Origin: Rebecca billardiae RCC1528
Lineage: Eukaryota; Protista; Haptophyta
Assembly (NCBI GenBank): GCA_965240325.2
Contig: OZ251231.1
Coordinates: forward strand, 930,001-994,000
Reading direction: 5' to 3'
DNA length: 64,000 nucleotides
Part shown: positions 1 to 64,000 of the stretch, one piece after another
How the letters are laid out: the number at the start of each line of letters is the position of its first letter
Numbering within the stretch: the first letter of the stretch is position 1
The notes under the pieces: model-generated
The model's input: the letters and a program-made list of their open reading frames with translations, nothing else
Told to the model about the DNA's origin: nothing
Databases searched by the model: none
Position numbers and translations under genes: made by a program

Positions 1-292
1 GGCTCGGTCGCGCGCACGAGGCTGCTCGCGGCCGAATCGTGCCGTGTACCGTCAAGCTGTACCGTGCGCGGCGAGGCGCACTCAGACGTCGGCGTGGGCT
101 GGCATGCGAGGGCCCGGCAGTGCGACGCGTCGATGGAGCATGCTCCGGATACGCTTCGGCGCACTTCCCGACGCGCACGAGCCGCTCGAAGGCGCGGAAA
201 GGCGCCCAAACGGGGCAACCGCCATTTTGCGCCACTTCGGCCCGGATGGCGGTCAAGGGAAATTGCTGGTGCGCTATCCTCAGAAAAGTTTA

Positions 293-295
<3 letters not shown>

Positions 296-358
<63 letters not shown>
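296..358. repeat. (TA)n microsatellite
   Basis: About 31 perfect TA units; the source of the spurious IYIYIY ORFs. Confidence 0.98.
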
Positions 359-363
<5 letters not shown>

Positions 364-463
364 GTCGTCGTACTACGACGTCGTAGCAGTCATCTGTATA
401 GTCATATTCCAGTGTTGATGTGTGCACCAGCACTCTGCACTGCATCACCTGGTACCTGTCAGC

Positions 464-2719
464 CTAGTTCGGGGCCATACCCTCCAGTCGGCGGTCATCA
501 TTCAACGTGATGTCACCTGGGAGGAACATCTCGTCGAGAGCCTTGCCCGGGGCGACCATGGGCAGGCAGATGTCGGGCGTCACCTTGAAGTCGACCAGCA
601 CCGGCCCCGCGGTGGCGAACATCTTCTCCACGCACGCACTCAGCTCGGACTCGTGCTCGCAGCTCCACGCGTTGATGCCAAACGAGCGCGCGAGCATCGC
701 GTAGTCCGGGTTCACGTTGTCCGTGGCGACAAGACGCCCGTCAAAGAAGAGCTTCTGCCAGACATGAACCATCTGCTGCCTGCCGTCGTTCAGGATGAAC
801 ATCTTCAGCGGGAGGCCGTGCTCTGCGACCGTGCCCAGGTCGTTGAGCGTCATGTTGAAGGACGAGTCACCGTCGATCAGCACGACGGTCGAATCCGGCC
901 GCGAGAGCTGCGCGCCGACGGCCGCCGGCAGCCCAAAGCCCATCGTGCCCAGTGATCCCGACGTGACGATCGTGCGAGGCTGCGACCAGCGGTAGAATTG
1001 GGCCGCCTGCGCGCGCGGCGCGCGGGGTGTGTGCGCGAGCCCAGCGCGCATGCGTCTCAGCGCATCTCCGTGGCACCACGCAGGCACACTGGCGCGCGGA
1101 GGCAGCGCCTGGACGGGAGTGCTCGGGCAGGCGCACGCACGCGCACCATCATCTGGTGGTTACCCACTCCGGTCGAGACCACGAGCTTCTCCTGGAGCGG
1201 CCCCTTGGTCACCTGGTACATGCGCTCGATCACCTGCTGCGTCTTGAGCCGGCCGTCGGGCGCGGGCGTGTACGCGAACGGCACCTGCGCCTTCCACGCG
1301 CGCAGCTGCTCGTGCCATGCGGTGCGCGGCTGGTGCTGGACGAGCGGCAGTAGCGCCTCGATCGCCTCGCCGCAGTCGCCCTCGATGGCGTGCGTCGGCT
1401 GCACGACGCGCCCGATCTGCGAGCGCTCGATGTCGAAGTGCACGATGCCGCCGCGCCCCTCGCGCTCGGCCGCCTTGGCCGCGGGCGCGTACTTTGGAAG
1501 CACGCCCGTCGTGCGGTCGTCAAAGCGCGAGCCGACGGCGAGGATCAGGTCGGCGTTCTGAACGGCGTAGTTGGCGTACGCGGCGCCGTGCATGCCGAGC
1601 ATGTGCAGGGAGAGGTCGTCATGCTCGTCGAACGTGCCCATCGCGTGGAGCGTGGTGGTGACGGGGATGTTGGACGCGTGCGCGAGCGCGCGCAGCGAGT
1701 CCGCGTAGTCGACCGCGCCCTGGCCGACGTACAGGATCGGCCGCTCGCACTCGTTCATCAGCTTCGCGACGGGGGCCAGAATGGACGCGTCGATGGGCGG
1801 CGTGGGCGGCTGCGGCACGACGGGCAGCGACTCGCCCTGCAGCAGCGCGACCATCACGTCCTTGGGCAGGTCGAGGTGCACCGGGCCCTTCTTGCCCTGC
1901 TGCGCGACCGCAAACGCCTCGTGCACGACCGAGCGCACCTCCTCGACCGTGCGCACCTGGTACGACCACTTGCAGCACGGCCGGGTGAGGTCGACAGCCG
2001 AGCACTCCTGGAACGCGTCCGTGCCGACGACACTCGTCGGCACCTGCCCCGACAGCGCGACGATCGGCACCGAGTCGCCCTTGGCGTCCTGCAGCGGCGT
2101 GATGATGTTGGTGAGGCCTGTACGGCGCGCGCGAGCGGTGGAGGCCAGGTGGGTTCGGGGCACGCGGCCAGCGCGAGCGACGGGCGAGACGCGCTGCGGT
2201 GGGACGACGATGCATGGCGCGCGCCGTGCCAGCGTGCGCGCGCGCGCGCGGCGCACCTGGGCCTGAGGTCGTGAGAATCACACCGACACGGCCCGACGCC
2301 TTGGCGTATCCCTCGGCGGCTAGGGTGAGGGGCGCGGCGCGTGCGCGGCGGCGGCGGCGCGATGAGCGCGCGGCGCGCGCGCGCGGCGCGCGCGCGTGCG
2401 CGTGCGCTTGCGCACCGTGACCGCAGCATTGCTCCGAGCGGTTCATGACGAAGTTGATGGGGGATGCGTGGAACGCGTCGAGCACGGGCAGGTTCGCGCC
2501 GCCCGAGTACCCAAAGACGTGCTCCACGCCGCACTCGACGAGGGCGTCGTGCAGGATGCGCCCGCCCGGCATGGGCGCGAGCTCGTCCGCAGCGTCATCC
2601 GCGAGCGTGGCGAAGGCCCGGCGGGCGACAGGTGCGAACTGTGCGGCGCGGAGCGACACGTGCGATCTTCGTCCCAGCCGGGCGGCCACCCGCGGGCGCG
2701 CCACGCCGAGCGCAAGCAT
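464..2719 (-). CDS. ILV2: Acetolactate synthase (AHAS) catalytic subunit, 4 exons (predicted introns 2320-2415, 2118-2256, 1007-1146), with an N-terminal organelle transit-like peptide
   Basis: Spliced motifs VFGYSGGA, EQCCGH|AAEGYAKASG, TSGPG|LTN, GQVPTSVVGTDAFQE, GPVHLDLPKDV, MLGMHG, RFDDR, GVGNHQM|AAQFY, SGSLGTMGFGLPAAVGA and the ThDP motif DGDSSF...LND. GT-AG junctions restore the frame. Confidence 0.96.
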
Positions 2720-3100
2720 CGCCGCCCCCGTCCACAAGCCACGACTCCACGAGGTCGGCCCGCCCCTGAAAATGATTCATCGATGGCGTCCGGCACAGGC
2801 TGACGAAATCTGCGTGATCTCATCTCAAATCATCCGGCTCAACAGAAAGTCCGGCAAAAGTCCGGAATACCGTTGGAGAGTCCGGAGACGTCCGGGTCAG
2901 TGCGGCGGGTACAGCCCCGCAGCCCACTGAACCGGGTTCGGCACTGCGCCAGCCACTCAGCGGCGAGCGCGGGCCTTCGGCGTTTGAAAATGACGGCTGC
3001 GCTGGCGAGCAAGCCGGGCTGCAAGGGGCCTCGCTGGGGCCCAGCGCAAGCCCCAGTGCAGCCCACTGCGCACACCCACAGTCGACACAGCAGCGAAGCC

Positions 3101-3492
3101 ATGGCTAAGGTGCGCGCCGCCGCCTTCGCGCGCCGCGCGTGCGAACGCGAGCGCGTTCGTCGGGCGCATCGCGGGTGGGGGGGTGCGTGGACACCCGCCG
3201 CATCGCCCCGCGCGCTCGGCGCCCCGCGCACCGGACGTTTCGCGCCGCCGGGCGCGCACAACTGACTTCGGCCGAGCTCGCGCCCACTCGCGCACAGGCA
3301 GCGAAGGGCAGCAAGGCGGAGGGCAAGAAGGGCAGCGGCAAGAAGCTGTCGGGCTTCATGAAGTTCTCCAAGGAGAACCGCGAGAAGGTCAAGGAGGAGA
3401 ACCCGGGCATCACGTTCGGCCAGATCGGCAAGAAGCTCGGCGAGATGTGGCGCGCGCTGGACGACGCCGAGAAGGCAAAGTACAACGCCTAA
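3101..3492 (+). CDS. Small single HMG-box protein (NHP6/HMGB-like), 2 exons (intron 3110-3297), ~67 aa
   Basis: ATGGCTAAG|GTGCGC...ACTGAC...GCACAG|GCA; [48 protein letters not shown] is a canonical HMG box. Confidence 0.93.
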
Positions 3493-5095
3493 AGAAGCTC
3501 CCGGGCTTCGGCTGGCCACGTGGGAATCGACTTCGCGGACCGTCTCGTCCACGCGCTCGACTCTTGCTCCGCTCTTCGCTCCACCAACGAGCTGCTGGGC
3601 TGCCGCAGCCGCGCGTGCTGACTTGCTCACGCTTCGCGTTTCAAACGCAAGCCAACGCCCGTCGCCGCCTCGGTTCGTGGTCGTCGACGAACGCCGACGG
3701 CCACGCGTTCTGGCCGCACGCAGCATGGGCGGCGTCATCGCGCCTGCTGTGCGCTTGGCGAATACGCTGCGGGCTCAGACAACTTCCAACCAGGACAACT
3801 TGCGGTCGCTCGGCACGGTCCTGCGAAGGCAGATCTTCCCTCGTGACTCGGCCGACGAGCGCCCCTTGCCACAGTATTTATTGACTACGCAAGGTCCACG
3901 ACCGACCGCGCCGTCTGCTTCAGAAAGATAACCAGTCCAAGCTTCATACCTAGATACGCCACTAGCGTCACGCCGTCACCCGTCGCGACGTGCCATGTCA
4001 CATGATAATAATTTCAATGATATGTCGGTTCGGCTTCGTCAGAAGTTCAGGCGCGGCTGGCCGGGTGGCGGGCCAGTGGCAGTGGAAACTCAGCGGCCTG
4101 CTCCGGCACCGGCTCCGAGTGGGCGAGTGGCGTCAGCGGTCAGTGACAGTGGCCGGAGTCCGCCTGAGCAGTCCGGTCGCCGAGTCCCGGCGAGACGGTG
4201 CCGAGTGGCGAGTCCGCGCGGCCCGCGGGTCCCCGCCCCTGACGGACCCGGTCCCGCGCCCCCGGACCCGCCGGGGCCACTGTCTACTCAGTACTCACTA
4301 ACTACTAAACTAGTCACACTAGACCTAAGACCTACGTGTCCCGGAGTCCCGGGCTTACCGTGCCGTGCCGGCCTCCGTCAGTCTCAGTCACGTACCCGGA
4401 CCCGGTGCCCGCAGACGGCGGCAGAGTCAGACGCAGGCTCACGCAGACGCAGTCACGCAGGGTCCGCACGCAGCGCCGCCGGCCAGCGGCAGACAGACAG
4501 GGCAGTCACGCCAGTCACCTCACACCTGCCCCGTTACCGGGCGGTCGCCGTCCGGGCTCCGGCCACTCGGGCCAGTCCCGACTCGACAGTCACGCGACGC
4601 AGTGCCAGGCCCAGTGGCCTTCCGGGGGGGTGAGGGGGCGCCGGACCGCCGGCCGCGGGCCCCGCGGCCCGCCGATCCGAGGTGGGATAGCCGGGTACCG
4701 ACTAGGTAGTAGGCCACGCGCATGTCGGCATGCCGACTGGGCGTCGACAGCCGTGCCAGTGACCATGACCCGCCGACCGTGTCCCTGCCACGCCGACAAT
4801 CAGGACACTCGACTGCAGGCGAGTGAGGCGAGTCGCGCTCAGCCGTGGAACGCACAGGTCGGACGAGAACGCCCTGCAGCCACCCGCTCGCTCGGTCACA
4901 GCTCCAGCGCCCAGCTGTGAGCTGTGAGCAGGCGCGGTAGCACGAGCGACTGTGTCTGCGACACAGACAGGCAGCACGAACTCGAAGGCAAGCGCGCCAG
5001 TCGTGAGTGAGCCATGGATCCAGCCAGATGGACAGTGCGCCGAAAGCATGGGTTGTGGACGTTGAGCTACGTCGCCGGAGGTGGAGACAGACCGC

Positions 5096-6557
5096 CTACA
5101 AGTCGTCGTCGTCGTCTGCGCCCACATCCTCGTCGTCGTCGTCGTCCACGATGAAGCCCTCCATCTCATCCTCGTCGCCGTCTGCAGGCGCCGGGCGGGC
5201 GGGGCGCGCGCGTGGGGTGCTGTTAGGATCGGGCAGGGAGAAGAAGGTTCGAAGGGTGCGCGCGGCTGCAGTAGCGCACCATCGGCGGACATCTCAGCTT
5301 CTTCCTCATCGTCGTCGTCGTCGTCATCGCCCAGCCGCCTTCGACCGGCGCCCGCGCGCGAGCGCGACGCGGGGCGGCGAGCGGAGCTCGAGCGCGGCCG
5401 CGCTGGCGCGCGTCGGCGCGGTGCGCGATTGCCAGGGGTGGAGGCCCGGCGCTTGCGCCCGGTGACCTGCGCGCGGATGGCACCCAGGTCACCCGCGTCG
5501 ACGTCGTCATCGCCCTCCAAGAAGCCCGAGTCCCAGCCGCCCGCGCCGCCCCCGCCGAATTGTGAGGTGCGCCGCTCCTGCGAGACGAGCAGCCGCTTCT
5601 TCTCCTCCTCCAGCTGCACACGCACGCACGCGCGCGCGTGCGTGGCGTGGGCGGCGGCAAAGGAGCTGGTCAGTCGCCGCCGCGAGCCTGCGCGGGCAGC
5701 GAGCGCGGCGGTGCGCGCATGGCGGCGAGGCGTACCCGCTCGAGCGCCTCCTTGGCCTTCTCCGGGTCGTCGATGGTGGAGGTCATGCGGATCTTGCGCT
5801 CCTTGCCGGTCGCCTTCTCAGCGACCATCTTGGCCAGCAGCTTCTGGTGCGTCTGCGAGTCACGCGTCGCCGGCTGGAAGTGGAGACGGTGGGAGAGCAC
5901 GCCGTGGCACTCGATGAGGCCGGTGTGCTTCGCAAAGATGTGCGAGTGCTCGCTGCCCATCGTCTGCTCCGTCGCCAGCAGCACCTCGGAGCCGACGTGC
6001 AGCGTGAGCGAGCCGTCAGACCAGCGCACCATGCGCGAGTTGGACTCCTTCACTGGCCGGCCCTCCGCGTCCTTCTCGCTGCCGTACCGCCAGCGGATCA
6101 CGTTCTCGCGCCCGCTGTGTGGCATCCTCGCCTCCTCGTCCGGATCGTACGTCTGCGGGTCGAACGGGCGCGGCTCGATGCCCAGGATGTTGGGCAGGCG
6201 CACCAGGCAGAGCTGGCCGGGCCCCGGCCTCGGCAGCTCGGGCACCTCCACGTGCAGCGGCGGGGCACGGCCGACGTCCTCGGCCGCGGAGCGCTCATGA
6301 CGATCACGCGCGTCCTCATCATCAGCCTCGTCTGAATCGCGCTCGCCGAACAGGTCCTCATCGAGAGCCGATGCGTGCGCTCGCGAGCCCTCGCCCTCAT
6401 CCGGGCGTGCAGCTGGCTGCGCAGCTGCCTCCGCCTCATCCTCATCCTCGGAACCGAAGAGGTCCTCAAACGTCGCGGCCGCCGGCTCAGCTGAAGGCTC
6501 AGCCGAAGGCTGATCGGCTCCATCGACGGCCTCCTCCGCGTCCGGCCCCTCCTCCAT
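5096..6557 (-). CDS. LEO1: RNA polymerase-associated PAF1 complex subunit Leo1, 3 exons (predicted introns 5614-5735, 5182-5279)
   Basis: Leo1 domain: PNILGIEPRPFDPQTY...ENVIRWR...ESNSRMVRWSDGSLTLHVGSE; acidic N- and C-termini (DLFG repeats, GFIVDDDD). Confidence 0.92.
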
Positions 6558-6672
6558 GACTTCACGCGCACACGCGCGACCCCTCTCTGCTCGCGGCCGC
6601 GCCTAGCGTCTGGCCAAGGGCGGTGTCTGGCGTCGGCTGGGGCGCTCTCGAATCTCGATCCGGGTACTGCCG

Positions 6673-6686
6673 TACCCCCATACTGG
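6673..6686. promoter_or_regulatory. Recurrent upstream motif TACCCCCATACTGG (copy in the LEO1/SMN divergent promoter)
   Basis: The exact 14-mer also occurs at 25319-25332 and 51480-51493, with a 10-nt core at 13824-13833; all lie just upstream of minus-strand genes. Confidence 0.5.
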
Positions 6687-6801
6687 GGACTTGGAGGAAA
6701 AGCCGTGATGACGACGTGGAAAGCCGCCATCGTCAGAGGACGTGAACCGTGCGAAGCGTGGACACGGTGCGGGTTGACGCGCGTCGGCGAAGCGCTTCCT
6801 C

Positions 6802-7758
6802 ATGAGCTCGCGGTCCGACGACGGCGCGGATGAGAGCGACGAGCTCGATGGCGGGCCAGTCGTCCTGGATCGCCTGCAGAATCTCGCGCTGCACGGCGAC
6901 GCGTGGGACGACAGCGCGCTGATCGATGCATGGGAGGAGGCGGTCGATACGTACCGCCGGGCACACTCCGCAGGCAGGACGCCCCGCGGAGCTGGCGCGG
7001 GCGCAAGCACCTCAGCTGCGGCCACTGCTGGGACGACGCGCTCGCTGCCCCAGGCGCGTGACAAAGGCCATGCTCATCGATCATCCGCGCCGCGACAGAT
7101 GGGCGCATTGGAAGCACGGGACACGCCCAGCCGCATCGATGGCTACAGAGCCGACAACGACGCGTCACACCATGGCGCCACCGCCGCGCAGCCCAACCAG
7201 CGCCAGACAACCCCTGTCGACGCGGCGGCCGCCGCGCAGGCAGCGTGGGCCGCCTGGTACCAGCAGCAGCAACACGCCCCCCCGTGCACGCCTGCCTCCG
7301 CCGCGGCCTCGGCGTCAGTGGCTGCCGGGGGCCCTGCAGGACCTCCTGGCTGGCAGCACCTGAGCACGGGGCCAGGCTGGGGCGCGCACGCAACAGGCGG
7401 GAGCGCCGCGCCGGGACCCTATGGCACCGCTGCTCCCGGTGGCGTCCCGGCGTATGCGCACTACCCTCCTCCAACATGGCCCGCGCCTCCGCCCTTCTCG
7501 CCGCAAGCGCCGCCAACCTACGCAGCGCCTGTGCCTCCGGCTCCGGCATCGCAGTACCACTGGAGCGCAGCCGGGTGGCCCGGCGTCCCATCGACACCTC
7601 ACTACGGCACGCAGCCGGCTAACCCACCTGCATACACGCCGCCTGCTCCGCTGCCCGAGGGCGCCGCGACAGACCTGAGCAACCTTCTCTTGGCATGGTA
7701 CTACGCGGGCTACTACACAGGCCAGTACCACGCTCAACAAGAGGCGCGAAGGCACTGA
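6802..7758 (+). CDS. SMN: Survival motor neuron (SMN)-like protein without a Tudor domain
   Basis: N-terminal Gemin2-binding motif DAWDDSALIDAWEEAV and C-terminal YG-box DLSNLLLAWYYAGYYTGQY, separated by a Pro/Ala-rich linker. Confidence 0.88.
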   Translation: MSSRSDDGADESDELDGGPVVLDRLQNLALHGDAWDDSALIDAWEEAVDTYRRAHSAGRTPRGAGAGASTSAAATAGTTRSLPQARDKGHAHRSSAPRQMGALEARDTPSRIDGYRADNDASHHGATAAQPNQRQTTPVDAAAAAQAAWAAWYQQQQHAPPCTPASAAASASVAAGGPAGPPGWQHLSTGPGWGAHATGGSAAPGPYGTAAPGGVPAYAHYPPPTWPAPPPFSPQAPPTYAAPVPPAPASQYHWSAAGWPGVPSTPHYGTQPANPPAYTPPAPLPEGAATDLSNLLLAWYYAGYYTGQYHAQQEARRH

Positions 7759-8217
7759 CAGGTGCCCAGGACAGCCGCGCGGCAAACTTACCGCCGTCTG
7801 CGAACTCACTATGCTCGCTTACCGTGTTCAGCCGTCACAGCAGCCTGACTCGACGTAGCGTTCATTCAGCGTGATTGGATTCGGCAGGACGGAAGCGGAT
7901 ATAATTATGATGGCTAATCGACGGTGACCTGATGAACGACGCCCAGCGCGGTTGCATCACGGCGTACACGACCTTCTCCAGATGACGCAGACACTAGACA
8001 GCGCTCAGATCTGTTCCATCGCGGGCAGCGAAGTGGCGCGGAGAGCAGAGTCATAAGATCTGACTCGGATCCCGCTTGCCGCGGAGTCGCTAACCTTCCG
8101 CCTCGTTCTCCCCACGCGCCGCTCTCACAGCTCAGCTCATCTCTTGTGATCACACGGCGAGTGTCGCGCATCTGAGAGAAAAGGACTTCGATACGTTGCC
8201 AGTCGTCGCTTTGAGCA

Positions 8218-11200
8218 TCACAGCATGACACCGTAGTCGTTCTCGTCAACGTGCAGCGTGAAAATGACGGTGCGGTCTCTGCGGCCGGGACTCGGCGATG
8301 CGCGAGCTAGGGCGGTCTCCCACGCATCATCCTTCGGCCATCGTGGTGGTGTTTGCTCCACAGAAGCGGTGCTGTCCGGGGTGGGGTCGGATGAGCGGCT
8401 CAGTGGGCTCTTCGCAGCCAGCGCGTGTGGAGCGTCGTCGGCTGTGCTGGGCGAGGAGGCCTCGGGCTCGACCCAGCCGCTCGGCGACTTCGGCGCGGTG
8501 TCGACTGCGTGTGGCTGGGGCTTACCCAGCACGAAGAGCAGAGAAGGGAGCAGCACGATGGCGTTGACGAAGTTCAGAATCGTCAGCAAGACCATGGGGT
8601 AGAAGAAGTACTTCACAACAAAAGGGAACGCTGCGAACGCGATCATGGCGATACCCAGCACGGTCGAGCACGCAGAATCGAACAGGGGATGCAGCGACCG
8701 CGTGTAGGCAAAGTCCAGCCGCTCTGCAGCCGTTCCGTGAGCCTGTAGAAAGGCGATGCTGAAGTGGCCCGCGTACTCCGAGGCGCACCCGATGGATGCC
8801 ACAACCGCCATGACGAGCGCGCCGTTGATTTTCATGCCGGCGAAGGCGAGGCAGCCTGCAAGCTGGCAGAGGTTGAGCAGCAGTGTCAGCGTCATGATGC
8901 ACGCCTCCCGCAAGGCGCCCATGAAGAGCACGGACACGCCGAGCACGACGAGCAGCGCCACCGTGATGCCACGGACACACCAGAATCGCAGGTGCACGTA
9001 CCGCTCGCACCGGTAAAACGGCAACCCGAGCGCGTACGACGGGATGCCTCTGCCGCTCGCCTCATCACAGATCGAAGCAAGCCGACCGACGAAGGCGATG
9101 CACGCCCCTGGCTGCTGGACGCCGTGCACGTAGAGGGGGATCTCGGCGTAGACGATGCTGCCATCCGAGTCGTAGCCGAAGTTTCCTTGCGCTTGTGCGA
9201 ACGCCAGCGCATCTGCCTCTCTCCACGCAACAAAGCTGTCGTAGAACGCCTCCCTTGGCAGCAAGCCGCTCTCGTCCAGCGTGCCCGTGGAGTTCGCGAA
9301 GTCCAGCAGCGCCTGCAGCCAGAAGGGCGGCAGCGGCCGGACGGCCTCTGGGACCACGGCAAGCTCTGCGTGCAGATCGAGGATGGCCCGCTGGCTCGAT
9401 GGCTCCTCGTATGCGAGCGCCTTTGTCGCCACCGTGACCTGCGCATGGCGCGCACACGTGGGCGCGGAGTCCATTGTAAGCACGGCATGCAGCCGTGCGG
9501 CGGGCGGAGGATGGACGCACAAGTCACAACAACACACCGGGAAGAAGCTGAAGTAGTCACCCTCCGCCTTGAGGTATGCTGAAGTGATATCTGTCTCCGG
9601 CACGAGCTCCTGTGCACGTGATCCCAGCGGCGAGTGCGTATGCGCGTTGGGGCGAGGGTTGTTATGTGTGCACGGTGTGCGGAGCGCATGCGTGCACGCT
9701 CTGGTTCACGCTCGAGGACGGCTGCGGCGCGGGCGAGGTTGCGCGCACCGAGAGTATGAGGCCAGGTTCCATGGTGCACACACCAACGAGGGCTACCGCC
9801 GTGGCGACACCAAACACGGAAATCACGCCCCAGTGGCCCGCCGGAGCCGATATGGCACGGGCGAGGGTGCGCGCGATCGTGATGACGATGCCCTCGCGCC
9901 GGAGGCTTGCGCACTGCGTCGCGGCCGAGCCGTCGTGCGCCCCATCCGCGGCGGTCGCCGGCGCACCCTCTGGAGCGAGTGAGTCGCTGCGCGGGTGGGC
10001 ATCATCAACCAGCCCGATGCCATCAGGACCGCGCCGACCGAGCCAACGCGGTGGGCAGCAACGGCCACCCACGTTGCTCTCCACCGGGGCAGCCTCCACG
10101 TCCGCACTGTGACCGTTTCGCCCCGCAGAAGAGCCACCGTCATGGTGCGGTTCGTCTGTTGAGCTCACGAGCTTGGGCGGAGGTGGCTTTCGCCGGTCCA
10201 ACATCGCAATGAGCGCCGGCACACCGACGAGCGTCACGGCAGCGTTGAAGAACAGCAAGATGCCACACTGTCGAGAGAAGTTCATGATCGCGTGCAGCGG
10301 GATGGTTGAGGCTGCGGCATACGCAGCGCCATTCGTGCAGCCGGTGAAGAGGATGGACGGCCCCACAGCCCGAGTGACGCGCGGCACAACCTCCTCAGGC
10401 GTCGGGTGACCGCCGGCGGCACGAGCCACAGCCATGTCGTGTTGGTAGGTGTGCAGTATCAGGAACAGGCCGTCGACCGCGATGCCGAGCGCGACGAAAG
10501 GCAGAACAGTCAGCGTCAGGATGGACGATGGCACGCCCACAGCGCATGCGAGACCGAAGCCACCAGCAAGGTCGCATAGCAGAAGCGCGAGGCCTGCGAG
10601 CGCGAGGCGAGGCGTGCGCAGCACGAGGAGGACGTACACCACCATCAGCAGGTATCCGGCGCCGACAGCCTGCGAGGCTGAGCCCATGTGCTCATCGACG
10701 ACGCGCAAGAACGCATCCGACACGAAGACGGACGCGCTCGATGTGCTGAGGGGCACCTGCGGTACAAGGTGCTCCATGGCGAGCCGAAAGGCGCCGGTGA
10801 GCTGCGCAGCCTCACTCAGCTCCAGATGCAGCCGATCGGCGATGACAGCGTCGCCTGCGAGTAGGATGGTGGATCGAAGCGCCGCGGCGTGGGTGACCGC
10901 ACCGGATGTCTCGTTGTGCATCAATCCGCCCAGCATGGCCTCCTCGTGCCAGTGCAAGGCCGGGATTGCCGCGGCAAAGCCATCGCAACCGCCTGCAAGC
11001 ACGCGGCCCAGGTCGACCTCGGGGTCCGCAAATGATGGCCGGCGCGTGTACGCGTCGACGCCCGCCTTCTCCAGCGTTGCACGGACTGGTGGGGCGATGC
11101 GCAGCATGCGCCAAGCATCGCCAGAGAGAGGAAAGTCGTAGCCCCCCTCGGCAAAACAATCCAGCACCGTGGTGCGGATGCACGGTGCTCTCAAGGCGTC

Positions 11201-13765
11201 CTGCATCTGAGCCTGGGCCTGCGCTGCCAGGGACTGCGCGTTCTTCTCAGCGGCCTGCCTGACAGCGCGTAGTGCAGCGTCGTCCTTGCCCGAGCCGGCG
11301 CCGCGTGTGCGATAGCGCCCCTGGGCGATGAGCGCCGCGCGCAGCAGCGACCCTGCGGTGAGTGCTGCATCGCCGCCCCTCGATGGCAGTGCATCCGGCT
11401 TGATCAGCCGTCGCACGCCCGCCGGCTGGAGCGCGCCTGCAACGTCGGTGTCTCCCAGCTGCAGCGTGTCTGCCTCATGCGCCAGCCACACGAGGGCGAG
11501 CAGCTGAGTGAGCCCACCCACGCGCTCTGCGACCTCTGTTGGGGCGAGCGCAGGCAGCGCAGCGGATGCATTTGCGGTTGCCCGGTGCGCCGTTGTCCCG
11601 TTCGCTGACGCGGGCATCGGCACGCGAGCGATGAGGTCGTCGAGGGCCCTCACGCGTGGCAGGTCCAGAGTTTCGCGCATCTGCTCAAGGGACGCGAGCG
11701 TCTTGGCGAAAGCAAGGTCAAGCAACGTGTTGAACTCTGAGGGCGGGGGTGTCGCGCGCGCATTGGGCGTGTCGCCGCCCTCGTCCACGAAGCCATAGCG
11801 TCGCCGCTCGGCTGCAACGTGGCGGCTGTGCTTCGCCCGCACGCCGGGTGCTGTCAGGTTGTAAGCGTCCAGGATGTCTAACCAGGCCTCCCACGCAACA
11901 TGCGAGATCACGTCGCTGGCGACGACAGAAGCTGGCGCAGACCGCGATGGGCGCGTCGTCTGGTGGGCCGGGCGCGCATGGCCGCGCGTGAGAGCGTCGC
12001 CGCCGCTGCCGTGATCGTCACGACGCAAGTCGTCGCCAACCGTCGACTGCGGCGCCTCGGCAGCAGCGTTGTCCGCAAGGCCAGTGCGGTCATCCGCGCC
12101 GGGCGCGTCGGACGGAGTGGACAGAGCACGCGCGATGCCCTCGATCCACTCGCGCATCGAGTCCGCAGCAGGCGAATTCGAGCCGCCACCTGCCACTGCA
12201 GAATCTGCCGTTGCTGGCCAGGCACTTGTGGTGGTGCCCAGCGTGCCGTTGGGGTGCGCACGCACCCACGCTTCTTTCTGCGCGGCGAGGGCGGTGAGAT
12301 TGGCTGGCGGCGGCACGGAGGCGCCCTTCAGATGCCAATCGGGTGTGCTCGTGCCTGGCCATGGGCGGCGCCTCGTCAGGTCGTCCGCTCGTGGTGCCGG
12401 ATCGAGTTCGGGCGGTGGCAGGAGATGGAGCCGGCGCAGCACGTGCTCGGTGAACTGGGGGTTGACTGTCCCGTTTCGAGAAAGGAACGGCTCTGCCATG
12501 GATCGCTCGAAGTGCTCTGGCAAGCCAGGCGGCCGTGCGCTGGGTGCTGGCCGACGCACGCCCGCGGCCGCCGCCTGCGAGGCGGCCGCATGGTCGGCTG
12601 CATCGTATAGAGCTGCGAGAGCGCCGATGGTCGCGGCCTGAGCGTACGGGTCGCCGCGTATCGCGCGGCCAACGGCCGCGTCGCGCATGCGTCGCGCCTG
12701 CGAGGCGCTCACGCGCGGCAGGCGCACCACGGGTGGCGAGTTGGGCGCATCGGGATCCACGGGCTCGGCGTGCAGCCCCTGCAGCAGCTCGGCGAGCTCG
12801 GTGCCGTTCACGCCCAGCGTGTCGACAATGTCAGAGTCGTTCACTCGCACGACGTAGCTGCCCGTCTCGGGGTCGTAGCCGTTCGGCAGCTCGTCCACGT
12901 CGCGCGTGCGCGGGACGCCGAGCCGATTCAGCAGCGCTCCCAGTCGCTCGTTGGCGGCGATCGCGTCTCGCTGCGTCACGTTGGGATCGGCCAGCGAGCT
13001 CAGATTGGCGGCGACGATCAAGCTGTTCAGCTCATCGACCGACGAGACGTTGATCGGCGAGGCGAGGAGCGCGCGATCGGCGAGCATCCCGAGCGTCCCA
13101 TCGGCGGCAAGCGCGCGGATTTCGTCCCTGAGCGCCGCCGGGTCGTGCATGCCCTTCGTCAGCTCGGCGAGCAAGCCGCCTCTGCCCGTGAGGTTCACCG
13201 CGAGCAGGCTCGCCACGTCGGGCACAGCCTCGGCGATGTCGACGGACTGGCAGACGTCGGAGAGGGTGCGCCGCGCGCCGCGGGCGTCGGTGACGCTAAT
13301 GTTTGAGATGGCGCGCATGAGCGTGAGCTGGTCGGCCAGCACGCGCCTGTCCACCGCCTCACCCTCGCGCGGGACCATCATCACGTACTCAAACGTCGGC
13401 TGCGCTCCGTGCCCGCCACCCTGGTGCTCGAGGGTGTACGCGTTGCCCAGCTCCCACTGCCCACGGTGGACGGTGAACATCGCGTACGGATCGCCGTCCA
13501 TGACCGCGCTCGCTGAGCCCAGCGCGCACAGGAAGCAGGCGATGATGCACGCAAAGAACGTGAGCAGTGGCCATCGCGATGCCACCGCACCGACGCGCTC
13601 GAACGCGTCCTCGACGGCGCGCTGGAACCGGGCTGAGCACTGCTGCACGCGCTCGCTGATGGCTTCCCTCTCGCCTTGCGGCGCGGCGTCGCGCTCGGAT
13701 ATCTCCGCCTCCGGCGGCGCCTGCGCCGCCGAACTTGGCGGCCTGGCGCCCTCCGCTTCCGGCAT
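8218..13765 (-). CDS. Patched-like sterol-sensing RND membrane protein (~1,770 aa), 3 exons (predicted introns 9610-9748, 9439-9537)
   Basis: N-terminal TM, two luminal loops and two 5-TM bundles; SSD motif LPFVALGIAVD, TM10 motif SIGCASEY; PTCH-type motifs PCIRTTVLDCFAEG, GCDGFA...HWHEEAMLGG, YAEIPLYVHG, GIPSYALGLPF...ERYVHLR. Confidence 0.88.
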
Positions 13766-13945
13766 CCCGATCCGCGCGTGCCCGCACGCCGCCTTTGAGT
13801 CCTGGTAGGCTGGTACCCGATAGTACCCCCATAAGTAGCCTCTGGCAGTCTGGCTCCCCCAATAAAGAAAATAACTGGGGCGGCTCGCGGAAAAATCATA
13901 TCCGCCGATATGACGATCGAATTGAAAATCGCCGCGCGTGTCGTA

Positions 13946-14198
13946 GTCGACGATCGGGCACTGCCGCCGACGAATCAGGAGACCCGCGTCGTCCTACCTG
14001 TGTCGTTAAATCATAGAAGGAGTATAAGTTAAAGTAGTCGTGCCATTCGAATCATTCGTGGCACTCTTCGATCGCGGTGCAGGCTACTATGGCTATGCTC
14101 TGCCACCATGACGCCGACTTGTCGACGATCGGGCACTGCGCCGGCGACGAATCAGCCTGCTATATCAGGAGACCCGGTGCCGTCCTGCGCCGTCCTAG
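13946..14198 (+). repeat. Imperfect direct duplication (~53 bp at 13946-13998; expanded copy at 14121-14198)
   Basis: gtcgacgatcgggcactgc...cgacgaatcag...gagacccg...cgtccta occurs twice; the second copy carries short insertions. Confidence 0.75.
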
Positions 14199-14788
14199 CA
14201 GCTGCATGATCACGACGATGCTGATGATGTCTGATGATGTCAGTGTCGTCGTTCTGAATCACTTAGCGGGCCATCAAATGAGTATACCGCGGCCGGGTTC
14301 GGGTAGCGCAGAAATCACGGCAGAATTTTATTATAGCAGCGCCGCATTAATATAATTTAATAAGAGCGCAGTGTCAGACTACCAATTATAATATATATTA
14401 TATATATATATGGCGGCTACTGCTATATTTATATAATAATATAATAATATACTTATTATATGCCGCGATGATCATTCATCGATATTGCCTGGCTGAGCCT
14501 GGCGGCCGTACTCAGCTTTCTAAGCAGACTACTACTCAGAGTAAGAGTTACCGTCTCACGTCCGTGCTGCCAGTGTGAGTGAGGCGTGATCAGTTATTAG
14601 CCGTCGTCATGCTGCATGACGCTGGTTGACGCGAGCAGTAGTCCGCGATCGAATACGCGCGTATATTTCCGTGCGCGGCGGTTGCGCAAGACAGTAGACA
14701 GTACGTAGTGCATCCCGGCCCTGGGGCAAGCCCTGGGGTTCGCCTGCCATGCTCGCCGACGCGATTCGGACGCTCATCCACTCAAGCA

Positions 14789-16161
14789 TCACGCGGACGT
14801 GGGGTGCGACGCAGACGCCGATGTCCCGGCTGCAACGAGCGTGATGACGTCATCGATGGCGGAGACCCCATGCCACGAGAGAAGGGCCGCCGAGCCGACC
14901 GCGAGCACGGCCCGCTCGGCGTCGAGGCGCGCGCCCTCGTCGGCGATGCTCTCGAGGTCTGGCACATGCGCCGCGCCAATCACGCGCCGCACGAGCTCCG
15001 CGCCCATGAAGCCGGTGGACTCGCGCAGCAGCGCCAGCTTGGGCGAGAGCGCGCCAGTGGCGGCGGTGCCGCCGCTGAGCGCGGTGAGGTGCGTCGCGTA
15101 CGACGCCCACAGCTCCGCCATCGCGCGCTCGATGCGCGGGAGCACCGCCGTGTGCCCGCACGCGCGATGGTGGTGGAAGGCAAACGCGTACGCGGCAAGC
15201 GCGAGGCCCGCGTCGAATGCGGGCGAGCCGTAGCACGCAAACTCGGGGTCGAAGACGCGCAGCCGCCCCGCGTCGTACGCGCCCGGCTCGGGCTCGGCCG
15301 CCTCGCCACTGCCCTCCGGTGCGCGTGAGACCATCACGCTGCCGCTGTGCAGGTCGCCGTGGATGAGGCAGCGCTTGCTGTGCAGGAACGCGCTGTTGCG
15401 CTCCGCTGCAGCCGCGCGCACCGGGGAGTCGGCCGCGCGCAGCGCGGCGACCATGCTCTTCAGGCCTTCTGAGCAGCGGTTGGAGCCATCCGCCTCGTCG
15501 TACGGCTTCACAAAGATGTACTGCGAGGTGATGCCGCACAGGAGCTCGTTGCTAAAGCGGGCAGCGTACTCTGCGCTCGGCACGCCTGGGGCATCTCGCC
15601 ACGTGCGCGAGTGCGTGAGGCCCATGAAGCGGCCGAGGGCACGCGCGTCGCCCTCGTGCACGCGGCCAGCGAGGAGCTCGTCGCGAAGGAGCACGTGCCG
15701 CTGGAGGTCCTCCATCACGATGATCGCGCGCTCTTTGTCGAAGTGCATCTTGCGTGGCGTGAATGCGGGCGCGAGCTCATTGTGCACGCTCAACACGTCG
15801 CTCTCGAGGGCTGCGCGGCTGGAGCTCAGTTTGGCCTCGGGGCCGAGGCACTTGATGTACTCGGGGGCACACTTCACGAAGACAGAGCGCTCCGAGTTCG
15901 CCGCAGACGCCACGCGAAAGGCGAAGTTGAGGTTCCTGTCCGTTTGGCGCAGCCATGCCGCCGCGCGCGCGCGCGCAACGCCGCGTGATGCCACCACCCC
16001 ACGCGCGCGCTCACCGGCGGATCTCCGCTCAGCGCGCGCGCCACTCACCCGCCATGAATCTCGGTCGCAACCAGCTCGTCAGACGCCGCGAGCGGCGCCC
16101 CCTCCAGCGGGAGGAGCCCCTTCACGAAGGCTACCACGGCGTCCGGGGTCGTCGCCGCCAT
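14789..16161 (-). CDS. MTK: S-methyl-5-thioribose kinase (methionine salvage), 2 exons (intron 15936-16048)
   Basis: Spliced EIHGG|NLNFAFRV, VFVKCAPEYIK, LIHGDLHSGSVMV, FDPEFACYGSPAFDAG, GFMGAELVRRVIGAAHVPDLESI. Confidence 0.93.
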
Positions 16162-16348
16162 GCTGGATGACACCGTGTCACACGCGATCCGGCACTCCGG
16201 CCTCCGCAGCCACGCAGCTGTCCAGCTGCGGGCGTGAGAGCTGATCCTTCCGTTCAGCAGGGCGGTGGCCTCGAGGCCCGGGCAGGACCGTGACGCTCAG
16301 CGACAGGGGCGCTCTGGCCGGGGCCGGCGTGGGGCGGGTAGGGCGAGC

Positions 16349-17131
16349 ATGGCGCAAGGTGATCACATCGAGCTGCATCGCAAGCGGCATGGCCGGCGGC
16401 TGGACCACGAGGAGAAGGCGCGGAAGAAGGAGGCGCGGAGTGTGCACAAGCGCGCCAAGTTTGCGCAGAAGGTGAAGGGGCTGCGTGCGAAGCTGCACAA
16501 CAAGAAGCGGTACGCCGAGAAGGCGACCATGCAGAAGACGATCAAGCAGCACAACGAGCGCGACACGAAGCACCGCGACGCGGACGCGGGCCCGAAGGAC
16601 GCGGTGCCGAGCTACCTGCTCGACCGTGAGGGCATGTCGCACGCCAAGGTGCTCTCCAACACGATCAAGCAGAAGCGCAAGGAGAAGGCGGGGCGGTGGA
16701 ACGTCCCGATCCCGAAGGTGCGCCCGGTTGGCGAGGACGAGGTCTTCAAGGTGATGCGCTCCGGCAAGCGCAACAAGAAGCAGTGGAAGCGGATGGTGGC
16801 GAAGGTGACATACGTCGGCGACACGTTCACGCGTAAGCCGCCCAAGTATGAGCGCTTCATCAGGCCAGCGGGCCTGCGCATGAAGAAAGCGCACGTCACG
16901 CACCCCGAGCTGCAGACCACCTTCTCGCTCGACATCATCGGCGTGAAGAAGAACCCACAGTCTTCGTTGTACACCTCGCTCGGCGTGATCACGAAGGGGA
17001 CGATCATCGAGGTGAACGTGTCCGAGCTCGGACTCGTCACTCCGGCCGGCAAGGTGGTGTGGGGCAAGTATGCGCAGGTGACCAACAATCCGGAGAACGA
17101 CGGGTGTATCAATGCTGTGCTGCTCGTGTAA
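16349..17131 (+). CDS. NSA2: Ribosome biogenesis protein NSA2
   Basis: [30 protein letters not shown]...[14 protein letters not shown]...[23 protein letters not shown], 260 aa, intronless. Confidence 0.98.
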
Positions 17132-18147
17132 GGGCCGGCCCGCCGAGTCGATCGCACGGCCACACGGGCCGCGGCACTTGGTGCCAGTGAGCAGTCCAAT
17201 GGCCCGGCGCGGACCTTGCCTCTGTCAACTGCACCGTCTCCGTGAATCGCGTGTGCCGGACATCATGGTGATGGTCTGCGGCAGCCTGGCGACCCTCAGG
17301 CGAGTATAAGTTGCATGGCGGAGGCTTTGCCTGACGACAGCGGCTGCTGCACCGCTCAGACTCAAGCCGGACTGCTCCGCGACTTCACTACGGTTGTTCG
17401 GACTCTCACTGGAATCACTGACCGTACTCCGAGTACAGTGTGACTGCCGCCTGACGGCGCCGGAGTCGACATATATCTATATAGCGCCTGGCGTCAGTAT
17501 ATATATATATATATAGTACTACGTTTAACGGCTGACAGCAGCGGGTGTGTCAGGGCTGTCCGGAGTGGGAAGTGGCGCGGCGGCGCGGCCCGCCGGCGCC
17601 GGGCCGCCGACTGTCGTCGAGATCGACTACATCAGGGCGCGCGGTGCCATGCAGCACGCTGCGCTGTCATCGTCAGCGGAGCGCGAACCACGTCTCATCT
17701 GAAGCCAGGAGCGTGGCCTCGTAAGATCAGTGCTGACATCACTACCAGAGTGACCATCGCCACCGGCGGCCAAGACGACTCCAGAGCCCAGAGGTAGGCA
17801 CTAGGCGCGCGCCGCGAAGGCCGTGCCCGTGGGCCCACGTGTGGTCGGCCAACACTCGAGTCCGAAACACACTCAGGCACGGCCGACTGGGGCCGCAGAT
17901 CAGAGCTGCAGCCTGTGACTGGGCCCTGGGGCCCTTAGACATCACCATGCTCCTCCGCCCGGGTGATCGTCAGCACTCTCGGACAAAAGACGACTCCAGT
18001 GCAAGTTGCCAGAAGATGCCTGCGAGTCGGAGCCAGTCACGACAGGCGACGCGCAGCAGCCTCGGCAAACCGTTGGCGCACAAGGGCTCGGCTGACAGCA
18101 TGAATGAAGGTAACTGTGCGTGCCAGTGCAGGCGCTGATCCCCATGC

Positions 18148-18348
18148 TCAAGCTTGAGCTGGCTTGGACTTTTCCTCCATCGCTTTCTGCGCTTCGAGCT
18201 TCTCCGCCATAGTCTCAAAACTGCGCCCGCCACGCTCCTCGCGCTGGCGTCTCCTTTGCCAGATCGGAATGGCGCCAAGAGCGCAAATGATGGCAGTGCC
18301 AACGACAACCTTCACACGCTCCCCACGCGTCAGTGTGCCCGCGTTCAT
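18148..18348 (-). CDS. Small (66 aa) single-TM protein of unknown function
   Basis: ATG in good context (gccATG), one hydrophobic helix (VVVGTAIICALGAIPIW), a basic stretch and a charged helical tail; divergent from PFDN6. Confidence 0.55.
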   Translation of the reverse strand: MNAGTLTRGERVKVVVGTAIICALGAIPIWQRRRQREERGGRSFETMAEKLEAQKAMEEKSKPAQA

Positions 18349-18802
18349 GGCGGCACTGGCGCCGAGCGGCCCTGGGGCTTGTCGTCGTGGACGCGAGAAA
18401 GTCAGAAAGAACGCTCAGCTCTCCAGCTAGGTCGCGGACTAATTCTATGATTTAAAGACACAGGCACGAGGGCGCAGCTCTCCTGATTCGTCTGTAGTGG
18501 TACTGGTCGAAGCTTGCAGCAGTGGCAGTGGTGTGAGCGCGTTGGTGTTGGTCCCCATGGCGGATGTCGTTGTTGTCGTCGTCCGGACGTCGTCAGGCCC
18601 ACCAGGAAGTGCATGGGTACGAAACCAAAGGCGAGTGAGCATGTTGGCGTCGGCCAGGCCGTCCCCTACGACTCGCGGCGCGCGCGCTAAAATGATACAG
18701 TTTATTTGTTTTGCCCTGCCGCCCTGCGGAAAAAATGTTCCGACGATTTTCGTCGTCAGCCGTGTAGAGCCGTTCGCACGCGTTCGCACCCGTTGGGACA
18801 AC

Positions 18803-19348
18803 ATGGCGGAGATCGAGGCAGAGCTGACGCAGTTCAGGCAGCTGCAGAAGGGTGAGTATGGCGTGCCTTGTCGCGTGCGCGTGTGTCGGGATTGTAGCCC
18901 AGTCTCTGAGCGTGCGCATTCCCCATCATGGCTGCGCGACGTGCCGGTGCGCAGAGGTGCAAAGGGTGCAGGGCTTGAGGCAGCAGGCACTGGCGCAGGT
19001 GAACGAGAACGAGATGGTCATCCAGGAGCTGGGCTTCTTGGAAGAGGACGCGAAGGTTTTCAAGCTCATTGGGCCCGTCCTTGTCCAACAGGACCTGGTT
19101 GAGGTGAAAGCCAACGTGAACAAGCGCGTCGACTACATCAAGGGCGACGTGACACGCATCGACAAACAGCTCACAGGCATGGACAAGAAGATCGAGGAGC
19201 AGCGGAACAAGGTGCGCGCACGCGACGCAACCCAACCCTCCCAGTATGTGACATGTGCACTGACCCCCCTGGCTGATAACACGCGCCTCCCGCCGGTGTG
19301 ACGCAGATCGCACGCTTGCAACAAGGCGCCGCTGCGGCCAAGAAGTGA
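18803..19348 (+). CDS. PFDN6: Prefoldin subunit 6 (KE2 family), 3 exons (introns 18852-18954, 19212-19306)
   Basis: AQVNENEMVIQELGFLEEDAKVFKLIGPVLVQQDLVEVKANVNKRVDYI; GT-AG junctions keep the frame. Confidence 0.95.
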
Positions 19349-19844
19349 TCGTCCATGTCAAATGATGTGAGCGAAGCCAGAGCTCCGAGCTCATATATCG
19401 CGCCTCATGGGCATCGCCCTCGCACAGTCTCTTCCTGTCCATCCTTGTGACACTCGGCGCTGCGTGAGCGCGCTGTGAGATTGGCGACGGACAGTGACTA
19501 TGCCGAGTTAGGCTCCGGCCCGCCGCCCCGCTGGTCGGTTCAGACGGTTCACGGTTGGCACCGCAGGTTGGCACGGAGGCCACGGCCTGCGCCGCCGGCG
19601 GGCGTCATCATGGTGCCTGTCACCGGGGCAGGTCAGTCAGGAAATGCGTAGCTATACTAGCGCTATAGTGCTCGTCAGTGTGATGAGTGACGATGTCGAC
19701 TATGCCGGCGGATGGGCAGACTCAGTGAGTGACTCAGTGACTCAGTCCGACGTCCGAGTGGCGCAGCGACCAGCGTGAGTACCGCTGTGCCGCAGCGCGG
19801 ACAGCGGTCGTCGCTGCTCAGTGTGCTCAGCCTGAGTCAGCCGC

Positions 19845-22800
19845 TCAGATCATTCTTTCGTCTCCGCGAGCATCGTCAGAGGCACTGGCGTGTCCACCAC
19901 GAGCTCGAGGCCAGTCCGCCTTGCTGGTCGTTTGACGCTTGGCGGCCGTCGCGCTCGCAGTGTCGCATCCCATGCCCATCGCAGTGGCCGCCGAAGCGCC
20001 CGGCACCGCGCTCGTGGCCGTGGCGCGCGTCGCCACAGGCGTGGGCGTGGGGAGCTCTGGCGCAGACGCGCCCGCGTCGTGTGAGCCCACCGCCCAGGCC
20101 GGCTCGGACGAGAGCCGCCACGGTGCGGCCGCACCCTCGTCGCCCACGCCCGCGCTGGCCCGCAGCTCGAGCGGCGCCACGCCGTTGGGAGAGGCGCCGC
20201 TCGGCACGTCGGCACCATCGCCGACGCTGCCGACCGCGAGCATCGTCGCTTCGTCGACGCACGACGCGTTCACGTGCTCGATCAGCCACTCCACCCGAGC
20301 CAGCGCGGCGCGCGCGTCGTGCTGGCCCGTGTGCGCGCTCGGCGTCGCGCCGAGCACGGCGCGCAGCAGCGTGCGGTAGCGCGGCAGCCGCTGCAGCGGC
20401 GCAGCGAGCAGCAGCTGGAGCGAGCCGTGCGCGCGCGGCTGCGCGTCCGCCACCGCGCGCAGCGCGTGCGCGACCGCGGGCTTCTGCACGCACGTGGCGA
20501 GCGCGTCGGCGGCGCTCGAGTAGTGGCCGACCCAGGAGGCGTAGACGGGCAGCAGCGACTCGACCGCAGTCGGCGCGGGCAGGCCGGCGCCGGCGCCCGC
20601 GCCCGCGCCGCGGCCGACGGCGGCAGCCGGGCTGCTCTGCCGCGAGTCCGCGCCCTCGTCGTGCGCCGGCGCGCCCTCGGCGCCCTCGGGTGCGTCGGGT
20701 GCGTCCACCTCGCGCTCCACGTCCGCCACAAACGTGCGGTGCAGCAGCGTGAACTCCCAGCCACACTCGTCGTCCAGCGGCTCCGGCAGCGGCGCCACCA
20801 CCTCCTCCATCACGCCCAGCAGCACGGCGTGCAGCCCGAGCAGCGCGTCCAGGCCCGCGAAGACCGTGTCCGCCCGGTCCACGCGCGCGAGCGAGGGCGA
20901 GCGGCCGGACAGCGCGGCGAGGGACGCGACGAGCGCGGGCCGGTACACGTTCGCCATCAGCCGCAGCTGGTGGACGTACTTGCGCTCCTGCGGGGCGAGG
21001 GGAGGCGCTCGCGCGCGCAGGCAGCGGCGCGCACAGCGGCGCGGTGCCGTGAGACGCGCAGCTGCTGACGCACCGGCGACGTCCGGCGGTGCACGGCGGC
21101 CGCGGCCGCTCGGCCGCGGGTGCGCGCGCGCGCGCGCGCGCGCACCGTGTACACAATCTCGAGCGCGGCCTGGCGGCGCACGTGCGCCTCGGACGTCGGC
21201 ATCAGCGGCGAGGGCCGCGCTGGGGATGCGTGCGGGCCGCGCTCGCGCGAGGGCGCCTCCTCCGCGCCGCCGCGCGCCGCCGCGCCGCCCGAGACGCGGT
21301 GCGAGGCGTGCAGCGGCGTGCGCCTGGACGGATCGGGCGTGGCCGTGCCGGAGCGAGCGCCGTCGCTCCCCTCCTCGTCTGCGCCCGCCTCCCCGCCGCC
21401 GCGCTCGAGCATGGCAGCGATCGATGGCGGCACGTGCGCCGAGCCGTCCGCCTCGCCCGCGCGCACCAGCGGCCGCTCGTCGCCGAAGAGCGAGCCCGTC
21501 GCGAGCCGCTCCGCGGCGTGCTGCGCCGGCACGCCGCCGCCGTCGAGCGCGCGCCGCGTGGGCGCCGCCCACGCGCTCGCGTTGCGCGCCGCGTGGATGG
21601 CCTCGATCCACTCGTCACGCGCCTTCATCGAGAGCGCGGCAAAGAGCACGCCGTCCGAGCCCTCGGGCTTGAGGCTGAACGCGGCGCGGGAGATGAGCTC
21701 CGAGGCGAGCGGCGCGCCGTGCGTGTCGCCTGCGCAGGCGCGCGCCGCGCCGCGGGCGCCGCGCGGTGTGGGCGCCGGGCGCCGAGCGCGCGCGCGGCTC
21801 CTCGCGCGCGCTCGGCGCGGCGCGGCGCGGCGCGTCCCGGCGCGTCCCGGCGCGCGCACCCTGCACGAGATCCGCGTCGCCGATGCTCACGCTCACGTCG
21901 AGCTGGATCACCTCCGTCGCGTCGGCCACGTCCGGCGCGCGCCCGCGGCGTGCGGACGGCGGCTGCTTGAACGTGAGCAGCCGGCGGTCCGAGGTGAGCA
22001 CGAGCCAGCGGTGCCGCCACGACTTGATCCACCGGCTGCGCTTGAGGCACCACCCCTCCATCACCACGTGCGCGCCGTCGGCAAGCATCTCGCCGCTGCC
22101 GCCGGGCGGCGAGAGCGAGAGCGCGCGCGAGTCGTGCGCCGGGCTGAGCAGCGCGCCCGCCGCCTCGCCAGCCGCCGGCTCCGTGAGCGCACTGTCGCTG
22201 CGCCGCTGAGGGCGGCCGGCGTGCTCCTGCTCATGCTGCTGCTGCTGCTGCTGCTGCTGCCGCTGCCGCGCGCCGAGCGCCGCGGCCGGGCCCAGCGCCG
22301 TGGCGAGCAGCGTGCGCTCGGCGCCACTGCGCGGCGTGAGCGCGGAGCGCTCGGCTCCGCTCGGCGGCGAGAGCGCGCGCGTGAGCACTTCGAGCACCGA
22401 CTGCGCGATCGCCGCGGGCGAGCCCAGCGGCGCGCCGCTGCCCGTCGTGCGCCCTCCGCCACTGCCGCCGCGCGTGGGCGAGCCGTCGCCCAGCCCGAGG
22501 AAGCACGCCCCCGGCGGCGACGCGGCGGAGCGCAGCGCGCCGGGCGGCGAGCCGGCCGCCTCGTACTCCAGCACGGCCTGCTGCGCGTGCAGGTGCAGCG
22601 CGCGGTGCAGCGTGTCCACCGCGGCGCGCTCGATCCCGCCCGACGGCGGCGACAGCGAGGCGGTCGCGCTCGTGCGCCCCTGCCAGCCGCGGCTGCGCCG
22701 GCCCGGCGGCGGGATGAGCGGCTTCTCGTACAGCGCGGCGGTCTCCGCCTCGCACTCGGCGATCGCCGCGACCAGCGCGCGCATCTCCGCCCCGGCGTGC

Positions 22801-23801
22801 CCGTGCAGCTGCGACAGCCGCGATCGCAGCCGGCCCACCTCCACGGCGAGCGTGTCCGCGCGCGCGCGCGAGTCGGCGCACTCGGCGCGCAGCTCGAGCA
22901 TCAGCGCGCCGCGCTCGCGCTCGCGGTTGAGGAAGGAGCGCTCGCGCGTGGCGAGGAGCTGGCGCAGCTGCACCGAGCGCTCGTTGTCCTGGCGCTGCGC
23001 CTCCGCCGCCGCGGAGCTCGTGCCGGAGCGCAGGTCGGCGAGCAGCGCCTCGTAGTGCGCCTGCTGCTCGGCCATCTCCTCCGCGCGGCGCGCGGCGCTG
23101 CCGAGCGCGGACGCGAGCGAGGCCTCGTGCACATCGCGCTCGCGCGTGAGCGCCTGGAGCTGCCGGTCGCGCTCGCCGAGCTGCTCCTCGCGCTCGCGCG
23201 TCAGCGCCTGGAGCTGCCGGTCGCGCTCGTCCAGCTGCCGGTCGCGCTCCTCCAGATCCGTGCGCAGCACAGCCAGCTCGGCGTCGCGCCGGTCGATGGC
23301 GTCGGACGCGATGAGCAGCTGCGCGGCCGCCTCGTCGTTGCGCGCCTTGAGGGCCTCGATGCGCTGGATGACGGACTGCAGGTCGGACATGGGGAGTGGC
23401 GCCGGGTGGGACCCAGCACCGCCCCCCGCGTGCGCCAGCGTCGACGAGCTCGGCGCGGCGCCTGCTGGCGGCGGCGCAGCCCCGGGCTGCCGGGTCGTCG
23501 CAGCTGCCTTGGGCGCCGCCGGCGACACGCCCGCGCCGGGCGCGCGGCCGGCAGCGCGGCCAGCCTGGGCGAAGGCAGTCGTGGCGACGGCACCGATCGA
23601 TGAGCGCTTGAGCAGCGAGGCCTTCGTCTGCCGCACCTTCAAGCCCGAGCCCGCGCCATCGCCCGCCTTGGGCGTGGCGGCAAGCGGCGCCGCGCCGACG
23701 CCATCCGGCGCGGCGCACGAGCTCGAGCGCGGACGCGCGCCGGCGTATGCGCCCGATGCAGACACGCCCGGATTGACGGCGGAGACCCGCCGACGGTCCA
23801 T
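19845..23801 (-). CDS. Coiled-coil + PH + Dbl-homology (RhoGEF) protein, 3 exons (predicted introns 21730-21859, 20988-21145)
   Basis: Long coiled coil, poly-Q, PH domain (EGWCLKRSRWIKSWRHRWLVL...ARDEWIEAI), DH domain (RRQAALEIVYT|ERKYVHQL...LLAAPLQRLPRYRTLL...HVN). Confidence 0.85.
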
Positions 23802-24088
23802 CGAGGCCTGGGGCGCCTCACGTGCGGTCGGTAGTGCGCGCTCGCGCGCGAAGCGTCGGCCGCCGCGGCTTGAGGTTCAAGGTGTGTCTCCGCCGCCCGG
23901 CGCCGACTCCGGACCAACCGGACTTAAAGACAGAGAATCCGCCATCATGATTGTTCAAACAGCACCGCCTTTTTCTTGACGAATGCTCGGACGCGCCTGA
24001 CGAACGCTCGGCCGCCGTCACTCCGCACTCGTCAGCGTCACCACTCACTGAGGCCAAGCGGGCAGGTCGCAACTGCTGAAGGCCAGCG

Positions 24089-25219
24089 TCACGGTGAGGT
24101 GTAGAGCACACCGTCGCGTCGCTTCTGCTCCTGCAGCCTCTCGTAGAAGGACATTTGCTCCATGGATCGAGTGCCCGCCTGTGTGCCAACCGCGGCGGCC
24201 GGCGTTGGCCCCGGTGCGGCCCGCGCGACCGGCGCAGCCGCCGCTGCTCTTGCAGCGCCGCCAGTGCTCGCCCCACCCGCACTCGCGGCAGCCTGCTGCG
24301 CGCGCTCCCAGATCTGCTCGGCCGTCTCGCGCGCTGGCTTGGCCGTCGCAGACGACCCCGCGTCCGCGGCGGGCTCGGGCTCGCCCCGCCACGCGCGCAG
24401 TGCCGCCTGGAAGGAGGCGGCACTCGCCTCCTCGTCGTACGCGGCATCGAGCAGCGCCGAGCTGCCCTCGCCGCCACCGCCACCGCCGGCCGTGCCGCCG
24501 CCGGCGTGGGTGGCGGCGGCGGCGTGCGCTGGCTGCGCTACGCGAGTCACCCGCTCGGCGGGCGCGCGGGGCGAGGGAGCGACGAGGTCCTGCGGGCGTG
24601 ATTGCACACGGGTGGGCGGGGTGGGCACTCATCATCAACGAGTCATCATCAGGAATGCCGCGCACGCAGGGCTCCCGCAGCGCGCGCGGGGGCGGCGCGC
24701 GCTCACCTCGTATGCGGCTGCCTCGGTTGGGATCGCTTCGTCAGGGTGCCAAACGAAGAGCTCGGACAGGTCACGCGTCTGCCCGGCCGCGCTAGCGTCA
24801 CCAACCTCCGCCGCCGCCGGCACGTCATCAGCCACGCCCACAGCGCCGTTGCTGTTGGCCTGCGCGTGGCTTTCTTCACGCAGCTGCCGGATGCGGCCAG
24901 TGTGCGAAGCCTTCGCGGCGGCGAGAGGGGTGGCGCTGCCTTCTCGCGGGGCGGCGCGCGGCTGCTGCGCGCGCGCCCCGCCTTTCCCACCCTCGCGAAG
25001 CACCTTGTCAACGTAGCGTGCGCCAGTGCCGGCGCCGTCCTGCGCGCCCGCGCGCCAGTTCGACCCGCCAGGTAGGCGCTTCGCCTCGCGCTTCTGCTTC
25101 TCCTCCTGCATGAGTAGCTTCAGCTGCGCGAGTCGCTGCTCCATGGACTCCACGTCAGCCTCGACGGCATGCGCCCGGGCTGGCGGGCGCCGCCCGGGCC
25201 GCGGCTGGCCCGGCGGCAT
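24089..25219 (-). CDS. ZBBX-like protein lacking a B-box, 2 exons (predicted intron 24590-24706)
   Basis: N-terminal coil MEQRLAQLK...EEKQKRE...NWRAG and motif YDEEASAASFQAALRAWRG resemble, from memory, the conserved blocks of animal ZBBX. Confidence 0.6.
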
Positions 25220-25419
25220 CGTCCACTCACTGGCCGAAACGGTTGAGACGCGACGGGGGAGACGACTTTCAGACCGGCCAGAAAATACATGACGATTGAC
25301 GAGAGCAAGAAATTACTTTACCCCCATACTGGTCACTGGCAGTGAGTGACTGAGTGGTGAACAAGTGGTGACCACGTTTTCATCATCAAGCGAAAAGGTC
25401 GCTCTTGATCATTAACAAA

Positions 25420-26390
25420 ATGGCCGGCTCGGCGAGTCGGCGGCGGCGCCGGCACCGGCGCGGGAATTGTCTAAGACCAATTATTACTTGTATCACGGCA
25501 GCATTCGATCTGCTGCTCGATCTCGCGTCCGTCCTGGGCCACCGGCTCCCCAACGGTGCCACGAGCGGCAAGAACAAGGCCGACATGGGCACGTGCCAGT
25601 CATCCGTGCTGATTGCGCTTCTCTCCTCGCATAACCTCAACGTAAACAGCCCCTGCGGCGTCCCCTCGCAGAATAGTACGCCGCTGCGCGTGTCGAGGCG
25701 TCGGCTCGCAGCGCCGCGCGGTCGCGTACTGTCACGCCGCCGTCACAGGCTGATTGAACCCAACCTGACACGGCGTCACCGCGCGGCCCCACGCGCGGCG
25801 CGCACATGCTGTGCGGTACAGTCGACGACGAAGTGAGCTGCCTGCTGACTTGCAAGCCGGGCTACGTGTTGCACTCTGGCGCCGGCTTGAGTCCGCAGGC
25901 GATCTGCGACAACGACTCCACCACACCAGATACCGACGGGGACTGGCTCATCTCCGCGGGCGCCGTAGGCACGGGTCCCGCGCAAAGTCTCGCCCCGCAG
26001 CTCTGCGTCATCGCGCCGACCCCGACCCCGACCCCCATCCCTACCCCCGTGCCGTCGCCGTCGCCGAAGCCCTCTCCCACTCCAACTCCGACTCCGGCTC
26101 CCTCTCCGATTCCAACGCCTACTCCGCCGCCTGAGCCGGCGGGGGTGCCCTCGCCGACTCCCGCGCCGTGCCCCCATCTGGAGCCATCCGAGCCAGTCAT
26201 CACGTGCCCGGATCATTGTCGGCCCACGGTCGCGCATGCGGACGACAGCCGCCGTCGGCTCTCGACGCACTGGAGCTCGAGCAGCAAGAAGGCTCGGCGG
26301 CAGCGCAAGAACAAGAAGGCGCTCCTCTTCGGCCACTTCCACGAGTTCAAGTGCCCGGCGGGATGCGAGCCGGATGTGGCAGGGCCCTGA
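25420..26390 (+). CDS. Putative extracellular Cys-rich (Sushi/CCP-like) protein with a (PT/PS)n stalk; predicted intron 25676-25820; start uncertain
   Basis: [12 protein letters not shown]...AICD...W...C, then [23 protein letters not shown] and a C-terminal CPDHC...RRRL...LLFG...CPAGC. Confidence 0.6.
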
Positions 26391-26829
26391 GCGCTCGTTG
26401 CCGTGCGTTGATGCCAGGAGCGGTCGGGCGCGCGGCATCGGCAGGCTCAAGCCATGCGCTGGCATCACAGCGGAGCCGACAGGCCGCCGTGCGGCTCGGA
26501 CGGGGCGCGTGCTGCGAATGACGCTTGCGGGCATCCACCAGGCTACACGCTGCGTCAGTGGCAACCGCCGCTACGTGCGCAAGCGCGACCTTCGCACGGG
26601 CATGCACACATACGCCGACTTGTCAACAGACGACGAGTTCTGGGCGAGCGCGAGGTCCCAGCCGACACCCAGGCATGCCGCAGGCCGCCGGCTGCCGCAG
26701 CCGTCTCCGACTTCCCAGCCGGTGGCGCGCTGCCCGGCACCGTCACCGTCGGCACGTACGCGACGCGGGCCGTCGCTCCCCGAAGCCGCTTCACCAGTCC
26801 AAGCTCCCTGCACCCTGCTCCCTGGCCCG

Positions 26830-27050
26830 CTATTAATAATAGTATTATGAATTCGATCACCTTGATTAACTAAAAATACGGCAGCGCTGGTGCTTACTTG
26901 ATTAATTATTATGAATGCTGATATATTTAAAACGGATGGCTCATAATATAATATAATTATATAATTATAATTAAAAACTGTAGTTATAATAATTATAGTT
27001 ATTATAATTATAATTATTACATTATTATAATAATTACAATATCGAATATG
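26830..27050. repeat. AT-rich low-complexity (ATA/ATT) intergenic tract
   Basis: ataattataattataatt-type sequence in a very GC-rich background; similar tracts at ~14350-14460, 36910-36985 and 56765-56910. Confidence 0.85.
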
Positions 27051-27619
27051 GCTAGTACACTAGTGACCTAGCGGACTCTCATAGTCTCTAGAGTAAGTCT
27101 CTGTCGTCAGACACACGTTCACTCGGACTCGGTTCAGTCGGTCAGACCTGACTCCTGAGACCGTGCCTGGCTCAGGCGTCAGCCGCCTGACTGCAGACTG
27201 GGTCTGGGACTCGGAGTGAGCTGGCTCCCGCTCTGCCGCCGCGCCCGCTGCACCGCGTACGTCGTCTAATACTGCGGCACTCCGGGCAGCGGGACGCCGG
27301 CTGTCGGCGGTGATGAAACCGCCGCCGGAGGGCCAGCAGGGCAAGACGCAAGTAATCAAACCGCCTTGCAAGCCGTTACGTCGGTCGCTCGGTAGGTTGG
27401 AGCAGGTGGACCTGTGTTACCGTCAGCAAAGTGACAAGTGTCCGGTCGCGCGCGTCGGCTTGATCAGGAGAGGCTCGAAAGGTTCAAGGTAGTACCTATG
27501 ATTGTGGTGGCCTCACGGTCCCACCCGTCCCAGCCCCATACGTCAAGGCTCGAGTCGAGTCCGTGGTATTGAAAAATACCCGCAACTAGTGCGTGGCGGC
27601 CATGTTTAATAGTCCGGGC

Positions 27620-27649
27620 GCTCATGACATTCCATGGAATGTCATGAGC
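27620..27649. repeat. Perfect 30-bp palindrome gctcatgacattccatggaatgtcatgagc
   Basis: Self reverse-complementary; lies between the inverted repeats ccacccgtcccag (~27521) and ctgggacgggtgg (~27680). Confidence 0.9.
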
Positions 27650-27799
27650 CCGCTGAGCCGAAGACGGGCTCACAGGGTTTCTGGGACGGGTGGAGGGGGT
27701 TCACTTTGAACTTGCTCAAGCGACAAGCGGATGATTGTACCCGGTACCGCAATGTAGGGGTTCGTCGGAGGCCCGGGCCCCCCTCCGCCTCGCCTGCAG

Positions 27800-29131
27800 A
27801 TGGCGGACGCGCAGGAGGACTGGGGCGTGCTCGGCCGTGCTGCCCGGCGCGGCCGCTCGCGGCCACGCGTGCTGCCGGCGCAATGCGCCACTTTTGACGA
27901 CCGCCGGGCCTTCGTCGCGTGCGCGGCGGTTGTGTTCCCTGCATGCCAGCTCACGCTCGCGCTCGTCGCGCTCGTGGACGTCGGCCGGCGCGAGGATGCG
28001 TGCGCGCTGCGCTGCCTGGCGGTGGTCGCGCTCGGATGCGCCGCGTGCGTGGCCGGTCTCGCCGTGAGTGCGCCCCAGCTGGAAAACCCCAGCCTTCTCC
28101 TCGCGTGCGCGCTGAGCTCGCTCCCGCCGCTCGCGCGCTCGTGGCGGTGCGGCACGCTCTCTGGCGCACCGGCGCTGGACCGCGGGCTGCTCGCGACCAG
28201 CGGGCTGGTGGAGGTGATCGTGGTCATACTCGCTGTCCGTGTGTGGCGTGGCTTCGGCTGGCGCGTGTACAAGGTGGTCGGCGGCGACATCGCTCTCAAC
28301 CGCGCGTACGCCAACTACCAGGCCCTCCAGGCGTCGGTCGTGGTCACGTGCGAGCTGTGGGCGGTGGCGCTCTTCATGGCGTACGCGGCGGCGTGCGTGT
28401 CGTCGTCGGACGCCATAGGGCTGACGCTCGCCTGCGTCGCGCTCGGCGCGTTCGAGGTCCTCGCCGTGCGCCGCGAGTCGAGCGCTTTGGTCGTGGCCGC
28501 CCTGCTCGCGCACGCGGCCCTCGCGTGCTACGCTGTCGTGCTGGTGGCAACGGGCCTGCGGCGTGGCACGGGCGGCAGCGCAGGCGTCAGCGAGCGCGCG
28601 CAGTGCGGTGCTCCGGCGTGGCTCTGCGCGCACGCGCACGACGGCTCCGTGCACGTGCTCCGCGAGCTCACCGTGGCGGCGTGCGTGCTCGCTCCGTGCG
28701 CGCAGGCGCTGGTGTGCGCGCTCTGCGCACACGCCACGAGCGCGTTCGGGCGCGGCCTGCGCGAGCGCGCGTTCGCGCGCGGCAAGCGTGGCAAGCGCGG
28801 CGCGCGAGCGCGCTTTGCGATCGACCAGCCCTTCACCAACTTCATCCAGGACGACGGGTCTGCCCACGAAGAGCCGCAGGCCATTGGTCGCGCCACAGGC
28901 AGCTTCCTTGACGGAGATGTCGAGTCGGTGCCGGCCGATCTCTCGGCGACTGGTGAGCGCGATGCGCCGACCGCGGCTGGCGGGCCGGTCGTCGAGCCGT
29001 TGGTCGCCCCGCGGCCTAGCTGGCCCCCGTCGGACCTGGCGGACGACGCCGACGACGGCGAGCCACCTGATCCAGCCGCGGCCGGAGGCGTTGCTGCAGA
29101 CGACCACGGCAGTGATGGCTCGTCGTCTTGA
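27800..29131 (+). CDS. Multi-pass membrane protein, UPF0658-like
   Basis: About 7-8 hydrophobic helices with VWRGFGWRVYKVVGGDIALNRAYANYQ, AVRRES and C-terminal FGRGLRE motifs; acidic tail. Confidence 0.72.
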   Translation: MADAQEDWGVLGRAARRGRSRPRVLPAQCATFDDRRAFVACAAVVFPACQLTLALVALVDVGRREDACALRCLAVVALGCAACVAGLAVSAPQLENPSLLLACALSSLPPLARSWRCGTLSGAPALDRGLLATSGLVEVIVVILAVRVWRGFGWRVYKVVGGDIALNRAYANYQALQASVVVTCELWAVALFMAYAAACVSSSDAIGLTLACVALGAFEVLAVRRESSALVVAALLAHAALACYAVVLVATGLRRGTGGSAGVSERAQCGAPAWLCAHAHDGSVHVLRELTVAACVLAPCAQALVCALCAHATSAFGRGLRERAFARGKRGKRGARARFAIDQPFTNFIQDDGSAHEEPQAIGRATGSFLDGDVESVPADLSATGERDAPTAAGGPVVEPLVAPRPSWPPSDLADDADDGEPPDPAAAGGVAADDHGSDGSSS

Positions 29132-29563
29132 GCTCACTGCGGCGAGGAGGCCGCGCGTGACGGTGATCCGAATCATCATCATGCATGGACCATGACATGT
29201 CACCATGTCCATCCATGGTGCCATGATACGACGGTCACAGTGACGGTCACCACTTCACAGCTTGCTACGACGGGTCCGCGACGCCAATCCAGCCGACTGG
29301 CCGACTTATTCGTCATCCACATTCCGGATCCACATATTCCGTCACTCGTCAGGCGCCCTGATGGCTGATCCCTGGCAGCGCAGCCTGCATGTCTGCTGTG
29401 TGACACTGTGTCAATCTTGAATCTGACCGAGTGTGTGTCACTATAATAGACTGCTATACCGACTGCTCACTCACGTCTGTCCGGTCTAAGTTAAACTTAA
29501 TAAACCGTCAGCAGTCATAACAGACGACGACTGTCTGCTTAGCTCATCGGATCTGAGTGAGTA

Positions 29564-29614
<51 letters not shown>

Positions 29615-29981
29615 ATCCCGGTGCAGCCCGTGCCAGCCCCGGAATCGGATCTTGCGCCAGGGCTTCGACGGCACGCGCGGGCACTTGCGGCCGCCTGCGG
29701 ACTCCACTCATCCTTCGGGCGTAGTTGGTGACTTGGGCGGGCCGTCCGAGTGGCGGCGCCTCGGTCCGCTAAGTACTCACTACTCAGTCATCCTCGCAGT
29801 AGTCACTTCAGATCAGTCTCAGTCTCATCAGCAGTCGAGGCTGTAGTAGATAGACGACTGGCACTGCTAGTAGATATAGCCTGCGACGTAGAGTCGTGTA
29901 CGTACAGACTACAGTCGTAGTCAGTCGTACATTCATCTGGTCTGCTGCTTGCCAAATCCTGAAGCGTCGCCTGCAGGCGGC

Positions 29982-32900
29982 TCAGCCCTCGATGTCCGAA
30001 TCGTAATCATCCATCATGATGGACCGCCGGCCTTTGCCCTTGCGCGACCGCCGGCACAAGCAGCCCAGCGCGCAGCTGAGCACGAAGAAGAGCCCGATGG
30101 TGCCGAGGACAAAGCCCAGCACCATGGAGTCCGTGGAGGAGGCTTGGCTGAGGAGCGTGGCCACGGAGAGCGCGCCAGCGCCGCTCGTGCCCGCCGAGTC
30201 GAGCGCCTGCGTCGGCATCAGCGACACCGGAGAAGGCGCGGGCGATGGCGCCGGCGCAGAGCCACGGCCAGGCACCTCGGGAATCGATGCGTTGACCATG
30301 GGGCCTGCCGGGAGCGGCGGGCGCTGAGACGGACACCTGTCACGCGCTGCCACGGGGGCGATCAGCGCACTGCTGCTGTCCATCGTGGCCGAGGAGGGCG
30401 CACACAGGCCATCGCCCTCTGCGGTGTCGACGAATGGCACGCAGCGCGAGGGCGAGTCTGGCGAGTTGCACCACATGCACGGCTGCGTCCGCGTCCCATC
30501 CCTCGCGCTGATGCCGAGAGTGCACCGCAGGCAGCCTGCGCGTCGCAGGGGCGCGCGTGTGAGCACAGTGAGCGGTGCGTGTGCAGGCATGCGCATCATG
30601 CTCCCAGTGGGGCGCGCGCCGGCGCACGGTCAGCGAAGAGGTCCACACATCGCACTGCGCGCACCGCGGGCTTCGAAGCTTGCGCAGAGCGCGCGCGTGT
30701 CCGTAGGCAGCTGCTCGACAGCAGACCGAGGCCGGCGGACCGGGCGCGCCTTGGTCTTGCTCGACATGGGGTGCACAGACGGGTCGCGCCGGCGGCCCCC
30801 GCTCTCGTTGGACACCTCGCGCGGGCGGCTGCCGAGGAACAAAGGCGACTCCGCCCCCGCCATCTCCGCGTCGACACGCACAGGCGCACGCACTGGCTCG
30901 GGCGCGGCGTCAGGCATGGCTGGCGCGAGCGCATCGCTGCGCACGTGAAAAACATCAGCATCAGCGACTGACGGCATGCTGAGCGCGACATCGACACCAG
31001 CGACCTCCTCTGGGATCGACTGCGAGAGGTGGATGGGGATGTCGGCGCTTGTCGAGAGCTGGGGCTTGAAGAACGGCTCGTGTGTGGACGCATGCATCGC
31101 TTCGGCGTGCTCTGACTCACCTTCCGCGGCGGGCTCGGCGGCGACGGCGGCCGTGCTCGGCTCCGCGGCCGACTCGACCTCAGCCGGAGCCGAGCCGGCC
31201 TCAGCCTTGGGCTCGGCGGCTGCGGTGGCCGTGCTCAACTCCGCGACCGACTCGACCTCGGCCGGGGGCACGACGGTCTCGGCCTCGGGCTCAGCGGCGG
31301 TGGCCTTGCTCGACTCCGTGACCGACTCGACCTCGGCAGGAGCTGTCCCGGCCTCAGCCTTGGGCTCGGCGGCTGCGGTGGCCGTGCTCGACTCCGCGAC
31401 CGACTCTACCTCGGCCGGGGGCACGACGGTCTCAGCCTCGGGCTCAGCGGCGGCGGCCGTGCTCGACTTCGCGACCGACTCGACCTCGGCCGGGGGCACG
31501 ACGGTCTCAGCCTCGGGCTCAGCGGCAGCAGCCGTGCTCGACTCCGCGACCGACTCGACCTCGGCCGGGGGCACGACGGTCTCGGCCTCGGGCTCAGCGG
31601 CGGCGGCCGTGCTCGACTCCGCGACCGACTCGACCTCGGCCGGGGGCACGACGGTCTCGGCCTCGGGCTCAGCGGCGGTGGCCGTGCTCGACTCCGCGAC
31701 CGACTCGACCTCGGCAGGAGCTGTCCCGGCCTCAGCCTTGGGCTCGGCGGCTGTGGTGGCCGTGCTCGACTCCGCGACCGACTCGACCTCGGCAGGAGCT
31801 GTCCCGGTCTCAGCCTCGGGCTCAGCGGCGGTGGCCGTGCTCGACTCCGCGACCGACTCTACCTCGGCCGGGGGCACGACGGTCTCGGCCTCGGGCTCAG
31901 CGGCGGTGGCCTTGCTCGACTCCGTGACCGACTCGACCTCGGCAGGAGCTGTCCCGGCCTCAGCCTTGGGCTCGGCGGCTGCGGTGGCCGTGCTCGACTC
32001 CGCGACCGACTCGACCTCGGCCGGGGGCACGACGGTCTCGGCCTCGGGCTCAGCGGCGGCGGCCGTGCTCGACTTCGCGACCGACTCGACCTCGGCCGGG
32101 GGCACGACGGTCTCAGCCTCGGGCTCAGCGGCAGCAGCCGTGCTCGACTCCGCGACCGACTCGACCTCGGCCGGGGGCACGACGGTCTCAGCCTCGGGCT
32201 CAGCGGCGGTGGCCGTGCTCGACTCCGCGACCGACTCGACCTCGGCCGGGGGCACGACGGTCTCGGCCTCGGGCTCAGCGGCGGTGGCCGTGCTCGACTC
32301 CGCGACCGACTCGACCTCGGCAGGAGCTGTCCCGGCCTCAGCCTTGGGCTCGGCGGCTGTGGTGGCCGTGCTCGACTCCGCGACCGACTCGACCTCGGCA
32401 GGAGCTGTCCCGGCCTCAGCCTTGGGCTCGGCGGCTGCGGTGGCCGTGCTCGACTCCGCGACCGACTCGACCTCGGCAGGAGCTGTCCCGGCCTCAGCCT
32501 TGGGCTCGGCGGCTGCGGTGGCCGTGCTCAACTCCGCGACCGACTCGACCTCGGCCGGGGGCACGACGGTCTCGGCCTCGGGCTCAGCGGCGGTGGCCTT
32601 GCTCGACTCCGTGACCGACTCGACCTCGGCAGGAGCTGTCCCGGCCTCAGCCTTGGGCTCGGCGGCTGCGGTGGCCGTGCTCGACTCCGCGACCGACTCT
32701 ACCTCGGCCGGGGGCACGACGGTCTCAGCCTCGGGCTCAGCGGCGGCGGCCGTGCTCGACTTCGCGACCGACTCGACCTCGGCCGGGGGCACGACGGTCT
32801 CAGCCTCGGGCTCAGCGGCAGCAGCCGTGCTCGACTCCGCGACCGACTCGACCTCGGCCGGGGGCACGACGGTCTCGGCCTCGGGCTCAGCGGCGGCGGC

Positions 32901-34856
32901 CGTGCTCGACTCCGCGACCGACTCGACCTCGGCAGGAGCTGTCCCGGCCTCAGCCTTGGGCTCGGCGGCTGTGGTGGCCGTGCTCGACTCCGCGACCGAC
33001 TCGACCTCGGCAGGAGCTGTCCCGGCCTCAGCCTTGGGCTCGGCGGCTGCGGTGGCCGTGCTCAACTCCGCGACCGACTCGACCTCGGCCGGGGGCACGA
33101 CGGTCTCGGCCTCGGGCTCAGCGGCGGCGGCCGTGCTCGACTTCGCGACCGACTCGACCTCGGCCGGGGGCACGACGGTCTCGGCCTCGGGCTCAGCGGC
33201 AGCAGCCGTGCTCGACTCCGCGACCGACTCGACCTCGGCAGGAGCTGTCCCGGCCTCAGCCTTGGGCTCGGCGGCTGTGGTGGCCGTGCTCGACTCCGCG
33301 ACCGACTCGACCTCGGCAGGAGCTGTCCCGGCCTCAGCCTTGGGCTCAGCGGCGGCGGCCGTGCTCGACTTCGCGACCGACTCGACCTCGGCCGGGGGCA
33401 CGACGGTCTCGGCCTCGGTCTCGGCGGCGGCGGCCGTGCTCGACTTCGCGACCGACTCGACCTCGGCCGGGGGCACGACGGTCTCGGCCTCGGGCTCAGC
33501 GGCGGTGGCCGTGCTCGACTCCGCGACCGACTCGACCTCGGCAGGAGCTGTCCCGGCCTCAGCCTTGGGCTCGGCGGCGGCGGTGGCCGTGCTCGACCCC
33601 GCGACCGACTCGACCTCGGCCGGGGGCACGACGGTCTCGGCCTCGGGCTCAGCGGCGGTGGCCGTGCTCGACTCCGCGACCGACTCGACCTCGGCAGGAG
33701 CTGTCCCGGCCTCAGCCTTGGGCTCGGCGGCGGCGGTGGCCGTGCTCGACTCCGCGACCGACTCGACCTCGGCCGGGGGCACGACGGTCTCGGCCTCGGT
33801 CTCAGCGGCGGTGGCCGTGCTCGACTCCGCGACCGACTCGACCTCGGCCGGGGGCACGACGGTCTCAGCCTCGGGCTCAGCGGCGGTGGCCGTGCTCGAC
33901 TCCGCGACCGACTCGACCTCGGCCGGGGGCACGACGGTCTCGGCCTCGGGCTCAGCGGCGGTGGCCGTGCTCGACTCCGTGACCGACTCGACCTCGGCAG
34001 GAGCTGTCCCGGCCTCAGCCTTGGGCTCGGCGGCTGCGGTGGCCGTGCTCGACTCCGCGACCGACTCGACCTCGGCCGGGGGCACGACGGTCTCAGCCTC
34101 GGGCTCAGCGGCGGCGGCCGTGCTCGACTCCGCGACCGACTCGACCTCGGCAGGAGCTGTCCCGGCCTCAGCCTTGGGCTCGGCGGCTGCGGTGGCCGTG
34201 CTCGACTCCGCGACCGACTCGACCTCGGCCGGGGGCACGACGGTCTCAGCCTCGGTCTCGGCGGCGGCGGCCGTGCTCGACTTCGCGACCGACTCGACCT
34301 CGGCCGGGGGCACGACGGTCTCGGCCTCGGGCTCAGCGGCGGTGGCCGTGCTCGACTCCGCGACCGACTCGACCTCGGCAGGAGCTGTCCCGGCCTCAGC
34401 CTTGGGCTCGGCGGCGGCGGTGGCCGTGCTCGACTCCGCGACCGACTCGACCTCGGCCGGGGGCACGACGGTCTCGGCCTCGGGCTCAGCGGCGGTGGCC
34501 GTGCTCGACTCCGCGACCGACTCGACCTCGGCAGGAGCTGTCCCGGCCTCAGCCTTGGGCTCGGCGGCGGCGGTGGCCGTGCTCGACCCCGCGACCGACT
34601 CGACCTCGGCCGGGGCCACGGCGGTCTCAGCTACAGGCTCGATGGCGGCGATGGCCGTGCTCGGCTCCGCAGCTGGCTCGACGTTGGACAGGGCCACGAC
34701 ATCCTCAGCGGTAGACTCGACCGTGGTAGCCACGCTCAACTCCGCGGCCGCGTTGTTGACCTCAGCCAGTCGAGAAGCAGGTGAGGTAGATGCGACGAGC
34801 TTGGCCGTTTCGGGCATCGTATCCAGGAGTGGTGCGTACGTGTTGTCAGCGGACAT
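29982..34856 (-). CDS. ~1,581-aa mucin-like membrane protein: acidic Ala/Glu tandem-repeat stalk + PSI-like domain + TM + short tail; predicted intron 30536-30664
   Basis: GT-AG splicing joins ...LCASFEAR|G to CLRC...CMWC...C...C (PSI pattern), followed by TM SMVLGFVLGTIGLFFVLSCALGCLC and a basic stop-transfer RRSRKGK. Confidence 0.75.
31130..34700 (-). repeat. Coding tandem array of 75- and 78-bp units (~46 copies)
   Basis: Two unit types, PAEVESVAESSTATAAEPEAETVVP (25 aa) and PAEVESVAESSTATAAAEPKAEAGTA (26 aa), nearly identical at DNA level. Confidence 0.97.
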
Positions 34857-35122
34857 GCCTTTGTCGCAGGAGACAGCGAGACGCCTCTTTACGGTCGTCT
34901 ACGGCCAGGGGCGTCACGGCCAACCGCACAACTGCCCCACCGGCCAACCTGCGATTCGCGGAATCCGACCTCTCTCCACCCAACCTGAAACCGCAAGGGT
35001 GGTGGTCGGCCGGTAGTGGGGTCCGGCGCTTCGCCGTCCGGCGGAACCGAGCGTGGGGTGGGCGCGAGGTTCACCGCGAGATCGCGACGCCGGCCGTCGA
35101 CACCAACTGGACGCGAAGGGAC

Positions 35123-36787
35123 ATGCCCGACACGCCACGGCACGCCGCTGCCAAGGCCCGCGAGTCGTTTCAGCGCGTGTACGAGGACCCCCTGTCTGGA
35201 ATGCCCGGCGAGGAGCAGAAGCACGCACACGCACGGAAAGGCCAGGGCGCCTCGATCCCCACGCCAATAGCACCTGTGCACTACGATCCGCCCGAGCGCA
35301 CAAGTGCCCAGGCAGATGGCACGCCTGCTGAGCTCCCTCCGGCTCAGGGTGGTGTGCGCGCGAGCCAGTACTTTGGCGTGGCCATCGATCGGAAGAGCAA
35401 GTCCAAGCCCTGGCGGGTCGGCTTCTCGCACGAGGGCAAGCACCGTTTCCCGGACGAGTGCTGCTACTACCGTACAGAGGAGGAGGCGGCGCGCATGTAT
35501 GACGCGCTCGTGCGCCAGCTCGAGCTCGTCGGGAAGCGCCCCATCAACTTCCCACGAGCAGGTGAGGAGCGTGTGCCCAAGGGCTATCTCAGGCACTCAA
35601 GGGCTGCTCGTGGGAAGCGTCGCTCGCCGTATGCCGGCGTGGCCTTTGACAGTCGCCCAGCGCGCAAGTGGATCGGCTTCGTCCGCGTGCGCAATGAGGA
35701 GGGCAAGATGCGCAATCTGTACACGACGCTGTGCTTCACGAGCAAGGATGCTGCGCGCGCGCGTGACGACCTCGTGCGCAAGCTCGGGCTGTTCGGCGAG
35801 AATAAGCTCAACTTCCCGCGCGAGGGCGAGGGCGAGTCTGCGATCATCGCTGACTTTGATGGCGATGGCGACGACGAGGACGAGGACGATGGCGAGGAGG
35901 AGGAGGAGGAGGGGGGGGCGGAGGAGGGGGATGGGGCCGAGGGCAATGGTGCTGAGGCCGTTGACATGGATGATGGGTACGGCGAGGAGGAAGAGTACGC
36001 GACGACCGAGGAGGACGACAAGGCGCCCGACGTGACGTGCAGGCCTGCGGATGTGGTGCCGGGAGTAGTGGAGGCGCGGGGCGCTGCACCCCCTCCCCGT
36101 GAGGGAAGGAAGGTGCGCAACAACCCGTTCAAGCGGCGCGGAAGCAGCAGCCCATACTATGGCGTCGTGAAGGGAAGCATGGGCTGGAGGGCCCGCTTTG
36201 TGTGCAACCGTCGCGAGTACCGATGCCAAGGACAGCCTTTCAGCTCGCAGGAGGAGGCTGCGCGCGCGAACGATGACCTCGTGCGCGCCCACGGCTTGGG
36301 CAGGCTGCGGCCGCTCAACTTCCCGCGGCCGGAGGATGCCGCGGCGCAGGCCTCGCTGCTCGGCGGTGACGAGTGCACGGACGGGCGCGATGCTGCTGCC
36401 ACGCCTGCGTCTGCTCGCGGCCATGCCGCTCTCTCTCTGCCCAGCTCGCCAACAGCAAAGCGCGCGCGGGCGCATGGCGGCGCGGCATCAGCAGAATATG
36501 CGCCGCTGCATGCCGCGCTTGTTGAGCCTGCGCCCGAGCTTGTCGATGGCGCGGCCGAGCTTGCGACGGTTGAGGGCGTGCGTGAGGCCCGCGCGCACGG
36601 GCTGCCGCAGCTGGCAGCCTGGCTCGTGGCGAGCGCGCGGGCGCAGGCAACCGTGATGCAGCAGCTGGGGGCCGAGCGCGCGGAGCGCGAACGCGAGCGC
36701 GCCGAGCACGAGCGCGTGTGCGCAGAGCTCGAGAGCTTGCGCGCAAGGCTGAAGCGCGTCAGTGAGTTGATGCCGCGCTCGCCGTAA
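35123..36787 (+). CDS. Transcription factor with three AP2/ERF-type domains, an acidic linker and a C-terminal coiled coil
   Basis: Three repeats of S.Y.GV...W...EEEAAR..D.LVR......(I/L)NFP: SQYFGV, SPYAGV, SPYYGV. Confidence 0.88.
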   Translation: MPDTPRHAAAKARESFQRVYEDPLSGMPGEEQKHAHARKGQGASIPTPIAPVHYDPPERTSAQADGTPAELPPAQGGVRASQYFGVAIDRKSKSKPWRVGFSHEGKHRFPDECCYYRTEEEAARMYDALVRQLELVGKRPINFPRAGEERVPKGYLRHSRAARGKRRSPYAGVAFDSRPARKWIGFVRVRNEEGKMRNLYTTLCFTSKDAARARDDLVRKLGLFGENKLNFPREGEGESAIIADFDGDGDDEDEDDGEEEEEEGGAEEGDGAEGNGAEAVDMDDGYGEEEEYATTEEDDKAPDVTCRPADVVPGVVEARGAAPPPREGRKVRNNPFKRRGSSSPYYGVVKGSMGWRARFVCNRREYRCQGQPFSSQEEAARANDDLVRAHGLGRLRPLNFPRPEDAAAQASLLGGDECTDGRDAAATPASARGHAALSLPSSPTAKRARAHGGAASAEYAPLHAALVEPAPELVDGAAELATVEGVREARAHGLPQLAAWLVASARAQATVMQQLGAERAERERERAEHERVCAELESLRARLKRVSELMPRSP

Positions 36788-37066
36788 TTTCGATCTGTAG
36801 TATAGCTAAGATCCGATCGATGTAAATGGCGAGTTATTCGATAGCGCAGCTTCTAGGAGCAGTCTCAGCGCAAATTGGCTGAAATTGAACTAGATATCGC
36901 GAGCTCATGATTCAATATATATATTATTGCTATGCTGTGCGCTTATTTAAATTCGTCATCAATATATATATATATGTATTACTAGTAATGTAGTCAACTC
37001 ATGGTCTCTCCCAGGCGGCCCGTGACGGCGTGCCCATCGCTACTTCACACTTCACTGCTGCGCACT

Positions 37067-40000
37067 CTACACGTGATGGGCCTCGCGGTGCGCCGGGCTC
37101 TCGCTGCGGGCACGCCGGCCGCCAGCGCGGAACAGCTTGCCAAAGAAGGACGGGCGCACGTCGGGCAGCAGGCCGGCCTTGAGGAGCGCCTGCTGCCGGC
37201 GCTGCAGCCAATCTGCCTGCCACCGCATCCGCACGTGCCGCTGGACCGTGCGCGCCGCGTCGTCGAGGTCCTTGGAGGACGCGGCGCGGATCTCCCCAGT
37301 CGACGCGGCCGCGCTCTTCGACGGCTGATCGCGCGTGAGCACGTACACGCGGTCGGTCGAGCGGATGCGCGTGTCATTCGGCGGGTTGGTGAAGACGAAC
37401 GGCAGGAGGCGCAGCTTCTTGTCCTTGGAGCGCTGGTCGCGCCAGCGGTACAGCCCGATCGGCAGCAGCCCTCGGTTGAGGAGGCGGTAGCGCAGCTCGC
37501 CGTACGTCAGGTTGCCGCCGCCGCGCGCGTGCGCACTGCGCCGCTGCGACTCGAGCGAGACGGCGGGGCCCGGCCGCCTCGCCGCCTTCGGGTGGGAGGG
37601 CGCGTGCGCCTGCGGCATCCCGCGCGGCTCGGGCGGCCCGAGCACGGGGATCGCGCGCTCGGCGAGCTCGGGCGGCAGCTCGAGCAGCTTGAGCTCCACA
37701 TCGTCGAGCAGCTCGTCCGTGAGCAGCCTGCAGAACTGCACGAGCCCGTCGCGCGTCCAGCTCATCATCAGCGGGTAGAGCATCTCGTCGGCAAAGATGG
37801 CGCCCGCGGCGAAGGTGGGCGAGGTGAGGTGCCCCGAGACCGGGTCGTCCGAGCGCGGCCACCAGAGCGAGCGCTCGATGAAGCGCACGTCCCGCGTGGA
37901 CGAGAGCGCCACGAGCACGCGCACGCGGTTCGGCTGCAGCAGCATCGAGTCGATCTTGGTCGCGACCACGACCGCGCCCATGCGCTGGTCGCTCGAGGCG
38001 GAGGAGCCGCTCAGCTTGTCGTTGAAGATGAGCACCGAGTGCAGCCCGGGGACGAGGATGTGCTGCTTGAGGACCTCGTGGTCGAGCGGGTCGGCGTGCA
38101 CGAAGCGGTACTTGGGCGCCGCGCCGCCGCGCGACGGCCCGCGCGAGGCCGCGCCCAGCTTCTCCTCGAGGGCCTCCACGCCCTCGAAGGGCTCGGCGGC
38201 GACGTGCACGACGTGGAGGAAGCGCGAGGCGAGCCGCTCCTCGTCGAGCACGAGCTTGATCATGCGCTCGACGTCGCCGGGCGCGCCGAGGATCACGACG
38301 CGCTCGCCGCGCTGCAGCGCGCGCAGCTCGGTGCCGTTGAGCGGCGCGCCCGCCTGCTGCTCGCGCTTCGAGCGCGGCGGCGGCTCCCGGCGCGGCAGCT
38401 GCGGGTAGCCCACCTCGCCCGGCGGCATCGGCGAGTGCACAAAGCGCGCGAGCGCGCGGAGCGAGCGCGCGATCCACACGCCCTCCATCGTCTGCTCGAT
38501 CTTGAGCTCGCCGAGCCAGATGTGCATGTGCTCGTCGTCCTTGAGCGCGAGCAGCTGCACCCCCGTCACGCCCACGAGCCGCTCGTACAGCCACGAGGCC
38601 TTGTGCCCGACCGCCCAGCGCGGCAGCGCGTACACGATCAGCTGCGACTCGGCGCCGAGCAGGTACTCGCCGCGGTCGTCGGTGGCCGCCTGGTCTTGGT
38701 CGACCTCCCGGTCGAGCCGCGCCTTGCGCGCCGAGGCGGGGGGCGACGCGTGCGCGCGCGAGCCGCGCTGGCCAGCTGGGTCGCCGCCGCCATGCCGCAG
38801 CGCGGTTGCGGAGGAGCCAAGCTCGCTCATGCGCCTGACCTCCGTCGTGACGGTCTGGAGGAGCTCGTCGGTGGACGCGCGCCGGCTGTCCGTCCGCCGC
38901 TCCGACGAGCCGGCGGGTGCGTCGTACGACCACCGCAGCGCCGCCGAGGTCTTGCCGCGGCTGAGCGACGCGCGCTGCACCGCGTCGACGCCCCCGCCCT
39001 CCGCGCCCTCGTCCTCGGGCCCGTGCTCGTCCCACTCGGCCGCGAGCGCCGCGTTGGCCTCGTTCGCGCCCACCTCGGACGAGGAGATCAGCAGGTTGGC
39101 CATCAGGCAGATCATGCCGGGCGCGTCGGTCATCGACTTGTGCAGGAAGCGCATCTTCAGGTCGTTGACGCACAGCGTGTTGTGCACGCCCTGCAACGCC
39201 GGCCGCGCGCGCGAGCGGTGGCAACGGCGCGACGTGAGTGCGCGTCAGCGCGACGCGCTAGACGGCGCGGCGCGAGCGCGCGCGGCGGTGCGGCGGCCCG
39301 GCGGCCGGGACGGGCGGCGCGCACACCATGTTCGCCGTCATCGTGAGGTTGGTGAAGCGCTGGATGAGGCACGTGACCGCCCACGGCTGCACAAAGTTGA
39401 GCAGCGCGAGCACGCGCAGCACCGAGCTCGAATCGTTCTCGTCCAGCGGCGAGCCGTACACGAACGCGTGCGTCGCGTCGCGCAGCTGGAAGGGCGACTC
39501 GCCCGTGCCGACCTCCATGCTGCTCAGCATGTCACCCTCGTACGCGAAGAGGCGGCGCTGCGTGAAGCGCGAGAGCGCGTCGAACTCGTACTCGGCGAGC
39601 GGCACGATGGTGAGCAAGACGAGCTTCTCGGGCGGCCGGTGGTGCGCGACGTTGAGCAGGCTCTCGTAGTTGCGCACGAAGACCTTGAACTGCCAGGGCG
39701 AGACGTGGCCGCACAGCAGGACGAAGCGCTCGCCCGCGCGCGGCGGCGTGCCGAACGTCGTGCGCGTCGCGGCGAAGGCGGCCTGCAGCTGCCCCACCTG
39801 CTCGGGGATCCACGTGATCGTGATCACGATCGCCGAGATGCACATGAAGCGCGAGAGCGGCGTGGAGGGCGAGAAGTCGCCGTAGCCGACCGTCGAGCCG
39901 GTGACGACGGCGAAGTAGAAGAAGTCGAAGAAGTTGACGAAGGTGTCGTCCCCGTTGAGCCGCGCCTCGAGCGTGTGCATGCTCCCCGCGATGATGAAGA

Positions 40001-41150
40001 AGATGCAGAGCACCGCGATCGCGAGCGAGGCGATGCGCACGCGCGTCGAGCGCACGCGCAGCTTGTCGAGGGTGAACTTGTTCACGCGGTGCAGCGCGAG
40101 GAAGCGAAGCCAGCCGAACTGCAGCAGGTAGTGGTTGGGGTCGGCGGAGAGCCGGTTCAGCTGCCACGAGGCCCCGAGGGAGCTGCGGCCGTGCTCCAGC
40201 GGATCGTACCCACGCTCGCCACAGGTCGGCACCGTGTCGCCGTCAAGCTGCACGTTGCTGAGCGCGCCGATGATCTGGCTGACGATGCCGATGGCGATCG
40301 GCAGGTTGACCAGCGTGACCAGCGAGCCCAGCGTCGTCACGTGCTCCCAGCCGGCGGAGAGCACCTCGAGGCAGTAGTCGAAGAAGGTCGTCCACAACGA
40401 GATCGAGTTGATCACAAAGAAGACGGTCGGCACCGACGCAAAGTCCCAACGGCCGCACTCGTCGCGGTGGTTCATGTAGTAGGTCGACCAGACGTACGAC
40501 GCGCAGTACACCGAGAGGCGTGTGAGCCGCGCCACCCAGTAGTTGGGCGTGTCGTGCAGCGCGGTCACGATGCGCAGCTCGCGCAGAAGCATGTTCCGCA
40601 CGATCGTGATCGGGTCGCTGCCAGTGCTCGCGCCGTGCTCGGACGGGCGGGCCGAGCTCAGCCCCCGCGCCTTCTCTGCCCGTGCGCGCTTCAGTCTGGC
40701 CGGCCGACGCCGATGCGAGAAGGACGCGCTCACAGCAGGCAGCAGCATCACCCACCAGATCAGCAGTGCAAAGCCCAGGCTGATGAGGTCGAGCTCGAAG
40801 GACGAGCGCGTGCGGCCAAAGAGCATGAGCAGGACGGCGCTGTCTGTGAAGACGATGAAGTGCAGGGCAAAGAGCAAGCACAGGAACAGCGCGATCCTGA
40901 TGCTGACGAAGGTGGTGTGGCGTATGTCCGAGCCGATGTTGTCCAGCTGCTCTCGGCGCTCGATCCGCTGCCGCAGCTTCGCCAATTGCGCGGCATCGCT
41001 GAGGGGGACTGCGGTGTGCAGGGTCTTCATGGTGCCTGCAAGACCTAAAGCGCGGCTGAGGCGCCGGGAGCTCGAAGTCGTGCCCCCTGGCCGCGCCGCC
41101 AGCGGCGGCGGTGCTGACGATGCGTCCAGCGGCGGCGGCGGCGGCGGCAT
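37067..41150 (-). CDS. BK/Slo-type (RCK-containing) potassium channel, 2 exons (predicted intron 39191-39326)
   Basis: S4 FGWLRFLALHRV, pore FYFAVVTGSTVGYGDFSP, RCK1 FVLLCG...YEGD...EYLLG, RCK2 with FAAGAIF, LPIGLYR and PFVFTNPP. Confidence 0.92.
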
Positions 41151-42261
41151 GATCGTGCGGCGCCCCTCGTGAAAACCGCGCGGCCTGCGTTTCGTCAGCT
41201 ACTGTGTGCACGTTAAAACATAGCAGCATCAGTATTTGTAGGAGGGCAGCACCGCGGGCGGCTGACGACGACAGTGTGGACAGTGTCAAGTCGTGCAGCC
41301 AAACGCGGGAATACAATGCGTACTAGTACAGTTTATTTGTTTTAACGTGCGTACAGTAGCTACGGTACAGTACAGTTTACTAAGAATAAGAGACGCACAC
41401 AGTAGTACAGTAGGTCTGTACAGTCCCTTACAGAGAATCTTACATCAGCAAGTGCCCCAAGTCTCCGCCAGACTCAGTCGGATCGCCGGGATCATAGTCT
41501 GATGATGGGGGCGGGCACGGGGCAGGGGGCCCCACCTTACTAGTTACTTACACCTACGCGCGGCTAATTGGACGTAGTTACGGTGCACTGCAGAGTGCAG
41601 GGCGGGCTGCAGAGTTCTTCACCCGTAGTGATGTGTGATTACTGATTGTCAGACGACTCGTCAGAAGCGGCGCCGTCCCGCGCCAGGGCGTAGTCGCCCG
41701 AAGATTCCGAAGAACTAGAAGTGTAGTCTTAGACTGAATATAATAATATGAAATACTGAGACCGACAGGCGACGAGTCACGACCAATAAGTAAATAACGA
41801 ACATATCAGCAGCAGCACAATTACAAAGTTTCCCACAAAGCAAGTCCGCAAACTGCATGTGACAATAAACTGATGCGCATGAAACGTAATAACTAGTAAT
41901 AACATCGTAGCCTATACTGTCCTACTCCTATTAACCTGCTGGCGGCGCGTCACGCGACCGCGTGACCGGACGCCCACTGCCGCCGGGCCACACTCACAGG
42001 CAGTGAGCACGGTGGCGGGGCCCTGATGGCCGCGTGATGGCCAGTTTCCAGTGTCCCAGGAGCTAGTCTGGACGGCGGTGCTTCTCGTGATGACCGCGGG
42101 TGGGCAAGCACGTACAGGCAAGCCACGAGGCGGCAAAAAGACTCCGACGTCACAACACCGGGCTGGTCGGGAATGGCGTCGCTCCTTCTACAAGCGCCTT
42201 AATCAGCGACGCGAGTCCTGGGCGTCGTGGCTGCGAGGAGGACCAAAGCCGTCGCCGAGAC

Positions 42262-42897
42262 TCAGCTCAGGCCAAGTACCTGTGCCACTTCCGAGGGGGT
42301 GTCCAGGCGTGCGATGCAGTGCCCAAGAATTGTGTGGGAGCGCTGCCATCGTTCTGAAAGCAAACGGCGCACGCGCAGCGGGAATGGCGGAGCAGGCACG
42401 CGTGAGAGTACGTCGCGCATGCGGCCGCCTCGCGCGCGCACGCGCACACCTGCGCCCTCGTTCAGGTATGCGTGCACCCCAGCGCCTGGCCACAGCTGCT
42501 GTGGCGGCAGCTGGGCCGGGTCGTGCGCTCGTGGCGGCATGAAGTGGTCTCCGTGGCTGCGCGAGGCTAGGGCCGCTTCACACGCTGCATCGCGCGTAGA
42601 GGGTTTGGACTCGCCGGACGTGCACAGAATCTGCGCAACCATGGACAGCTGCCGCTCCTCCTCGGCAGAGCCAGGATGAGCCACACCAGTCAGGTCTGCG
42701 TTGAGCTTCGCGCGCGTGTCGACATCGACGCCTGCAGCGCTGTCGATGATTTGTCGCAAGACCATGCGATGGTGCCTCAGGCTGACCTCAAGAGCACGCG
42801 CGCGTTCCTCGCTGGCGAGTAGCGCGACCTCGAGCTGCTCGTCGAGAACTCGTGCCACACCTGCCACCTCCTCCTTTTTGTCTTCGAGATCGCCCAT
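42262..42897 (-). CDS. Hypothetical protein with an N-terminal coiled coil; 3' structure uncertain
   Basis: MGDLEDKKEEVAGVARVLDEQLEVALLASEERARALEVSL reads as a real helix; divergent from CDC50. Confidence 0.45.
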   Translation of the reverse strand: MGDLEDKKEEVAGVARVLDEQLEVALLASEERARALEVSLRHHRMVLRQIIDSAAGVDVDTRAKLNADLTGVAHPGSAEEERQLSMVAQILCTSGESKPSTRDAACEAALASRSHGDHFMPPRAHDPAQLPPQQLWPGAGVHAYLNEGAGVRVRARGGRMRDVLSRVPAPPFPLRVRRLLSERWQRSHTILGHCIARLDTPSEVAQVLGLS

Positions 42898-43177
42898 GGC
42901 CAGCCCGTGCACACCGTTGGCCGCCGTCACTCGTCGGCTCACGGAAGAGCTGCTGCGGTTCCTGAGTGCTGCCCTGCAGCTTGCGAGCAAGTCGCTGCGC
43001 GCGCACACGAGCTAGAGCGCGCGCTGGTGCATTGTCTCAAGCAAGGGTGTCCCTCGGGTCTTGATCAAGCATCAAGCAAAATACTTTTAGTTTCCCGCGA
43101 CGACGAGACTGAAAAGAAAGTTGCCGGCGGCTACCCAAGTCCTTGGCGGCAGCCAATGCGTCGTGTCTTCAGGAACG

Positions 43178-44386
43178 ATGAAGTCCCCTGACCGGCGCTC
43201 GAAAGCGCTCTCTCGGCCGAGTGAGAGCATGCTCTGGCAGCAGGCATGGGCGATGGCGTACAATCCTCTTTATGGCTCCGGAAGATCTGTGGGCCTCGTG
43301 TATGCCTCGATCTCGGGTCTCATGGGCGTTGCGGCGTTACTGTTTGTGATCTTCTCTGGGCGTGTCGTGTCCACAGCGCCAGTCAAATACCACTGTGCGA
43401 CTGGCGGCTGCCCATGCACGACCAACGCGACGTGCAGGGTGCCCATCGAGGTGACGCGCACCATCCCTGCGCCGTCGATGCTACAGTACGAGCTGACGTC
43501 GTTCCACCAGAATCACCGCCGTTACATGCACTCGTGGTCGTACTTCCAGCTCACGAGCCGTGAGCCGATCACGTACCTCGAGGCGCAGGACGCGTGCTGG
43601 CCGCTCGTGAACGCCCACGACGACGCCTCGCAGCCGCCGCTAGTGCCCTGCGGGCTGGCGGCCAACACGTACTTCACCGACAGCTTCAGGTTGTACAGCA
43701 TGGTCAAGCCGGCGCCCGCTCCGGCGCCTGCGCCAGCACCGGCATCGTCACACCACGGCATCGCGAAGCGCATCAACATCACCAAGCGTGGCGAGTGGCG
43801 GGAGCTCATCGAGCTGTCCAAGAAGGACATCACGCGAGACTTCTCGGCCTTCGTGCCGGAGAAGATGCCCCGGGATGCGCGCATCGATCCGGCCAACTTC
43901 GTCACCTGGATCCGCACGGCCCCGCTCCCACGCTTTCGGAAAGCGTACGCTCGCATCGAGACGCCGCTGCCGCCAGGCGTGTATCAGCTGGAGGTGGACG
44001 TGGCGTACAACGTGGCCAGCTTCGGCGGTAGCGCAGCGGTGCTGATATCTAGTTACACCGCCCTCGGCGGCCAACACTACCTGCTTGCCGCCATCGCGCT
44101 CACAACGTCCGTGGCGGCTGGGGTGGCAGCCCTGCTCTGCTGCTTGTGCCCGTCGCAGCTGTCGTCGCCACTCAGCACGGCATCGGCCGTGCTAGCCGCG
44201 CAGCTGGCAGCTGAGCGCGACGACGACCCGCTGAATGGACTGGAGGGCACGGATGAGCTGGTGCGCGGTGAGGACAGCAGCACATATGCCACGGGACCCG
44301 CGCAGCGCCCCGCCTTTTGGGCGTCTCGTCGCATGCCGTGGAATCGTCATCAAGCCCGCAGCCCGTGGGCGATGCAGCAGCGATGA
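43178..44386 (+). CDS. CDC50: CDC50/LEM3 family (P4-ATPase flippase beta subunit)
   Basis: Two TMs; WQQ, YELTSFHQNHRRY, PCGLAANTYFTDSF, FVTWIRTAPLPRFRKAY, YNVASFGG, LGG motifs. Confidence 0.93.
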   Translation: MKSPDRRSKALSRPSESMLWQQAWAMAYNPLYGSGRSVGLVYASISGLMGVAALLFVIFSGRVVSTAPVKYHCATGGCPCTTNATCRVPIEVTRTIPAPSMLQYELTSFHQNHRRYMHSWSYFQLTSREPITYLEAQDACWPLVNAHDDASQPPLVPCGLAANTYFTDSFRLYSMVKPAPAPAPAPAPASSHHGIAKRINITKRGEWRELIELSKKDITRDFSAFVPEKMPRDARIDPANFVTWIRTAPLPRFRKAYARIETPLPPGVYQLEVDVAYNVASFGGSAAVLISSYTALGGQHYLLAAIALTTSVAAGVAALLCCLCPSQLSSPLSTASAVLAAQLAAERDDDPLNGLEGTDELVRGEDSSTYATGPAQRPAFWASRRMPWNRHQARSPWAMQQR

Positions 44387-44708
44387 CGCAGCCGACCGGT
44401 CCGTACGGCGCGCGGCGCAGCAGCAGACTACGATGATGCATCGGCAATGTGCGCGTCGCTCCGCATCACTAATTCATCGCCATTGCTGGCTGCTTATTAT
44501 GCTACGTACCGTATATATATATATATATATAGTGCATGTGTCCTCCTGCATGAATGATGATAACCATTCAGGCGGGCATTGCCGGGTTGCACCCGGCAAT
44601 GCTGCATTCACCCCGGTCCTACCGGAATGCAGGGCTCGCCCCGCTGGCCGCTCCGTGACCGTCAGCGCCGCGCGCCACACAGGCCACCACGACTTCATTA
44701 TCATCAAT

Positions 44709-45985
44709 ACTGCTGCACGCATGATGGTAGTGACAGAGTACTGGCGGTACTGCTGCGCGCATGGTATGGTACTGCTGGGCGCGTGGTATGGCACTCACAT
44801 GGTCGTATGGTATGGTACTGCTGCACGCATGATGGTATGGTACTGCTGCGCGCATGGTAGCAGTATGGTAAGTACTGCTGCGCGCATGGTATGGTACTGC
44901 CACGTGCATGGTATGGTACTGCTGCACGCATGATGGTATGGTACTGGCGGTACTGCTGCGCGCATGGTATGGCACTGCTGTGCGCATGGTATGGTACTGC
45001 TGCGTGCATGGTATGGTACTGCTGCACGCAAGAAACAAACAAGCGCGCAGGTGGTGGGAGCCAAGCAAGCAGACGCAAGCGCGCAGGTGGTGGGAGAAGC
45101 AAGCGCGCAGGTGGTGGGAGTGCTCGCAGGTGGTGGGAGAAGCAAGAAGCAGCAGCTCGAAGCAGCAGGCACTCCGATGCGGCACCTCCCGAAGCTGCTG
45201 CATCCTTCTGACCGCCCGCGGTTTGCAGACGAAGCGTCACGCGGTGCGCGCAGCGGTCATGGCGCTGGGTCCGGCGAGCAGCCGGGGTGAGGTTCAGGTA
45301 CGAGGGGCACACACTATTCCGCATGCGCCTTGGCACCGACCACGCGCCGCATCCACTGGGAGATCTGCGGCCGCAAGAAGCGCGCGCCTTGGCGAGGGCG
45401 AAGCATCGTAGACCCGCCTGCGCAGTGCTTCCGCACCGCCGGCCGGGGCGGTCCGGCACTGCTTGCTTGGTGTTTGTCCGGCTTCCTCAGCTCATACATC
45501 ATCAGTCCTCACTCCTTCACCGATCACTGCGCACCGATCTCATGAAGGGAGCGAGCAACGGAGGAAGCTGAAGCACCTTCACAGGTCCTTGCTCTCTTGA
45601 AACAGTGAGGAACCGGAAGCAACCGAGAGGAAGCTGAACTGAGGAACCTTCACAGGTCCTTGCTCTCTCCGCAGCTTCATACTGTACTGTGTACCATGCA
45701 CACAGCAGTACCATTGCCATACCGCATGCGCGCAGCAGTACCATACCATGCTCGCAGCTGAGTACCATACCATCATGCGCGCAGCAGTACGGCCATCATG
45801 CGTGCAGCAGTACCATACTACCATGCGCACAGCAGTACCATACCATGTGCGCAGCAGTACCATACCATGCGCGCAGCAGTACCATACCATCATGCACGCA
45901 GCAGTACCATACGACCATGCTTGCAGCGCAGTACCATACCATGCGTGCAGCAGTACCATCCCTACCATGCGTGCAGTAGTGCCAT
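44709..45985. mobile_element. Foldback-like element, copy 1: 22-bp satellite array (forward, ~44709-45030), core (~45030-45680), same satellite inverted (~45690-45985)
   Basis: GGTATGGTACTGCTGCGCGCAT-like units on the left, their reverse complement (ATGCGCGCAGCAGTACCATACC) on the right; no transposase. Confidence 0.6.
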
Positions 45986-47305
45986 ATGGTACTGCCGGCA
46001 CACATGGTATGGACTATGGTACTGCTGGGCGCATGGTATCCATGGCACTCACATGGCATGGTATGGCACCGCTGTGCACATGGTATGGTACTGCTGCAAG
46101 CATGGTAGTATGGTACTGCTGCACGCATGATGGTATGGTACTGCTGCTCGCATGGTATGGTACTGCGGCGCGCATGGTATGGTACTGCTGCGCGCACTGT
46201 AGTGTGGTACTGCTCGCTCGGTGTGCATGGTATATGGTACTGCATGGTATGTTATGGCCTACTGCTGCGCGCATGGTATGGTACTGCTGCATGCATGGTA
46301 GGTACTGCTGCGCACATGATGGTATGGTACTGCTGCGCGCATGGTATGGTACTGCTGTGCGCATGATGGCGGTATGGTACTGCTGCACACATGGTGGTAT
46401 GTACTGCTGCTGCGCGCATGGTATGGTACCGTGCCGCGCGGCATGGTATGATACTGCTGCACGCATGATGGTATGGTACTGGCGGTACTGCTGCGCGCAT
46501 GGTATGGCACTGCTGTGCGCATGGTATGGTACTGCTGCGTGCATGGTATGGTACTGCTGCACGCAAGAAACAAGCGCGCAGGTGGCGGGACGGCCAAGCA
46601 AGCAGGAGTGGTGGGAGAAGCAAGCGCGCAGGTGGTGGGAGTGCTCGCAGGTGGTGGGAGAAGCAAGAAGCAGCAGCTCGAAGCAGCAGGCACTCCGATG
46701 CGGCACCTCCCGAAGCTGCTGCATCCTTCTGACCGCCCGCGGTTTGCCACGAAGCGTCCGCAGACTCGGCGAGCCGCACGCGCACGCGGTGCGCGCAGCG
46801 GTCATGGCGCTGGGTCCGGCGAGCAGCCGGGGTGAGGTTCAGGTACGAGGGGCGCACACTATTCCGCATGCGCCTTGGCACCGACCACGCGCCGCATCCA
46901 CTGGGAGATCTGCGGCCGCAAGAAGCGCGCGCCTTGGCGAGGGCGCCACGAAGCATCCGGTAGACCCGCCTGCGGAGTGCTTCCGCACCGCCGGCCGGGG
47001 CGGTCCGGCACTGCTTGCTTGGTGTTTGTCCGGCTTCCTCAGCTCATACATCATCAGTCCTCACTCCTTCACCGATCACTGCGCATCATGAAGGGAGCGA
47101 GCAACTGATGTAAGCACCTTCACGGGTCCTGCTCTCTTGCCGAACCGTGGCGGTCCGGCACTGCTTGCTTGGTGTTTGTCCGGCTTCCTCACCTCATATG
47201 TACATCATCAGTCCTCACTCCTTCACCGATCACTGCGCATCATGAAGGGAGCGAGCAACTGATGTAAGCACCTTCACGGGTCCTGCTCTCTTGCCGAACC
47301 GTGAG
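45986..47305. mobile_element. Foldback-like element, copy 2: forward satellite (~45986-46565) + core copy (~46565-47149) + ~150-bp tandem duplication (~47150-47303); right arm missing
   Basis: The core is nearly identical to 45030-45600 (caagcgcgcaggtggtgggag repeats, ...ggttcaggtacgagggg..., ...catcatcagtcctcactccttcaccgatc...). Confidence 0.6.
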
Positions 47306-47332
47306 GAACGAGCCGGTGGAGCAAGGGCGGTC

Positions 47333-48403
47333 AGGGCTGCGAACTCCCAGTGCCGCGAGTGAGAGGAGGTTGGGTATCGATCAACTCGTGCGCCCTCGCG
47401 GCGCAGCGGCTATGTCTCCTGGGGCGCCGCCCTGGAGGGCGCGTGGGGTGCGCACGCCGCGTGCTCCTGCGCCCGCGGCAGCGGGCGCGGACACGGCGCG
47501 CGTGGTTGGTCGCATGCTAGACAGCACGTAGTACCCCCCCACGCCGCGCGCCGCGCTCGCCGGCGCCCTCGCCGTGCCTCAGGCCAGCCCGCGCCCGCGC
47601 GCCGCACCAAGATCCAGTTGTAGCCACGCGCCAGCCGCCGGCGCGCGCGCGGTGTGCGGTGCGGTCGGCGCGGGGCGGGCGCGCGCCCGGGGCGAGGCTC
47701 GTGTACGATCGGCGCGCGCCATGCCGCCACGCGTCGCCGAACACGAGCTTGATCACGTTCCACGCGGCTGCTGATGGGTGCTCGTCGAGCATTCCTCAGC
47801 CATCAGAAATGAGCTTGGACAAGCGGCTGTGAGCGCGTCAGTGCGAGGAATGCGACGACTTGGGGACTCTTGCGCCATCATAGGATGCCAATCGTTCACA
47901 CATCAGTGGTCTGCGCATGTCTATCGCGCTTCGCTGCCTTCCCGTGATCGTCTCAACATGAGCATTTTCAAACTTGGCCAATGCACACTCGACAGCAACG
48001 CGTGCGCCGACCCATGCGGGCGCCAGCGTGGCGGCGCGTGGCGGCATGGCGCGCGCCGATCGTACACGAGCCTCGCCCCGGGCGCGCGCCCGCCCCACGC
48101 CGACCGCACCGCGCACCGCGCGCGCGCTGGCGGCTGGCGCGTGGCCACGGCTGGCTCTTGGTGCGGCGCGCGGGCGCGGGCTGGCCTGAGGCACGGCGAG
48201 GGCGCCGGCGAGCGCGGCGCGCGGCGTGGGAGGGCACTACGTGCTGTCTAGCATGCGACCAACCACGCGCGCCGTGTCCGCGCCCGCTGCCGCGGGCGCA
48301 GGAGCACGCGGCGTGCGCACCCCACGCGCCCTCCAGGGCGGCGCCCCAGGAGATCGATACCCAACCTCCTCTCACCGGCGCGGCACTGGGAGTTCGCAGC
48401 CCT
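47333..48403. mobile_element. Long inverted repeat: ~400-bp arms (47333-47739 / 48030-48403) around a ~290-bp spacer; MITE/foldback-like
   Basis: agggctgcgaactcccagtgccgcg...atgccgccacgcg matches the reverse complement of the right arm with few mismatches and one ~30-bp indel. Confidence 0.75.
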
Positions 48404-48878
48404 TGCGAGGAGGGATCCGACACTCCCCTTGATCCGAGCGACCTTTGAATCATCATCATCACTACATCTCTTGCTGTTCCCGGGGACGTAGCTGGGGGAG
48501 TTGACTGACAGATTGCACGAAAAACCGTTGGCCCCAATTGGGATCTGACTAAACTGTATTCCTCGGGATACCTATTGGAAGGCCATCAACCTTGTAAGAA
48601 TCACCGGACTTCGCGTGTCCTACCGGAAAACTCGCTCCGCTCGCATGCTTGTTCTTACAGAACAACCAATGCGAGCGGGGCTCGCGATAAAGAGCGAGTG
48701 ACTCACTCAGTTTACAGTTACTCAGCGACGCGACGCCATTGAGTATGGACGAACATCACCCACTACAGTCTGCGTGATGTGCATGCGAGGGCAGGTATTA
48801 TTGCAGCACATATGTGAGCATGCAGCAAATGCCGATACACACCATGCCGAAATAACTGGTGATGTATACACACACACA

Positions 48879-48946
48879 TATATATATATATATATCTATA
48901 TATATATATAGATATATATATCTATATATATATATATAGATATATA
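48879..48946. repeat. Interrupted (TA)n microsatellite
   Basis: tatata with occasional tcta/taga; further (TA)n tracts at 29570-29610 and 49421-49450. Confidence 0.95.
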
Positions 48947-49418
48947 CTTGCGCGTGGTGGCGAGCACAAGCAAAGAACGCAGAGGAGATGGGACCTCGGG
49001 CTTTGCAGATGCGCAGGCAAGCAGGCGGGGCTGCCGAGAGATGAGCAACTCGGCCCGAAAGGTCGTGTAACCGATGATCGAGCGAGCTGTCTGCTAGGTG
49101 GGCTGCTTGACGAACTTTGGTAAGTTGCCACGCCGACTTAAGATGACCTTGGATATGATCTCGAGCGCCGGATAGTGGAGAGGAGCGGGTACTTACAGAG
49201 GAGCCAGTGTGGTTGGCGGGTTGGCCGATATGAAAGGACCAGCGCCCGCCATGATGATGATAAAGGATAGCTCCGTGGCCGATGTCCGGCGATGAGCTCC
49301 GGAAATCGACTGCAACTACCTGCAGGACCTAGAAGACGATGGCGGGCCCCCTTGTCCACCAGCTGCGCGTTGCCTTTCCAGCCTCCCGACACACTCGGTT
49401 ATAACTCCGTTATAACGC

Positions 49419-49455
<37 letters not shown>

Positions 49456-49670
49456 TCGCATTGAAATAATATAGCATATATCATCATCAACTACGACTGA
49501 TGATTAATCGTCCGGCTGATGTCGTCAGCAATTTAATTACGATGACCCGTAATAATTTACCGCCGCGTATGATTGTAGCCAATCAGCATTGCGTCACTTA
49601 TATTAGTCTTACTCGTCTTACGATTATGCTGCTGCTACGAGTACGACGTACAAGCTCGTCATGTAATCCT

Positions 49671-49672
<2 letters not shown>

Positions 49673-49762
<90 letters not shown>

Positions 49763-49770
49763 GAGAGAGA
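49673..49770. repeat. (GA)n microsatellite
   Basis: More than 40 perfect GA units. Confidence 0.98.
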
Positions 49771-49858
49771 TGATATTCGATCGCGATCGATCGATCTCGG
49801 ATCGTCAGTCGTCCGCGGTGTGACACGCCGTGGCGGACCTCAGCCTCCTAACTCCTAA

Positions 49859-51406
49859 CTAAGGCTGCCCCATGTGGCTGTGCTGCTCAGTGTCATCGTC
49901 CGATGATGCCAGTGCGAGGTGCGCTTCGAGGGGGAGGTGGTCCGATGGATGGACACATGACGGCAGCGCGCCGTGAGCTGCGAGCTCGGACTCGTCCGGG
50001 AGGTCGAGAACCGCGCGCGCACGCACGCCTTGCTCCACCAGCACGTAGTCGAGGGTGCCCTTGAAATCGGGCGTGTAGTTGGTGTGCACGGGCTCGCGGC
50101 CGAGCACTTGCCGGTACGCGCTCTCCAGGCGAAGGGCGTGCGAGAGCGCTCGTGGGCGCAACGGCGGCTGCGGGGGTGCTGCGTTGGCGGCGGGCGCGTC
50201 CTCTCTCGCAGCCGCCGCCCGCAGCGCTGTCACCGGCACAAAGTGGGCCGGGTGATGCGGGTGCGATGGGTCGAGGGTGCGCGATCGCATCAGCTCATAC
50301 ACACCGCTCTCGGGGCACAGGCCAGCGGCACTCGGTGTCGCGCCGCCACTGCCGCCACCTTCTTCGCGCTGTGGTGTCGAGTTGAGGTCCGCGCCGATCA
50401 CGACAGGCCACGCCGTGCGCGGCGCGCCATCGGCTGCGCTCACCTCCGCGCGGAACGCGTGCAGCGCGCGGCACAGCAGCTCAGCCTGCAGGGCCTTCAG
50501 ACCCGGCACGCGTGGGTCCCAGTGCAGGTGCGAGTTGGCGACGCAGAGGCCTCGGGCGGTGTGCTGCCCCTCGGCGTTGGCGAGACGAAGCGCGGTGAGC
50601 AGCACAATCGAGCCTCGCGCCCTCGCCTCCTCCACCACCGCTGCCCCCAGCGCGTCGCCTTCGGCCGCATCCAACACGTCCGCGAGCGGAACGGCCCGGC
50701 GCTCGGCGAGCGTGAAGCGCGCGCGCCGGTGGAACGTCGCGCAGCCGTGCGGCGCCAAGCCGCGGCGGGTGCGGCGGCAGGCCAGCATCCCGGCGTACCC
50801 AGCCGCGCGCATCGCGGGCTCCAGCTCCGCGTCGTACGCCGCAGCGTCCACCTCCTGCAGGCACAGCACGTCAGCTGTGAGCTCCTCTGTCAGCTGGCGC
50901 TTGAGCGTGCGCCAGCGGAGTGCCCAGCGGAGCGCCCACGCCGGGCAGTGGCGGTGGTACTCAGGCGAGGCGGTGGATTGCGACATGATGTTGTACGTGA
51001 CCACTCGCGCGATGACCGGCTGGGCCCCCGGCGGGCGGGGCGCGCACACAAGCTGCCGTGGTGCGCGCGGGCCAAACTCGAACACGACAGGTGCGGTCGT
51101 CCGCACCGCGCTGGGCAGGCCAGTGTCGACGCCATCGACGTTGAGAGGCGTCACGGTCAGACGGAGCTTCCGACCTACGTCAGAGTCCGTCGGCGTGTAC
51201 GCGATATCGCCGCCCACGCGTACCCAGGGCTCGTCTGGCGAGCGCCCTTCGCGCATCCACTCCGCGCGGTGCGCGTCCTGCGCAACGTGCATCATCATGA
51301 GCTTGGGGCAGAGCTGCACACCGACGATGGGCGGAGCGGAAGGGAGGTGCAGCCGATGCACGACGGGCGTTGCGCGCACGTCGTCGGGCGCGCGTGGGCG
51401 CTTCAT
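49859..51406 (-). CDS. CCR4/PDE12-family exonuclease-endonuclease-phosphatase (deadenylase / 2',5'-phosphodiesterase-like)
   Basis: N-terminal WVRVG...YTPT.SDVG..LRL domain; catalytic VTYNI, LCLQEVD, ANSHLHW, GADLNS, TLDYV, PSDHLPL. Confidence 0.92.
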   Translation of the reverse strand: MKRPRAPDDVRATPVVHRLHLPSAPPIVGVQLCPKLMMMHVAQDAHRAEWMREGRSPDEPWVRVGGDIAYTPTDSDVGRKLRLTVTPLNVDGVDTGLPSAVRTTAPVVFEFGPRAPRQLVCAPRPPGAQPVIARVVTYNIMSQSTASPEYHRHCPAWALRWALRWRTLKRQLTEELTADVLCLQEVDAAAYDAELEPAMRAAGYAGMLACRRTRRGLAPHGCATFHRRARFTLAERRAVPLADVLDAAEGDALGAAVVEEARARGSIVLLTALRLANAEGQHTARGLCVANSHLHWDPRVPGLKALQAELLCRALHAFRAEVSAADGAPRTAWPVVIGADLNSTPQREEGGGSGGATPSAAGLCPESGVYELMRSRTLDPSHPHHPAHFVPVTALRAAAAREDAPAANAAPPQPPLRPRALSHALRLESAYRQVLGREPVHTNYTPDFKGTLDYVLVEQGVRARAVLDLPDESELAAHGALPSCVHPSDHLPLEAHLALASSDDDTEQHSHMGQP

Positions 51407-51688
51407 GCATGCTCGCTTGCAAGTCAGCACTACCAGCAATCACGAAACGCGGTCGCCATCGTGCAAGCCAATACATCAGTACCCCCATACTGGTACAGCA
51501 GCAATACTTTTTTACTAGAACAGACAGAGTAGAGAGAGTGACAGAGACTCCTCATCCGGTCAAGACTCATCACAGACAAGAGACGACTGTCGTCAAGTAC
51601 TGTGGTGACAACGACCGACGGCTCGTCAGATAAGTATGCTACAGTATGCTGCTGAAGACTACAGCATCACTCATCAGCGGACCTCGTG

Positions 51689-54449
51689 TCACATATGCTT
51701 GCCCTTGGCCTCCTCGTAGTCCGGGTCGTCAGACTCCTCGCCCTCAGTCGGCGACTCGTCGTCACCGCTGCCATCGAAATCAATCGCAATGAGCCGATCG
51801 GATCTGCCAGGCTGGCTGCGCGCCTCGACGCTCGGCCCGCTGCCCAGCTGGCGCGGGTACCCGCGCGCGCTCCTCCAGCTATCCACCCCTTGGAATAGCC
51901 GGCGGAGCATGCCCCAGGCGTCCGTCAGACTCCCCGCCTCCACATCCGGCCGCAACTCGTTGACCAGATCTGCGAGCGCATCTTCCGCTCGGCGCAGCGC
52001 GTGGTCGGGCGCCGGGATGGAGCCCGCCGGTGCGCTGGGGGCGCAGACCACGGCTGTCCTTGGGCTCGTGTCTCGCGGCGTGGGCTTCCTCTTCTTCGCC
52101 CCCTTGGCCGAAGGCGACTTGTTCGCCGGGGCCTCCCGTCTGCGGATGGCGTGCTCGATGGTGAGGGGCACGACCGGAGTCACCTGGCGGGTGGGTGCGC
52201 GCCCGCAGGGGCGCCGAGGGGCGCACGCGTCGGCGAGCGGTGTGCGCAGTGATGCACGGCGCTCCGGCGGCGCGGCGGTCGGGGCGAGCGCGCGCACCGC
52301 GCGGCCTGATCGCCGGGTCTCCGTGGGCAGCTCGGCGCTCGCAGGGCGTGGGCGCGCGCCCGGCAGCGCCTTGCGCGGTCGCTTGGCGCCCGAAGCGGTG
52401 GCGAGCGGCGCGTCCGAGGCCTCCGCCGGCGCACCGGCCGACTCGTCCGCTGGCGCCAGCGGTGCCGAGGACTCGGCGGCGGAGAGCAGCTCCGGCGGCG
52501 TGTTGGCGATGGCCCACTTCACCTGCGCCTGCCGCACCCTGAAGACGAGCTGCATCAGGGACAGGCCGCCACACACGCCCGCTGCAGCCGGCGCGCCGCC
52601 CGCCGCGCCGCCCGCCGTGCCGCCGCCCGGTGCGCGCGCTCGCTGCGTGAGGCGCTCCTTGGCGTGGTCGAGCTGGAGGCCGTGCTGCTCCTCGTGCAGC
52701 CGGACCCAGAACAGCGCGCCGCACGTGAGGCGCGCGTACAGCAGCTGCGCCCGAGCGGCGATCGAACGCGCGCACACGGTCAGCACGCGCACGCGACGCA
52801 GCGCGCGCGGACGGCCGCGGCCACGCCCGCGCGCAGTCGCCGCGCCGCGCGCGCACCGGCTTCGGCTTCCACTTGCGGAACTCTGCGTACGAGAGGCCAA
52901 TCTCGCTCGCCATGTCATCCTCGGTCGACAGCCCGAGATACTTGCACAGCTCGTCGTACACCGGCCGGGACGTGCCGTCGCCGCGCCCGGTCGCGATGGT
53001 GATCACCGACTCGAGCGAGACGCTGTCGCGCGACGGGTCGGCGAGCACGTCGCCCGTGAACCACGCGTGCGGCCGCCCTGCGTTGAGCACCTTCTCCTTC
53101 CAGCACACGTACGTGCCGGAGAGGCCGATGCCAGACTTGTGGAGGGTGTACCGAGTCGCGCCCTCGCGCATCAGCGCGTCCTGCAGCGGCGGCCAGCACC
53201 CGACCATCCGCCCGCGCACGCCGGGCAGCTCGATGCACTCCGCGCCACTCAGCTTGCACTTCATGTCCGGAGCCCTCGCGATCTCGCTCAGCTGCGCGAG
53301 CAGCGAGTCCCGCTCGAGCCGCAGCTGCTGGCCCTGCACGCTCGCGCGCAGCGGGCGCGCGCTCTCGTCGTCTCCAAACTCGGGGAGCGGGAAGAGCCCA
53401 GTGCCCGGCGGCAGGTACGAGGCGGCGAGCTCGTCCAAGAGGTCGTCCGGGCACACGAGGCGGCGCGGCGCGCCAACCGCCGCACCGCACCCGCCTCCGC
53501 CACCCGCGGCGGAGCTCGACGGCTCCGGCTCCGCCTGCGCGCGCTGCACGCGCGATGGAGGCGGCACAAACGCCTCCAAGTCCTTGTCATCGTACTCGAC
53601 GGTCACGCTGACGCCCCCGGACTCACTGCAGCCGCCGCACGTGTGCACAAAGGCCACGCGCCCGGGGAACCAGCGCCCCTTCGCCAGGAAGTTCGCGCTC
53701 ACGCGCTCCCCGACCCGCAGCCTCTCGGCCGGGCGCGAGCGCAGTTCCGCCGCGAGGTTCCAGTAGATGAAGCGCGTGCACCGGCTGCCGCCGCGCGCGC
53801 GCATGCTCGCGCGCACGGTGTCGACGAGCGCGTGCAGCACGCGGCCCGTGAGCTCGCGGTTCTCGCCGCAGGCGAACGGGTGTGCCGTGAGAATGCCCGC
53901 CTGCACGATGAAGCGGTCGCGGTCGCGCTCGCCGCCAAAGTCGAGTGCCGCGCCAGCGCGATCGAGGCTGACGCCACAGACGGCGCGGCTCACGGCCGCA
54001 TCGTCGAAGAGATCGTCCAGCTGCGGGCCGAAGCGGCCAATCCCCGCCCGACCGCCCACCTCGTCCACCGTGATCACGAGCAGCTCAGCAGCGCTGTCGG
54101 CCGGTCCAAGCTTCGCCTGGAAGAGCTTGGAGCCGACGCCCTTGAGGTTGTGCCGGCCGTACGTGACGTCCTTCTGGTGACCCGTGTCAAAAAGCTTGGC
54201 CAGCTCCTCCACGTAAGTGTCCGTCTCGACGACGAGGAAGGGCCCCTCGGCACGCCACGGCTCGTCCTCCGTCGGCACAGTGATTGTCTCGTGCAGGGCC
54301 ACGCGCACCTCCGAGTCAAGGCTGAGAGCGTTGTCGACGACCTCCTTGAAGGCGCTCGACAGCCGCGCGTGGACCTCCTTCTGCGGGAGCCAGCAGCTAG
54401 TCGAGGTCTGCGCAGGGCCGGCGACGACGCGCTGCTGCCCGAGCGACAT
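51689..54449 (-). CDS. Divergent MORC-like GHKL protein with an inserted Tudor-like domain; predicted introns 52745-52856 and possibly 52184-52297
   Basis: AFKEVVDNA (motif I), GRHNLKGVGSKL (motif III), LLVIT, TRFIYWNL, LAASYLP, SVQGQQL and GTYVCWKEKVL follow MORC order; Tudor-like LRVGERVSANF...GRWFPGRV...VEYDDKDLE. Confidence 0.68.
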
Positions 54450-54820
54450 GCCGAACCGGCTATTACGACGGAATCGCACGCATCAAAATCAAAATTCAGG
54501 CCATCAAATAAACCCCCAATACCGCACACTGACCGCCCGTCTGCATAGTTGCTGGCGCAAGCGCCACCGAAGCCGTCCGAAGCGCGCCGAACGCGAGCTT
54601 CGGCGGCGCCGGCGACCGCCGCGTCGGGCTGACGCCACCGCCGCTGCCTGACCGTCGTGCCGGACACTCGGACCGAGTGGTAGTAGCACGTAGAGCGACT
54701 CGTGTCTCGTAGGAGTAGGACTCCCGTCACTCCGCGGCCAGTCGCCAGCGGCCAGGCTGATCGGCTCAGCCGACGTACTCTCCCTTCGGCTCCATCCCAG
54801 GTCTTGCCGGCTGGCGAGCG

Positions 54821-55630
54821 TCAGCCCCGGGACCGCTTGAAGCTGGCGGACACCCATTTTCCAGCTGTCGTGTCCCACTTCTTCCCATTGGGCGGGCGGC
54901 CTCGGGGCTGCGCGTAGCCGCCGTCGGCGGGGGGCTCCGATGGCCGCGCGGGCTTCTCTGGAGCCGTGTAATCCGGGTCGTCGACGTACTCGCCGCGCTC
55001 CGCGTCCCAGAGCTTGCCCTGCGGCGGACGACCCTTCGGCCGCGTGTGCCCCTTTGGCGGCTGCTCTCGCGCGGGCTTCTCTGGAGCCGTGTAGTCCGGG
55101 TCGTCGACGTACTCGCCGCGCTCTGCGTCCCAGAGCTTGCCCTGCGGCGGACGACCCCTCGGCCGTGTGTGCCCCTTTGGCACCTCTCGCGCGGGCTTCT
55201 CTGGAGCCGTGTAATCCGGGTCGTCGACGTACTCGCCACGCTCGGCGTCCCAGAGCTTGCCCCGTGGCGGAAAACCGCGCGGCCGCTTGTGCCCCTTCGG
55301 CGGCTGCTCTCGCGCGGGCTTCTCTGGAGCCGTGTAATCCGGGTCGTCGACGTACTCGCCGCGCTCCGCGTCCCAGAGCTTGCCCTGCGGCGGACGACCC
55401 TTCGGCCGCGTGTGCCCCTTTGGCGGCTGCTCTCGCGCGGGCTTCTCTGGAGCCGTGTAATCCGGGTCGTCGACGTACTCGCCGCGCTCCGCGTCCCAGA
55501 GCTTGCCCCGCGGCGGACGACCCTTCGGCCGCGTGTGCCCCTTTGGCGGCTGCTCTTCGGGAGACGAGTCGGATTCTCCCTCGGACTCACTCCCACTCTC
55601 GCTCACCTCGATCGCGCGTTTTGGTCCCAT
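54821..55630 (-). CDS. Repeat protein with five 40-41-aa units plus one divergent unit, each an AT-hook-like (K/R)GRPP followed by GK.WD...G.(Y/W)V
   Basis: DNA unit spacing 123/120/123/123 bp; acidic Ser-rich N-terminus; the frame is preserved through the indel. Confidence 0.8.
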   Translation of the reverse strand: MGPKRAIEVSESGSESEGESDSSPEEQPPKGHTRPKGRPPRGKLWDAERGEYVDDPDYTAPEKPAREQPPKGHTRPKGRPPQGKLWDAERGEYVDDPDYTAPEKPAREQPPKGHKRPRGFPPRGKLWDAERGEYVDDPDYTAPEKPAREVPKGHTRPRGRPPQGKLWDAERGEYVDDPDYTAPEKPAREQPPKGHTRPKGRPPQGKLWDAERGEYVDDPDYTAPEKPARPSEPPADGGYAQPRGRPPNGKKWDTTAGKWVSASFKRSRG

Positions 55631-55994
55631 GATCGGGTGCGAGCTCGGGCTTGGCGGTGCGCGGCGGTGGTGGCGGCGGCGGCAGCGGTGGGCCCCCCCG
55701 AACGAACGGCGAAAACTCAGAACTCTCGGAGGCCCCGCGTGGCCGCGCCGCCGCGCGCGCGGCAAGACAACTTTTAAAAATAAAACTGTGCCTGCCCGCC
55801 GCTGCCCGTGCGGGCGCGGTCGGGTCACCGGTCACTGGTCAGCAGTGCCTCCGGACTCACAGTGCCTCCGGACTCACATCGAATTGGTCCGGTTGGCTGT
55901 GGGGGTTTTAACCGTCGTCGCGTTATTCTGCTCCTAAACTCGGCTGTGTGGAGGCCGGTTGGCGCCTTGGCGGACGGCTCCCTACCACCGCCTC

Positions 55995-56474
55995 ATGCCC
56001 GTCGCACGAGCGCTCGGATCGCGACTTCTGCCGGCGGCCGCTTCCGTCGTAGCGCCACCTCGGCAGCTCCTTGCGCCTCTGCGCGCTCCCACGTTCGATC
56101 AGTGGGTGCGCAACAAGCAGCCGGTGGCCAAGCTGGAGGCCATCTCACGGCGAGCACTCCCTGCGCGCCGCACGGATCCATCCAAGGTCCAGGCGCCGAT
56201 CGTTCGGGCTGAGGGCAAGCCATCCGTGTTGCTGCACCCCGAGCCCACCGCCCAGGTCCTCCAAGCCGGAGAAGCCGCCCGTGCGGAGCTCGGCAAAATG
56301 CTCGGCAAGCTGAGGGCGCATTTCAAGACATTTCAAGAGCGGGACATGTCTGGTGAGCACGGCTGGGCCCGAGTTGGAGCACGAGCCAAAGCGAAGAAGC
56401 AGAAGAAGATGATGCGAAAGTTGGAAGCAGCAAGCCAACAGCGGCTCGTGCTTGATGTCTACGAGCACGCTTAA
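55995..56474 (+). CDS. Hypothetical basic protein with a mitochondrial-presequence-like N-terminus
   Basis: MPVARALGSRLLPAAASVV... is Arg/Ala/Leu-rich with no acidic residues; Lys-rich helical C-terminus. Confidence 0.55.
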   Translation: MPVARALGSRLLPAAASVVAPPRQLLAPLRAPTFDQWVRNKQPVAKLEAISRRALPARRTDPSKVQAPIVRAEGKPSVLLHPEPTAQVLQAGEAARAELGKMLGKLRAHFKTFQERDMSGEHGWARVGARAKAKKQKKMMRKLEAASQQRLVLDVYEHA

Positions 56475-57499
56475 GACGCTGGACAGGACTGTAAAGTTTC
56501 GACGGTCACGCGGTCGAGGGGCGGGTGACCGCGACGGCTGCGGACGTCCGAGCTGCACCCGGCGCCGGCAGTCGCGACCGCGCGGCAGCCCGCGAGACTT
56601 AGGAGCTAGTGACACCTCAGCCTCAGATGCGCGAGTCACTAAGAGTAAGAGTGAGCTACTGGTCAGTCGTCATCTGAGTAACTTTAAGAGTCAGAAATCG
56701 TAGTAGTCACGCTGAAGCAGCTCGCTCGGATCCAGCAGAATCGGGATCCGCACCCCGGGTCGCTGATGATTAATTATATGAGAATTCTCAATAATATTAT
56801 TAATAAGTCATTAAGATACTAAGCAGCAGACTTTTCAGTGTAACTCAGCAGACTTAGTTAATATCAAATCTGACGAGCGAGTTCTAATAGTAACTAATAA
56901 TAATAGAGACTAAACTCGGTGCCGGGTGCGGCCTGGCAGCCGCCGCCTGAGTAACACTGACTGACCGTGTAGCGTCACCGGTCAGTGTCGGTCAGGGCTG
57001 AGCCCGCGCTGACTCGGCGGCTGACTGCTGAGCCGCTGGCCCTGACGACCGGAGTCGGCGCGGCTAGTGGGACCGGCGACTTCACAAGTGACAACTGAAG
57101 GTCCGGTCTGTCCCAGCATTAGGAGTCTACACGACCAAGGGTGGAGCGGGATAGCTCTATGCCTGGAATACGGACCCATAAGGAATCAAGATGACGACTT
57201 GAATAAATCAAGCGCGGCGCGCAGCGCCGCGGGCCGTGGCGAGCGGTGCGCGGCGCCGCGGCGGCCGCGGGCCCGGCCGCAGGCGCCGCACCGCCGCCCG
57301 CGCCGCGCGCCGCGGCCGGCGCGGCCCCGACGGCCGGCACTGCGCCGCTCGACGACTAACTAGTCATCGTCAGACGTCAGTGGCTCAGTCGTCGTCAGGA
57401 CGAGCAAGAAAGGACGCCTTGTGCGCAGCCTTCCTCAACCGCGACAGCACCCGCTGGGACGCACCGCCGCTGTCGCGAGCTGCGCACTGGGCTTCGGAT

Positions 57500-57700
57500 C
57501 TGCTTGCTTGATGCTGTGGTGTCCACCGCAGCGTACCACTGCCGTACGTACCTCGAGAGGTCAAGTTGGTGCAGCTGCGGGAGGTTGAAGGACAGCCACA
57601 CGAGCATGGCCAAGGTTCCGTCGGCAAGCGAAGCTCGCTGGGTCGTCTTCGCCAGCGTCATGTTGCGCCCCGCGCGCTCAGTGTCCGACTCTTGCTAAGT
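57500..57700 (-). pseudogene. hAT transposase C-terminal dimerisation-domain-like remnant
   Basis: ESDTERAGRNMTLAKTTQRASLADGTLAMLVWLSFNLPQLHQLDLSRYVRQW fits the S..ER.FS.M...KT..R..L...TL..L..I..N.P pattern; in-frame stop immediately upstream. Confidence 0.5.
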
Positions 57701-58415
57701 GAGAGTGCGCACGAGCTGCACAGGCGGTGGTGATCAACAGCAGCGGCGATGCGCGCACGAATATCCGATAGCGATCATGTAGTCCCTTGGACTCTCGAGA
57801 CAGTGTCATCGCAGCGGAGGCGCTCTGACCTGGTCAAGCCGCCCGCGCTCATTGCGAATGCTCACGTTCCAGCAAGCGGAAAGGCTCATCGAAGACGACG
57901 CTTTGCTGCTCGAGCACGCAAAGAGTGACTTGCTCCGAGAACTCGACAACCGGACGGGCGGTGGAGCCACTCTCGACTACTCACCAAGAGCATTCCTCAG
58001 GACCGCAACCACATCTGGTCGCACACCATCTGCTCACATGTCGTTGGGCCGCGTGCACGTGGAATTGCACTCGGTCAGACACGTGATCGCTCATGCAGTC
58101 GGCAAGCAGCGGCAAGGAGCCGGGGTTGCGGGCCACCAAGGTGTCCCAAGGCTCTGAGCATACCCACAGACGACATTTGAGGCCACCTGCGCCGCCACAA
58201 CCGCACCGCCAGTGCGTGGATTCCCGGCCTACGCTCGCTGTGGACCACGCCGCCGCCGGCCAGGCAGCCATGCTGACAAATAAGAGGACGGGTGTGGGCG
58301 CCCAGCCACGTCTTGATTTTCTGGCGGTGGGCTCGATCGACAACTTGATGATTTTTTCCTGCATCTGCGAGCATACGCTCAAACCCGATTCCAGCCTTGT
58401 ACACGACGTCGCTCA

Positions 58416-60944
58416 TCATGTCATCATCGCGAATGTCAGTGAGGCGTCGCGGGCGGTTTTCGGACGGCGCCACGCCTCGGCCGGCGCGTGGCCCATGCAC
58501 CATCGCCGGCGCTTCTCGCCCGGGAGCACATAGTCGGCGGTGCGCGCGCAGCCGTTCGCCTCGCATCGGCGGCGCTTGACGCTCAGCGCGTCCGGCGGCG
58601 CGTGCTGCGCGCACCAGCGGCGGCGGCGGCGGCTCGCGGTCGGCAGGGCATACGACGCTTCGAGCTCGCACCCCTCGCGTTCGCACGTGCTGTACGCCCG
58701 GCCGCGGGAAGGCGGCGGCTCCTTCTGCGGAGGCGGCGGCATGCTAGCCGGCACGTGCAAGCAGCGCCTCTCGACGCACGCCTTCCGCCGCCGCCGCGGG
58801 TTTCGGCAAGGGCCGCACTGCCCGCACGGCGCGCGGCGGCAGCCGGCGCACACGCCGCAGCGCTTGAGCGTCAGCCGGGGCTCGCGCACGCACACGCGCT
58901 TGAGGCAGCGCCGCGCGCCCGAGGGGTGGCGGCACGCGCTGCACGCGCCGCACGGCGCGCGCTTGCAGCCCGCGCACGTGCGGCAGCTCAGCCTGAGGAA
59001 GACGCACTTGGAGCGCGTGCATGGCTTCTGCCGCTGCGGGTGTGTGCAGTTCGCGCACGAGCCGCACGGCGGGCGCGTGCAGCCAGCGCACTGGCCGCAC
59101 CGCCTGCTCGTCGCCATCGGCGTCTCCCGGAAGCACGCGCGCCGCACGCACCGCCGCGTCCCAGACGGCTCGAGGCAGTGGGGGCACAGGCCGCACGGTC
59201 GGCGCATGCACGCCGAGCACGTGCCGCACGGGGCGGCATGCGCCTCCCTCGCGCGCTTGCGCGGCGGCTTGCTCGACGGCTCGACGCACTTGCGCGCGAC
59301 GCAGCGCTGCTTGCGCTCGGGACGGAGGCAGTGGGCGCATTGCCCGCACGGCGCGCGCGTGCACGCCGCACACGTGCCGCACGGCGCGCGGTTGCGGCGC
59401 CGCTTCGGCTGCACGGCGCCGTCGTCGGTCTGGCCGTCGGCCGCGGCGCCGTCGCGCGCGGGCGGGGCGGCCGGCGCGCCGACGCCGACGCCGACCGCCG
59501 CTCCGCTCGGCGCAGCATCGCGCTCCTTGCGCACGAAGATGGGCTCGAGCGCGCTCGCCGGGTGGAGGGCCTTGAGGTGGCTGCTCACATGGTGCCTCCG
59601 GTTGAGCCGGAACCCGTTTTTGGCGCGGCCGGGGATGAACGTCGTGCACACCCACTCGCCGTCGAGCAGGGTCGCGAATGGGCAGCGGTAGAGGCCTCTC
59701 GCGGAGCTGCGTCGCACCCGCTCGGCGCCGCCGGCCGCACCTTCGTGCGTAACAGCCGCCCCGCCCTCGCCGTCGCCGCCTGCGTCCGCAACTACAGCCC
59801 CGCCGCCGCCGTCGTCCGCGCGGCCATCGCCGTTCGGCGCGTGCGAGCGCGATGGCACCGAGGGCGGAGGCAGTGGCCCAGCGCGCTCGCTGCCACCCAG
59901 GCTGCTCGGCAGCGAGACGAGCGCGGCGGCCGCCGCAGCTTCGCGCGCTCCGTGCGCCGACGGGGCGATGCGAGTGCTGCCGCCCGCCGCACCGCCAGGC
60001 GCAGCGCCGCCGTCGAGGACGGCCGGCGGGCCGCCGCGCGCGGCGAGAGCATCGTCGAGCTGCCGCCGCCTGGGCCGCTTGCGCTGCCGGCCGGCCGGAG
60101 CGAATAAGAGCGGTTCTGGCGCCGGCTCCGACTGGCGCTTGCGCTTGGCGTGCGCCGCAAGACCGCGCGCACCGCTCTGCGCGTTGAGCCGACGCGTTTC
60201 CTCGCCTCGCGCCGCGCGCGCGCCCCCGCCGTTCGAGCGTGTGGGCGCGCGCGGCGCACCCGCCGGAGCGTCCGTCGGAGAGTCCGGCCTGGGCGCGAAG
60301 AGCGCCCGTTCGAGCTGTTCGTGCGCGTGGAGGACGTCGACCGCGCCCGGTGGCGCGTGGCGCGCGCACCATGCCCGCGAGCGCACCACGTAGCGGGCGC
60401 CCGGACGCCGGATGCCATGTGAGGCATTCTCCTCGCAGCCATCATGCAAGCACGAGACGTGCTTGTACGCGAGGTCGGCGGCGTTGGGCTGCCTCTGCAT
60501 CTCCTGCATCGCCTCGGCGATCTGTTGCACGTCGTGCTGCATCACCTCCTCGAGCACCACGCCGATCATGCGCGCGGCGCGCATCGCTGCACCGCTCACA
60601 GGGCACGGCCCGTCGCGCATGATTCTGCCCTTGGGCTGAGGCTCGACCAGGCGCGCCACATGCTCCACGGCCTGCTCGGAGAGGTGCTGCAGAGCCGGCC
60701 ACGCGTCCGCGCCTTCACCACCGGCATGCGCGTGGCGTTGTCGCAGCAGCCGCACCTGCGCCTGCTCCAGCCACGCACGCAGGCGCGCACGCCCCTCCGA
60801 GCTGACCGTGCGTTTGCCGCGCAGCCATTCGCGCAGGTCACGCTCACGAATGGCGCTCGCCCTCGCCGCGTGCTCCACTCCCAGCCCAGCGGCCTCCAGG
60901 TGCCGCGCGACGCGGGCCTTGAGTCGCGTCGGATCGTTGGCCAT
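58416..60944 (-). CDS. Multi-zinc-finger protein: HTH-like N-terminus, three EsV-1-7-like Cys/His motifs, one C2H2/BED-like finger and five tandem zf-CXXC domains
   Basis: Five CxxCxxC-x4-CGxCxxC-x8/9-C-x4-C units; C-x3-GC...WC-x2-HAP motifs; ARHLEAAGLGVEHAARASAIRERDLREWLRG. Confidence 0.85.
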   Translation of the reverse strand: MANDPTRLKARVARHLEAAGLGVEHAARASAIRERDLREWLRGKRTVSSEGRARLRAWLEQAQVRLLRQRHAHAGGEGADAWPALQHLSEQAVEHVARLVEPQPKGRIMRDGPCPVSGAAMRAARMIGVVLEEVMQHDVQQIAEAMQEMQRQPNAADLAYKHVSCLHDGCEENASHGIRRPGARYVVRSRAWCARHAPPGAVDVLHAHEQLERALFAPRPDSPTDAPAGAPRAPTRSNGGGARAARGEETRRLNAQSGARGLAAHAKRKRQSEPAPEPLLFAPAGRQRKRPRRRQLDDALAARGGPPAVLDGGAAPGGAAGGSTRIAPSAHGAREAAAAAALVSLPSSLGGSERAGPLPPPSVPSRSHAPNGDGRADDGGGGAVVADAGGDGEGGAAVTHEGAAGGAERVRRSSARGLYRCPFATLLDGEWVCTTFIPGRAKNGFRLNRRHHVSSHLKALHPASALEPIFVRKERDAAPSGAAVGVGVGAPAAPPARDGAAADGQTDDGAVQPKRRRNRAPCGTCAACTRAPCGQCAHCLRPERKQRCVARKCVEPSSKPPRKRAREAHAAPCGTCSACMRRPCGLCPHCLEPSGTRRCVRRACFRETPMATSRRCGQCAGCTRPPCGSCANCTHPQRQKPCTRSKCVFLRLSCRTCAGCKRAPCGACSACRHPSGARRCLKRVCVREPRLTLKRCGVCAGCRRAPCGQCGPCRNPRRRRKACVERRCLHVPASMPPPPQKEPPPSRGRAYSTCEREGCELEASYALPTASRRRRRWCAQHAPPDALSVKRRRCEANGCARTADYVLPGEKRRRWCMGHAPAEAWRRPKTARDASLTFAMMT

Positions 60945-61388
60945 GGATGGGCGATGGCGCCGACAGCGGCGGCCATCGACCAAGACTGTGTCGATCTCGC
61001 CTGCCTGAGCTGTGTGCGACTGTGCGTCTCTTATTCGGAGTAAACTGTAGTATACGGTACTGTCCAGTGTCTATTGTACTACTAGCATACTGCCGAGCCC
61101 GTGGACTCGTTGACTCATGAGTGGCCTCCGCCCAAGGGGAGTCCCCTTGCTCCGCCCGTTACCAGTACCCGGGGCCAAATTACCCGGCCCCGCGCGGACT
61201 TGAACTGTGACTCAGATTGCCAGAGTCTCACCAGAGTCCGAGACGACCGGTCCGGTTTGAGGTTGGGTGAGGGTGGTGGTTGGTTGGGGGCTGGCCAGGG
61301 TAGGGCTGGAGGCTTCGGCCGCCAGTCTGATCACCCGGAGCCCGTTATAAAGGGGAAATTTATACGGGTCCGCTGATTGTGAGAGTCC

Positions 61389-61389
<1 letters not shown>

Positions 61390-61432
<43 letters not shown>

Positions 61433-61452
61433 GGAGAGAGAGCCGAGAGAGA
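61390..61452. repeat. (GA)n microsatellite
   Basis: About 20 GA units plus a degenerate tail. Confidence 0.95.
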
Positions 61453-61583
61453 GCGGTTACTATAGTCAGGATCACCGCCGGACTCAGTAGTAGGACCGGG
61501 GACTCGTAAGTAAGGAATCGGTCACGGTACTAGACAAACAGTGAAACACTTAAGAGTAAGACCCGCGAACTCGAGGTCACTAG

Positions 61584-62552
61584 TCAGGAGCGCATCCTGC
61601 GCAACAGCAGTGCGAATCCCAGCGCGGCGCGCGCGGCCAGGCTTCCGGAGTCGTGTACCCGTCTGCGCCTGCGCGCGAGCACGAGGCGCTCGCCCCGCTG
61701 GAGCGACCCACGCCCCAGCAAGATGGCGCCCGACAGCAGTTCGTCCAGATCCTGCTGGCATCCGTCCACGAGCGCCGCGCGCTGGGCGCGTCGCGCGTCC
61801 TGCTCCTCCACGCTCGGGGCGGCGGCGTCGGCGCTGCCAGCTTGGTGCGCAGCGCGGGATGGCTCCTCACCAGGCGGCACGCGGCTCCAGATCTGCAGCT
61901 CGGCGGGGACGCTCGGCCACGAAGGTAACGGGATCGCCTCCGCACGTGCGAACCCTCCTGCATGCAGGGCTTGCAGAGCGCTCGGGCCAGCGGCCTGCGA
62001 CCCCGCATTGCCGCCATCCACCCAGGGCGAGTCGACGACGAGCGCGACGTGCGCACCGTCGAAGGCAGCGATGGCGTCCGCGGCCATCGACATCACGTGC
62101 GCGGGAGCGGTCTCGTCCACCTCGCACGGCGGCCAGCACAGCATGAGCGCCGAGCAGCGCACACCGGCCGCAGCGCCGGCATCGCCCTTGTCGACGCGCG
62201 TGAATGGGGGTGGCATGCACCAGCGCGCGTCGCGCTGGAGGGCGTGCTGCCAGTTGGGCCGCGCCTCGGGCTCAAGTGGCGCGGCATCGTATGCCTGCAC
62301 GCGCACGCCACGCGCGCGCAAGAGGCTCGCCCACAGGCCCGTGCCGGCGCCAATCTCGACCACGCCCGCGGGCTGCGCGACATGCGCGAGTGCGTCGAGC
62401 GCGCGGTCGCACGGTATGGCCCACGCGTAGATGCGGCGGAGAGGAGCCATGTACAAGGCCGCGTACGCCGCCTCGAAGCGCCCGACAAGCCCCGTGAGGG
62501 ACATCTCCCTCACGCAGCGCGAATGGAGCCGACGGAGCTCCGCCATCGTCAT
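61584..62552 (-). CDS. Class I SAM-dependent methyltransferase, uncharacterised family; start uncertain
   Basis: YAWAIP...ALDAL, motif I VVEIGAGTGLW, motif II VQAYD, ALMLCWPP. Confidence 0.82.
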   Translation of the reverse strand: MTMAELRRLHSRCVREMSLTGLVGRFEAAYAALYMAPLRRIYAWAIPCDRALDALAHVAQPAGVVEIGAGTGLWASLLRARGVRVQAYDAAPLEPEARPNWQHALQRDARWCMPPPFTRVDKGDAGAAAGVRCSALMLCWPPCEVDETAPAHVMSMAADAIAAFDGAHVALVVDSPWVDGGNAGSQAAGPSALQALHAGGFARAEAIPLPSWPSVPAELQIWSRVPPGEEPSRAAHQAGSADAAAPSVEEQDARRAQRAALVDGCQQDLDELLSGAILLGRGSLQRGERLVLARRRRRVHDSGSLAARAALGFALLLRRMRS

Positions 62553-62708
62553 CAACAACGCGGCCTCCTGAAACTCCAGAATGTTCGAGCAGAGATCGCA
62601 TCTCCGTGCAGACCTGGGCCCAGGATCGACTACGATAATTATTCGCGTTCGCGCCAATCAATCAGCGCTCTGATCAAACGCCCGGGCCCGCGAACGCACC
62701 GCATCGTA

Positions 62709-64000
62709 ATGCGCGCTAACGCGCTGTTGCACGCGGGCCTGCTCGCGGCGCTCGTCGGGCCTGGCGCGTCGTTCCGCGCACCCGGCCGCGTGCACCCCGG
62801 TGTGCGTGCTCCCATCCTACGCCGGGTGACGCAGCCCGCACCCATCGCGTGCTTCGCCAGCAAAACACTCGAGGACGAGGTCCCGCGCGAACGGCTGATT
62901 GAGATCTGCAACGCGCTGCGCGAGCGATGGGGCTCCGTCGAGCGGATATACGACACACTGCCGCACGCGACCGCGGACGGCGATGATGACGATGTCATCG
63001 ATATGGATGCCTTCATGCAGGCGCTCGTCGCCGCCAAAATCAGCGCGACGCCGCAGGAGATGGGCTCCATCTTCAAGGCATTCGATCTGGACAACTCGGG
63101 CACGCTCGAGCTCGAGGAGATCAGACTAGCGCTTCGCGAGAGCGGCGCGATCTTCCGCACGTATCAGCAGTCGCTCACCACGATGCTTGCCGCCATCGGC
63201 TCGGCGGCGCTCTTCGCCGCCGGCATCGCCGCCACGCGCGGGCTCTCGGACGCGGGCGACTTTGCGACCGCGTACATTGTGGAGGACTCGCTCTCGGTGG
63301 ACAACCTGTTCGTCTTCGTGCTGCTCTTCGAGTACTTCCGCGTGCCGCTGTGGCTGCAGCAGCGCTGCCTCACGCTCGGCATCGCCGGTGCGCGGCACGC
63401 GTCGACTCCGCTGCCGCGGCCGCGATCCGCGCGCGCGCGCGCACGCCCCCGCCGACCGCGCACCTCCCGCCCGCACGCGTCCCCTGCGCGCGCGCGCGGG
63501 CGCGCAGGCGCTGTGGTGCTCCGCGGCATCTTCATCGGTGGCGGGCTCGTGCTGATCGACAAGTTCCACGGGCTCGTCATCGGCTTCGGCCTCTTCCTCG
63601 TCTACTCGTCGTACAGCCTGCTCGCCGGCGGCGACGACGACGAGGAGGACGACATCGCGGACAACGCGGTCGTGCAGTGGGCGACCAGCACGCTCAACGC
63701 GACCAGCGACTTCGACGGAGGCCGGCTCTTCACGAAGCGCGGCCTGGAGCCGGGGGCGGCCGTGGGCGAGGGCCCTCTCGGCGTGCTGCTCTCAACGCTC
63801 GGCCGGCCCACGCCGCTGCTCCTCACGCTCATCTGCGTCGAGCTCTGCGACATCGTCTTTGCGGTCGACTCGATCCCGGCGGTGTTTGGCGTCACGTCCG
63901 ATCCCTTCATCGCGTTCACGTCCAACATCTTCGCCATCATCGGCCTGCGCTCGCTGTACTCGGTGCTGGCCTCGGCCGTGCAGGACCTGGTGCGCGCTCG
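62709..64000 (+). CDS. TERC: Plastid-targeted TerC-family membrane protein with an N-terminal EF-hand pair; partial (intron 63388-63507; next intron starts 63990)
   Basis: Signal peptide ending GASF plus an Arg-rich transit peptide; EF loop DLDNSGTLELEE; TerC motifs EDSLSVDNLFVF, G|AVVLRGIFI, VELCDIVFAVDSIPAVFGVT, FTSNIFAIIGLRSLY. Absent from the ORF track because the frame stays open to the window end. Confidence 0.93.
   Translation, partial: MRANALLHAGLLAALVGPGASFRAPGRVHPGVRAPILRRVTQPAPIACFASKTLEDEVPRERLIEICNALRERWGSVERIYDTLPHATADGDDDDVIDMDAFMQALVAAKISATPQEMGSIFKAFDLDNSGTLELEEIRLALRESGAIFRTYQQSLTTMLAAIGSAALFAAGIAATRGLSDAGDFATAYIVEDSLSVDNLFVFVLLFEYFRVPLWLQQRCLTLGIAGARHASTPLPRPRSARARARPRRPRTSRPHASPARARGRAGAVVLRGIFIGGGLVLIDKFHGLVIGFGLFLVYSSYSLLAGGDDDEEDDIADNAVVQWATSTLNATSDFDGGRLFTKRGLEPGAAVGEGPLGVLLSTLGRPTPLLLTLICVELCDIVFAVDSIPAVFGVTSDPFIAFTSNIFAIIGLRSLYSVLASAVQDLVRA

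What the first reader, a model, noticed from the sequence alone, without database searches (positions are those of the whole stretch)
52857..54449. MORC-like GHKL protein with a Tudor-like domain inside the ATPase module and no DxGxG motif
Seen: MORC landmarks appear in order (AFKEVVDNA; GVGSK; TRFIYWNL; LAASYLP; GTYVCWKEKVL). The expected motif II DxGxG is replaced by LVVETDTYVEE, and a Tudor-like domain (~53550-53730) sits between TRFIYWNL and the S5-like part. Established: animal MORCs put a CW finger after the GHKL-S5 module, MORC2 has a coiled-coil insertion within it, and DxGxG binds the ATP adenine. Inference: a possibly catalytically altered MORC that reads methylated histones through an inserted reader.
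Basis: partly seen in the sequence, partly recalled or inferred. Interest (0 to 1): 0.72.

Follow-up and report, generated by a model that had tools for sequence, protein, structure and literature searches.

The report
MORC-like ATPase with inserted Tudor domain
This alga has a real two-exon gene for a very divergent cousin of the MORC chromatin ATPases. It keeps most of the catalytic residues but lacks the usual adenine-binding glycine motif, and it carries a Tudor "mark-reader" domain spliced into the ATPase domain itself, a layout I did not find described.

Summary
Window 54449..52857 (minus strand) is exon 1 of a two-exon gene for an 882-aa protein. The intron is 52856..52745 and exon 2 is 52744..51689.

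- **Sequence searches:** Pfam, PDB sequence search and PADLOC find nothing for the ATPase part.
- **Fold:** the predicted N-terminal domain matches MORC4/3/2 ATPase structures first (Foldseek E about 1e-7; VIA Z 16-19, rmsd 2.5-3 Å over about 200-219 residues). SMCHD1 (Z 12-13) and HSP90 (about 10) score lower.
- **Second domain:** it aligns with MORC S5/transducer models in the ESM Atlas.
- **Family:** about 20 unnamed proteins from marine metagenomes, Logan assemblies and one MMETSP transcriptome. Across them the catalytic Glu36, Mg-binding Asn40, lid Gly104-x-Gly106-x-Lys108, motif IV Thr225 and the transducer "switch" Lys are invariant or nearly so.
- **Motif II:** no member has DxGxG. The window has D77-T78-Y-V.
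- **Insert:** residues 244-302 are a 53BP1/SETDB1-type Tudor domain by profile evidence. It is present only in this protein's clade.

Loss of catalysis and histone-methyl reading remain inferences. Conservation argues for a working, remodelled nucleotide site rather than a dead one. I call it a new variant of a known kind.

The parts
52857..54449 (-). CDS exon 1 (531 aa), ATG at 54449; GHKL domain, Tudor insert and the first part of the transducer/S5-like domain
   Evidence: ORF and translation. 44-49% identity to MMETSP protein P0002 over the whole exon.
52745..52856 (-). 112-nt phase-0 GT-AG intron
   Evidence: Sequence. P0002 runs straight from ...WKPKK to RLFANLTLGALFWVRL. Metagenome contig L018 has an intron at the same codon.
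51689..52744 (-). CDS exon 2 (351 aa plus stop at 51689-51691); end of the transducer-like domain, then a basic/acidic low-complexity tail
   Evidence: Its first 88 aa are 55% identical to P0002 (E 4e-25). Translation.
53745..54422 (-). GHKL (Bergerat-fold) domain core, aa 10-235
   Evidence: AF2 pLDDT 65-92. Foldseek top 21 hits are all MORC3/4/2 (E 1.6e-7 to 2e-5). VIA Z 16-17.
54318..54353 (-). Motif I, AFKEVVDNALSL (Glu36 general base, Asn40 Mg ligand)
   Evidence: E36 and N40 are 20/20 in the family. hhalign pairs them with E/N of a MutL homologue of the same genome. MORC2 Glu35/Asn39 per PMC5811534.
54204..54239 (-). Remodelled motif II, FLVVETDTYVEE (D77-T78-Y79-V80 in place of DxGxG)
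   Evidence: T78 is 19/20; position 77 is D in 10/20. No D.G.G at this place in any member and none in the window protein.
54105..54161 (-). Motif III / ATP-lid end, YGRHNLKGVGSKLFQAKLG (G104, G106, K108, G115)
   Evidence: G98, G104, G106 and G115 are 20/20; K108 is K or R in 20/20. Compare the MORC2 G2 box and Lys105.
53754..53780 (-). Motif IV strand, CTRFIYWNL (Thr225)
   Evidence: T225 is 17/18 and F227 is 17/18. Predicted strand 223-230.
53544..53720 (-). Inserted Tudor domain, aa 244-302
   Evidence: - Matches Tudor_5-positive domains of the same genome at E 1e-5.
- More than 130 multi-Tudor proteins hit only this segment.
- The profile of the insert plus relatives hits 53BP1, PHF20, SGF29 and KDM4A Tudors (E 1e-5 to 1e-3).
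- 21 of 24 aligned relatives hit Pfam Tudor_5.
- It is absent from the other family clades.
53463..53543 (-). Low-complexity Ala/Gly/Ser/Pro linker after the Tudor, aa 303-329
   Evidence: Sequence. pLDDT below 40. Not conserved with P0002.
52857..53453 (-). Transducer/S5-like domain, first part (aa 333-531), with LAASYLPP, VQG and GTYxxxKEKVxN blocks
   Evidence: Conserved family blocks. In the orthologue model this domain has pLDDT 70-90. It aligns with MORC models carrying Morc6_S5 (308-328 aligned residues reaching query 589-642).
52505..52744 (-). Transducer-like domain, last part (exon 2 aa 1-80), with GALFWVRL...LQLDHAKERL and the RVRQAQVKW helix
   Evidence: Conserved in all full-length members. 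P0102/P0174 hit Pfam DNA_mis_repair weakly at this motif (E 0.06).
52658..52660 (-). Codon of the candidate switch lysine (exon 2 Lys29; motif V of GHL ATPases)
   Evidence: K in 14/15 aligned members. It lies in a loop between two predicted strands in model 2. Role of this Lys per PMC6620310 and PMC5811534.
51692..52504 (-). C-terminal tail: disordered, with basic KRPRK (52370-52384) and KKRKP (52082-52096) patches, a short helix conserved with P0002 (AEDALADLV) and an acidic end
   Evidence: Translation and coordinates. Only weak local similarity to P0002. No Pfam hit. That the basic patches are nuclear localisation signals is inference.

Best explanation
The gene encodes the haptophyte-type representative of a small, unannotated eukaryotic family of MORC-like GHL ATPases. 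The module is a GHKL nucleotide-binding domain plus an S5/transducer domain.

**Nucleotide site.** The module keeps the general-base Glu, the Mg-binding Asn, the GxGxK end of the ATP lid, the motif IV Thr and the transducer switch Lys. Its motif II is remodelled: D-T-x-V/I replaces DxGxG.

**Insertion.** In this lineage a single 53BP1/SETDB1-type Tudor domain, followed by a flexible linker, was inserted into the surface loop between the motif IV strand and the last helix of the GHKL domain.

**Most likely working (inferred).** This is a nuclear, chromatin-bound clamp of the MORC type that still binds and turns over a nucleotide through an altered base pocket. The built-in Tudor tethers it to, or gates it by, a methylated lysine or arginine mark. 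The analogy is the CW finger that couples MORC3/MORC4 to H3K4me3.

**What is shown and what is inferred.**
- Shown: gene model, family, fold, motif conservation, Tudor homology, clade-specific insertion.
- Inferred: nucleotide turnover, dimerisation, nuclear location, ligand of the Tudor.
For: **Gene model**
-; the transcript-derived orthologue P0002; intron position conserved in L018.

**Fold**
- AF2 model of exon 1: residues 10-235 at pLDDT 65-92.
- Foldseek: top 21 PDB hits are all MORC3/4/2 ATPases, E 1.6e-7 to 2e-5, ahead of SMCHD1, HSP90, sacsin, MutL and topo II.
- VIA: Z 15.7-16.9 for MORC against 11.8 for SMCHD1 and about 10 for HSP90.
- The orthologue model gives the same ranking: Z 17.9-18.7, rmsd 2.5-3.0 Å over 205-219 residues.
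- VIA alignments start at model residue 14 against MORC2 residue 13, which puts E36/N40 on MORC2 Glu35/Asn39.

**Second domain**
- Atlas shape search: best match is the MORC3 cluster (zf-CW + Morc6_S5 + HATPase_c_3), 328 aligned residues spanning 31-589. Plant MORC clusters align 308 residues spanning 30-642.
- Weak DNA_mis_repair hits fall at the switch-Lys motif.

**Other support**
- Language-model features point to HATPase_c_3/HATPase_c clusters.
- 4 of 21 members hit HATPase_c_3 below threshold.
- Conservation counts.
- Tudor evidence.
- By the alignment to 53BP1, and my recollection of its cage residues (W1495, Y1502, F1519, D1521, Y1523), the insert has F254, F261, Y286, D288 and D290 at those positions.
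- The insertion is clade-specific.
Against: - No sequence method places the ATPase part in a known family at significance. Pfam gives nothing for the window protein even at E up to 10. PDB phmmer and hmmsearch give nothing. hhalign against one MutL homologue is significant only around motif I.
- The two motif II glycines, which in MORC2 give the lid its flexibility next to the adenine-binding Asp68, are replaced by Tyr and Glu. Nucleotide binding may therefore be lost or changed.
- The Tudor and its linker were modelled at pLDDT below 50 in both models, so the barrel and its position relative to the lid are not seen.
- The S5 fold of the second domain rests on whole-model alignments with low TM (0.29-0.40). 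It was not folded as a domain on its own.
- The homodimer prediction gave no verdict.
- No RNA run was listed for this organism.
Confidence: 0.62

Rival explanations
1. Pseudo-ATPase scaffold. The family has the MORC fold but lost nucleotide binding when motif II lost its glycines. The protein would act as a Tudor-targeted, nucleotide-independent chromatin scaffold, or as a regulatory partner of another factor.
For: No DxGxG in any of about 20 members. In MORC2, Gly70/Gly72 and Asp68 of motif II shape the lid and the adenine pocket (PMC5811534). In half the family even the Asp position is H/Y/E/Q/P. All Pfam GHKL models fail or stay below threshold.
Against: At about 25% overall identity the family still keeps every other catalytic element: Glu36 20/20, Asn40 20/20, Gly104/Gly106 20/20, Lys/Arg108 20/20, Thr225 17/18 and the switch Lys 14/15. 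It also keeps an invariant Thr78 within motif II. Such conservation is hard to explain without a bound phosphate-bearing ligand.
Confidence: 0.28
2. Not MORC-related in particular. It would be a divergent member of another GHL branch (MutL, HSP90/sacsin/Tiamat, topo VI-B or SMCHD1) that only resembles MORC in a predicted model.
For: All GHL ATPases share the fold, and SMCHD1, HSP90, sacsin, MutL and GyrB do appear lower in the lists. The only Pfam transducer hit is to the MutL model PF01119, and it is weak. Predicted models can be biased towards well-represented templates.
Against: MORC2/3/4 lead by 4-6 Z units and 3-5 orders of magnitude in E-value in two independent models. The Atlas search returns MORC3, plant MORC and Kelch-MORC-type clusters first. 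PADLOC, which I took to include Tiamat, gives nothing. Tiamat/sacsin-type proteins carry a >1000-residue DUF3684, for which there is no room here.
Confidence: 0.08
3. Artefact: a spurious long ORF of a GC-rich genome, a pseudogene or a transposon fragment.
For: The genome is 68-75% G+C here and throws up long ORFs in every frame, for example a 919-aa antisense ORF at 51789..54548. The public gene call P0001 reads through the intron into a wrong frame.
Against: There is a 44-49% identical protein from a transcriptome with the same architecture. The intron position is conserved. About 20 homologues show motif-level conservation. The domains fold with confidence. The gene is single-copy in the genome.
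Confidence: 0.02

Closest known systems
MORC3 / MORC4 ATPase-CW cassette (PDB 5ix1, 6o1e, 7k7t)
   Same: - Best structural matches of the GHKL domain (Z 16-19).
- Two-domain GHKL + S5/transducer module.
- Motif I Glu/Asn, GxGxK lid end, motif IV Thr and transducer Lys.
- A histone-mark reader built into the same polypeptide next to the ATPase.
   Different: - Sequence similarity is undetectable by Pfam or HMMER.
- Motif II lacks both glycines.
It is inserted inside the GHKL domain (after motif IV) rather than appended after the S5 domain.
- No CW finger is present.
MORC2 (PDB 5of9; PMC5811534)
   Same: An ATPase module interrupted by a large insertion. MORC2 also has a Tudor-chromo-like domain (TCD), and the window's insert even gives faint hits to Pfam Chromo_MORC2_6th. 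Its weak GHKL ATPase works as a dimerising DNA clamp.
   Different: - MORC2's insertion is an 80-residue coiled coil in the beta-sheet of the transducer-like domain (residues 282-361). Here the insertion is a Tudor barrel in a GHKL-domain loop, upstream of the helix that aligns with MORC2 residues up to 267.
- The MORC2 TCD lies far C-terminal, outside the module.
- MORC2 has a canonical Asp68-x-Gly70-x-Gly72.
SMCHD1 GHKL-transducer module (PDB 6mw7; PMC6620310)
   Same: A divergent eukaryotic GHL chromatin ATPase with motif I-IV and a motif V Lys. It is the second-best structural match (Z 11.8-13.1).
   Different: [quoted passage not shown] None of these is present here.
53BP1 / SETDB1 / PHF20 / SGF29-type single Tudor domains
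   Same: The profile of the insert and its algal relatives hits these Tudors (E 1e-5 to 1e-3). The pattern VGxxVxAxF/Y...GxW/Y-Y/F-PG...YDDGD matches. Four of five positions that I recall as the 53BP1 cage residues are aromatic or acidic.
   Different: - The fifth cage position (53BP1 Tyr1523, as I recall it) is Asp in the whole algal family.
- The window's copy has an extra Cys/Gly/Ser loop between strands.
- On its own it stays below Pfam thresholds (E 0.13).
- The ligand is unknown.

Membership tests
GHKL / GHL ATPase superfamily (Bergerat fold) | Alpha/beta sandwich Bergerat fold of the N-terminal domain | tested here: met
   Two AF2 models. All significant Foldseek and VIA hits are GHKL proteins, led by MORC at Z 16-19.
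GHKL / GHL ATPase superfamily (Bergerat fold) | Motif I: general-base Glu and Mg-binding Asn (ExxxN) | tested here: met
   E36 and N40 are 20/20 in the family. They align with E/N of a MutL homologue and with MORC2 Glu35/Asn39 by the VIA register.
GHKL / GHL ATPase superfamily (Bergerat fold) | Motif II: DxGxG (adenine-binding Asp and G1 box) | tested here: not met
   The window has D77-T78-Y79-V80-E81. There is no D.G.G in the protein and none at this position in any family member.
GHKL / GHL ATPase superfamily (Bergerat fold) | Motif III: glycine-rich G2 box at the end of the ATP lid, with a phosphate-binding Lys | tested here: met
   G104-V-G106-S-K108...G115. The glycines are 20/20 and position 108 is K or R in 20/20.
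GHKL / GHL ATPase superfamily (Bergerat fold) | Motif IV: Thr lining the adenine pocket | tested here: met
   T225 is 17/18, at the start of predicted strand 223-230.
MORC family | S5/transducer-like second domain with the switch Lys (motif V) | tested here: inconclusive
   - For: Lys conserved 14/15 in a loop of a confidently modelled alpha/beta domain.
- For: Atlas alignments of 308-328 residues to Morc6_S5-bearing models.
- For: weak PF01119 hits at the motif.
- Against: no Pfam Morc6_S5 hit, hhalign not significant, and the domain was not folded or searched on its own.
MORC family | Recognition by the family's curated models (Pfam HATPase_c_3 plus Morc6_S5 above gathering score) | tested here: not met
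   No hit for the window protein at E up to 10. The best in the family is P0094 at 18.8 bits against a cut-off of 25. Morc6_S5 was not found in the whole genome, though that search rang in none of its control genomes either, so it is uninformative.
MORC family | ATP-dependent N-terminal dimerisation and weak ATPase activity | not testable with these tools
   Complex prediction with two copies plus ATP/Mg gave no verdict (0.29 against a mark of 0.32). This is evidence neither for nor against.
MORC family | C-terminal coiled coil for constitutive dimerisation | not tested
   The tail is mostly low-complexity. It shares one short helix with P0002. No coiled-coil prediction was run.
Tudor ('royal family') domains | Significant profile similarity to solved or curated Tudor domains | tested here: met
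   The profile of the insert plus 23 relatives hits 53BP1 (9.5e-6), PHF20, SGF29 and KDM4A. 21 of 24 members hit Tudor_5. The insert matches Tudor_5-positive paralogues at 1e-5. The insert alone is sub-threshold.
Tudor ('royal family') domains | Five-stranded SH3-like barrel | tested here: inconclusive
   Both AF2 models give pLDDT below 50 for the insert, because the alignments used had no depth there.
Tudor ('royal family') domains | Aromatic cage for a methylated Lys/Arg | tested here: inconclusive
   By the alignment to 53BP1 and my recollection of its cage residues: F254, F261, Y286 and D288 are retained, and D290 replaces Tyr1523. Binding was not tested.

The most novel reading that the evidence does not exclude
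The family is a working GHL NTPase whose remodelled motif II (an invariant Thr, no G1 box) changes which nucleotide or ligand it binds, or how the lid closes. In the haptophyte-type clade, the Tudor inserted a few residues after the adenine-pocket Thr acts as an allosteric gate. Clamp closure would then happen only on chromatin carrying a particular methyl mark. That would be a reader built into the catalytic domain rather than appended to it.
Probability: 0.2. Interest if true: 0.8.

Novelty: new variant of a known kind. Interest (0 to 1): 0.6.

Why it matters
MORC, SMCHD1 and MutL-type GHL ATPases are central to gene silencing and genome defence. Outside animals, plants and apicomplexans they are little studied.

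This locus matters for three reasons:
- It defines a family that curated models miss entirely, in ecologically important marine algae.
- The family is a natural experiment on motif II. Every catalytic element except the G1 box is conserved, so purified protein can show directly whether DxGxG is dispensable, or whether base specificity has changed.
- The Tudor-in-GHKL architecture gives a simple, testable model of how a histone or protein methyl mark could be wired into an ATP-driven clamp.

I found no canonical MORC in this genome. That search was limited, but it raises the possibility that this protein fills the MORC role in the lineage.

Tried and rejected
**Searches of the ATPase part that returned nothing**
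- Pfam on exon 1, exon 2 and P0002: no hit.
- PDB sequence search with the protein and with the family profile: no MORC hit.
- PADLOC on 21 members: nothing, so not a Tiamat-type or known defence GHKL. The Tiamat preprint was read and set aside.

**Profile comparisons**
- hhalign of the family against a MutL homologue of the same genome: only motif I aligns (E 0.007, probability 5.5%).
- The C-terminal profile against the MutL transducer is not significant. It does pair the two switch-Lys motifs.

**Searches for more members or context**
- The word-based search with the family profile added only two members.
The homologues' contigs look eukaryotic: 57-64% G+C, with SET, ATG8 and IQ neighbours. 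A giant-virus origin was dropped.
- Own genome: the HATPase_c_3 hits examined are three HSP90s and MutL-type proteins. The weak hit L013 (22.2 bits) was not examined. Morc6_S5 was not found, but that search also rang in no control genome, so it is weak evidence.

**Other attempts**
- Complex prediction for a GHKL homodimer with ATP/Mg: no verdict.
- The look-up of sequencing runs: no RNA run was listed.
- An alignment mixing Tudor fragments with family members (A5) misaligned the S5 region and was not used for folding.

- The contiguous orthologue P0002:1-660 was folded instead.
Full report
**1. What is at the coordinates**

The window is 56-79% G+C, measured in 2-kb windows. It comes from a 72-Mb, 41-contig assembly, at C14:930001-994000. 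An earlier follow-up of this scan called the organism a haptophyte-type alga (s1-336730); I did not test that.

At 52857/52856 the frame meets a GT. Read straight on, it continues as an Arg/Ala-rich nonsense frame. That read-through is what the public gene call P0001 (856 aa) does.

A GT-AG intron of 112 nt (52856..52745) joins codon ...KPKP to LLYARLTCGALFWVRLHEEQHGLQLDHAKERL in another frame. Three things support this splice:
- The transcriptome-derived protein P0002 (MMETSP, 847 aa) is 44% identical over all of exon 1. It then runs without a break into RLFANLTLGALFWVRLNEEAHGLHLDQAKEHL.
- The first 88 residues of exon 2 are 55% identical to P0002 (E 4e-25).
- A JGI metagenome contig from a third relative (L018) has an intron after the same ...RPKK codon, followed by LLYAKVTCGALFWVRLNEAEHELQLDQAKE.

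The product is therefore 531 + 351 = 882 aa. Exons were searched by reference, and the contiguous orthologue stood in for the spliced protein.

**2. Sequence searches and the family**

Pfam finds nothing in exon 1, exon 2 or P0002. PDB sequence search finds nothing. The word-based search finds only the self call and P0002.

The exhaustive HMMER search of 1.84 billion representatives gave 157 hits of two kinds.
- More than 130 proteins, many with 5-22 matched stretches, match only residues about 238-320.
- About 18 proteins of 550-800 aa match the N-terminal 240 residues, and in alignment also the C-terminal half. A profile search added two more.

All of these are unnamed or "hypothetical". They come from TARA/ENA and JGI metagenomes and from Logan assemblies. 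Two contigs that I looked at are gene-dense, 57-64% G+C, with SET, ATG8, IQ and GIY-YIG neighbours. IMG/VR gave no relative. I take them to be nuclear genes of marine protists; the taxa were not determined.

None of these proteins reaches a Pfam threshold. Four of 21 give sub-threshold HATPase_c_3 hits (best E 0.0017). Two give a weak hit to the MutL transducer model PF01119.

**3. Motifs**

In the 21-row alignment A6 the following are invariant or nearly so:

| Position | Conservation |
|---|---|
| E36, N40 | 20/20 |
| S43 | 19/20 |
| T78 | 19/20 |
| G98, G104, G106, G115 | 20/20 |
| K108 | K or R in 20/20 |
| R139, G141 | 20/20 |
| D145 | 19/20 |
| T225, F227 | 17/18 |
| Y345 | 18/18 |
| G445 | 17/17 |
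| K453 | 15/17 |
| Lys of LQLDHAKERL (exon 2) | 14/15 |

I compared these with the MORC2 active site as described in PMC5811534:

| MORC2 | Window protein |
|---|---|
| Glu35 (general base) | E36 |
| Asn39 (Mg) | N40 |
| Asp68 (adenine N6) | D77 |
| Gly70, Gly72 (G1 box) | Y79, E81 |
| Gly101, Gly103, Lys105 (G2 box, alpha-phosphate) | G104, G106, K108 |
| Thr197 (adenine ring) | T225 |
| Lys427 of the transducer-like domain | the exon 2 Lys |

The register is supported by the structural alignments, which start at model residue 14 against MORC2 residue 13.

There is no D.G.G anywhere in the window protein, and none at the motif II position in any family member. Position 77 is Asp in half the family, including this clade. 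It is His, Tyr, Glu, Gln or Pro in the rest. The following Thr is invariant.

**4. Fold**

AF2 on exon 1 with the 15-row alignment gave pLDDT 65-92 for residues 10-235 and below 50 for the rest.
- Foldseek against PDB: the top 21 hits are all MORC3, MORC4 or MORC2 ATPase structures (E 1.6e-7 to 2.3e-5, probability 1.0). SMCHD1 follows (1.7e-3), then HSP90, sacsin, MutL and topo II at E above 0.04.
- VIA-align: Z 15.7-16.9 for ten of the eleven MORC entries listed (the eleventh 13.9; rmsd about 3 Å for most, about 200 aligned). SMCHD1 scores 11.8 and HSP90/GRP94 about 10.

The second fold job used the contiguous orthologue P0002:1-660 with 21 rows. The aim was to have the whole module, including the part encoded by exon 2, in one chain.
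- The GHKL domain and the C-terminal domain (440-655) came out at pLDDT 70-90. The Tudor and linker stayed below 50.
- The ranking was the same: MORC4/2/3 at Z 17.9-18.7 (one further MORC2 entry 16.2), rmsd 2.5-3.0 Å for all but one over 205-219 residues; SMCHD1 13.1; HSP90 about 10.
- The ESM-Atlas shape search returned the MORC3 cluster first (zf-CW + Morc6_S5 + HATPase_c_3; 328 residues aligned across query 31-589). Plant MORC clusters followed (308 residues across 30-642), along with a Kelch-bearing cluster whose listed Pfam families include no GHKL or MORC model.

The GHKL domain alone accounts for about 210 aligned residues. The extra 100-120 must come from the second domain, so that domain is transducer/S5-like.

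The candidate switch Lys (P0002 K615) lies in a loop between two predicted strands. In P0102 and P0174 the same motif (VDVNPKKTEVRL) is what hits the MutL transducer model.

This is good but not decisive evidence for the S5 domain. TM-scores are low (0.29-0.40) because of the 180 disordered residues. hhalign against a single MutL homologue is not significant.

Language-model features independently point to HATPase_c_3/HATPase_c clusters (0.92).

**5. The insert**

Residues 244-302 (53544-53720) align with a 55-residue repeat, VGxxVEANYxGxGRWYPGxIxxVHxDGTxDIxYDDGDxExxVxP. This repeat occurs up to 22 times per protein in the hits.

It also occurs twice in a large gene of this genome on contig C37. 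Those two copies hit Pfam Tudor_5 (49 bits, cut-off 31), BAHCC1-like Tudor and Crb2 Tudor.

Further evidence for Tudor identity:
- A profile of the insert plus 23 relatives hits solved Tudor domains: 53BP1 (E 9.5e-6), PHF20/PHF20L1, SGF29, KDM4A, TDRD3 and SETDB1.
- 21 of the 24 sequences hit Tudor_5, and 15 hit Agenet.
- The insert alone is sub-threshold (Tudor_5 E 0.13, Chromo_MORC2_6th 0.15).
- Its language-model neighbours are Tudor_3, Tudor_5 and Agenet clusters at 0.84, which is a lead only.

The alignment to 53BP1 lets me map the cage. The 53BP1 cage residues are from my own recollection, not from a tool.

| 53BP1 cage residue (recalled) | Window protein |
|---|---|
| W1495 | F254 |
| Y1502 | F261 |
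| F1519 | Y286 |
| D1521 | D288 |
| Y1523 | D290 |

Four of five positions keep an aromatic or acidic character.

**6. Where the insert sits and when it arose**

Tudor-less family members have about 25 residues between the motif IV strand (TRFxYxNL) and the helix LxxxLxxxYxP. In the window protein and P0002 this loop holds the Tudor plus a low-complexity linker.

The helix after the insert (aa 335-345) aligns with MORC2 residues up to 267, which is the end of the GHKL domain (1-265 per PMC5811534). The insertion is therefore in the GHKL domain, close in sequence to the adenine-pocket Thr. It is not in the transducer beta-sheet, where MORC2's CC1 (282-361) is inserted.

A maximum-likelihood tree of 16 full-length rows gives four clades. 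The two Tudor-bearing proteins form one clade (support 89/83) among three Tudor-less ones. The simplest reading is a single gain in this lineage.

The fragment P0007/L018 begins in an acidic linker like that of the Tudor-bearing proteins. It probably belongs to the same clade, but its contig is cut.

The gene is single-copy in the genome. I found no canonical MORC there. The HATPase_c_3 hits I examined are three HSP90s and MutL-type proteins, and one weak hit (L013, 22.2 bits) was not examined. Morc6_S5 gave nothing, but that search also found nothing in its controls.

**7. Mechanism**

Shown:
- a MORC-like two-domain GHL module with a remodelled motif II;
- a Tudor-family insert;
- a basic/acidic disordered tail with KRPRK and KKRKP patches.

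Inferred:
- **Nucleotide turnover.** The general base, Mg ligand, phosphate-binding lid end, adenine-pocket Thr and switch Lys are held invariant at about 25% identity. On that basis the family most likely still binds a nucleotide and uses it for a lid and transducer movement. Such movement drives N-terminal dimerisation in other GHL proteins (PMC6620310; PMC5811534).
- **Changed specificity.** The motif II Asp and the neighbouring Gly enforce ATP specificity in SMCHD1. The changed motif could therefore alter base specificity or lid dynamics rather than abolish binding.
- **Role of the Tudor.** By analogy with the CW finger of MORC3/MORC4, the Tudor would target or gate the clamp by a methyl mark. 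The relevant structures are the ATPase-CW cassettes with H3K4me3 (PDB 5ix1). MORC4 activity depends on its CW and on DNA binding (abstract of PMC7596504).

I put about 0.55 on an active NTPase against 0.3-0.35 on a pseudo-enzyme, and about 0.4 on a histone methyl-lysine ligand.

The homodimer prediction with ATP/Mg gave no verdict and counts neither way. No RNA run was listed for this organism. Expression is supported only for the orthologue, which comes from a transcriptome.

**8. Comparison and novelty**

It works like, and is structurally nearest to, MORC. I do not file it as a MORC family member, for three reasons:
- A defining motif (DxGxG) is absent.
- The curated MORC models do not recognise it.
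- The S5 test is inconclusive.

It is best described as a distinct, unannotated MORC-like GHL family, with a clade-specific Tudor-in-GHKL architecture. My literature searches found MORC proteins with CW, coiled-coil, a C-terminal tudor-chromodomain and Kelch additions. None had a reader domain inserted in the GHKL domain. That search was limited to open-access text.

Verdict: new variant of a known kind; interest about 0.6.

Noticed in passing
window 54821-55828 (minus strand), repeats at 54945-55556: The gene immediately upstream on the same strand encodes a 335-aa protein. It is built from five 123-bp (41-aa) tandem repeats, 92% identical, each with a basic KGRPPxGKLWDAERGEYVDDPDYTAPEKPARE unit. 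Pfam DUF4834 scores 34.7 bits for the whole protein. The DDPDY string recurs at the very C-terminus of the MORC-like protein (…ESDDPDYEEAKGKHM).
   Followed up: partly
window 49859-51439 (minus strand): The downstream neighbour is an endonuclease/exonuclease/phosphatase-fold protein. Exo_endo_phos hits at E 1e-12. A weak PDE12-like N-terminal hit and an AIR9 Ig-like hit suggest a CCR4/PDE12-type deadenylase or phosphodiesterase.
   Followed up: no
window 51879-54479 (minus strand) and 51789-54548 (plus strand): The public gene call for this locus (P0001/P0003, 856 aa, Logan) reads through the intron into a wrong frame for 325 residues. A 919-aa antisense ORF covers the same DNA. In this GC-rich genome, ORF length alone is no guide to genes.
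   Followed up: yes
L005 (G000:C37:520000-529000), ORF 2553-5669 minus strand: A large gene with two tandem Tudor_5-type domains that are the closest in-genome relatives of the insert. The adjacent frame encodes a large ATPase-like region. This is probably the giant Tudor-bearing ATPase gene noted earlier in this scan (s1-336730). A third Tudor match lies in a 5391-aa open frame on C25:965353-965517.
   Followed up: partly
L014 (TARA scaffold, 13.4 kb) and L017 (Logan contig): Tudor-less family members sit in very gene-dense contigs of 57-64% G+C. Most neighbours have no Pfam hit; the exceptions are GIY-YIG, DUF6356, SET, ATG8 and IQ. The source organisms were not identified.
   Followed up: partly
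window 52580-52640 (exon 2, aa 36-59): An 18-residue Gly/Ala-rich stretch (RAPGGGTAGGAAGGAPAAAGVCGG) is absent from the orthologue P0002. It could be coding low-complexity sequence or a small in-frame intron. This was not resolved.
   Followed up: no

Follow-up and report, generated by a model that had tools for sequence, protein, structure and literature searches.

Do the genes lying between positions 51,689 and 62,552 of a 64,000-nucleotide stretch of Rebecca billardiae RCC1528 DNA (contig OZ251231.1; hereafter the window) form a linked silencing module, were they carried in by a mobile or viral element, or are they neighbours by chance? A sequence-only reading had seen there an all-minus, co-oriented cluster of chromatin and DNA readers around a hAT-like fragment, amid housekeeping genes. 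The features of this segment and its flanks are the following:

49859–51439, minus: flanking gene, CCR4/PDE12-like exo-endo-phosphatase nuclease (Pfam Exo_endo_phos, 1.1e-12, and PDE12-like_N)
51689–54449, minus: G1, MORC-like gene in two exons (GC3 frame profile and orthologue P0002)
54821–55630, minus: G2, 269-aa tandem-repeat protein (TRF and motif map)
55959–56474, plus: 171-aa ORF between G2 and G4 (the identical protein is a called gene on four Logan contigs)
57581–57679, minus: hAT-like trace of 33 aa (fits ER-x12-RxxL-x7-LxxLxxNL, a hAT C-terminal signature)
58416–60944, minus: G4, 842-aa Cys-rich protein from the first ATG (Pfam; GC3 of 0.9–1.0 in frame)
61584–62552, minus: G5, 322-aa class I SAM methyltransferase fold with a C-terminal helical extension (motif I; AF2; Foldseek)
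62700–64000, plus: flanking gene, EF-hand and TerC membrane protein (Pfam TerC, 6.5e-35, and EF-hand; GC3 frame)

G1, G2, G4 and G5 did lie on the minus strand, but the plus-strand called gene at 55959–56474 interrupted the co-oriented run. This ORF, for which no Pfam family was found, is outside the proposed module. The co-orientation was not significant, as about 12 of the about 18 genes of the window (about two thirds) were on the minus strand and five co-oriented genes are therefore not unusual (0.67^5 ~ 0.13). Gene density was approximately one per 3.5 kb and the intergenic spacers of the cluster were short (370–640 nt). The rest of the window consisted, as had been read, of ordinary nuclear genes: acetolactate synthase, Leo1, an S8e-family gene, prefoldin, a BK channel, CDC50 and the EF-hand/TerC gene. 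The latter is divergent from G5 and extends past the window edge, and the CCR4/PDE12-like nuclease gene separates a repeat island from G1.

The MORC-like protein G1

The gene was resolved into the following parts:

52857–54449, minus: exon 1, 531 aa, with the GHKL-like domain, the Tudor/Agenet-like insert and the start of the transducer (S5)-like domain (GC3 frame profile; P0002; AF2; Foldseek)
53745–54422, minus: GHKL (Bergerat-fold)-like ATPase domain, aa 10–235 (pLDDT 77–95; conserved motif residues)
53559–53720, minus: Tudor/Agenet-like domain, about aa 244–297, at the GHKL/transducer-like junction (profile and BLASTP matches)
52745–52856, minus: putative intron of 112 nt, GT..AG, changing the reading frame (continuous ORF of the MMETSP transcript P0002)
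51689–52744, minus: exon 2, 351 aa and stop (codons 52744..51692, the stop ending at 51689; GC3 frame; P0002 alignment)

P0002, the G1 orthologue, was collinear with exon 1 and 44–48% identical to it. We infer the intron placement from the uninterrupted ORF of this transcript, which spans the exon junction ('KWKPK(K/P)-(R/L)L(F/Y)A..LT.GALFWV'). Exon 2, with the remaining transducer-like domain, basic NLS-like stretches and an acidic tail ending ..DDPDYEEAKGKHM, aligned with the C-terminal half of P0002 and with the C-terminal domain of a family of roughly 560 aa.

No sequence match for G1 was obtained in Pfam, NCBIfam or PDB, family profile included, and it was the fold search that bore out the MORC-like GHKL call where these libraries were silent. 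The AF2 model of G1 (pLDDT 70, pTM 0.71) had as top Foldseek matches the ATPase modules of MORC3, MORC4 and MORC2, with E values of 9e-9 to 2e-6 over approximately 420 columns. The family member P0081 gave a weak HATPase_c_3 match (E 1.7e-3), and UniRef names one E. huxleyi member 'Morc S5 domain-containing protein'. The Tudor domain that had been read in G1 was recovered as a Tudor/Agenet-like segment. Positions 235–320 of the G1 profile matched proteins in which as many as 22 stretches stand in tandem, the scanned ones carrying Agenet/Tudor_5, and BLASTP of the insert against four Tudor_5 repeats of P0042 gave E values of 6e-8 to 1e-6. Direct Pfam matches of the insert were marginal (E about 0.15) and the AF2 model was unreliable across it (pLDDT <50). 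As modelled, G1 is a highly diverged member of the MORC family with a built-in Tudor/Agenet-like domain. The family, so far known from haptophyte and environmental sequences, is new here as a haptophyte MORC-like family that Pfam misses.

Residues E36, N40, G98, G104 and G106 of G1 did not vary among the 13 sequences of the family alignment A2, and K108 was read from the window protein and P0002. Motif II lacks its G1-box glycines, with 'ETDT' replacing DxGxG, and its aspartate is present in nine of the 13 family sequences. Together with the silence of Pfam and PDB, these features would suit a catalytically compromised scaffold, a pseudo-ATPase using its GHKL fold only to dimerise or to bind a ligand. 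We regard such a loss of catalysis as improbable, given the family-wide invariance of motif I (E36, N40) and of the motif III glycines, the lysine that follows them in G1 and P0002, and the transducer-like domain that G1 keeps; the MORC2 counterparts of these motif I and III residues activate water, bind Mg2+ and bind the alpha-phosphate (PMC5811534). By analogy with MORC2 and MORC3, G1 most likely dimerises upon ATP binding via its GHKL and transducer module. The dimer would then clamp or compact DNA, and the Tudor/Agenet-like insert would direct it to methylated histone tails.

The neighbours G2, G4 and G5

The tandem AT-hook-like repeats attributed to G2 were confirmed. TRF detected a period of 123 nt at 54945–55556 (5 copies, 92% matches), and with a sixth, degenerate unit the motif (K/R)G(R/F)PPxGKxWDxxxGx(Y/W)V was present six times. 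The AT-hook-like cores were KGRP in three units, RGRP in two and RGFP in one, and DDPDY came after the GKxWDxxxGx(Y/W)V element in five of the six. These motifs suggest an HMGA-like, AT-hook-type minor-groove binder. No homologues of G2 were retrieved. Pfam also returned DUF4834 and DUF4585, which were treated as compositional because neither had a significant single stretch.

In G4, the Cys-rich motifs were distributed as follows:

60357–60452, minus: EsV-1-7 cysteine motif 1 (Pfam best stretch, aa 178–217; regular-expression map)
58761–59381, minus: five tandem complete 8-Cys CXXC units, aa 535–741 from the TTG at 60983 (regular-expression map)
58488–58685, minus: EsV-1-7 cysteine motifs 2 and 3, C-terminal (regular-expression map; Pfam counts 3 stretches)

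The Pfam matches to EsV_1_7_cys (2.9e-11, 43 bits) and zf-CXXC (1.8e-10, 41 bits) both exceeded the gathering scores. Thus, of the architecture first proposed for G4, the five CXXC and three EsV-1-7 motifs stood, but the helix-turn-helix did not, its sole match being a marginal one to HTH_65 (E 0.067). The CXXC units have a short linker and no KFGG motif. Their best PDB sequence matches were CXXC5, a Xenopus CXXC-domain protein (4hp1), TET1 and CXXC4 (E 5e-4 to 9e-3), against an E value of only 0.4 for DNMT1. The residues before the seventh Cys are KQ in unit 1 only and RQK in unit 3; a KQ-type dipeptide is kept in only one of the five units. The most likely role of G4 is multivalent binding of CpG-rich DNA, as its five TET/CXXC4-type fingers suggest. 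No literature report of an EsV-1-7 and CXXC combination was found, a protein search with G4 was uninformative, and this odd protein is the second novelty of the locus.

The methyltransferase call for G5 held, with a class I fold in the AF2 model (pLDDT 82) and in Foldseek, and a motif I reading E66-x-G68-A-G70-T-G72. The Foldseek matches were generic small-molecule, rRNA and protein methyltransferases, and Methyltransf_23 scored 24.9 bits, below its 27-bit cut-off. A homologue in Diacronema lutheri (KFE25_009816) was 44% identical. No relatives of G1, G2 or G4 were found near the homologues of G5 in 39 metagenome loci, where the neighbours were unrelated and the homologues distant (no more than 42% identity across most of the protein). 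G5 is a generic SAM-dependent methyltransferase, without a specific link to DNA or histones.

Cargo, module or chance adjacency

The segment could be cargo, now decayed, of a large mobile element or of a giant virus that became endogenous, with the hAT relic as its transposase remnant and EsV-1-7 as a viral sign. Several features point that way: the lone 33-aa hAT-like signature, an AT-rich 0.4-kb patch at about 56.64–57.0 kb, the nearby repeat island, and the phaeovirus gene that gave the EsV-1-7 motifs their name (PMC12993054). The hAT-like pattern, written after seeing the sequence, matched once in the six-frame translation and never in 100 Markov simulations. With permissive thresholds, Pfam found no family, hAT domains included, in any of the candidate pieces tested; terminal inverted repeats, which had been suggested as a check, were looked for and not found, and there were neither other transposase domains nor a long ORF. 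A relic of 33 codons is the most that can be claimed for the hAT remnant. In the cluster, GC (0.62–0.75) and GC3 (0.85–1.0) were the same as elsewhere in the window, and the CpG observed/expected ratio was about 1.2 throughout, values indistinguishable from those of host genes. G1 has its probable intron, and orthologues of the cluster genes occur in other algae, D. lutheri included (44–56% identity). IMG/VR contained no viral relatives of G1, G2 or G4, BFVD gave weak, generic GHKL matches only (E at least 4.6e-3) and PADLOC none, and large families of EsV-1-7 domain genes exist in cellular brown algae (PMC12993054). The cluster genes are best read as host genes, not transposon or virus cargo, and we hold the cargo scenario to be very improbable.

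Host genes could still work together. In a co-regulated chromatin module, G4 on CpG-rich and G2 on AT-rich DNA would bring in the G1 clamp or set its position, the Tudor also reading histone methylation, to silence repeats or foreign DNA, with G5 possibly adding a methyl mark. This scheme is favoured by the established silencing of transposons by MORCs in animals and plants, by the confirmed adjacency of three reader genes and by their short spacers. The G1 tail and the G2 repeats have DDPDY in common (21–22 of 27 nt identical), which could hint at a common partner or origin. In the E. huxleyi family member P0202 the MORC-like module and a Tudor-like segment recur in a different arrangement, suggesting a general association of these ATPases with chromatin readers, and prokaryotic MORCs adjoin DNA methylases in restriction-modification neighbourhoods (PMC2292703). 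Other observations argue against the module. Both the plus-strand gene and a non-coding 2.8 kb break the run, G5 is generic, with homologues that lie among unrelated genes, and P0002 lacks DDPDY. The single KQ-type CXXC unit, on our mapping, and a CpG ratio that is the same everywhere, so that CpG alone would give no specificity, also count against it. We consider a functional link doubtful, and the proposal of a module reading unmethylated CpG or AT-rich DNA gained no positive support.

Chance adjacency, a caveat of the sequence-only reading itself, is the leading explanation. The segment is probably an unremarkable part of a nuclear chromosome from a haptophyte (Pavlovales-like) with a compact, GC-rich genome, where three independently transcribed chromatin- or DNA-binding host genes came to lie together among unrelated ones. 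Against chance, three consecutive readers are uncommon; if such genes make up about 5% of the total, we estimate that approximately one such triple is expected per genome.

Comparison with known systems

The hAT-like trace resembles hAT transposons in 33 aa with the spacing of the C-terminal dimerisation signature, but lacks their Pfam match, terminal inverted repeats and open reading frame. Like HMGA-type AT-hook proteins, G2 is a small low-complexity protein with several short basic G-R-P cores and acidic/proline-rich spacers; it differs in having the canonical R-G-R-P in only two of its six cores. To our knowledge, an element such as the GKxWDxxxGx(Y/W)V after each core of G2 is not known from HMGA.

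The CXXC units of G4 resemble the short-linker ('type 3') zf-CXXC of TET1, TET3, CXXC4/IDAX and CXXC5 in the eight-Cys pattern CGxCxxC...CGxCxxC...C....C and in the 8–9-residue linker ahead of the seventh Cys, again without KFGG. Unlike type 3 proteins, G4 carries five tandem units without conservation of the TGHQ motif, and its fingers, with predicted CpG binding, are joined to EsV-1-7 motifs rather than to a dioxygenase, methyltransferase or PHD module. The three PF19114 motifs (C-x4-C-x(16-22)-C-x2-H) are shared with the EsV-1-7 repeat proteins, the IMMEDIATE UPRIGHT family of Ectocarpus and EsV-1-7 of the phaeovirus. A review reports an expansion of this family in brown algae and its rarity among other stramenopiles (PMC12993054). 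In contrast to its known members, G4 belongs to a haptophyte-like genome and combines the motifs with CXXC fingers.

G1 shares with the MORC ATPases (human MORC2, MORC3 and MORC4, and plant MORCs) a GHKL domain followed by a transducer (S5)-like domain, predicted in G1, and the fusion to a histone-reader-type domain. The fused reader is CW in MORC3 and MORC4, and CW with a tudor/chromo-like domain in MORC2. Motif I (E-x-x-x-N) and motif III (G-x-G-x-K) have nearly the same residue numbers in G1 as in MORC2, namely E35/N39 and G101/G103/K105 (PMC5811534). A wider MORC/paraMORC radiation of GHKL and S5 proteins has been described (Iyer, Abhiman and Aravind 2008, PMC2292703). G1 departs from MORCs in the missing library matches and G1-box glycines, in having no CW zinc finger, and in a reader inserted at the GHKL/transducer-like junction instead of the C-terminus. 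The position of this insert is close to that of the coiled-coil insertion CC1 of MORC2, which is in the adjoining transducer-like domain.

The MORC-like gene and its Tudor-like insert

Four genes of the segment were read from the minus strand, with the following boundaries:

54449..52857 (-), exon 1 of G1, the MORC-like gene
52856..52745 (-), intron of G1
52744..51692 (-), exon 2 of G1
55630..54821 (-), G2, the AT-hook-like repeat gene
60944..58416 (-), G4, the CXXC/EsV-1-7 gene (residues counted from a TTG at 60983)
62552..61584 (-), G5, the SAM methyltransferase gene

The third-position GC phase (GC3) of G1 indicated one coding frame from 54479 to approximately 52900 and a second one from approximately 52900 to 51689. 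A word-index search with G1 returned only P0001, the unspliced G1 ORF of the same organism in Logan, and P0002, an orthologous MMETSP transcript (847 aa, 44% identical). The ORF of P0002 was unbroken across the frame change ('..FRTWKPKKRLFANLTLGALFWV..'). The corresponding peptides of the window, '..FRKWKPKP' and 'LLYARLTCGALFWV..', lay in different frames at a spacing exactly as in P0002, separated by a 112-nt GTGCGC...GGGCGCAG segment. Because the P0002 ORF was continuous and the spacing matched exactly, this segment was modelled as a GT..AG intron, and a frameshift or a pseudogene was dropped. The two exons were used separately in all searches, alignments and in the structure model.

Neither exon had a match in Pfam, NCBIfam or the PDB by sequence search, the PDB search with the 13-sequence G1-family profile gave no match, and no Pfam family was found in G1 or in its orthologue. 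Two of the 24 G1-family members showed HATPase_c_3 matches, both below threshold; the best was that of P0081 (E 1.7e-3, 18.8 bits vs a cut-off of 25). The HMMER search with an alignment of P0002 and both G1 exons retrieved 406 proteins at E up to 1e-3, distributed over three regions. Profile positions 10-230 and 330-700 matched proteins for the most part of 550-790 aa, a family that has the N- and C-terminal regions but not the Tudor insert. This paralogous family includes Emiliania huxleyi proteins, and an E. huxleyi member is called 'Morc S5 domain-containing protein' in UniRef. Positions 235-320 matched proteins with up to 22 tandem stretches, and those which were scanned with Pfam carried Agenet, Tudor_5, PTM_DIR17_Tudor and even Chromo_MORC2_6th domains. 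Scans of IMG/VR and of the JGI metagenomes with a two-sequence G1 alignment found no relatives.

The AlphaFold2 model of exon 1, built on a 24-sequence alignment, had a pTM of 0.71 and a pLDDT of 77-95 at residues 10-235. The best Foldseek matches in the PDB were the ATPase modules of MORC3, MORC4 and MORC2 (E 9e-9 to 2e-6, approximately 420 aligned columns), followed by the weaker matches of SMCHD1 (4e-4) and of Hsp90 and topoisomerase II (about 1e-2). In the predicted structure, a Bergerat (GHKL) fold was followed by an S5/transducer-like domain. The residues E36 and N40 of motif I (E-x-x-x-N) were invariant in the 13-sequence alignment, as were G98, G104 and G106 of motif III (G-x-x-G-x-G-x-K), which reads G98...G104-V-G106-S-K108. 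The lysine K108 after the G2 box was present in both G1 and P0002. In MORC2, Glu35 is the general base, Asn39 is associated with Mg2+ and Lys105 with the alpha-phosphate (PMC5811534). E36, N40, the G2-box glycines and K108 of G1 are equivalent to Glu35, Asn39, the G2-box glycines and Lys105 of MORC2. By its predicted fold and its motifs I and III, G1 is a very divergent MORC-like protein, and the MORC-like GHKL call of the sequence-only reading was borne out.

The motif II site, mapped by sequence position only, was V-E-T-D77-T78-Y. Its Asp was kept in 9 of the 13 family members. The typical GHKL motif II combines the adenine-binding Asp with the G1-box glycines (D-x-G-x-G), whereas the G1-box glycines were missing here, making the G1 version atypical. 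It is quite unlikely, in our opinion, that G1 is a catalytically compromised scaffold and not an active ATPase; this point is independent of the three explanations of the gene cluster weighed below and is no rival to them.

The Tudor segment of G1 matched four Tudor_5 repeats of the Tudor/Agenet repeat protein P0042 in BLASTP (E 6e-8 to 1e-6), and profile positions 235-320 matched the tandem Agenet/Tudor_5 protein P0003 over 20 stretches (E 1.9e-101). The direct Pfam search gave Tudor_5 (E 0.14) and Chromo_MORC2_6th (E 0.16), both sub-threshold. The structure model was unreliable in this segment (pLDDT < 50), and F252, W260, F261 and Y286 are candidate aromatic residues of a methyl-lysine or methyl-arginine cage, designated from the sequence only. 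These matches point to a putative Tudor/Agenet-like reader, inserted where the GHKL and transducer-like domains join. In MORC2, a coiled-coil insertion (CC1) is found in the adjoining transducer-like domain, close to the site of the G1 insert. In the alignment, the E. huxleyi family member EOD15322.1 (P0110/P0202) was devoid of the internal insert. A Tudor-like segment ('..RRWYDGLVDDYEVSLHHITYDDGDDEWLRL..', PTM_DIR17_Tudor E 0.054) was located near its C-terminus, so that the MORC-like module and a Tudor-like domain would be paired in two haptophyte arrangements.

The zinc-finger, AT-hook-like and methyltransferase genes

In G4, the two zinc modules described earlier were both recovered above the gathering score: zf-CXXC (PF02008) with 41.1 bits (cut-off 26.5) and EsV_1_7_cys (PF19114) with 43.4 bits (cut-off 25) in three stretches. 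The motif map placed five CXXC units, each with all eight Cys, at aa 535-741; the EsV-1-7 motifs lay at aa 178-209, 767-794 and 807-832. We know of no earlier report of CXXC and EsV-1-7 zinc modules in one protein. The KFGG motif of the CFP1/MLL/DNMT1 type was absent from all five CXXC units, and a linker of 8-9 residues preceded the seventh Cys, a length shared with TET and CXXC4/5. The best PDB matches of the units were CXXC5, a Xenopus CXXC-domain protein (4hp1), TET1 and CXXC4, with DNMT1 at only E 0.4. In published structures, unmethylated CpG is read by a KQ or HQ dipeptide, and the candidate site in the G4 units was placed accordingly. Before the seventh Cys, KQ was present in unit 1 only, RQK in unit 3, and R/K-rich loops in the others. 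The N-terminal 'HTH', also ascribed to this protein, was not verified, the HTH_65 match being marginal (E 0.067).

The G2 protein has 269 aa, from the first ATG at 55630 to the stop at 54821, with an acidic and Ser-rich N-terminus. Six units of the form (K/R)G(R/F)PPxGKxWDxxxGx(Y/W)V were observed, five of them in a 123-nt tandem array with 92% identity. The core was the canonical RGRP in two of the six units, KGRP in three and RGFP in one; so short a motif does not lend itself to statistical testing, and no profile-level match was reported. 'AT-hook-like' would be a fair description of G2 at the motif level only. The Pfam matches DUF4834 and DUF4585, which included no significant individual stretch, were taken as compositional.

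G5 encodes 322 aa from the ATG at 62552. Its E-x-G-A-G-T-G motif I was invariant (E66, G68, G70 and G72), its orthologues, the Diacronema lutheri protein among them, were 51-56% identical in global alignment, and more distant homologues were longer (545-579 aa) or shorter (200-245 aa). At E up to 1e-3 the AF2 model (pLDDT 82) had 142 matches in the PDB, and those listed were all class I methyltransferases. Toxoflavin N-methyltransferase, DnrK, cg3271, Bud23/WBSCR22, KsgA, METTL9 and PrmA were at the top; the matches scored about equally, and their substrates are small molecules, rRNA, tRNA and proteins. No DNA or histone enzyme (DNMT, N6-adenine DNA methyltransferase, DOT1, PRMT or SET) was present among the matches listed, and the PDB profile matches covered motif I only. 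The predicted fold and motif I agree with the SAM methyltransferase call, of class I; the fold matches being generic and including no listed DNA or histone enzyme, G5 cannot be counted as a chromatin component. A plus-strand frame of 690 codons (61929-63998) was rejected in place of G5: its GC3 phase fitted only from approximately 62.7 kb, in the TerC gene, the G5 phase fitted 62657-61587, and G5 has orthologues.

Composition of the window, hAT-like fragment and repeat island

The GC content was 62-79% in the window. The coding frames had a strong GC bias at the third codon position, and GT..AG introns were present. Typical eukaryotic nuclear genes were found, coding for acetolactate synthase (in pieces), Leo1, an S8e-family protein, prefoldin, an APH-like kinase, a BK-type K+ channel, CDC50 and an EF-hand/TerC protein. 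Among named proteins, the closest to any product of the window was the D. lutheri hypothetical protein KFE25_009816, 44% identical to G5. With this relative and the E. huxleyi members of the G1 family, a Pavlovales-like haptophyte other than D. lutheri is a reasonable source, and no sign of a human contig was seen. The gene of Leo1 (Paf1 complex) at 5673-6602 (-), 45 kb from the cluster, is another chromatin/transcription factor gene, and such genes are evidently not rare locally. Three long ORFs with coding-type GC3 bias, at 30633-34898 (-) (1422 codons), 27758-29128 (+) (457 codons) and 8221-9705 (-) (495 codons), corresponded to no Pfam family. The Rfam and tRNA scans of 44-64 kb gave no matches.

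The CpG observed/expected ratio was approximately 1.2 across the whole window, alike in genes, in intergenic DNA and in the segment studied. In the absence of CpG depletion, germline-type 5mC deamination pressure appears to be absent from the window.

A repeat island composed of three parts was observed at 44700-48353. It contained blocks of a 22-nt satellite (GGTACTGCTGCGCGCATGGTAT) in opposite orientation, a duplication (45087-45533 and 46608-47085, 99-100% identical, with a spacing of 1.5 kb), and an inverted repeat of two 324-nt arms (47415-47738 and 48030-48353, 97% complementary) separated by 291 nt. The CpG observed/expected ratio of the island was approximately 1.0 and that of TpG/CpA approximately 1.5, compared to approximately 1.2 and 1.1 elsewhere. 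Long intergenic (AG)n and (AT)n microsatellites were located on both sides of the segment, at 49673-49770 and 61391-61453 and at 48878-48946 and 49422-49451.

The hAT-like fragment reported earlier was not verified. The region 56.64-57.85 kb contained no ORF of 100 codons; its first part, to 57.0 kb, was rich in AT and had stop codons in every frame, and the remainder was without clear codon periodicity. No hAT-related Pfam match, to the dimerisation domain or to a DDE transposase domain, was obtained at E up to 1-5 with ten pieces, nine from 56.97-58.4 kb and one of 99 aa holding the signature 'ER'. The source of the call was probably a 33-residue stretch, 'ERAGRNMTLAKTTQRASLADGTLAMLVWLSFNL', at 57679..57581 (-), the spacing of which fits the C-terminal hAT signature. 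A regular expression for this spacing had a single match in the six reading frames of the window, against none in 100 windows simulated with a Markov model. The pattern was composed after the sequence had been seen and, being post hoc, its match is a hint only. At most, the stretch may be a tiny relic. No convincing inverted repeats flanked any part of 51-63 kb: the inverted matches in this region were GC-rich and of low complexity only (70-93%), and none meaningfully flanked 56.5-61.5 kb, where terminal inverted repeats had been envisaged.

Adjacency, and possible functional linkage or foreign origin

G1, G2, G4 and G5 are co-oriented, as the sequence-only reading stated, but the run of cluster genes is interrupted by a plus-strand gene at 55959-56474. 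This 171-aa ORF between G2 and G4, missing from that reading, was called a gene on four short Logan contigs and belongs to no Pfam family. Roughly 12 of the 18 genes of the window are on the minus strand, and co-orientation is therefore often to be expected. We consider that the four genes are probably independent host genes in ordinary adjacency.

A real functional link among them seems to us not very likely. Three reader genes in a row are uncommon, and a 27-nt element with 78-81% identity is common to the acidic C-terminal tail of G1 (51716-51742) and the five tandem repeats of G2 (54968-55483). The peptide DDPDY is shared as well, within 'GEESDDPDYEE' in the tail and 'GEYVDDPDYT' in each of the five repeats. 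Both observations argue for a link, but the DDPDY element is missing from the G1 orthologue P0002 and the plus-strand gene sits inside the run. The sharing could be due to chance, to a shared short linear motif, or to a small sequence transfer between neighbouring genes. Prokaryotic MORCs sit in restriction-modification neighbourhoods with methylases (PMC2292703), and this was also counted in favour of a link. The neighbourhoods of G5 homologues were read at 39 metagenome loci, two of these being 15-kb TARA contigs from a compact eukaryote, and no relative of G1, G2, G4 or the TerC gene was found in them. On the TARA contig L002, which looks like a compact eukaryotic algal contig, the neighbours of the G5 homologue were ankyrin, AMMECR1, Ddl, ERCC1, DnaJ, SacI and RPE65-GST genes. 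A 996-aa ORF of this contig (5374-8364), beside the G5 homologue, contains two D-Ala-D-Ala ligase modules.

A mobile-element or viral origin of the cluster segment is very improbable. The segment matches the remainder of the window in GC content, in GC3 bias and in its CpG observed/expected ratio (approximately 1.2). An intron is present in G1, and orthologues of G1 and G5 exist in other algae. No relatives of G1, G2 or G4 were found in IMG/VR, the search of BFVD produced weak generic GHKL matches only, and PADLOC was blank for all proteins. With this host-like composition, the lack of IMG/VR relatives and a generic G5, the earlier proposal of a silencing or genome-defence module, or of the cargo of an element, was left unsupported. 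Ordinary adjacency of host genes remains our preferred explanation.

MORC ATPases have a central role in the silencing of transposons in animals and plants. Haptophytes are ecologically important and include Emiliania, and to our knowledge almost nothing is known about their MORC ATPases. The lasting interest of the segment lies in a haptophyte MORC-like family undetected by Pfam, with a putative internal Tudor reader and an atypical motif II, and in G4 with its five CXXC fingers and three EsV-1-7 motifs. A Tudor-type reader within the ATPase module, together with the atypical ATP-lid motif, would represent a new architecture for the MORC radiation, and the G1 family may offer an entry point to haptophyte heterochromatin. 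In a genome with a CpG observed/expected ratio of approximately 1.2, one may ask what it is that a CXXC protein such as G4 distinguishes.

If the linkage were conserved, this would be a rare eukaryotic functional cluster of chromatin genes, which is speculation at present. We give little probability to G1, G2 and G4 being components of a lineage-specific haptophyte silencing system, the genes of which would be kept linked by their joint function. In such a system, a MORC-type clamp invisible to Pfam, in which an internal Tudor domain would act as the reader, would be brought to DNA by the multivalent CXXC/EsV-1-7 protein G4 and the AT-hook repeat protein G2, possibly through the shared DDPDY motif. 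The linkage of G1, G2 and G4 would then be a eukaryotic echo of the prokaryotic restriction-modification neighbourhoods in which a MORC is found together with readers.

Follow-up and report, generated by a model that had tools for sequence, protein, structure and literature searches.

A haptophyte gene that joins an array of five short CXXC fingers to EsV-1-7 motifs and a predicted lambda-repressor-like helix-turn-helix

A single open reading frame (ORF) in the 64,000 nucleotides of Rebecca billardiae DNA analysed here (the window) encodes an 842-residue protein that carries a predicted N-terminal helix-turn-helix (HTH), five short CXXC zinc fingers in tandem and three EsV-1-7 motifs. The gene is real, its modules are known ones, and their combination appears to be undescribed; the features are listed in Table 1. 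We consider it rather probable that this basic protein is a nuclear, non-catalytic DNA-binding regulator of the host alga in which the HTH and CXXC finger 1 do the reading, and the regulator likely prefers unmethylated CpG through finger 1. The fusion of HTH, EsV-1-7 motifs and CXXC array was found in no paper of the literature searched, in which subscription journals were thinly covered; provisionally, the novelty claimed for the combination in a preliminary description of the locus therefore stands.

Table 1. Features of the 842-residue protein and its gene, from the N-terminus to the C-terminus (positions in the window)
Feature	Residues	Position	Strand	Basis and remarks
CXXC/EsV-1-7 ORF	842 aa	58416..60944	minus	single frame, ATG at 60944, stop at 58416
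Predicted lambda-repressor-like HTH, four helices (XRE/Cro, POU-specific, CUT-type)	5-72	60729..60932	minus	model, fold searches, PHROG 2328
Predicted helical segment	79-151	60492..60710	minus	low-confidence helices; local match to P0130
EsV-1-7 motif 1	165-196	60357..60452	minus	Pfam PF19114, 26.2 bits in N-terminal 215 aa
Ala/Gly/Pro-rich low-complexity linker with basic clusters	215-410	59715..60302	minus	no predicted structure; weakest codon signal of the ORF
Putative C2H2-type finger	C421-x11-C433-x22-H456-x4-H461-P	59559..59684	minus	sequence only
CXXC finger 1		59286..59381	minus	tripeptide RKQ, basic N-terminal arm; Pfam 25.1 bits
CXXC finger 2		59133..59228	minus	tripeptide GTR; Pfam 15.9 bits
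CXXC finger 3		59004..59099	minus	tripeptide RQK, without the R of CxxRxC; Pfam 24.7 bits
CXXC finger 4		58890..58985	minus	tripeptide GAR; Pfam 16.8 bits
CXXC finger 5		58761..58859	minus	tripeptide RRK; Pfam 24.7 bits; finger matched by P0130
EsV-1-7 motif 2	754-781	58602..58685	minus	PF19114; C-terminal pair scores 49.8 bits
EsV-1-7 motif 3	794-819	58488..58565	minus	PF19114, in the C-terminal pair (49.8 bits)

The ORF was recovered exactly where the preliminary description had placed it. Its synonymous codon score (0.09) fell inside the range of five host ORFs (0.03 to 0.22), and the other five frames scored from -0.13 to 0.07. The codon signal was weak over residues 1-80 and 200-360, where a short in-frame intron may lie; the suggestion that the gene is intronless fits the one open frame and has to leave room for such introns. 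The CXXC and EsV-1-7 patterns, sought in all six frames of the window, were found nowhere outside this ORF; in 100 shuffled windows the patterns averaged 0 (CXXC) and 0.01 (EsV). On codon use and cysteine conservation we rejected an off-frame artefact. The protein is strongly basic (net charge +76, pI about 10.4), and several of its clusters of lysine and arginine could be nuclear localisation signals. As anticipated, no catalytic or enzyme domain was detected in it. The exact protein was absent from a collection of 15 billion sequences.

Five eight-cysteine units span residues 522 to 728, compact and without KFGG as first described. Pfam zf-CXXC (PF02008) matched the array at 56.2 bits over five stretches and the whole protein at 41.2 bits (cut-off 26.5). 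Tested singly, each finger had zf-CXXC as its best family, yet all scored below that cut-off (15.9 to 25.1 bits). The cysteines are arranged as CxxCxxC-x4/5-CGxCxxC and CxxRxC in every finger, with the exception in finger 3 given in Table 1. The loops are 8 or 9 residues long, which sets the fingers apart from the type-1 CXXC domains of CFP1, MLL, KDM2 and DNMT1 with their long, KFGG-containing linker and agrees with the short linker of type 3: the loop of finger 1 (8 residues) equals that of TET3 in 4z3c and 5exh, and the C-terminal half of the finger aligns to these structures without a gap, KQ lying over HQ. The closest solved relatives of the array were all type-3 domains, namely CXXC5 (E 6.7e-4), TET1, CXXC4 and TET3. 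A single-sequence model of the array had a pLDDT of 47 and returned five Foldseek rows, all CXXC structures, at E values of about 6 to 9 that do not count as evidence; an ESM Atlas score of 0.76 to a zf-CXXC cluster, mostly from Haptophyta, is likewise a lead only.

With the type-3 proteins (CXXC4/IDAX, CXXC5/RINF, TET1 and TET3) the array thus has in common the eight-cysteine scaffold and the short linker, and CXXC4 and CXXC5 are also non-catalytic. Those proteins carry a single finger with HQ, whereas here there are five, one with KQ and four without glutamine at that place, joined to an HTH and EsV-1-7 motifs. This difference bears on what the fingers may read. In solved CXXC domains CpG is read by a tripeptide ending two residues before the seventh cysteine, the contact dipeptide being KQ or RQ in type 1 and HQ in type 3, and type-2 fingers, which lack the tripeptide, do not bind DNA, according to PMC3685328 and PMC4642587. 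In the array KQ is present in finger 1 only, HQ is found in no finger, and four of the five fingers have none of the three dipeptides. The absence of KFGG has a precedent in type 3; it is the loss of glutamine in four fingers that therefore limits a CpG-reading role. The protein had been proposed as a multivalent reader of unmethylated CpG. For finger 1, which keeps RKQ, we infer that the claim holds; extended to all five fingers it is not supported.

That all five fingers read unmethylated CpG and together make the protein a multivalent sensor for unmethylated DNA dense in CpG is in our estimate unlikely. The zinc scaffold and a strong basic charge are kept throughout (net +47 on the array, +5 to +9 on each of fingers 2 to 5), and arginine could replace glutamine at the guanine. 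Moreover, cytosine contacts and methyl exclusion in solved domains come largely from main-chain atoms (PMC4642587), and such contacts could survive changes of side chain. Against this, the reading dipeptide is limited to one finger in five; the first two CXXC fingers of MBD1, which lack the motif, bind no DNA (PMC3685328); and the gap between fingers 3 and 4 is only 6 residues, which leaves little room for minor-groove arms. MBD1 resembles the present protein in having tandem CXXC fingers (three) of which one has the DNA-reading motif and binds CpG, but its fingers have long linkers and stand beside an MBD and a repression domain, with no EsV-1-7 motif and no HTH. Type-3 domains themselves range from a flexible cytosine reader (TET3) to a reported non-binder, the KFGG-less CXXC of mouse Tet1 (PMC3032784).

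The base composition of the window gave the CpG reading no particular help. The genome had been called very CpG-rich, and the observed/expected ratio of CpG was indeed 1.22; the ratio for GpC was no lower (1.27), and the enrichment is therefore not peculiar to CpG. Nor was a nucleosome-scale periodicity of CpG visible in the 64 kb, a low-power test. The lack of specific CpG enrichment and the four fingers without the guanine-contacting glutamine are among the points that speak against the regulator we favour; others, given above or below, are the reported non-binding of the Tet1 CXXC, the silence on 5mC and DNMT5 in the Pavlovales literature covered, the failure to find a close orthologue, the modest Z of the HTH, the N-terminal likeness to P0130 that shuffles often reach, and the lack of a demonstrated activity of EsV-1-7 in the papers covered.

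The fingers are 44 to 63% identical in protein and 58 to 72% in DNA (GC3 0.92 to 0.98), and all 40 cysteines are kept, a divergence that fits old duplication under constraint. Five fingers had been thought to be more copies than characterised proteins carry; the number is not unique, because two other proteins, P0109 and P0152, carry five and seven short CXXC fingers by pattern (an eighth in P0152 by eye), both without EsV-1-7. The loops vary in these two arrays as well. Such variation is what one would expect if the array were a modular reader, each loop having been adapted to its own short sequence or methylation state in the manner of C2H2 arrays. Five different tripeptides are set on one scaffold here, a PSGxRR loop is common to fingers 2 and 4 whereas the loops of fingers 1, 3 and 5 are basic, and along the array high and low Pfam scores take turns (25/16/25/17/25 bits). 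DNA identity, in contrast, shows no split between odd and even fingers, since finger 1 is nearest to 2 and 4, and the variation may have arisen by drift where a finger has ceased to read bases. We therefore regard a modular array as distinctly unlikely.

EsV_1_7_cys (PF19114) matched the whole protein at 43.6 bits over three stretches (cut-off 25), which places it in this family; the profile checks that had been proposed for zf-CXXC and EsV-1-7 thus both came out above cut-off. The three motifs, all noted in the preliminary description, share the form C-x3-GC...WC-x2-HAP. An EsV-1-7 domain is present in a developmental regulator of brown algae. PF19114 is common to the present protein and to the EsV-1-7 proteins (Ectocarpus IMMEDIATE UPRIGHT, the brown algal family and giant-virus proteins), which mostly have three to eight repeats among the best 150 relatives; here three motifs are split around the CXXC array. 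A search with residues 516-842 against 1.84 billion representatives returned 960 matches at E<=0.001, and in 148 of the 150 best of these a CXXC unit was missing by pattern. An RPD..ExDE motif, which we take to be like that of PD-(D/E)xK nucleases, was present in 70 of the 150 best relatives listed. Among the matches listed, the papers that name EsV-1-7 are all on brown algae. The Ectocarpus EsV-1-7 genes are described as having no other Pfam domain in any of them (10.64898/2026.04.27.720984), the expansion and patchy spread of the family are treated in 10.1101/2024.02.19.579948 and PMC7457493, and PMC12477816 reports the domain in giant viruses and its gain by an Ectocarpus Mariner transposase. 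This transposase and the relatives with RPD..ExDE hint that EsV-1-7 serves proteins that act on DNA. A demonstrated biochemical activity of EsV-1-7 was not found in the literature covered.

An AlphaFold model of residues 1-485, built from two sequences, was confident only over the first 60 to 70 residues, where it formed four helices (pLDDT 69 to 90 over residues 1-60). The model superposed on the POU-like domain of HNF1A (VIA Z 9.7, rmsd 1.9, 74 residues aligned) and on the N-terminal domain of MuB (Z 9.1, rmsd 1.9, 63 aligned), and the next structural matches were CUT, POU and XRE proteins; a Z of 9.7 lies below the caution level of the tool, about 13, and helical folds reach such values by common arrangement. 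In Foldseek the top rows were nearly all XRE-type, and a BFVD search likewise gave XRE-type rows, none in either case at E<=0.001. The repressor family PHROG 2328 matched residues 5-65 (E 5.8e-4). Pfam gave no convincing match to the region (HTH_3 and HTH_31 were not listed at E<=10), and the ESM Atlas scores for the N-terminus (0.75 to 0.80, neighbours carrying HTH_3 only 0.75 to 0.76) are leads only. Because the fold searches and the PHROG profile agree, we accept the N-terminus as a lambda-repressor-like HTH whose sub-family is not assignable, and the Cro/XRE-like HTH first proposed is to this extent supported by the model, the fold searches and PHROG 2328. Superposition of the predicted fold, with its four helices, on lambda-repressor-like HTHs (XRE/Cro, HNF1A POU-specific, CUT and MuB) gives about 1.9 Å; the domain differs from them in having 14 to 28% identity, no passing Pfam family and no homeodomain after the HTH.

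The helical segment that follows is a possible dimerisation region. A zf-BED domain has the signature Cx2C..Hx3-5[H/C] with an N-terminal aromatic motif. The C...C...H-x4-HP pattern previously called a BED-like finger is present between linker and array, with C-x11-C in place of Cx2C; only the H-x4-H-P end is in common. The BED label is unconfirmed, and we call the stretch a putative C2H2-type finger. No Pfam or PHROG family matched this C2H2-like stretch, and pLDDT there was 33 to 46.

The cassette of CXXC and EsV-1-7 was found in one other protein, P0130, a 601-residue member of a one-member cluster (BLASTP E 5e-10). Like the window protein it ends in a CXXC finger followed by two EsV-1-7 motifs, a cassette 48% identical between the two, and both have a weak EsV-like motif near residue 165 (EsV profile, residues 165-180). 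On inspection by eye, a helical N-terminus and a C/C/H/H stretch also follow one another in similar order in P0130. It differs in having one finger with a 6-residue loop (SRG) and, by eye, an extra KOW/SH3-like stretch. A profile made from 12 unrelated short fingers found the P0130 finger at an iE of 8e-8 (single-sequence scale); Pfam at E<=10 does not list zf-CXXC for it. The N-terminal likeness was reached by 79 of 1000 shuffles for residues 1-200 and by 329 of 1000 for residues 1-160 and by this comparison is not statistically significant, and the C2H2-like likeness was reached by 197 of 1000. The local match to the helical segment was reached by only 2 of 500 shuffles. Full-length homology of the two proteins is thus suggested, not shown, by these comparisons. 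A full-length MAFFT alignment misplaced the N-termini and was left unused. The array likely arose when a cassette with one finger, of the kind seen in P0130, expanded by internal duplication.

Further relatives were sparse. Word-based homologue searches gave no protein at E<=0.001 among 3664 candidates, one (P0152) among 1405, and P0130 itself as the only one among 7994 scored; no close orthologue of the 842-residue protein was found in these searches. A scan of metagenomes for the locus gave none in 595 stretches. A first scan of viral contigs gave one locus, where a microvirus-like replication protein had matched by chance, and a second none in 73 stretches. A degenerate finger pattern picked out seven metagenome loci and one viral locus, and a pattern search for EsV motifs found none in them. 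A genuine short CXXC finger, present singly, seems to account for two or three of these loci, whereas the viral locus was discarded as an off-frame reading of a Pro/Ala repeat.

The gene is surrounded by host genes. The NSA2 protein of the window clusters with named records; its identity is 97.7% with a Rebecca sp. record, 92.3% with Pavlovales CCMP2436 and 90.8% with Diacronema lutheri, and by this comparison the host genome is that of a Pavlovophyceae haptophyte. We scanned 44 ORFs of the window with Pfam, mostly drawn from the 68 coding-like among 367; those with matches were housekeeping genes (NSA2, Leo1, CDC50, BK channel and TerC). Neither the neighbours nor the repeats of an endogenous giant-virus or transposon gene were seen: the families matched included no transposase, nuclease or viral gene, and of the 106 inverted pairs between 55500 and 62000, the 25 longest include no terminal-repeat-like pair around the ORF. 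The label virus-associated therefore suits the namesake of the EsV-1-7 motif and not the locus, which lies among host genes. That a mobile element or virus left the gene behind or uses it as a helper, so that it would encode a DNA-binding protein derived from a transposon or endogenous virus and not a host regulator, is in our view very unlikely. The occurrence of EsV-1-7 in giant viruses and on a transposase, the RPD..ExDE motif of many relatives, the likeness of the HTH to phage repressors and MuB, and the single exon would all suit such an origin. They are set against the host-like codon use, the flanking genes and repeats just described, and the viral contig scans, which turned up no such fusion; moreover, 45% of D. 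lutheri genes have a single exon (PMC8379373).

In the regulator that we favour, the HTH would pick a sequence or site, and finger 1 would enter the major groove like a wedge wherever a cytosine or CpG is unmethylated and would be blocked by 5mC, as in TET3 and CXXC5. Fingers 2 to 5 would strengthen the hold on nucleosome-free DNA by contacting the backbone and perhaps, in an altered way, the bases, and may avoid 5mC, as methyl exclusion comes from the main chain (PMC4642587); the reported failure of the KFGG-less Tet1 finger to bind DNA speaks against this. The EsV-1-7 motifs would play an accessory part, as zinc-binding modules that contact nucleic acid or partner proteins. It is highly improbable that the fingers instead bind mainly proteins or RNA and that the protein is a scaffold: CXXC domains of type 2 and some of type 3 make contacts with proteins (PMC3685328, PMC3032784) and the long disordered linker would suit that role, but the HTH fold, one intact xKQ finger and the charge of the array fit DNA better.

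A possible haptophyte context for such reading is linker methylation. CXXC domains need linker DNA (PMC3685328), and in the haptophyte E. huxleyi CpG methylation of linkers is reported and tied to DNMT5 (PMC9998398 and PMC12344493, citing Huff and Zilberman 2014). For Pavlovales, the available text of PMC9998398 and PMC8379373 makes no mention of 5mC or DNMT5, and Pavlova and Diacronema are absent from that of PMC9998398 and PMC12344493. In G. huxleyi, zf-CXXC is named among chromatin domains and no more is said of it in the available text of PMC11798906. The haptophyte and algal CXXC literature searched gave no description of such finger arrays. Algal CXXC domains are reportedly discussed in a 2011 review of eukaryotic DNA-methylation systems. 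Nearly all of the biochemistry of CXXC has been worked out on vertebrate proteins that have one to three fingers.

The 842-residue protein is thus a candidate reader of haptophyte CpG methylation, for which no reader is described in the literature searched. That EsV-1-7 motifs stand here next to DNA-binding modules of two kinds suggests a nuclear, DNA-directed role for the motif. We think it improbable, if worth stating, that Pavlovales have a family of regulators in which a repressor-like HTH, EsV-1-7 motifs and an expandable CXXC array with retuned loops would form a modular sequence-and-methylation code across the nucleosome linker rather than a single CpG sensor. The five natural loop variants on one scaffold are a test case for whether CXXC specificity can be retuned.

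Tandem arrays of short CXXC fingers are also present in two proteins recovered by the database searches. By pattern, P0109 carries five such fingers and P0152 seven (eight by eye), all lacking the KFGG insert of long-linker type-1 CXXC domains and varying in their loops. By eye, C2H2-like fingers were seen at the P0152 C-terminus as well. Short-CXXC tandem arrays may form a wider class, undescribed so far.

An RPD..ExDE motif, suggestive of a PD-(D/E)xK nuclease, was present in 70 of the 150 EsV-1-7 repeat proteins examined (P0002-P0151, the best 150 of 960 matches). A Pfam scan of 46 of these proteins did not name this nuclease.

Features of the window other than the CXXC gene
Feature	Position	Strand	Basis
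22-bp satellite arrays, both orientations	44746-46565		Repeat analysis
154-bp duplication, after the satellite arrays	46995-47303		Repeat analysis
Long dinucleotide tracts, (AT)n and (AG)n	48878-49770		Repeat analysis
Gene with GHKL/MORC ATPase-like N-terminal part and Tudor-like stretch	51692-54449	-	By eye
ORF with tandem repeats	54824-55630	-	Repeat analysis
(GA)31 microsatellite	61391-61453		Repeat analysis
TerC-family membrane protein gene, EF-hands ahead of TerC part	61929-63998	+	Pfam

The (GA)31 microsatellite lies ~450 bp upstream of the CXXC gene ATG. A low-complexity stretch in the TerC-family gene stays in frame and looks like an intron read through with no stop met.

The repeat ORF contains five copies of a 41-aa unit (123 bp, 92% matches), each with an AT-hook-like GRP-P-R/Q core; a Pfam scan of this ORF gave nothing beyond spurious-looking DUF matches. 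For the GHKL/MORC-like gene, neither Pfam nor PDB searches supported the GHKL/MORC or Tudor labels. Together with the CXXC gene, these two would make three possible chromatin genes inside 10 kb.

Follow-up and report, generated by a model that had tools for sequence, protein, structure and literature searches.

E. coli Alx, a riboswitch-controlled Mn2+ exporter of the TerC family, has nine helices in an N-out/C-in arrangement, and five of its acidic residues, E86, D92, E213, D216 and D222, are essential for Mn2+ export (PMC10197570). Control of bacterial TerC genes by cytoplasmic Mn2+ through a riboswitch is recorded in the very name of the NCBIfam model TIGR03718. MeeF and MeeY of B. subtilis belong to the same family, in other TerC subfamilies, and act at the Sec translocon; the TerC proteins of bacteria supply exported Mn enzymes with their metal, and an equivalent role in photosystem II (PSII) has been suggested by the authors of that work (PMC10550928). 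Arabidopsis TERC (At5g12130) is nuclear-encoded and plastid-directed and has eight predicted TerC helices. Plant TerC resides in the thylakoid, is required for PSII biogenesis and contacts ALB3, D1, D2 and CP43 (PMC4823308), and together with ALB3 it has been proposed to take part in the co-translational assembly or metalation of PSII (PMC4823308, PMC10550928). Two views of plastid TerC stand side by side, one in which it helps to insert membrane proteins and one in which it delivers Mn to PSII, and its activity as a metal transporter is itself a proposal. In plants, Mn2+ and Ca2+ enter the thylakoid lumen by the established route of PAM71/BICAT1, a member of the UPF0016 family, which is distantly related to TerC (PMC10550928).

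None of these proteins is known to have an EF-hand. An EF-hand is described neither in Arabidopsis TERC (PMC4823308, PMC10550928) nor in MeeF/MeeY or PAM71/BICAT1, and the statement of an earlier, sequence-only reading of the locus described here, that characterised TerC members are free of EF-hands, agrees with the Alx sequence and with the published accounts (PMC4823308, PMC10550928, PMC10197570).

Here we describe a TerC protein encoded at the end of a 64,000-nucleotide stretch of the Rebecca billardiae RCC1528 genome (the window), in which an EF-hand pair is fused to a TerC domain behind a plastid-type presequence. Over the aligned core, the protein is 34% (exon 1) and 43% (exon 2) identical to Alx. 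Its membrane helices correspond to Alx helices 2-9, and the alignment places the EF-hand pair where Alx has helix 1, missing here, and the cytoplasmic loop that leads into helix 2. Further differences from Alx are a plastid-type presequence, a far more acidic central loop and a gene that is nuclear, interrupted by introns and without a riboswitch. It shares with Arabidopsis TERC the eight predicted helices, nuclear encoding and plastid direction, and differs in having the EF-hand pair and a putative signal peptide with which it would cross extra plastid membranes. The logic proposed for MeeF and MeeY, movement of Mn2+ from a cytoplasm-like compartment to the far side, is the one that we propose for the algal protein.

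Gene structure

The locus is an intact nuclear gene of three exons encoding a precursor of ~499 residues (Table 1). Read as an open frame from the ATG at 62709, it runs without a stop to the end of the window. Exon 1 ends with the first base of a Gly codon that intron 1 splits. Exon 3 was read from L001, a Logan contig from an independent assembly that carries the same gene with three SNPs in 1292 nt, one of them in intron 1; there intron 2 is 111 nt long and in frame, and exon 3 begins AYLEQSVAIVLGF... and terminates at a TGA. Both splice junctions are confirmed because the spliced homologue P0002 reads LGIAGAVVLRG across intron 1 and AVQDLEYLEKS across intron 2, the latter junction being confirmed also by P0010. 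The match to TIGR03718, contiguous across intron 1 (exon 1 covers model positions 32-106, exon 2 positions 109-249), lends further support. The sequence-only reading had recorded neither intron 1 nor the beginning of intron 2. The host is a haptophyte-type alga with a very GC-rich genome.

Table 1. Features of the EF-hand-TerC gene, in window coordinates
Feature	Residues	Coordinates	Strand	Remarks
Exon 1		62709..63387	+	ATG; presequence; EF-hand pair; TerC helices 1 and 2 and the N-terminal half of helix 3
Signal-peptide-like segment (MRANALLHAGLLAALVGPGAS)	1-21	62709..62771	+	Predicted cleavage before Phe22
Transit-peptide-like region	22-55	62772..62873	+	Arg-, Pro- and Ala-rich; predicted disordered
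EF-hand pair domain	58-146	62880..63146	+	Two N-terminal helices, then EF1 and EF2
EF1 loop (DGDDDDVIDMDA)	90-101	62976..63011	+	Degenerate: Asp at 6, Ala at 12
EF2 loop (DLDNSGTLELEE)	126-137	63084..63119	+	Canonical: D1, D3, S5, G6, L8, E9, E12
Juxtamembrane linker (IRLALRESGAIFRTYQQ)	138-154	63120..63170	+	EF2 exit helix to TM1
First acidic motif, VEDSLSVDN	191-199	63279..63305	+	E192 and D198 aligned with Alx E86 and D92
Intron 1		63388..63507	+	120 nt, GT..AG, in frame, no stop codon
Exon 2		63508..63989	+	Second half of helix 3, helix 4, acidic stromal loop, helices 5-6
Poly-acidic stretch, DDDEEDD		63633..63653	+	Helix 4-5 loop; predicted stromal
Second acidic motif, ELCDIVFAVDS		63840..63872	+	E, D, D aligned with Alx E213, D216, D222
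Intron 2, first 11 bases (gtgcgcgctcg)		63990..64000	+	Remainder, exon 3 and stop codon beyond the window

L001 also differs by an 8-nt indel that lies 32 nt ahead of the ATG at 62709. The open frame upstream of this codon is therefore non-coding, and coding begins at 62709. The same indel, together with overlap with a minus-strand ORF, rules out the in-frame upstream ATGs at 62523, 62382 and 61962 as starts.

As had been read, one exon holds both the EF region and the first TerC helices: no stop separates them, and the exon extends through TM1 (residues 155-177) and the first acidic motif. That the two parts are nevertheless separate products, arising from an internal promoter, an alternative start or a misassembly, is most improbable. 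For the window gene, a single EF-hand-TerC transcript is deduced from the structure of the gene and from homologous transcripts, which leaves such an artefact its opening. Against it stand the stop-free exon, an identical EF-TerC structure in L001 and in three related genomic contigs, complete homologous transcripts that hold EF and TerC parts in one ORF (among them the MMETSP entries P0069 and P0148, labelled 'type:complete'), and a spacing between the two parts that is fixed at 66 residues.

The EF-hand pair

Sequence searches used exon-by-exon queries, the read-through translation or natural homologues. With exon 1 as query, the Pfam models EF-hand_8 (PF13833; 30.9 bits, cut-off 28, E 2.4e-7) and EF-hand_6 (PF13405; 30.2 bits, cut-off 25) are both matched, and EF-hand_1 falls just under its cut-off (24.7 against 25.4 bits); a family profile matches calmodulin with an E of about 4e-9. 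The AlphaFold2 model of exon 1 has helices at residues 60-72, 74-83, 99-108, 115-125 and 135-144, with pLDDT values of 88-94, and short strands in both EF loops, at 96-97 and 133-134. The top Foldseek matches of this model are all EF-hand proteins, with probabilities of 0.9-1.0 and E-values >0.01. By sequence and by fold, the proteins that the EF region matches include lobes of cardiac troponin C and 4zcu, the Ca2+-regulatory domain of the ATP-Mg/Pi carrier, and the Mn2+-bound N-lobe of calmodulin (3uct) is among the fold matches.

Both loops, one called degenerate and the other canonical in the sequence-only reading, are borne out, the canonical one at exactly the position given. In EF1 the ligand positions are not conserved even among close orthologues (for example GSDNFQQIDMEA), and across 21 diverse members conservation is limited to the structural residues D98 and F102; the loop is degenerate in most of the family. 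Degeneracy of EF1 leaves one site and no cooperativity. In EF2, every one of the same 21 members keeps D126 and E137, and conservation of D128 and G131 is 90% or higher. A profile of the EF2 loop from 150 family sequences has D1 in 86%, D3 in 79%, G6 in 67%, I/V/L8 in 97% and E12 in 83%, which argues that the Ca2+-ligand positions are under selection across the family. In roughly 28% of family representatives the EF2 loop is degenerate; truncated ORFs account for some of these, and the loss is real in several others (P0076, P0176, P0180 and P0190), so Ca2+ binding would be dispensable in some lineages.

The pairing of one dead and one live loop is that of the regulatory lobe of cardiac troponin C. 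Between EF2 and the membrane lies the juxtamembrane linker. Its residues R143, S145 and Y152 do not vary among the 21 members, and I148 is kept in 90% or more of them. In the AlphaFold2 model, helix 135-144 runs into helix 147-177, so that the exit helix of EF2 is predicted to be continuous with TM1.

TerC domain and predicted membrane topology

The remainder of the protein is, by homology, an eight-helix domain of the TerC/Alx type. The read-through translation matches Pfam TerC (PF03741) with 120.9 bits against a cut-off of 27.8, and exon 2 alone scores 90.1 bits. Against TIGR03718 the score is 212.7 bits for a cut-off of 246.4, a shortfall to be expected of a query that lacks exon 3 and includes the translated intron; the rival YkoY subfamily model TIGR03716 reaches only 45 bits. 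No solved TerC structure was found either by sequence profile, which returned EF-hand proteins only, or by Foldseek (no match at E <= 0.001). The AlphaFold2 model of the homologue P0006 has eight membrane helices, within the range of seven to nine expected of the TerC/Alx subfamily, and the same arrangement of EF domain and TM1 as window exon 1, and hydropathy peaks and alignment place matching helices in the window exons and in exon 3 of L001.

In the alignment with Alx, all five acidic residues required for Mn2+ export by the E. coli protein are conserved, in the two acidic motifs of Table 1. The prymnesiophyte subclade has Ala at the position of Alx E213, so the transport chemistry may vary within the family. 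The loop between helices 4 and 5 carries a mean of 13.7 Asp+Glu across the family, and its poly-acidic stretch is conserved in algal TerCs with and without EF-hands.

The stromal exposure of the EF domain implied by the sequence-only reading is supported by homology to N-out/C-in Alx and by the positive-inside rule, the summed mean number of Lys and Arg per sequence being 12.1 in the predicted stromal segments and 1.5 on the opposite side. From the same two lines of evidence we infer that the poly-acidic loop and the C-terminal tail also face the stroma. Homology and the charge bias point to a plastid membrane, most likely the thylakoid, as for plant TERC.

With the EF domain and the DDDEEDD loop predicted on one face, the two could together form a site that receives or senses the transported ion itself, Mn2+ or the Ca2+ of the Mn4CaO5 cluster, and that feeds or gates the pore. 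EF loops are able to bind Mn2+, as in the calmodulin N-lobe 3uct and in a lanthanide-binding EF protein that was made into an Mn2+ sensor (PMC9907080), and bacterial TerC genes answer to cytoplasmic Mn2+ by way of a riboswitch. We nevertheless hold a substrate site to be unlikely: EF2 has Glu at position 12 and otherwise standard Ca2+-type ligands, with nothing to suggest selectivity for Mn2+, and a single site of ordinary affinity would make a poor store or chaperone.

Family distribution and phylogeny

The fusion is not peculiar to this alga. It belongs to a large, conserved family of haptophytes and dinoflagellates, present in public databases under automatic names, with the N-terminal EF module in 124 of the 182 cluster representatives fetched. 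The fusion is not rare, but the searchable literature, in papers mentioning TerC, does not describe it. Taxon names are available for members from Phaeocystis, Prymnesium and the dinoflagellate Amphidinium. Family members are only 31-40% identical to window exon 1, and the EF loop starts 66 residues before EDSLSVDN in 109 of 119 loops matched by regular expression.

In a tree of the TerC core (IQ-TREE, site-heterogeneous model, 51 rows, covering sequences other than those of plants, red algae and cyanobacteria), all proteins with an N-terminal EF module form one clade (ultrafast bootstrap 100, SH-aLRT 97), of which the window's lineage is the deepest branch. Closest to this clade are the TerCs of cryptophyte and ochrophyte algae. 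A FastTree analysis of 196 rows left the window's lineage outside the branch uniting the other EF-TerCs, on its non-EF side; the placement is model-dependent, and we prefer the IQ-TREE result. TerCs of diatoms and xanthophytes have no EF-hands. Two sequences of the cryptophyte clade, P0094 of Hanusia phi and P0091, instead carry at the C terminus an EF pair with two canonical loops, expected on the same membrane face as the N-terminal pair. The N-terminal EF module is ancient, shared at fixed spacing by a single clade of haptophyte and dinoflagellate TerCs, and no accident of the window genome.

These comparisons bear on whether the EF pair binds metal at all. It could be a calcium-independent structural or docking module, for example one that brings TerC to ALB3/SecY or to ribosomes, with the canonical loop a relic. 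Such a role would suit the degeneracy of EF1 in most members, the roughly one quarter of representatives that keep the domain and linker despite having lost ligand residues in EF2, and the way plant TerC acts, through contacts with ALB3, D1, D2 and CP43. It is harder to reconcile with the retention of ligand positions 1, 3 and 12 in most of a very divergent family, or with a C-terminal fusion in the cryptophyte clade that adds two canonical loops. Since ligands are conserved and canonical loops were fused a second time, metal binding is argued to be a selected property, and we consider a mainly structural or docking role improbable.

Predicted plastid presequence

The N terminus had been described as a signal peptide ending in GASF followed by a transit peptide. 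The sequence fits this description, and the plastid address that it implies was assessed from the sequence by eye and with a crude script. Residues 5-17 are hydrophobic (mean Kyte-Doolittle value 2.24) and are followed by PGAS, which matches the -3/-1 rule, so that Phe stands at +1 of the predicted cleavage site (GAS|F) in the window sequence. Residues 22-55 are Arg-rich and hold no acidic residue before LEDE. AlphaFold2 gives pLDDT values below 50 through residue 54, apart from residues 32-44, which lie just above 50. Comparable transit-peptide-like regions occur in the orthologues P0003-P0005, ASAFAP-like motifs in many family members (for example AGASAFAPAG in P0111) and FVxP-type motifs in a subclade that includes a dinoflagellate. 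A bipartite plastid presequence of the ASAFAP type found with complex red-lineage plastids is therefore supported as a prediction. A Tat-like segment for lumen targeting after the transit peptide was considered and rejected, as the RR at 38-39 is followed only by a weak hydrophobic stretch that is not conserved.

The manner in which targeting was assessed, together with the close orthologues P0003-P0005, in which no Phe directly follows the signal-peptide-like start, leaves some room for a location other than the thylakoid, such as the ER or endomembranes, the plastid envelope or the periplastid membrane, with Ca2+/Mn2+ handling like that of Golgi GDT1/TMEM165. We regard this as quite improbable. 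Both the signal-peptide-like start and the Arg-rich disordered region are conserved, the ASAFAP-type and FVxP-type motifs recur across the family, and the closest TerC clades are cryptophyte and ochrophyte. The family moreover extends to non-calcifying taxa; its presence in Phaeocystis, Prymnesium and Amphidinium rules out a role in coccolith formation or calcification.

Discussion

The best reading of these data, to which we give a little better than even chances, is that the EF pair acts as a Ca2+ switch on the stromal side of a thylakoid cation exporter of the TerC family. Ca2+ bound at the single competent site would make the EF pair change its conformation, as the one-site lobe of cardiac troponin C does, and the rigid, conserved juxtamembrane helix could transmit this change so that the stromal entrance of the TerC pore opens or closes. 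Stromal Ca2+ would thereby tune the supply of Mn2+, and possibly of Ca2+, to the lumenal side for use in assembling and repairing the PSII Mn4CaO5 cluster. The direction of control, activation or inhibition, cannot be inferred from the evidence. A switch at the protein level might in this way take the part played for bacterial alx and ykoY by the Mn2+ riboswitch. A parallel in working principle is offered by the ATP-Mg/Pi carrier SCaMC/APC (PDB 4zcu), in which an EF-hand module likewise sits at the N terminus of a transporter; the likeness goes no further, since SCaMC has four EF-hands and its mitochondrial carrier fold is unrelated to TerC.

A fuller scheme can be offered tentatively, and we think it possible though doubtful as a whole. 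Plastid TerC of haptophytes and dinoflagellates would be a Ca2+-gated cation exporter whose single-site EF switch, on the stromal face and wired to the pore through an invariant juxtamembrane helix, couples stromal Ca2+, for example at light/dark transitions, to the supply of Mn2+, and perhaps of Ca2+, with which the Mn4CaO5 cluster is built and repaired. The switch would have replaced the Mn2+ riboswitch of alx and ykoY and seemingly been acquired again, C-terminally, in the cryptophyte clade.

Of the two views of plastid TerC, insertion help and Mn delivery, an ancient and conserved fusion of TerC with what appears to be a Ca2+-binding switch favours cation handling. The fusion occurs in two main groups of ocean phytoplankton, with a different second fusion in the cryptophyte clade. 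EF-TerC is a candidate stromal target of Ca2+ in complex plastids, and papers that mention TerC name none such. The EF loop also provides a built-in experimental handle: the loop can be mutated or the domain deleted, and Mn supply or PSII assembly followed.

A minor observation concerns the deposited sequences. As the introns are in frame and free of stops, prokaryote-style gene callers deposit read-through proteins for this gene family.

Gene structure

From the ATG at 62709, frame 1 is open up to the end of the window, and the translation of the gene scores 120.9 bits against the TerC Pfam model (cut-off 27.8). The membrane part belongs to the NCBIfam Alx subfamily TIGR03718, where 62709-63386 covers model positions 32-106 and 63510-64000 covers 109-249. 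What separates the two blocks, 40 codons (ARHAST...RGRAG), is therefore intron 1; in the spliced homologue P0002 this junction is LGIAGAVVLRG, and that of intron 2 is AVQDLEYLEKS. Of intron 2, which begins at 63990, the window contains only the first 11 bases, and the remainder of the gene was taken from L001, a near-identical independent contig (Logan assembly of ERR14847148). There intron 2 is 111 nt long and likewise in frame, and exon 3 stops at TGA, so that the read-through ORF of 576 codons gives a spliced precursor of ~499 residues. Over 1292 nt the window and L001 differ by three SNPs, one synonymous, one in intron 1 and one causing F49S in the transit region; as judged from the sequence, the gene is intact. 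An 8-nt indel between the two at 62677, 32 nt ahead of the ATG, shows that the long open frame extending upstream is not coding sequence.

The translation bears out the coordinates and motifs of the sequence-only reading, which had proposed an EF-hand-TerC fusion with, for example, DLDNSGTLELEE at 63084-63119. Against the alternative that the apparent fusion is a gene-model artefact, the EF and TerC parts are found together in one ORF in complete MMETSP transcripts of homologues.

Features of the EF-hand-TerC gene within the window
Feature	Position	Strand	Basis or detail
EF1 loop DGDDDDVIDMDA	62976-63011	+	Asp at position 6, Ala at position 12
EF2 loop DLDNSGTLELEE	63084-63119	+	full canonical pattern D1, D3, S5, G6, L8, E12
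TerC acidic motif 1 VEDSLSVDN	63279-63305	+	alignment with Alx
Intron 1	63388-63507	+	GT..AG, 120 nt, in frame, stop-free
Poly-acidic loop DDDEEDD	63633-63653	+	conserved
TerC acidic motif 2 ELCDIVFAVDS	63840-63872	+	alignment with Alx
Intron 2 start	63990	+	junction shown by P0002

The EF-hand pair

Residues 94-145 match the Pfam models EF-hand_8 (30.9 bits, cut-off 28) and EF-hand_6 (30.2 bits, cut-off 25), and the family profile has a match to calmodulin at about 4e-9. The first loop, EF1, is degenerate, which makes it the structural partner in a one-site EF pair; in the closest relatives, the orthologues P0003-P0005, it is not even acidic. AlphaFold2, given the window's own exon 1 and 20 homologues, modelled the pair confidently (pLDDT 88-94): each loop has a short strand, and the EF2 exit helix (135-144) continues directly into the long TM1-bearing helix (147-177). 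The model's Foldseek matches are exclusively EF-hand proteins (probability 0.9-1.0, with weak E-values); calcyphosine, lobes of troponin C and the Ca2+-regulatory domain of the ATP-Mg/Pi carrier are among them.

Across 150 sequences the EF2 profile retains D1 in 86%, D3 in 79%, G6 in 67%, I/V/L8 in 97% and E12 in 83%. In a 21-sequence alignment D126, E137, R143, S145 and Y152 are invariant despite an identity to the window's exon 1 of merely 31-40% for members beyond the three close orthologues, which argues that the calcium ligands and the TM1 linker are both under selection. The EF domain might alternatively be a docking module independent of calcium; the EF2 loop is degenerate in about 28% of representatives, some of them truncated ORFs and several genuine. 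The one-site EF pair is tied to the TerC core by a conserved rigid linker.

In P0018, P0029 and P0168 both loops of the pair are canonical, and in P0050, P0071 and P0134 the whole EF module is tandemly duplicated, giving proteins of about 540 residues; such members may point to an ancestor with two working sites.

The TerC core and its topology

When the window's exons were aligned with Alx, the TerC-family Mn2+ exporter of E. coli (from NC_000913), the algal helices matched Alx helices 2-9, the first Alx helix being missing in the algal proteins. All five of the Alx acidic residues E86, D92, E213, D216 and D222, conservative replacement of any of which abolishes Mn2+ export (PMC10197570), are kept in the window protein. 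The transcript-derived homologue P0006 is modelled by AlphaFold2 with eight membrane helices (mean pLDDT 75). Neither sequence nor fold comparison identified a TerC structure in the PDB.

Alx has nine helices in an N-out/C-in topology that was predicted and in part shown by cysteine accessibility (PMC10197570). The EF domain aligns where Alx has helix 1 and the cytoplasmic loop preceding helix 2, and would thus lie on the cytoplasm-equivalent side, the stroma. Charge bias in 19 family members points the same way, the summed mean K+R per sequence being 12.1 in the predicted stromal segments (the juxtamembrane segment at the N-terminus, the C-terminal tail and loops 2-3, 4-5 and 6-7) versus 1.5 in the opposite loops. 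We infer that the EF domain faces the stroma. The DDDEEDD loop is predicted to be on the same side, possibly as a surface that collects cations with low affinity. The EF domain could itself be a substrate-receiving site.

A run of 7-10 Asp/Glu follows helix 4 in all algal TerCs aligned, with or without EF-hands, and the helix 4-5 loop has a mean of 13.7 acidic residues, whereas its E. coli Alx counterpart is merely weakly acidic. In a prymnesiophyte subclade (P0014, P0027 and others) Ala replaces Alx E213 (ALCD versus ELCD/ELSD) and the EF2 loop is still canonical. In the window's lineage the C-terminal tail (L001 2892-3038, exon 3; P0002, P0007, P0010) finishes with a conserved amphipathic segment, PPVP.(V/F)V+.SR.I......W..LTG; in Arabidopsis, TerC function is impaired by tagging of the C-terminus (PMC4823308).

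Plastid targeting

The window protein begins with MRANALLHAGLLAALVGPGAS followed by F, a hydrophobic stretch leading through small residues and Phe into a basic disordered region. The Arg-, Pro- and Ala-rich stretch after F is acid-free up to LEDE at residues 54-57, and most of residues 1-54 fall below pLDDT 50 in the exon 1 model. Many complete members have textbook motifs (AGASAFAPAG, SGASAFAAPH, ASASAFAST), and those of the Amphidinium-containing subclade have ..FVxP.. motifs, a kind reported for dinoflagellate transit peptides. In P0003-P0005 a signal-peptide-like start and an Arg-rich region are likewise present, but Phe does not come immediately after the start. Plastid targeting of the fusion, as predicted from these presequences, is well supported. 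Placement in the thylakoid is suggested only by analogy with plant TerC, a location elsewhere being the less likely alternative; no convincing lumen-targeting segment was found after the transit region.

Distribution and origin of the fusion

An initial word search turned up many proteins with EF-hand Pfam domains in addition to TerC; a second search, by a profile of 20 diverse members, added 120 further clusters, nearly all fusions. An HMM of the EF region finds the N-terminal module in 124 of 182 fetched cluster representatives (125 before removal of P0094, whose EF-hands are C-terminal), and the spacing from the loop start to the EDSLSVDN Glu is exactly 66 residues in 109 of 119 regex-matched loops. 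Named members come from Phaeocystis antarctica, whose fusion bears the automatic UniRef name 'EF-hand domain-containing protein', Prymnesium polylepis and the dinoflagellate Amphidinium massartii; no EF-hands were seen in the fetched diatom, xanthophyte and most cryptophyte TerCs. No published description of an EF-TerC fusion was found in full-text literature on TerC with EF-hand, thylakoid, manganese, haptophyte or diatom plastid. The gene thus belongs to an existing, undescribed TerC family variant, whose sequences are public, a few with automatic EF-hand names.

In a tree restricted to the TerC core (51 rows, 258 columns, LG+C20 PMSF, Alx root) all N-terminal-EF proteins form a single clade (ultrafast bootstrap 100, SH-aLRT 97), with cryptophyte and then ochrophyte TerCs as closest outgroups. 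The window protein and P0002 are sister to every other member (98/78), the remainder falling into a prymnesiophyte subclade (Phaeocystis, Prymnesium) and the Amphidinium-containing one. A FastTree of 196 rows places the window's lineage differently, so the deepest node of the clade is model-dependent. The N-terminal fusion is ancient and selected.

The cryptophyte clade holds another, different EF-TerC fusion: P0094 of Hanusia phi (UniRef A0A7S0HY79) and P0091, which are not sisters on the TerC tree, carry their two canonical EF loops at the C-terminal rather than the N-terminal end. With eight helices, this end should also face the stroma.

Possible mechanism

Ca2+ binding could shift the juxtamembrane helix and alter access to the pore, which would tune how much Mn2+ (perhaps Ca2+) is supplied on the lumenal side for PSII. 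In bacteria, a Mn2+ riboswitch controls alx and ykoY; this device is not open to a nuclear gene whose product goes to a plastid, which makes the fused metal-binding domain a plausible stand-in. Tuned Mn2+ delivery would agree with the co-translocational metalation proposed for Arabidopsis TerC by the authors of the work on the B. subtilis TerC proteins MeeF and MeeY (PMC10550928).

Introns and neighbouring ORF

Both introns are stop-free multiples of three (120 and 111 nt; the second at L001 2592-2702) and start with GTGCGCG. Prokaryote-style gene callers read through both, which leaves spurious Arg/Ala/Pro-rich inserts or tails in this lineage's database proteins P0001, P0003-P0005, P0007-P0010 and P0015.

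Divergent to the TerC gene lies a minus-strand ORF of 357 codons (61584-62657) with a weak Methyltransf_23 match (24.9 bits, under the cut-off of 27). Its start is roughly 50-190 bp from the TerC ATG, varying with the start codon chosen (intergenic 62658-62708), and at this short distance the two probably share a short bidirectional promoter region.
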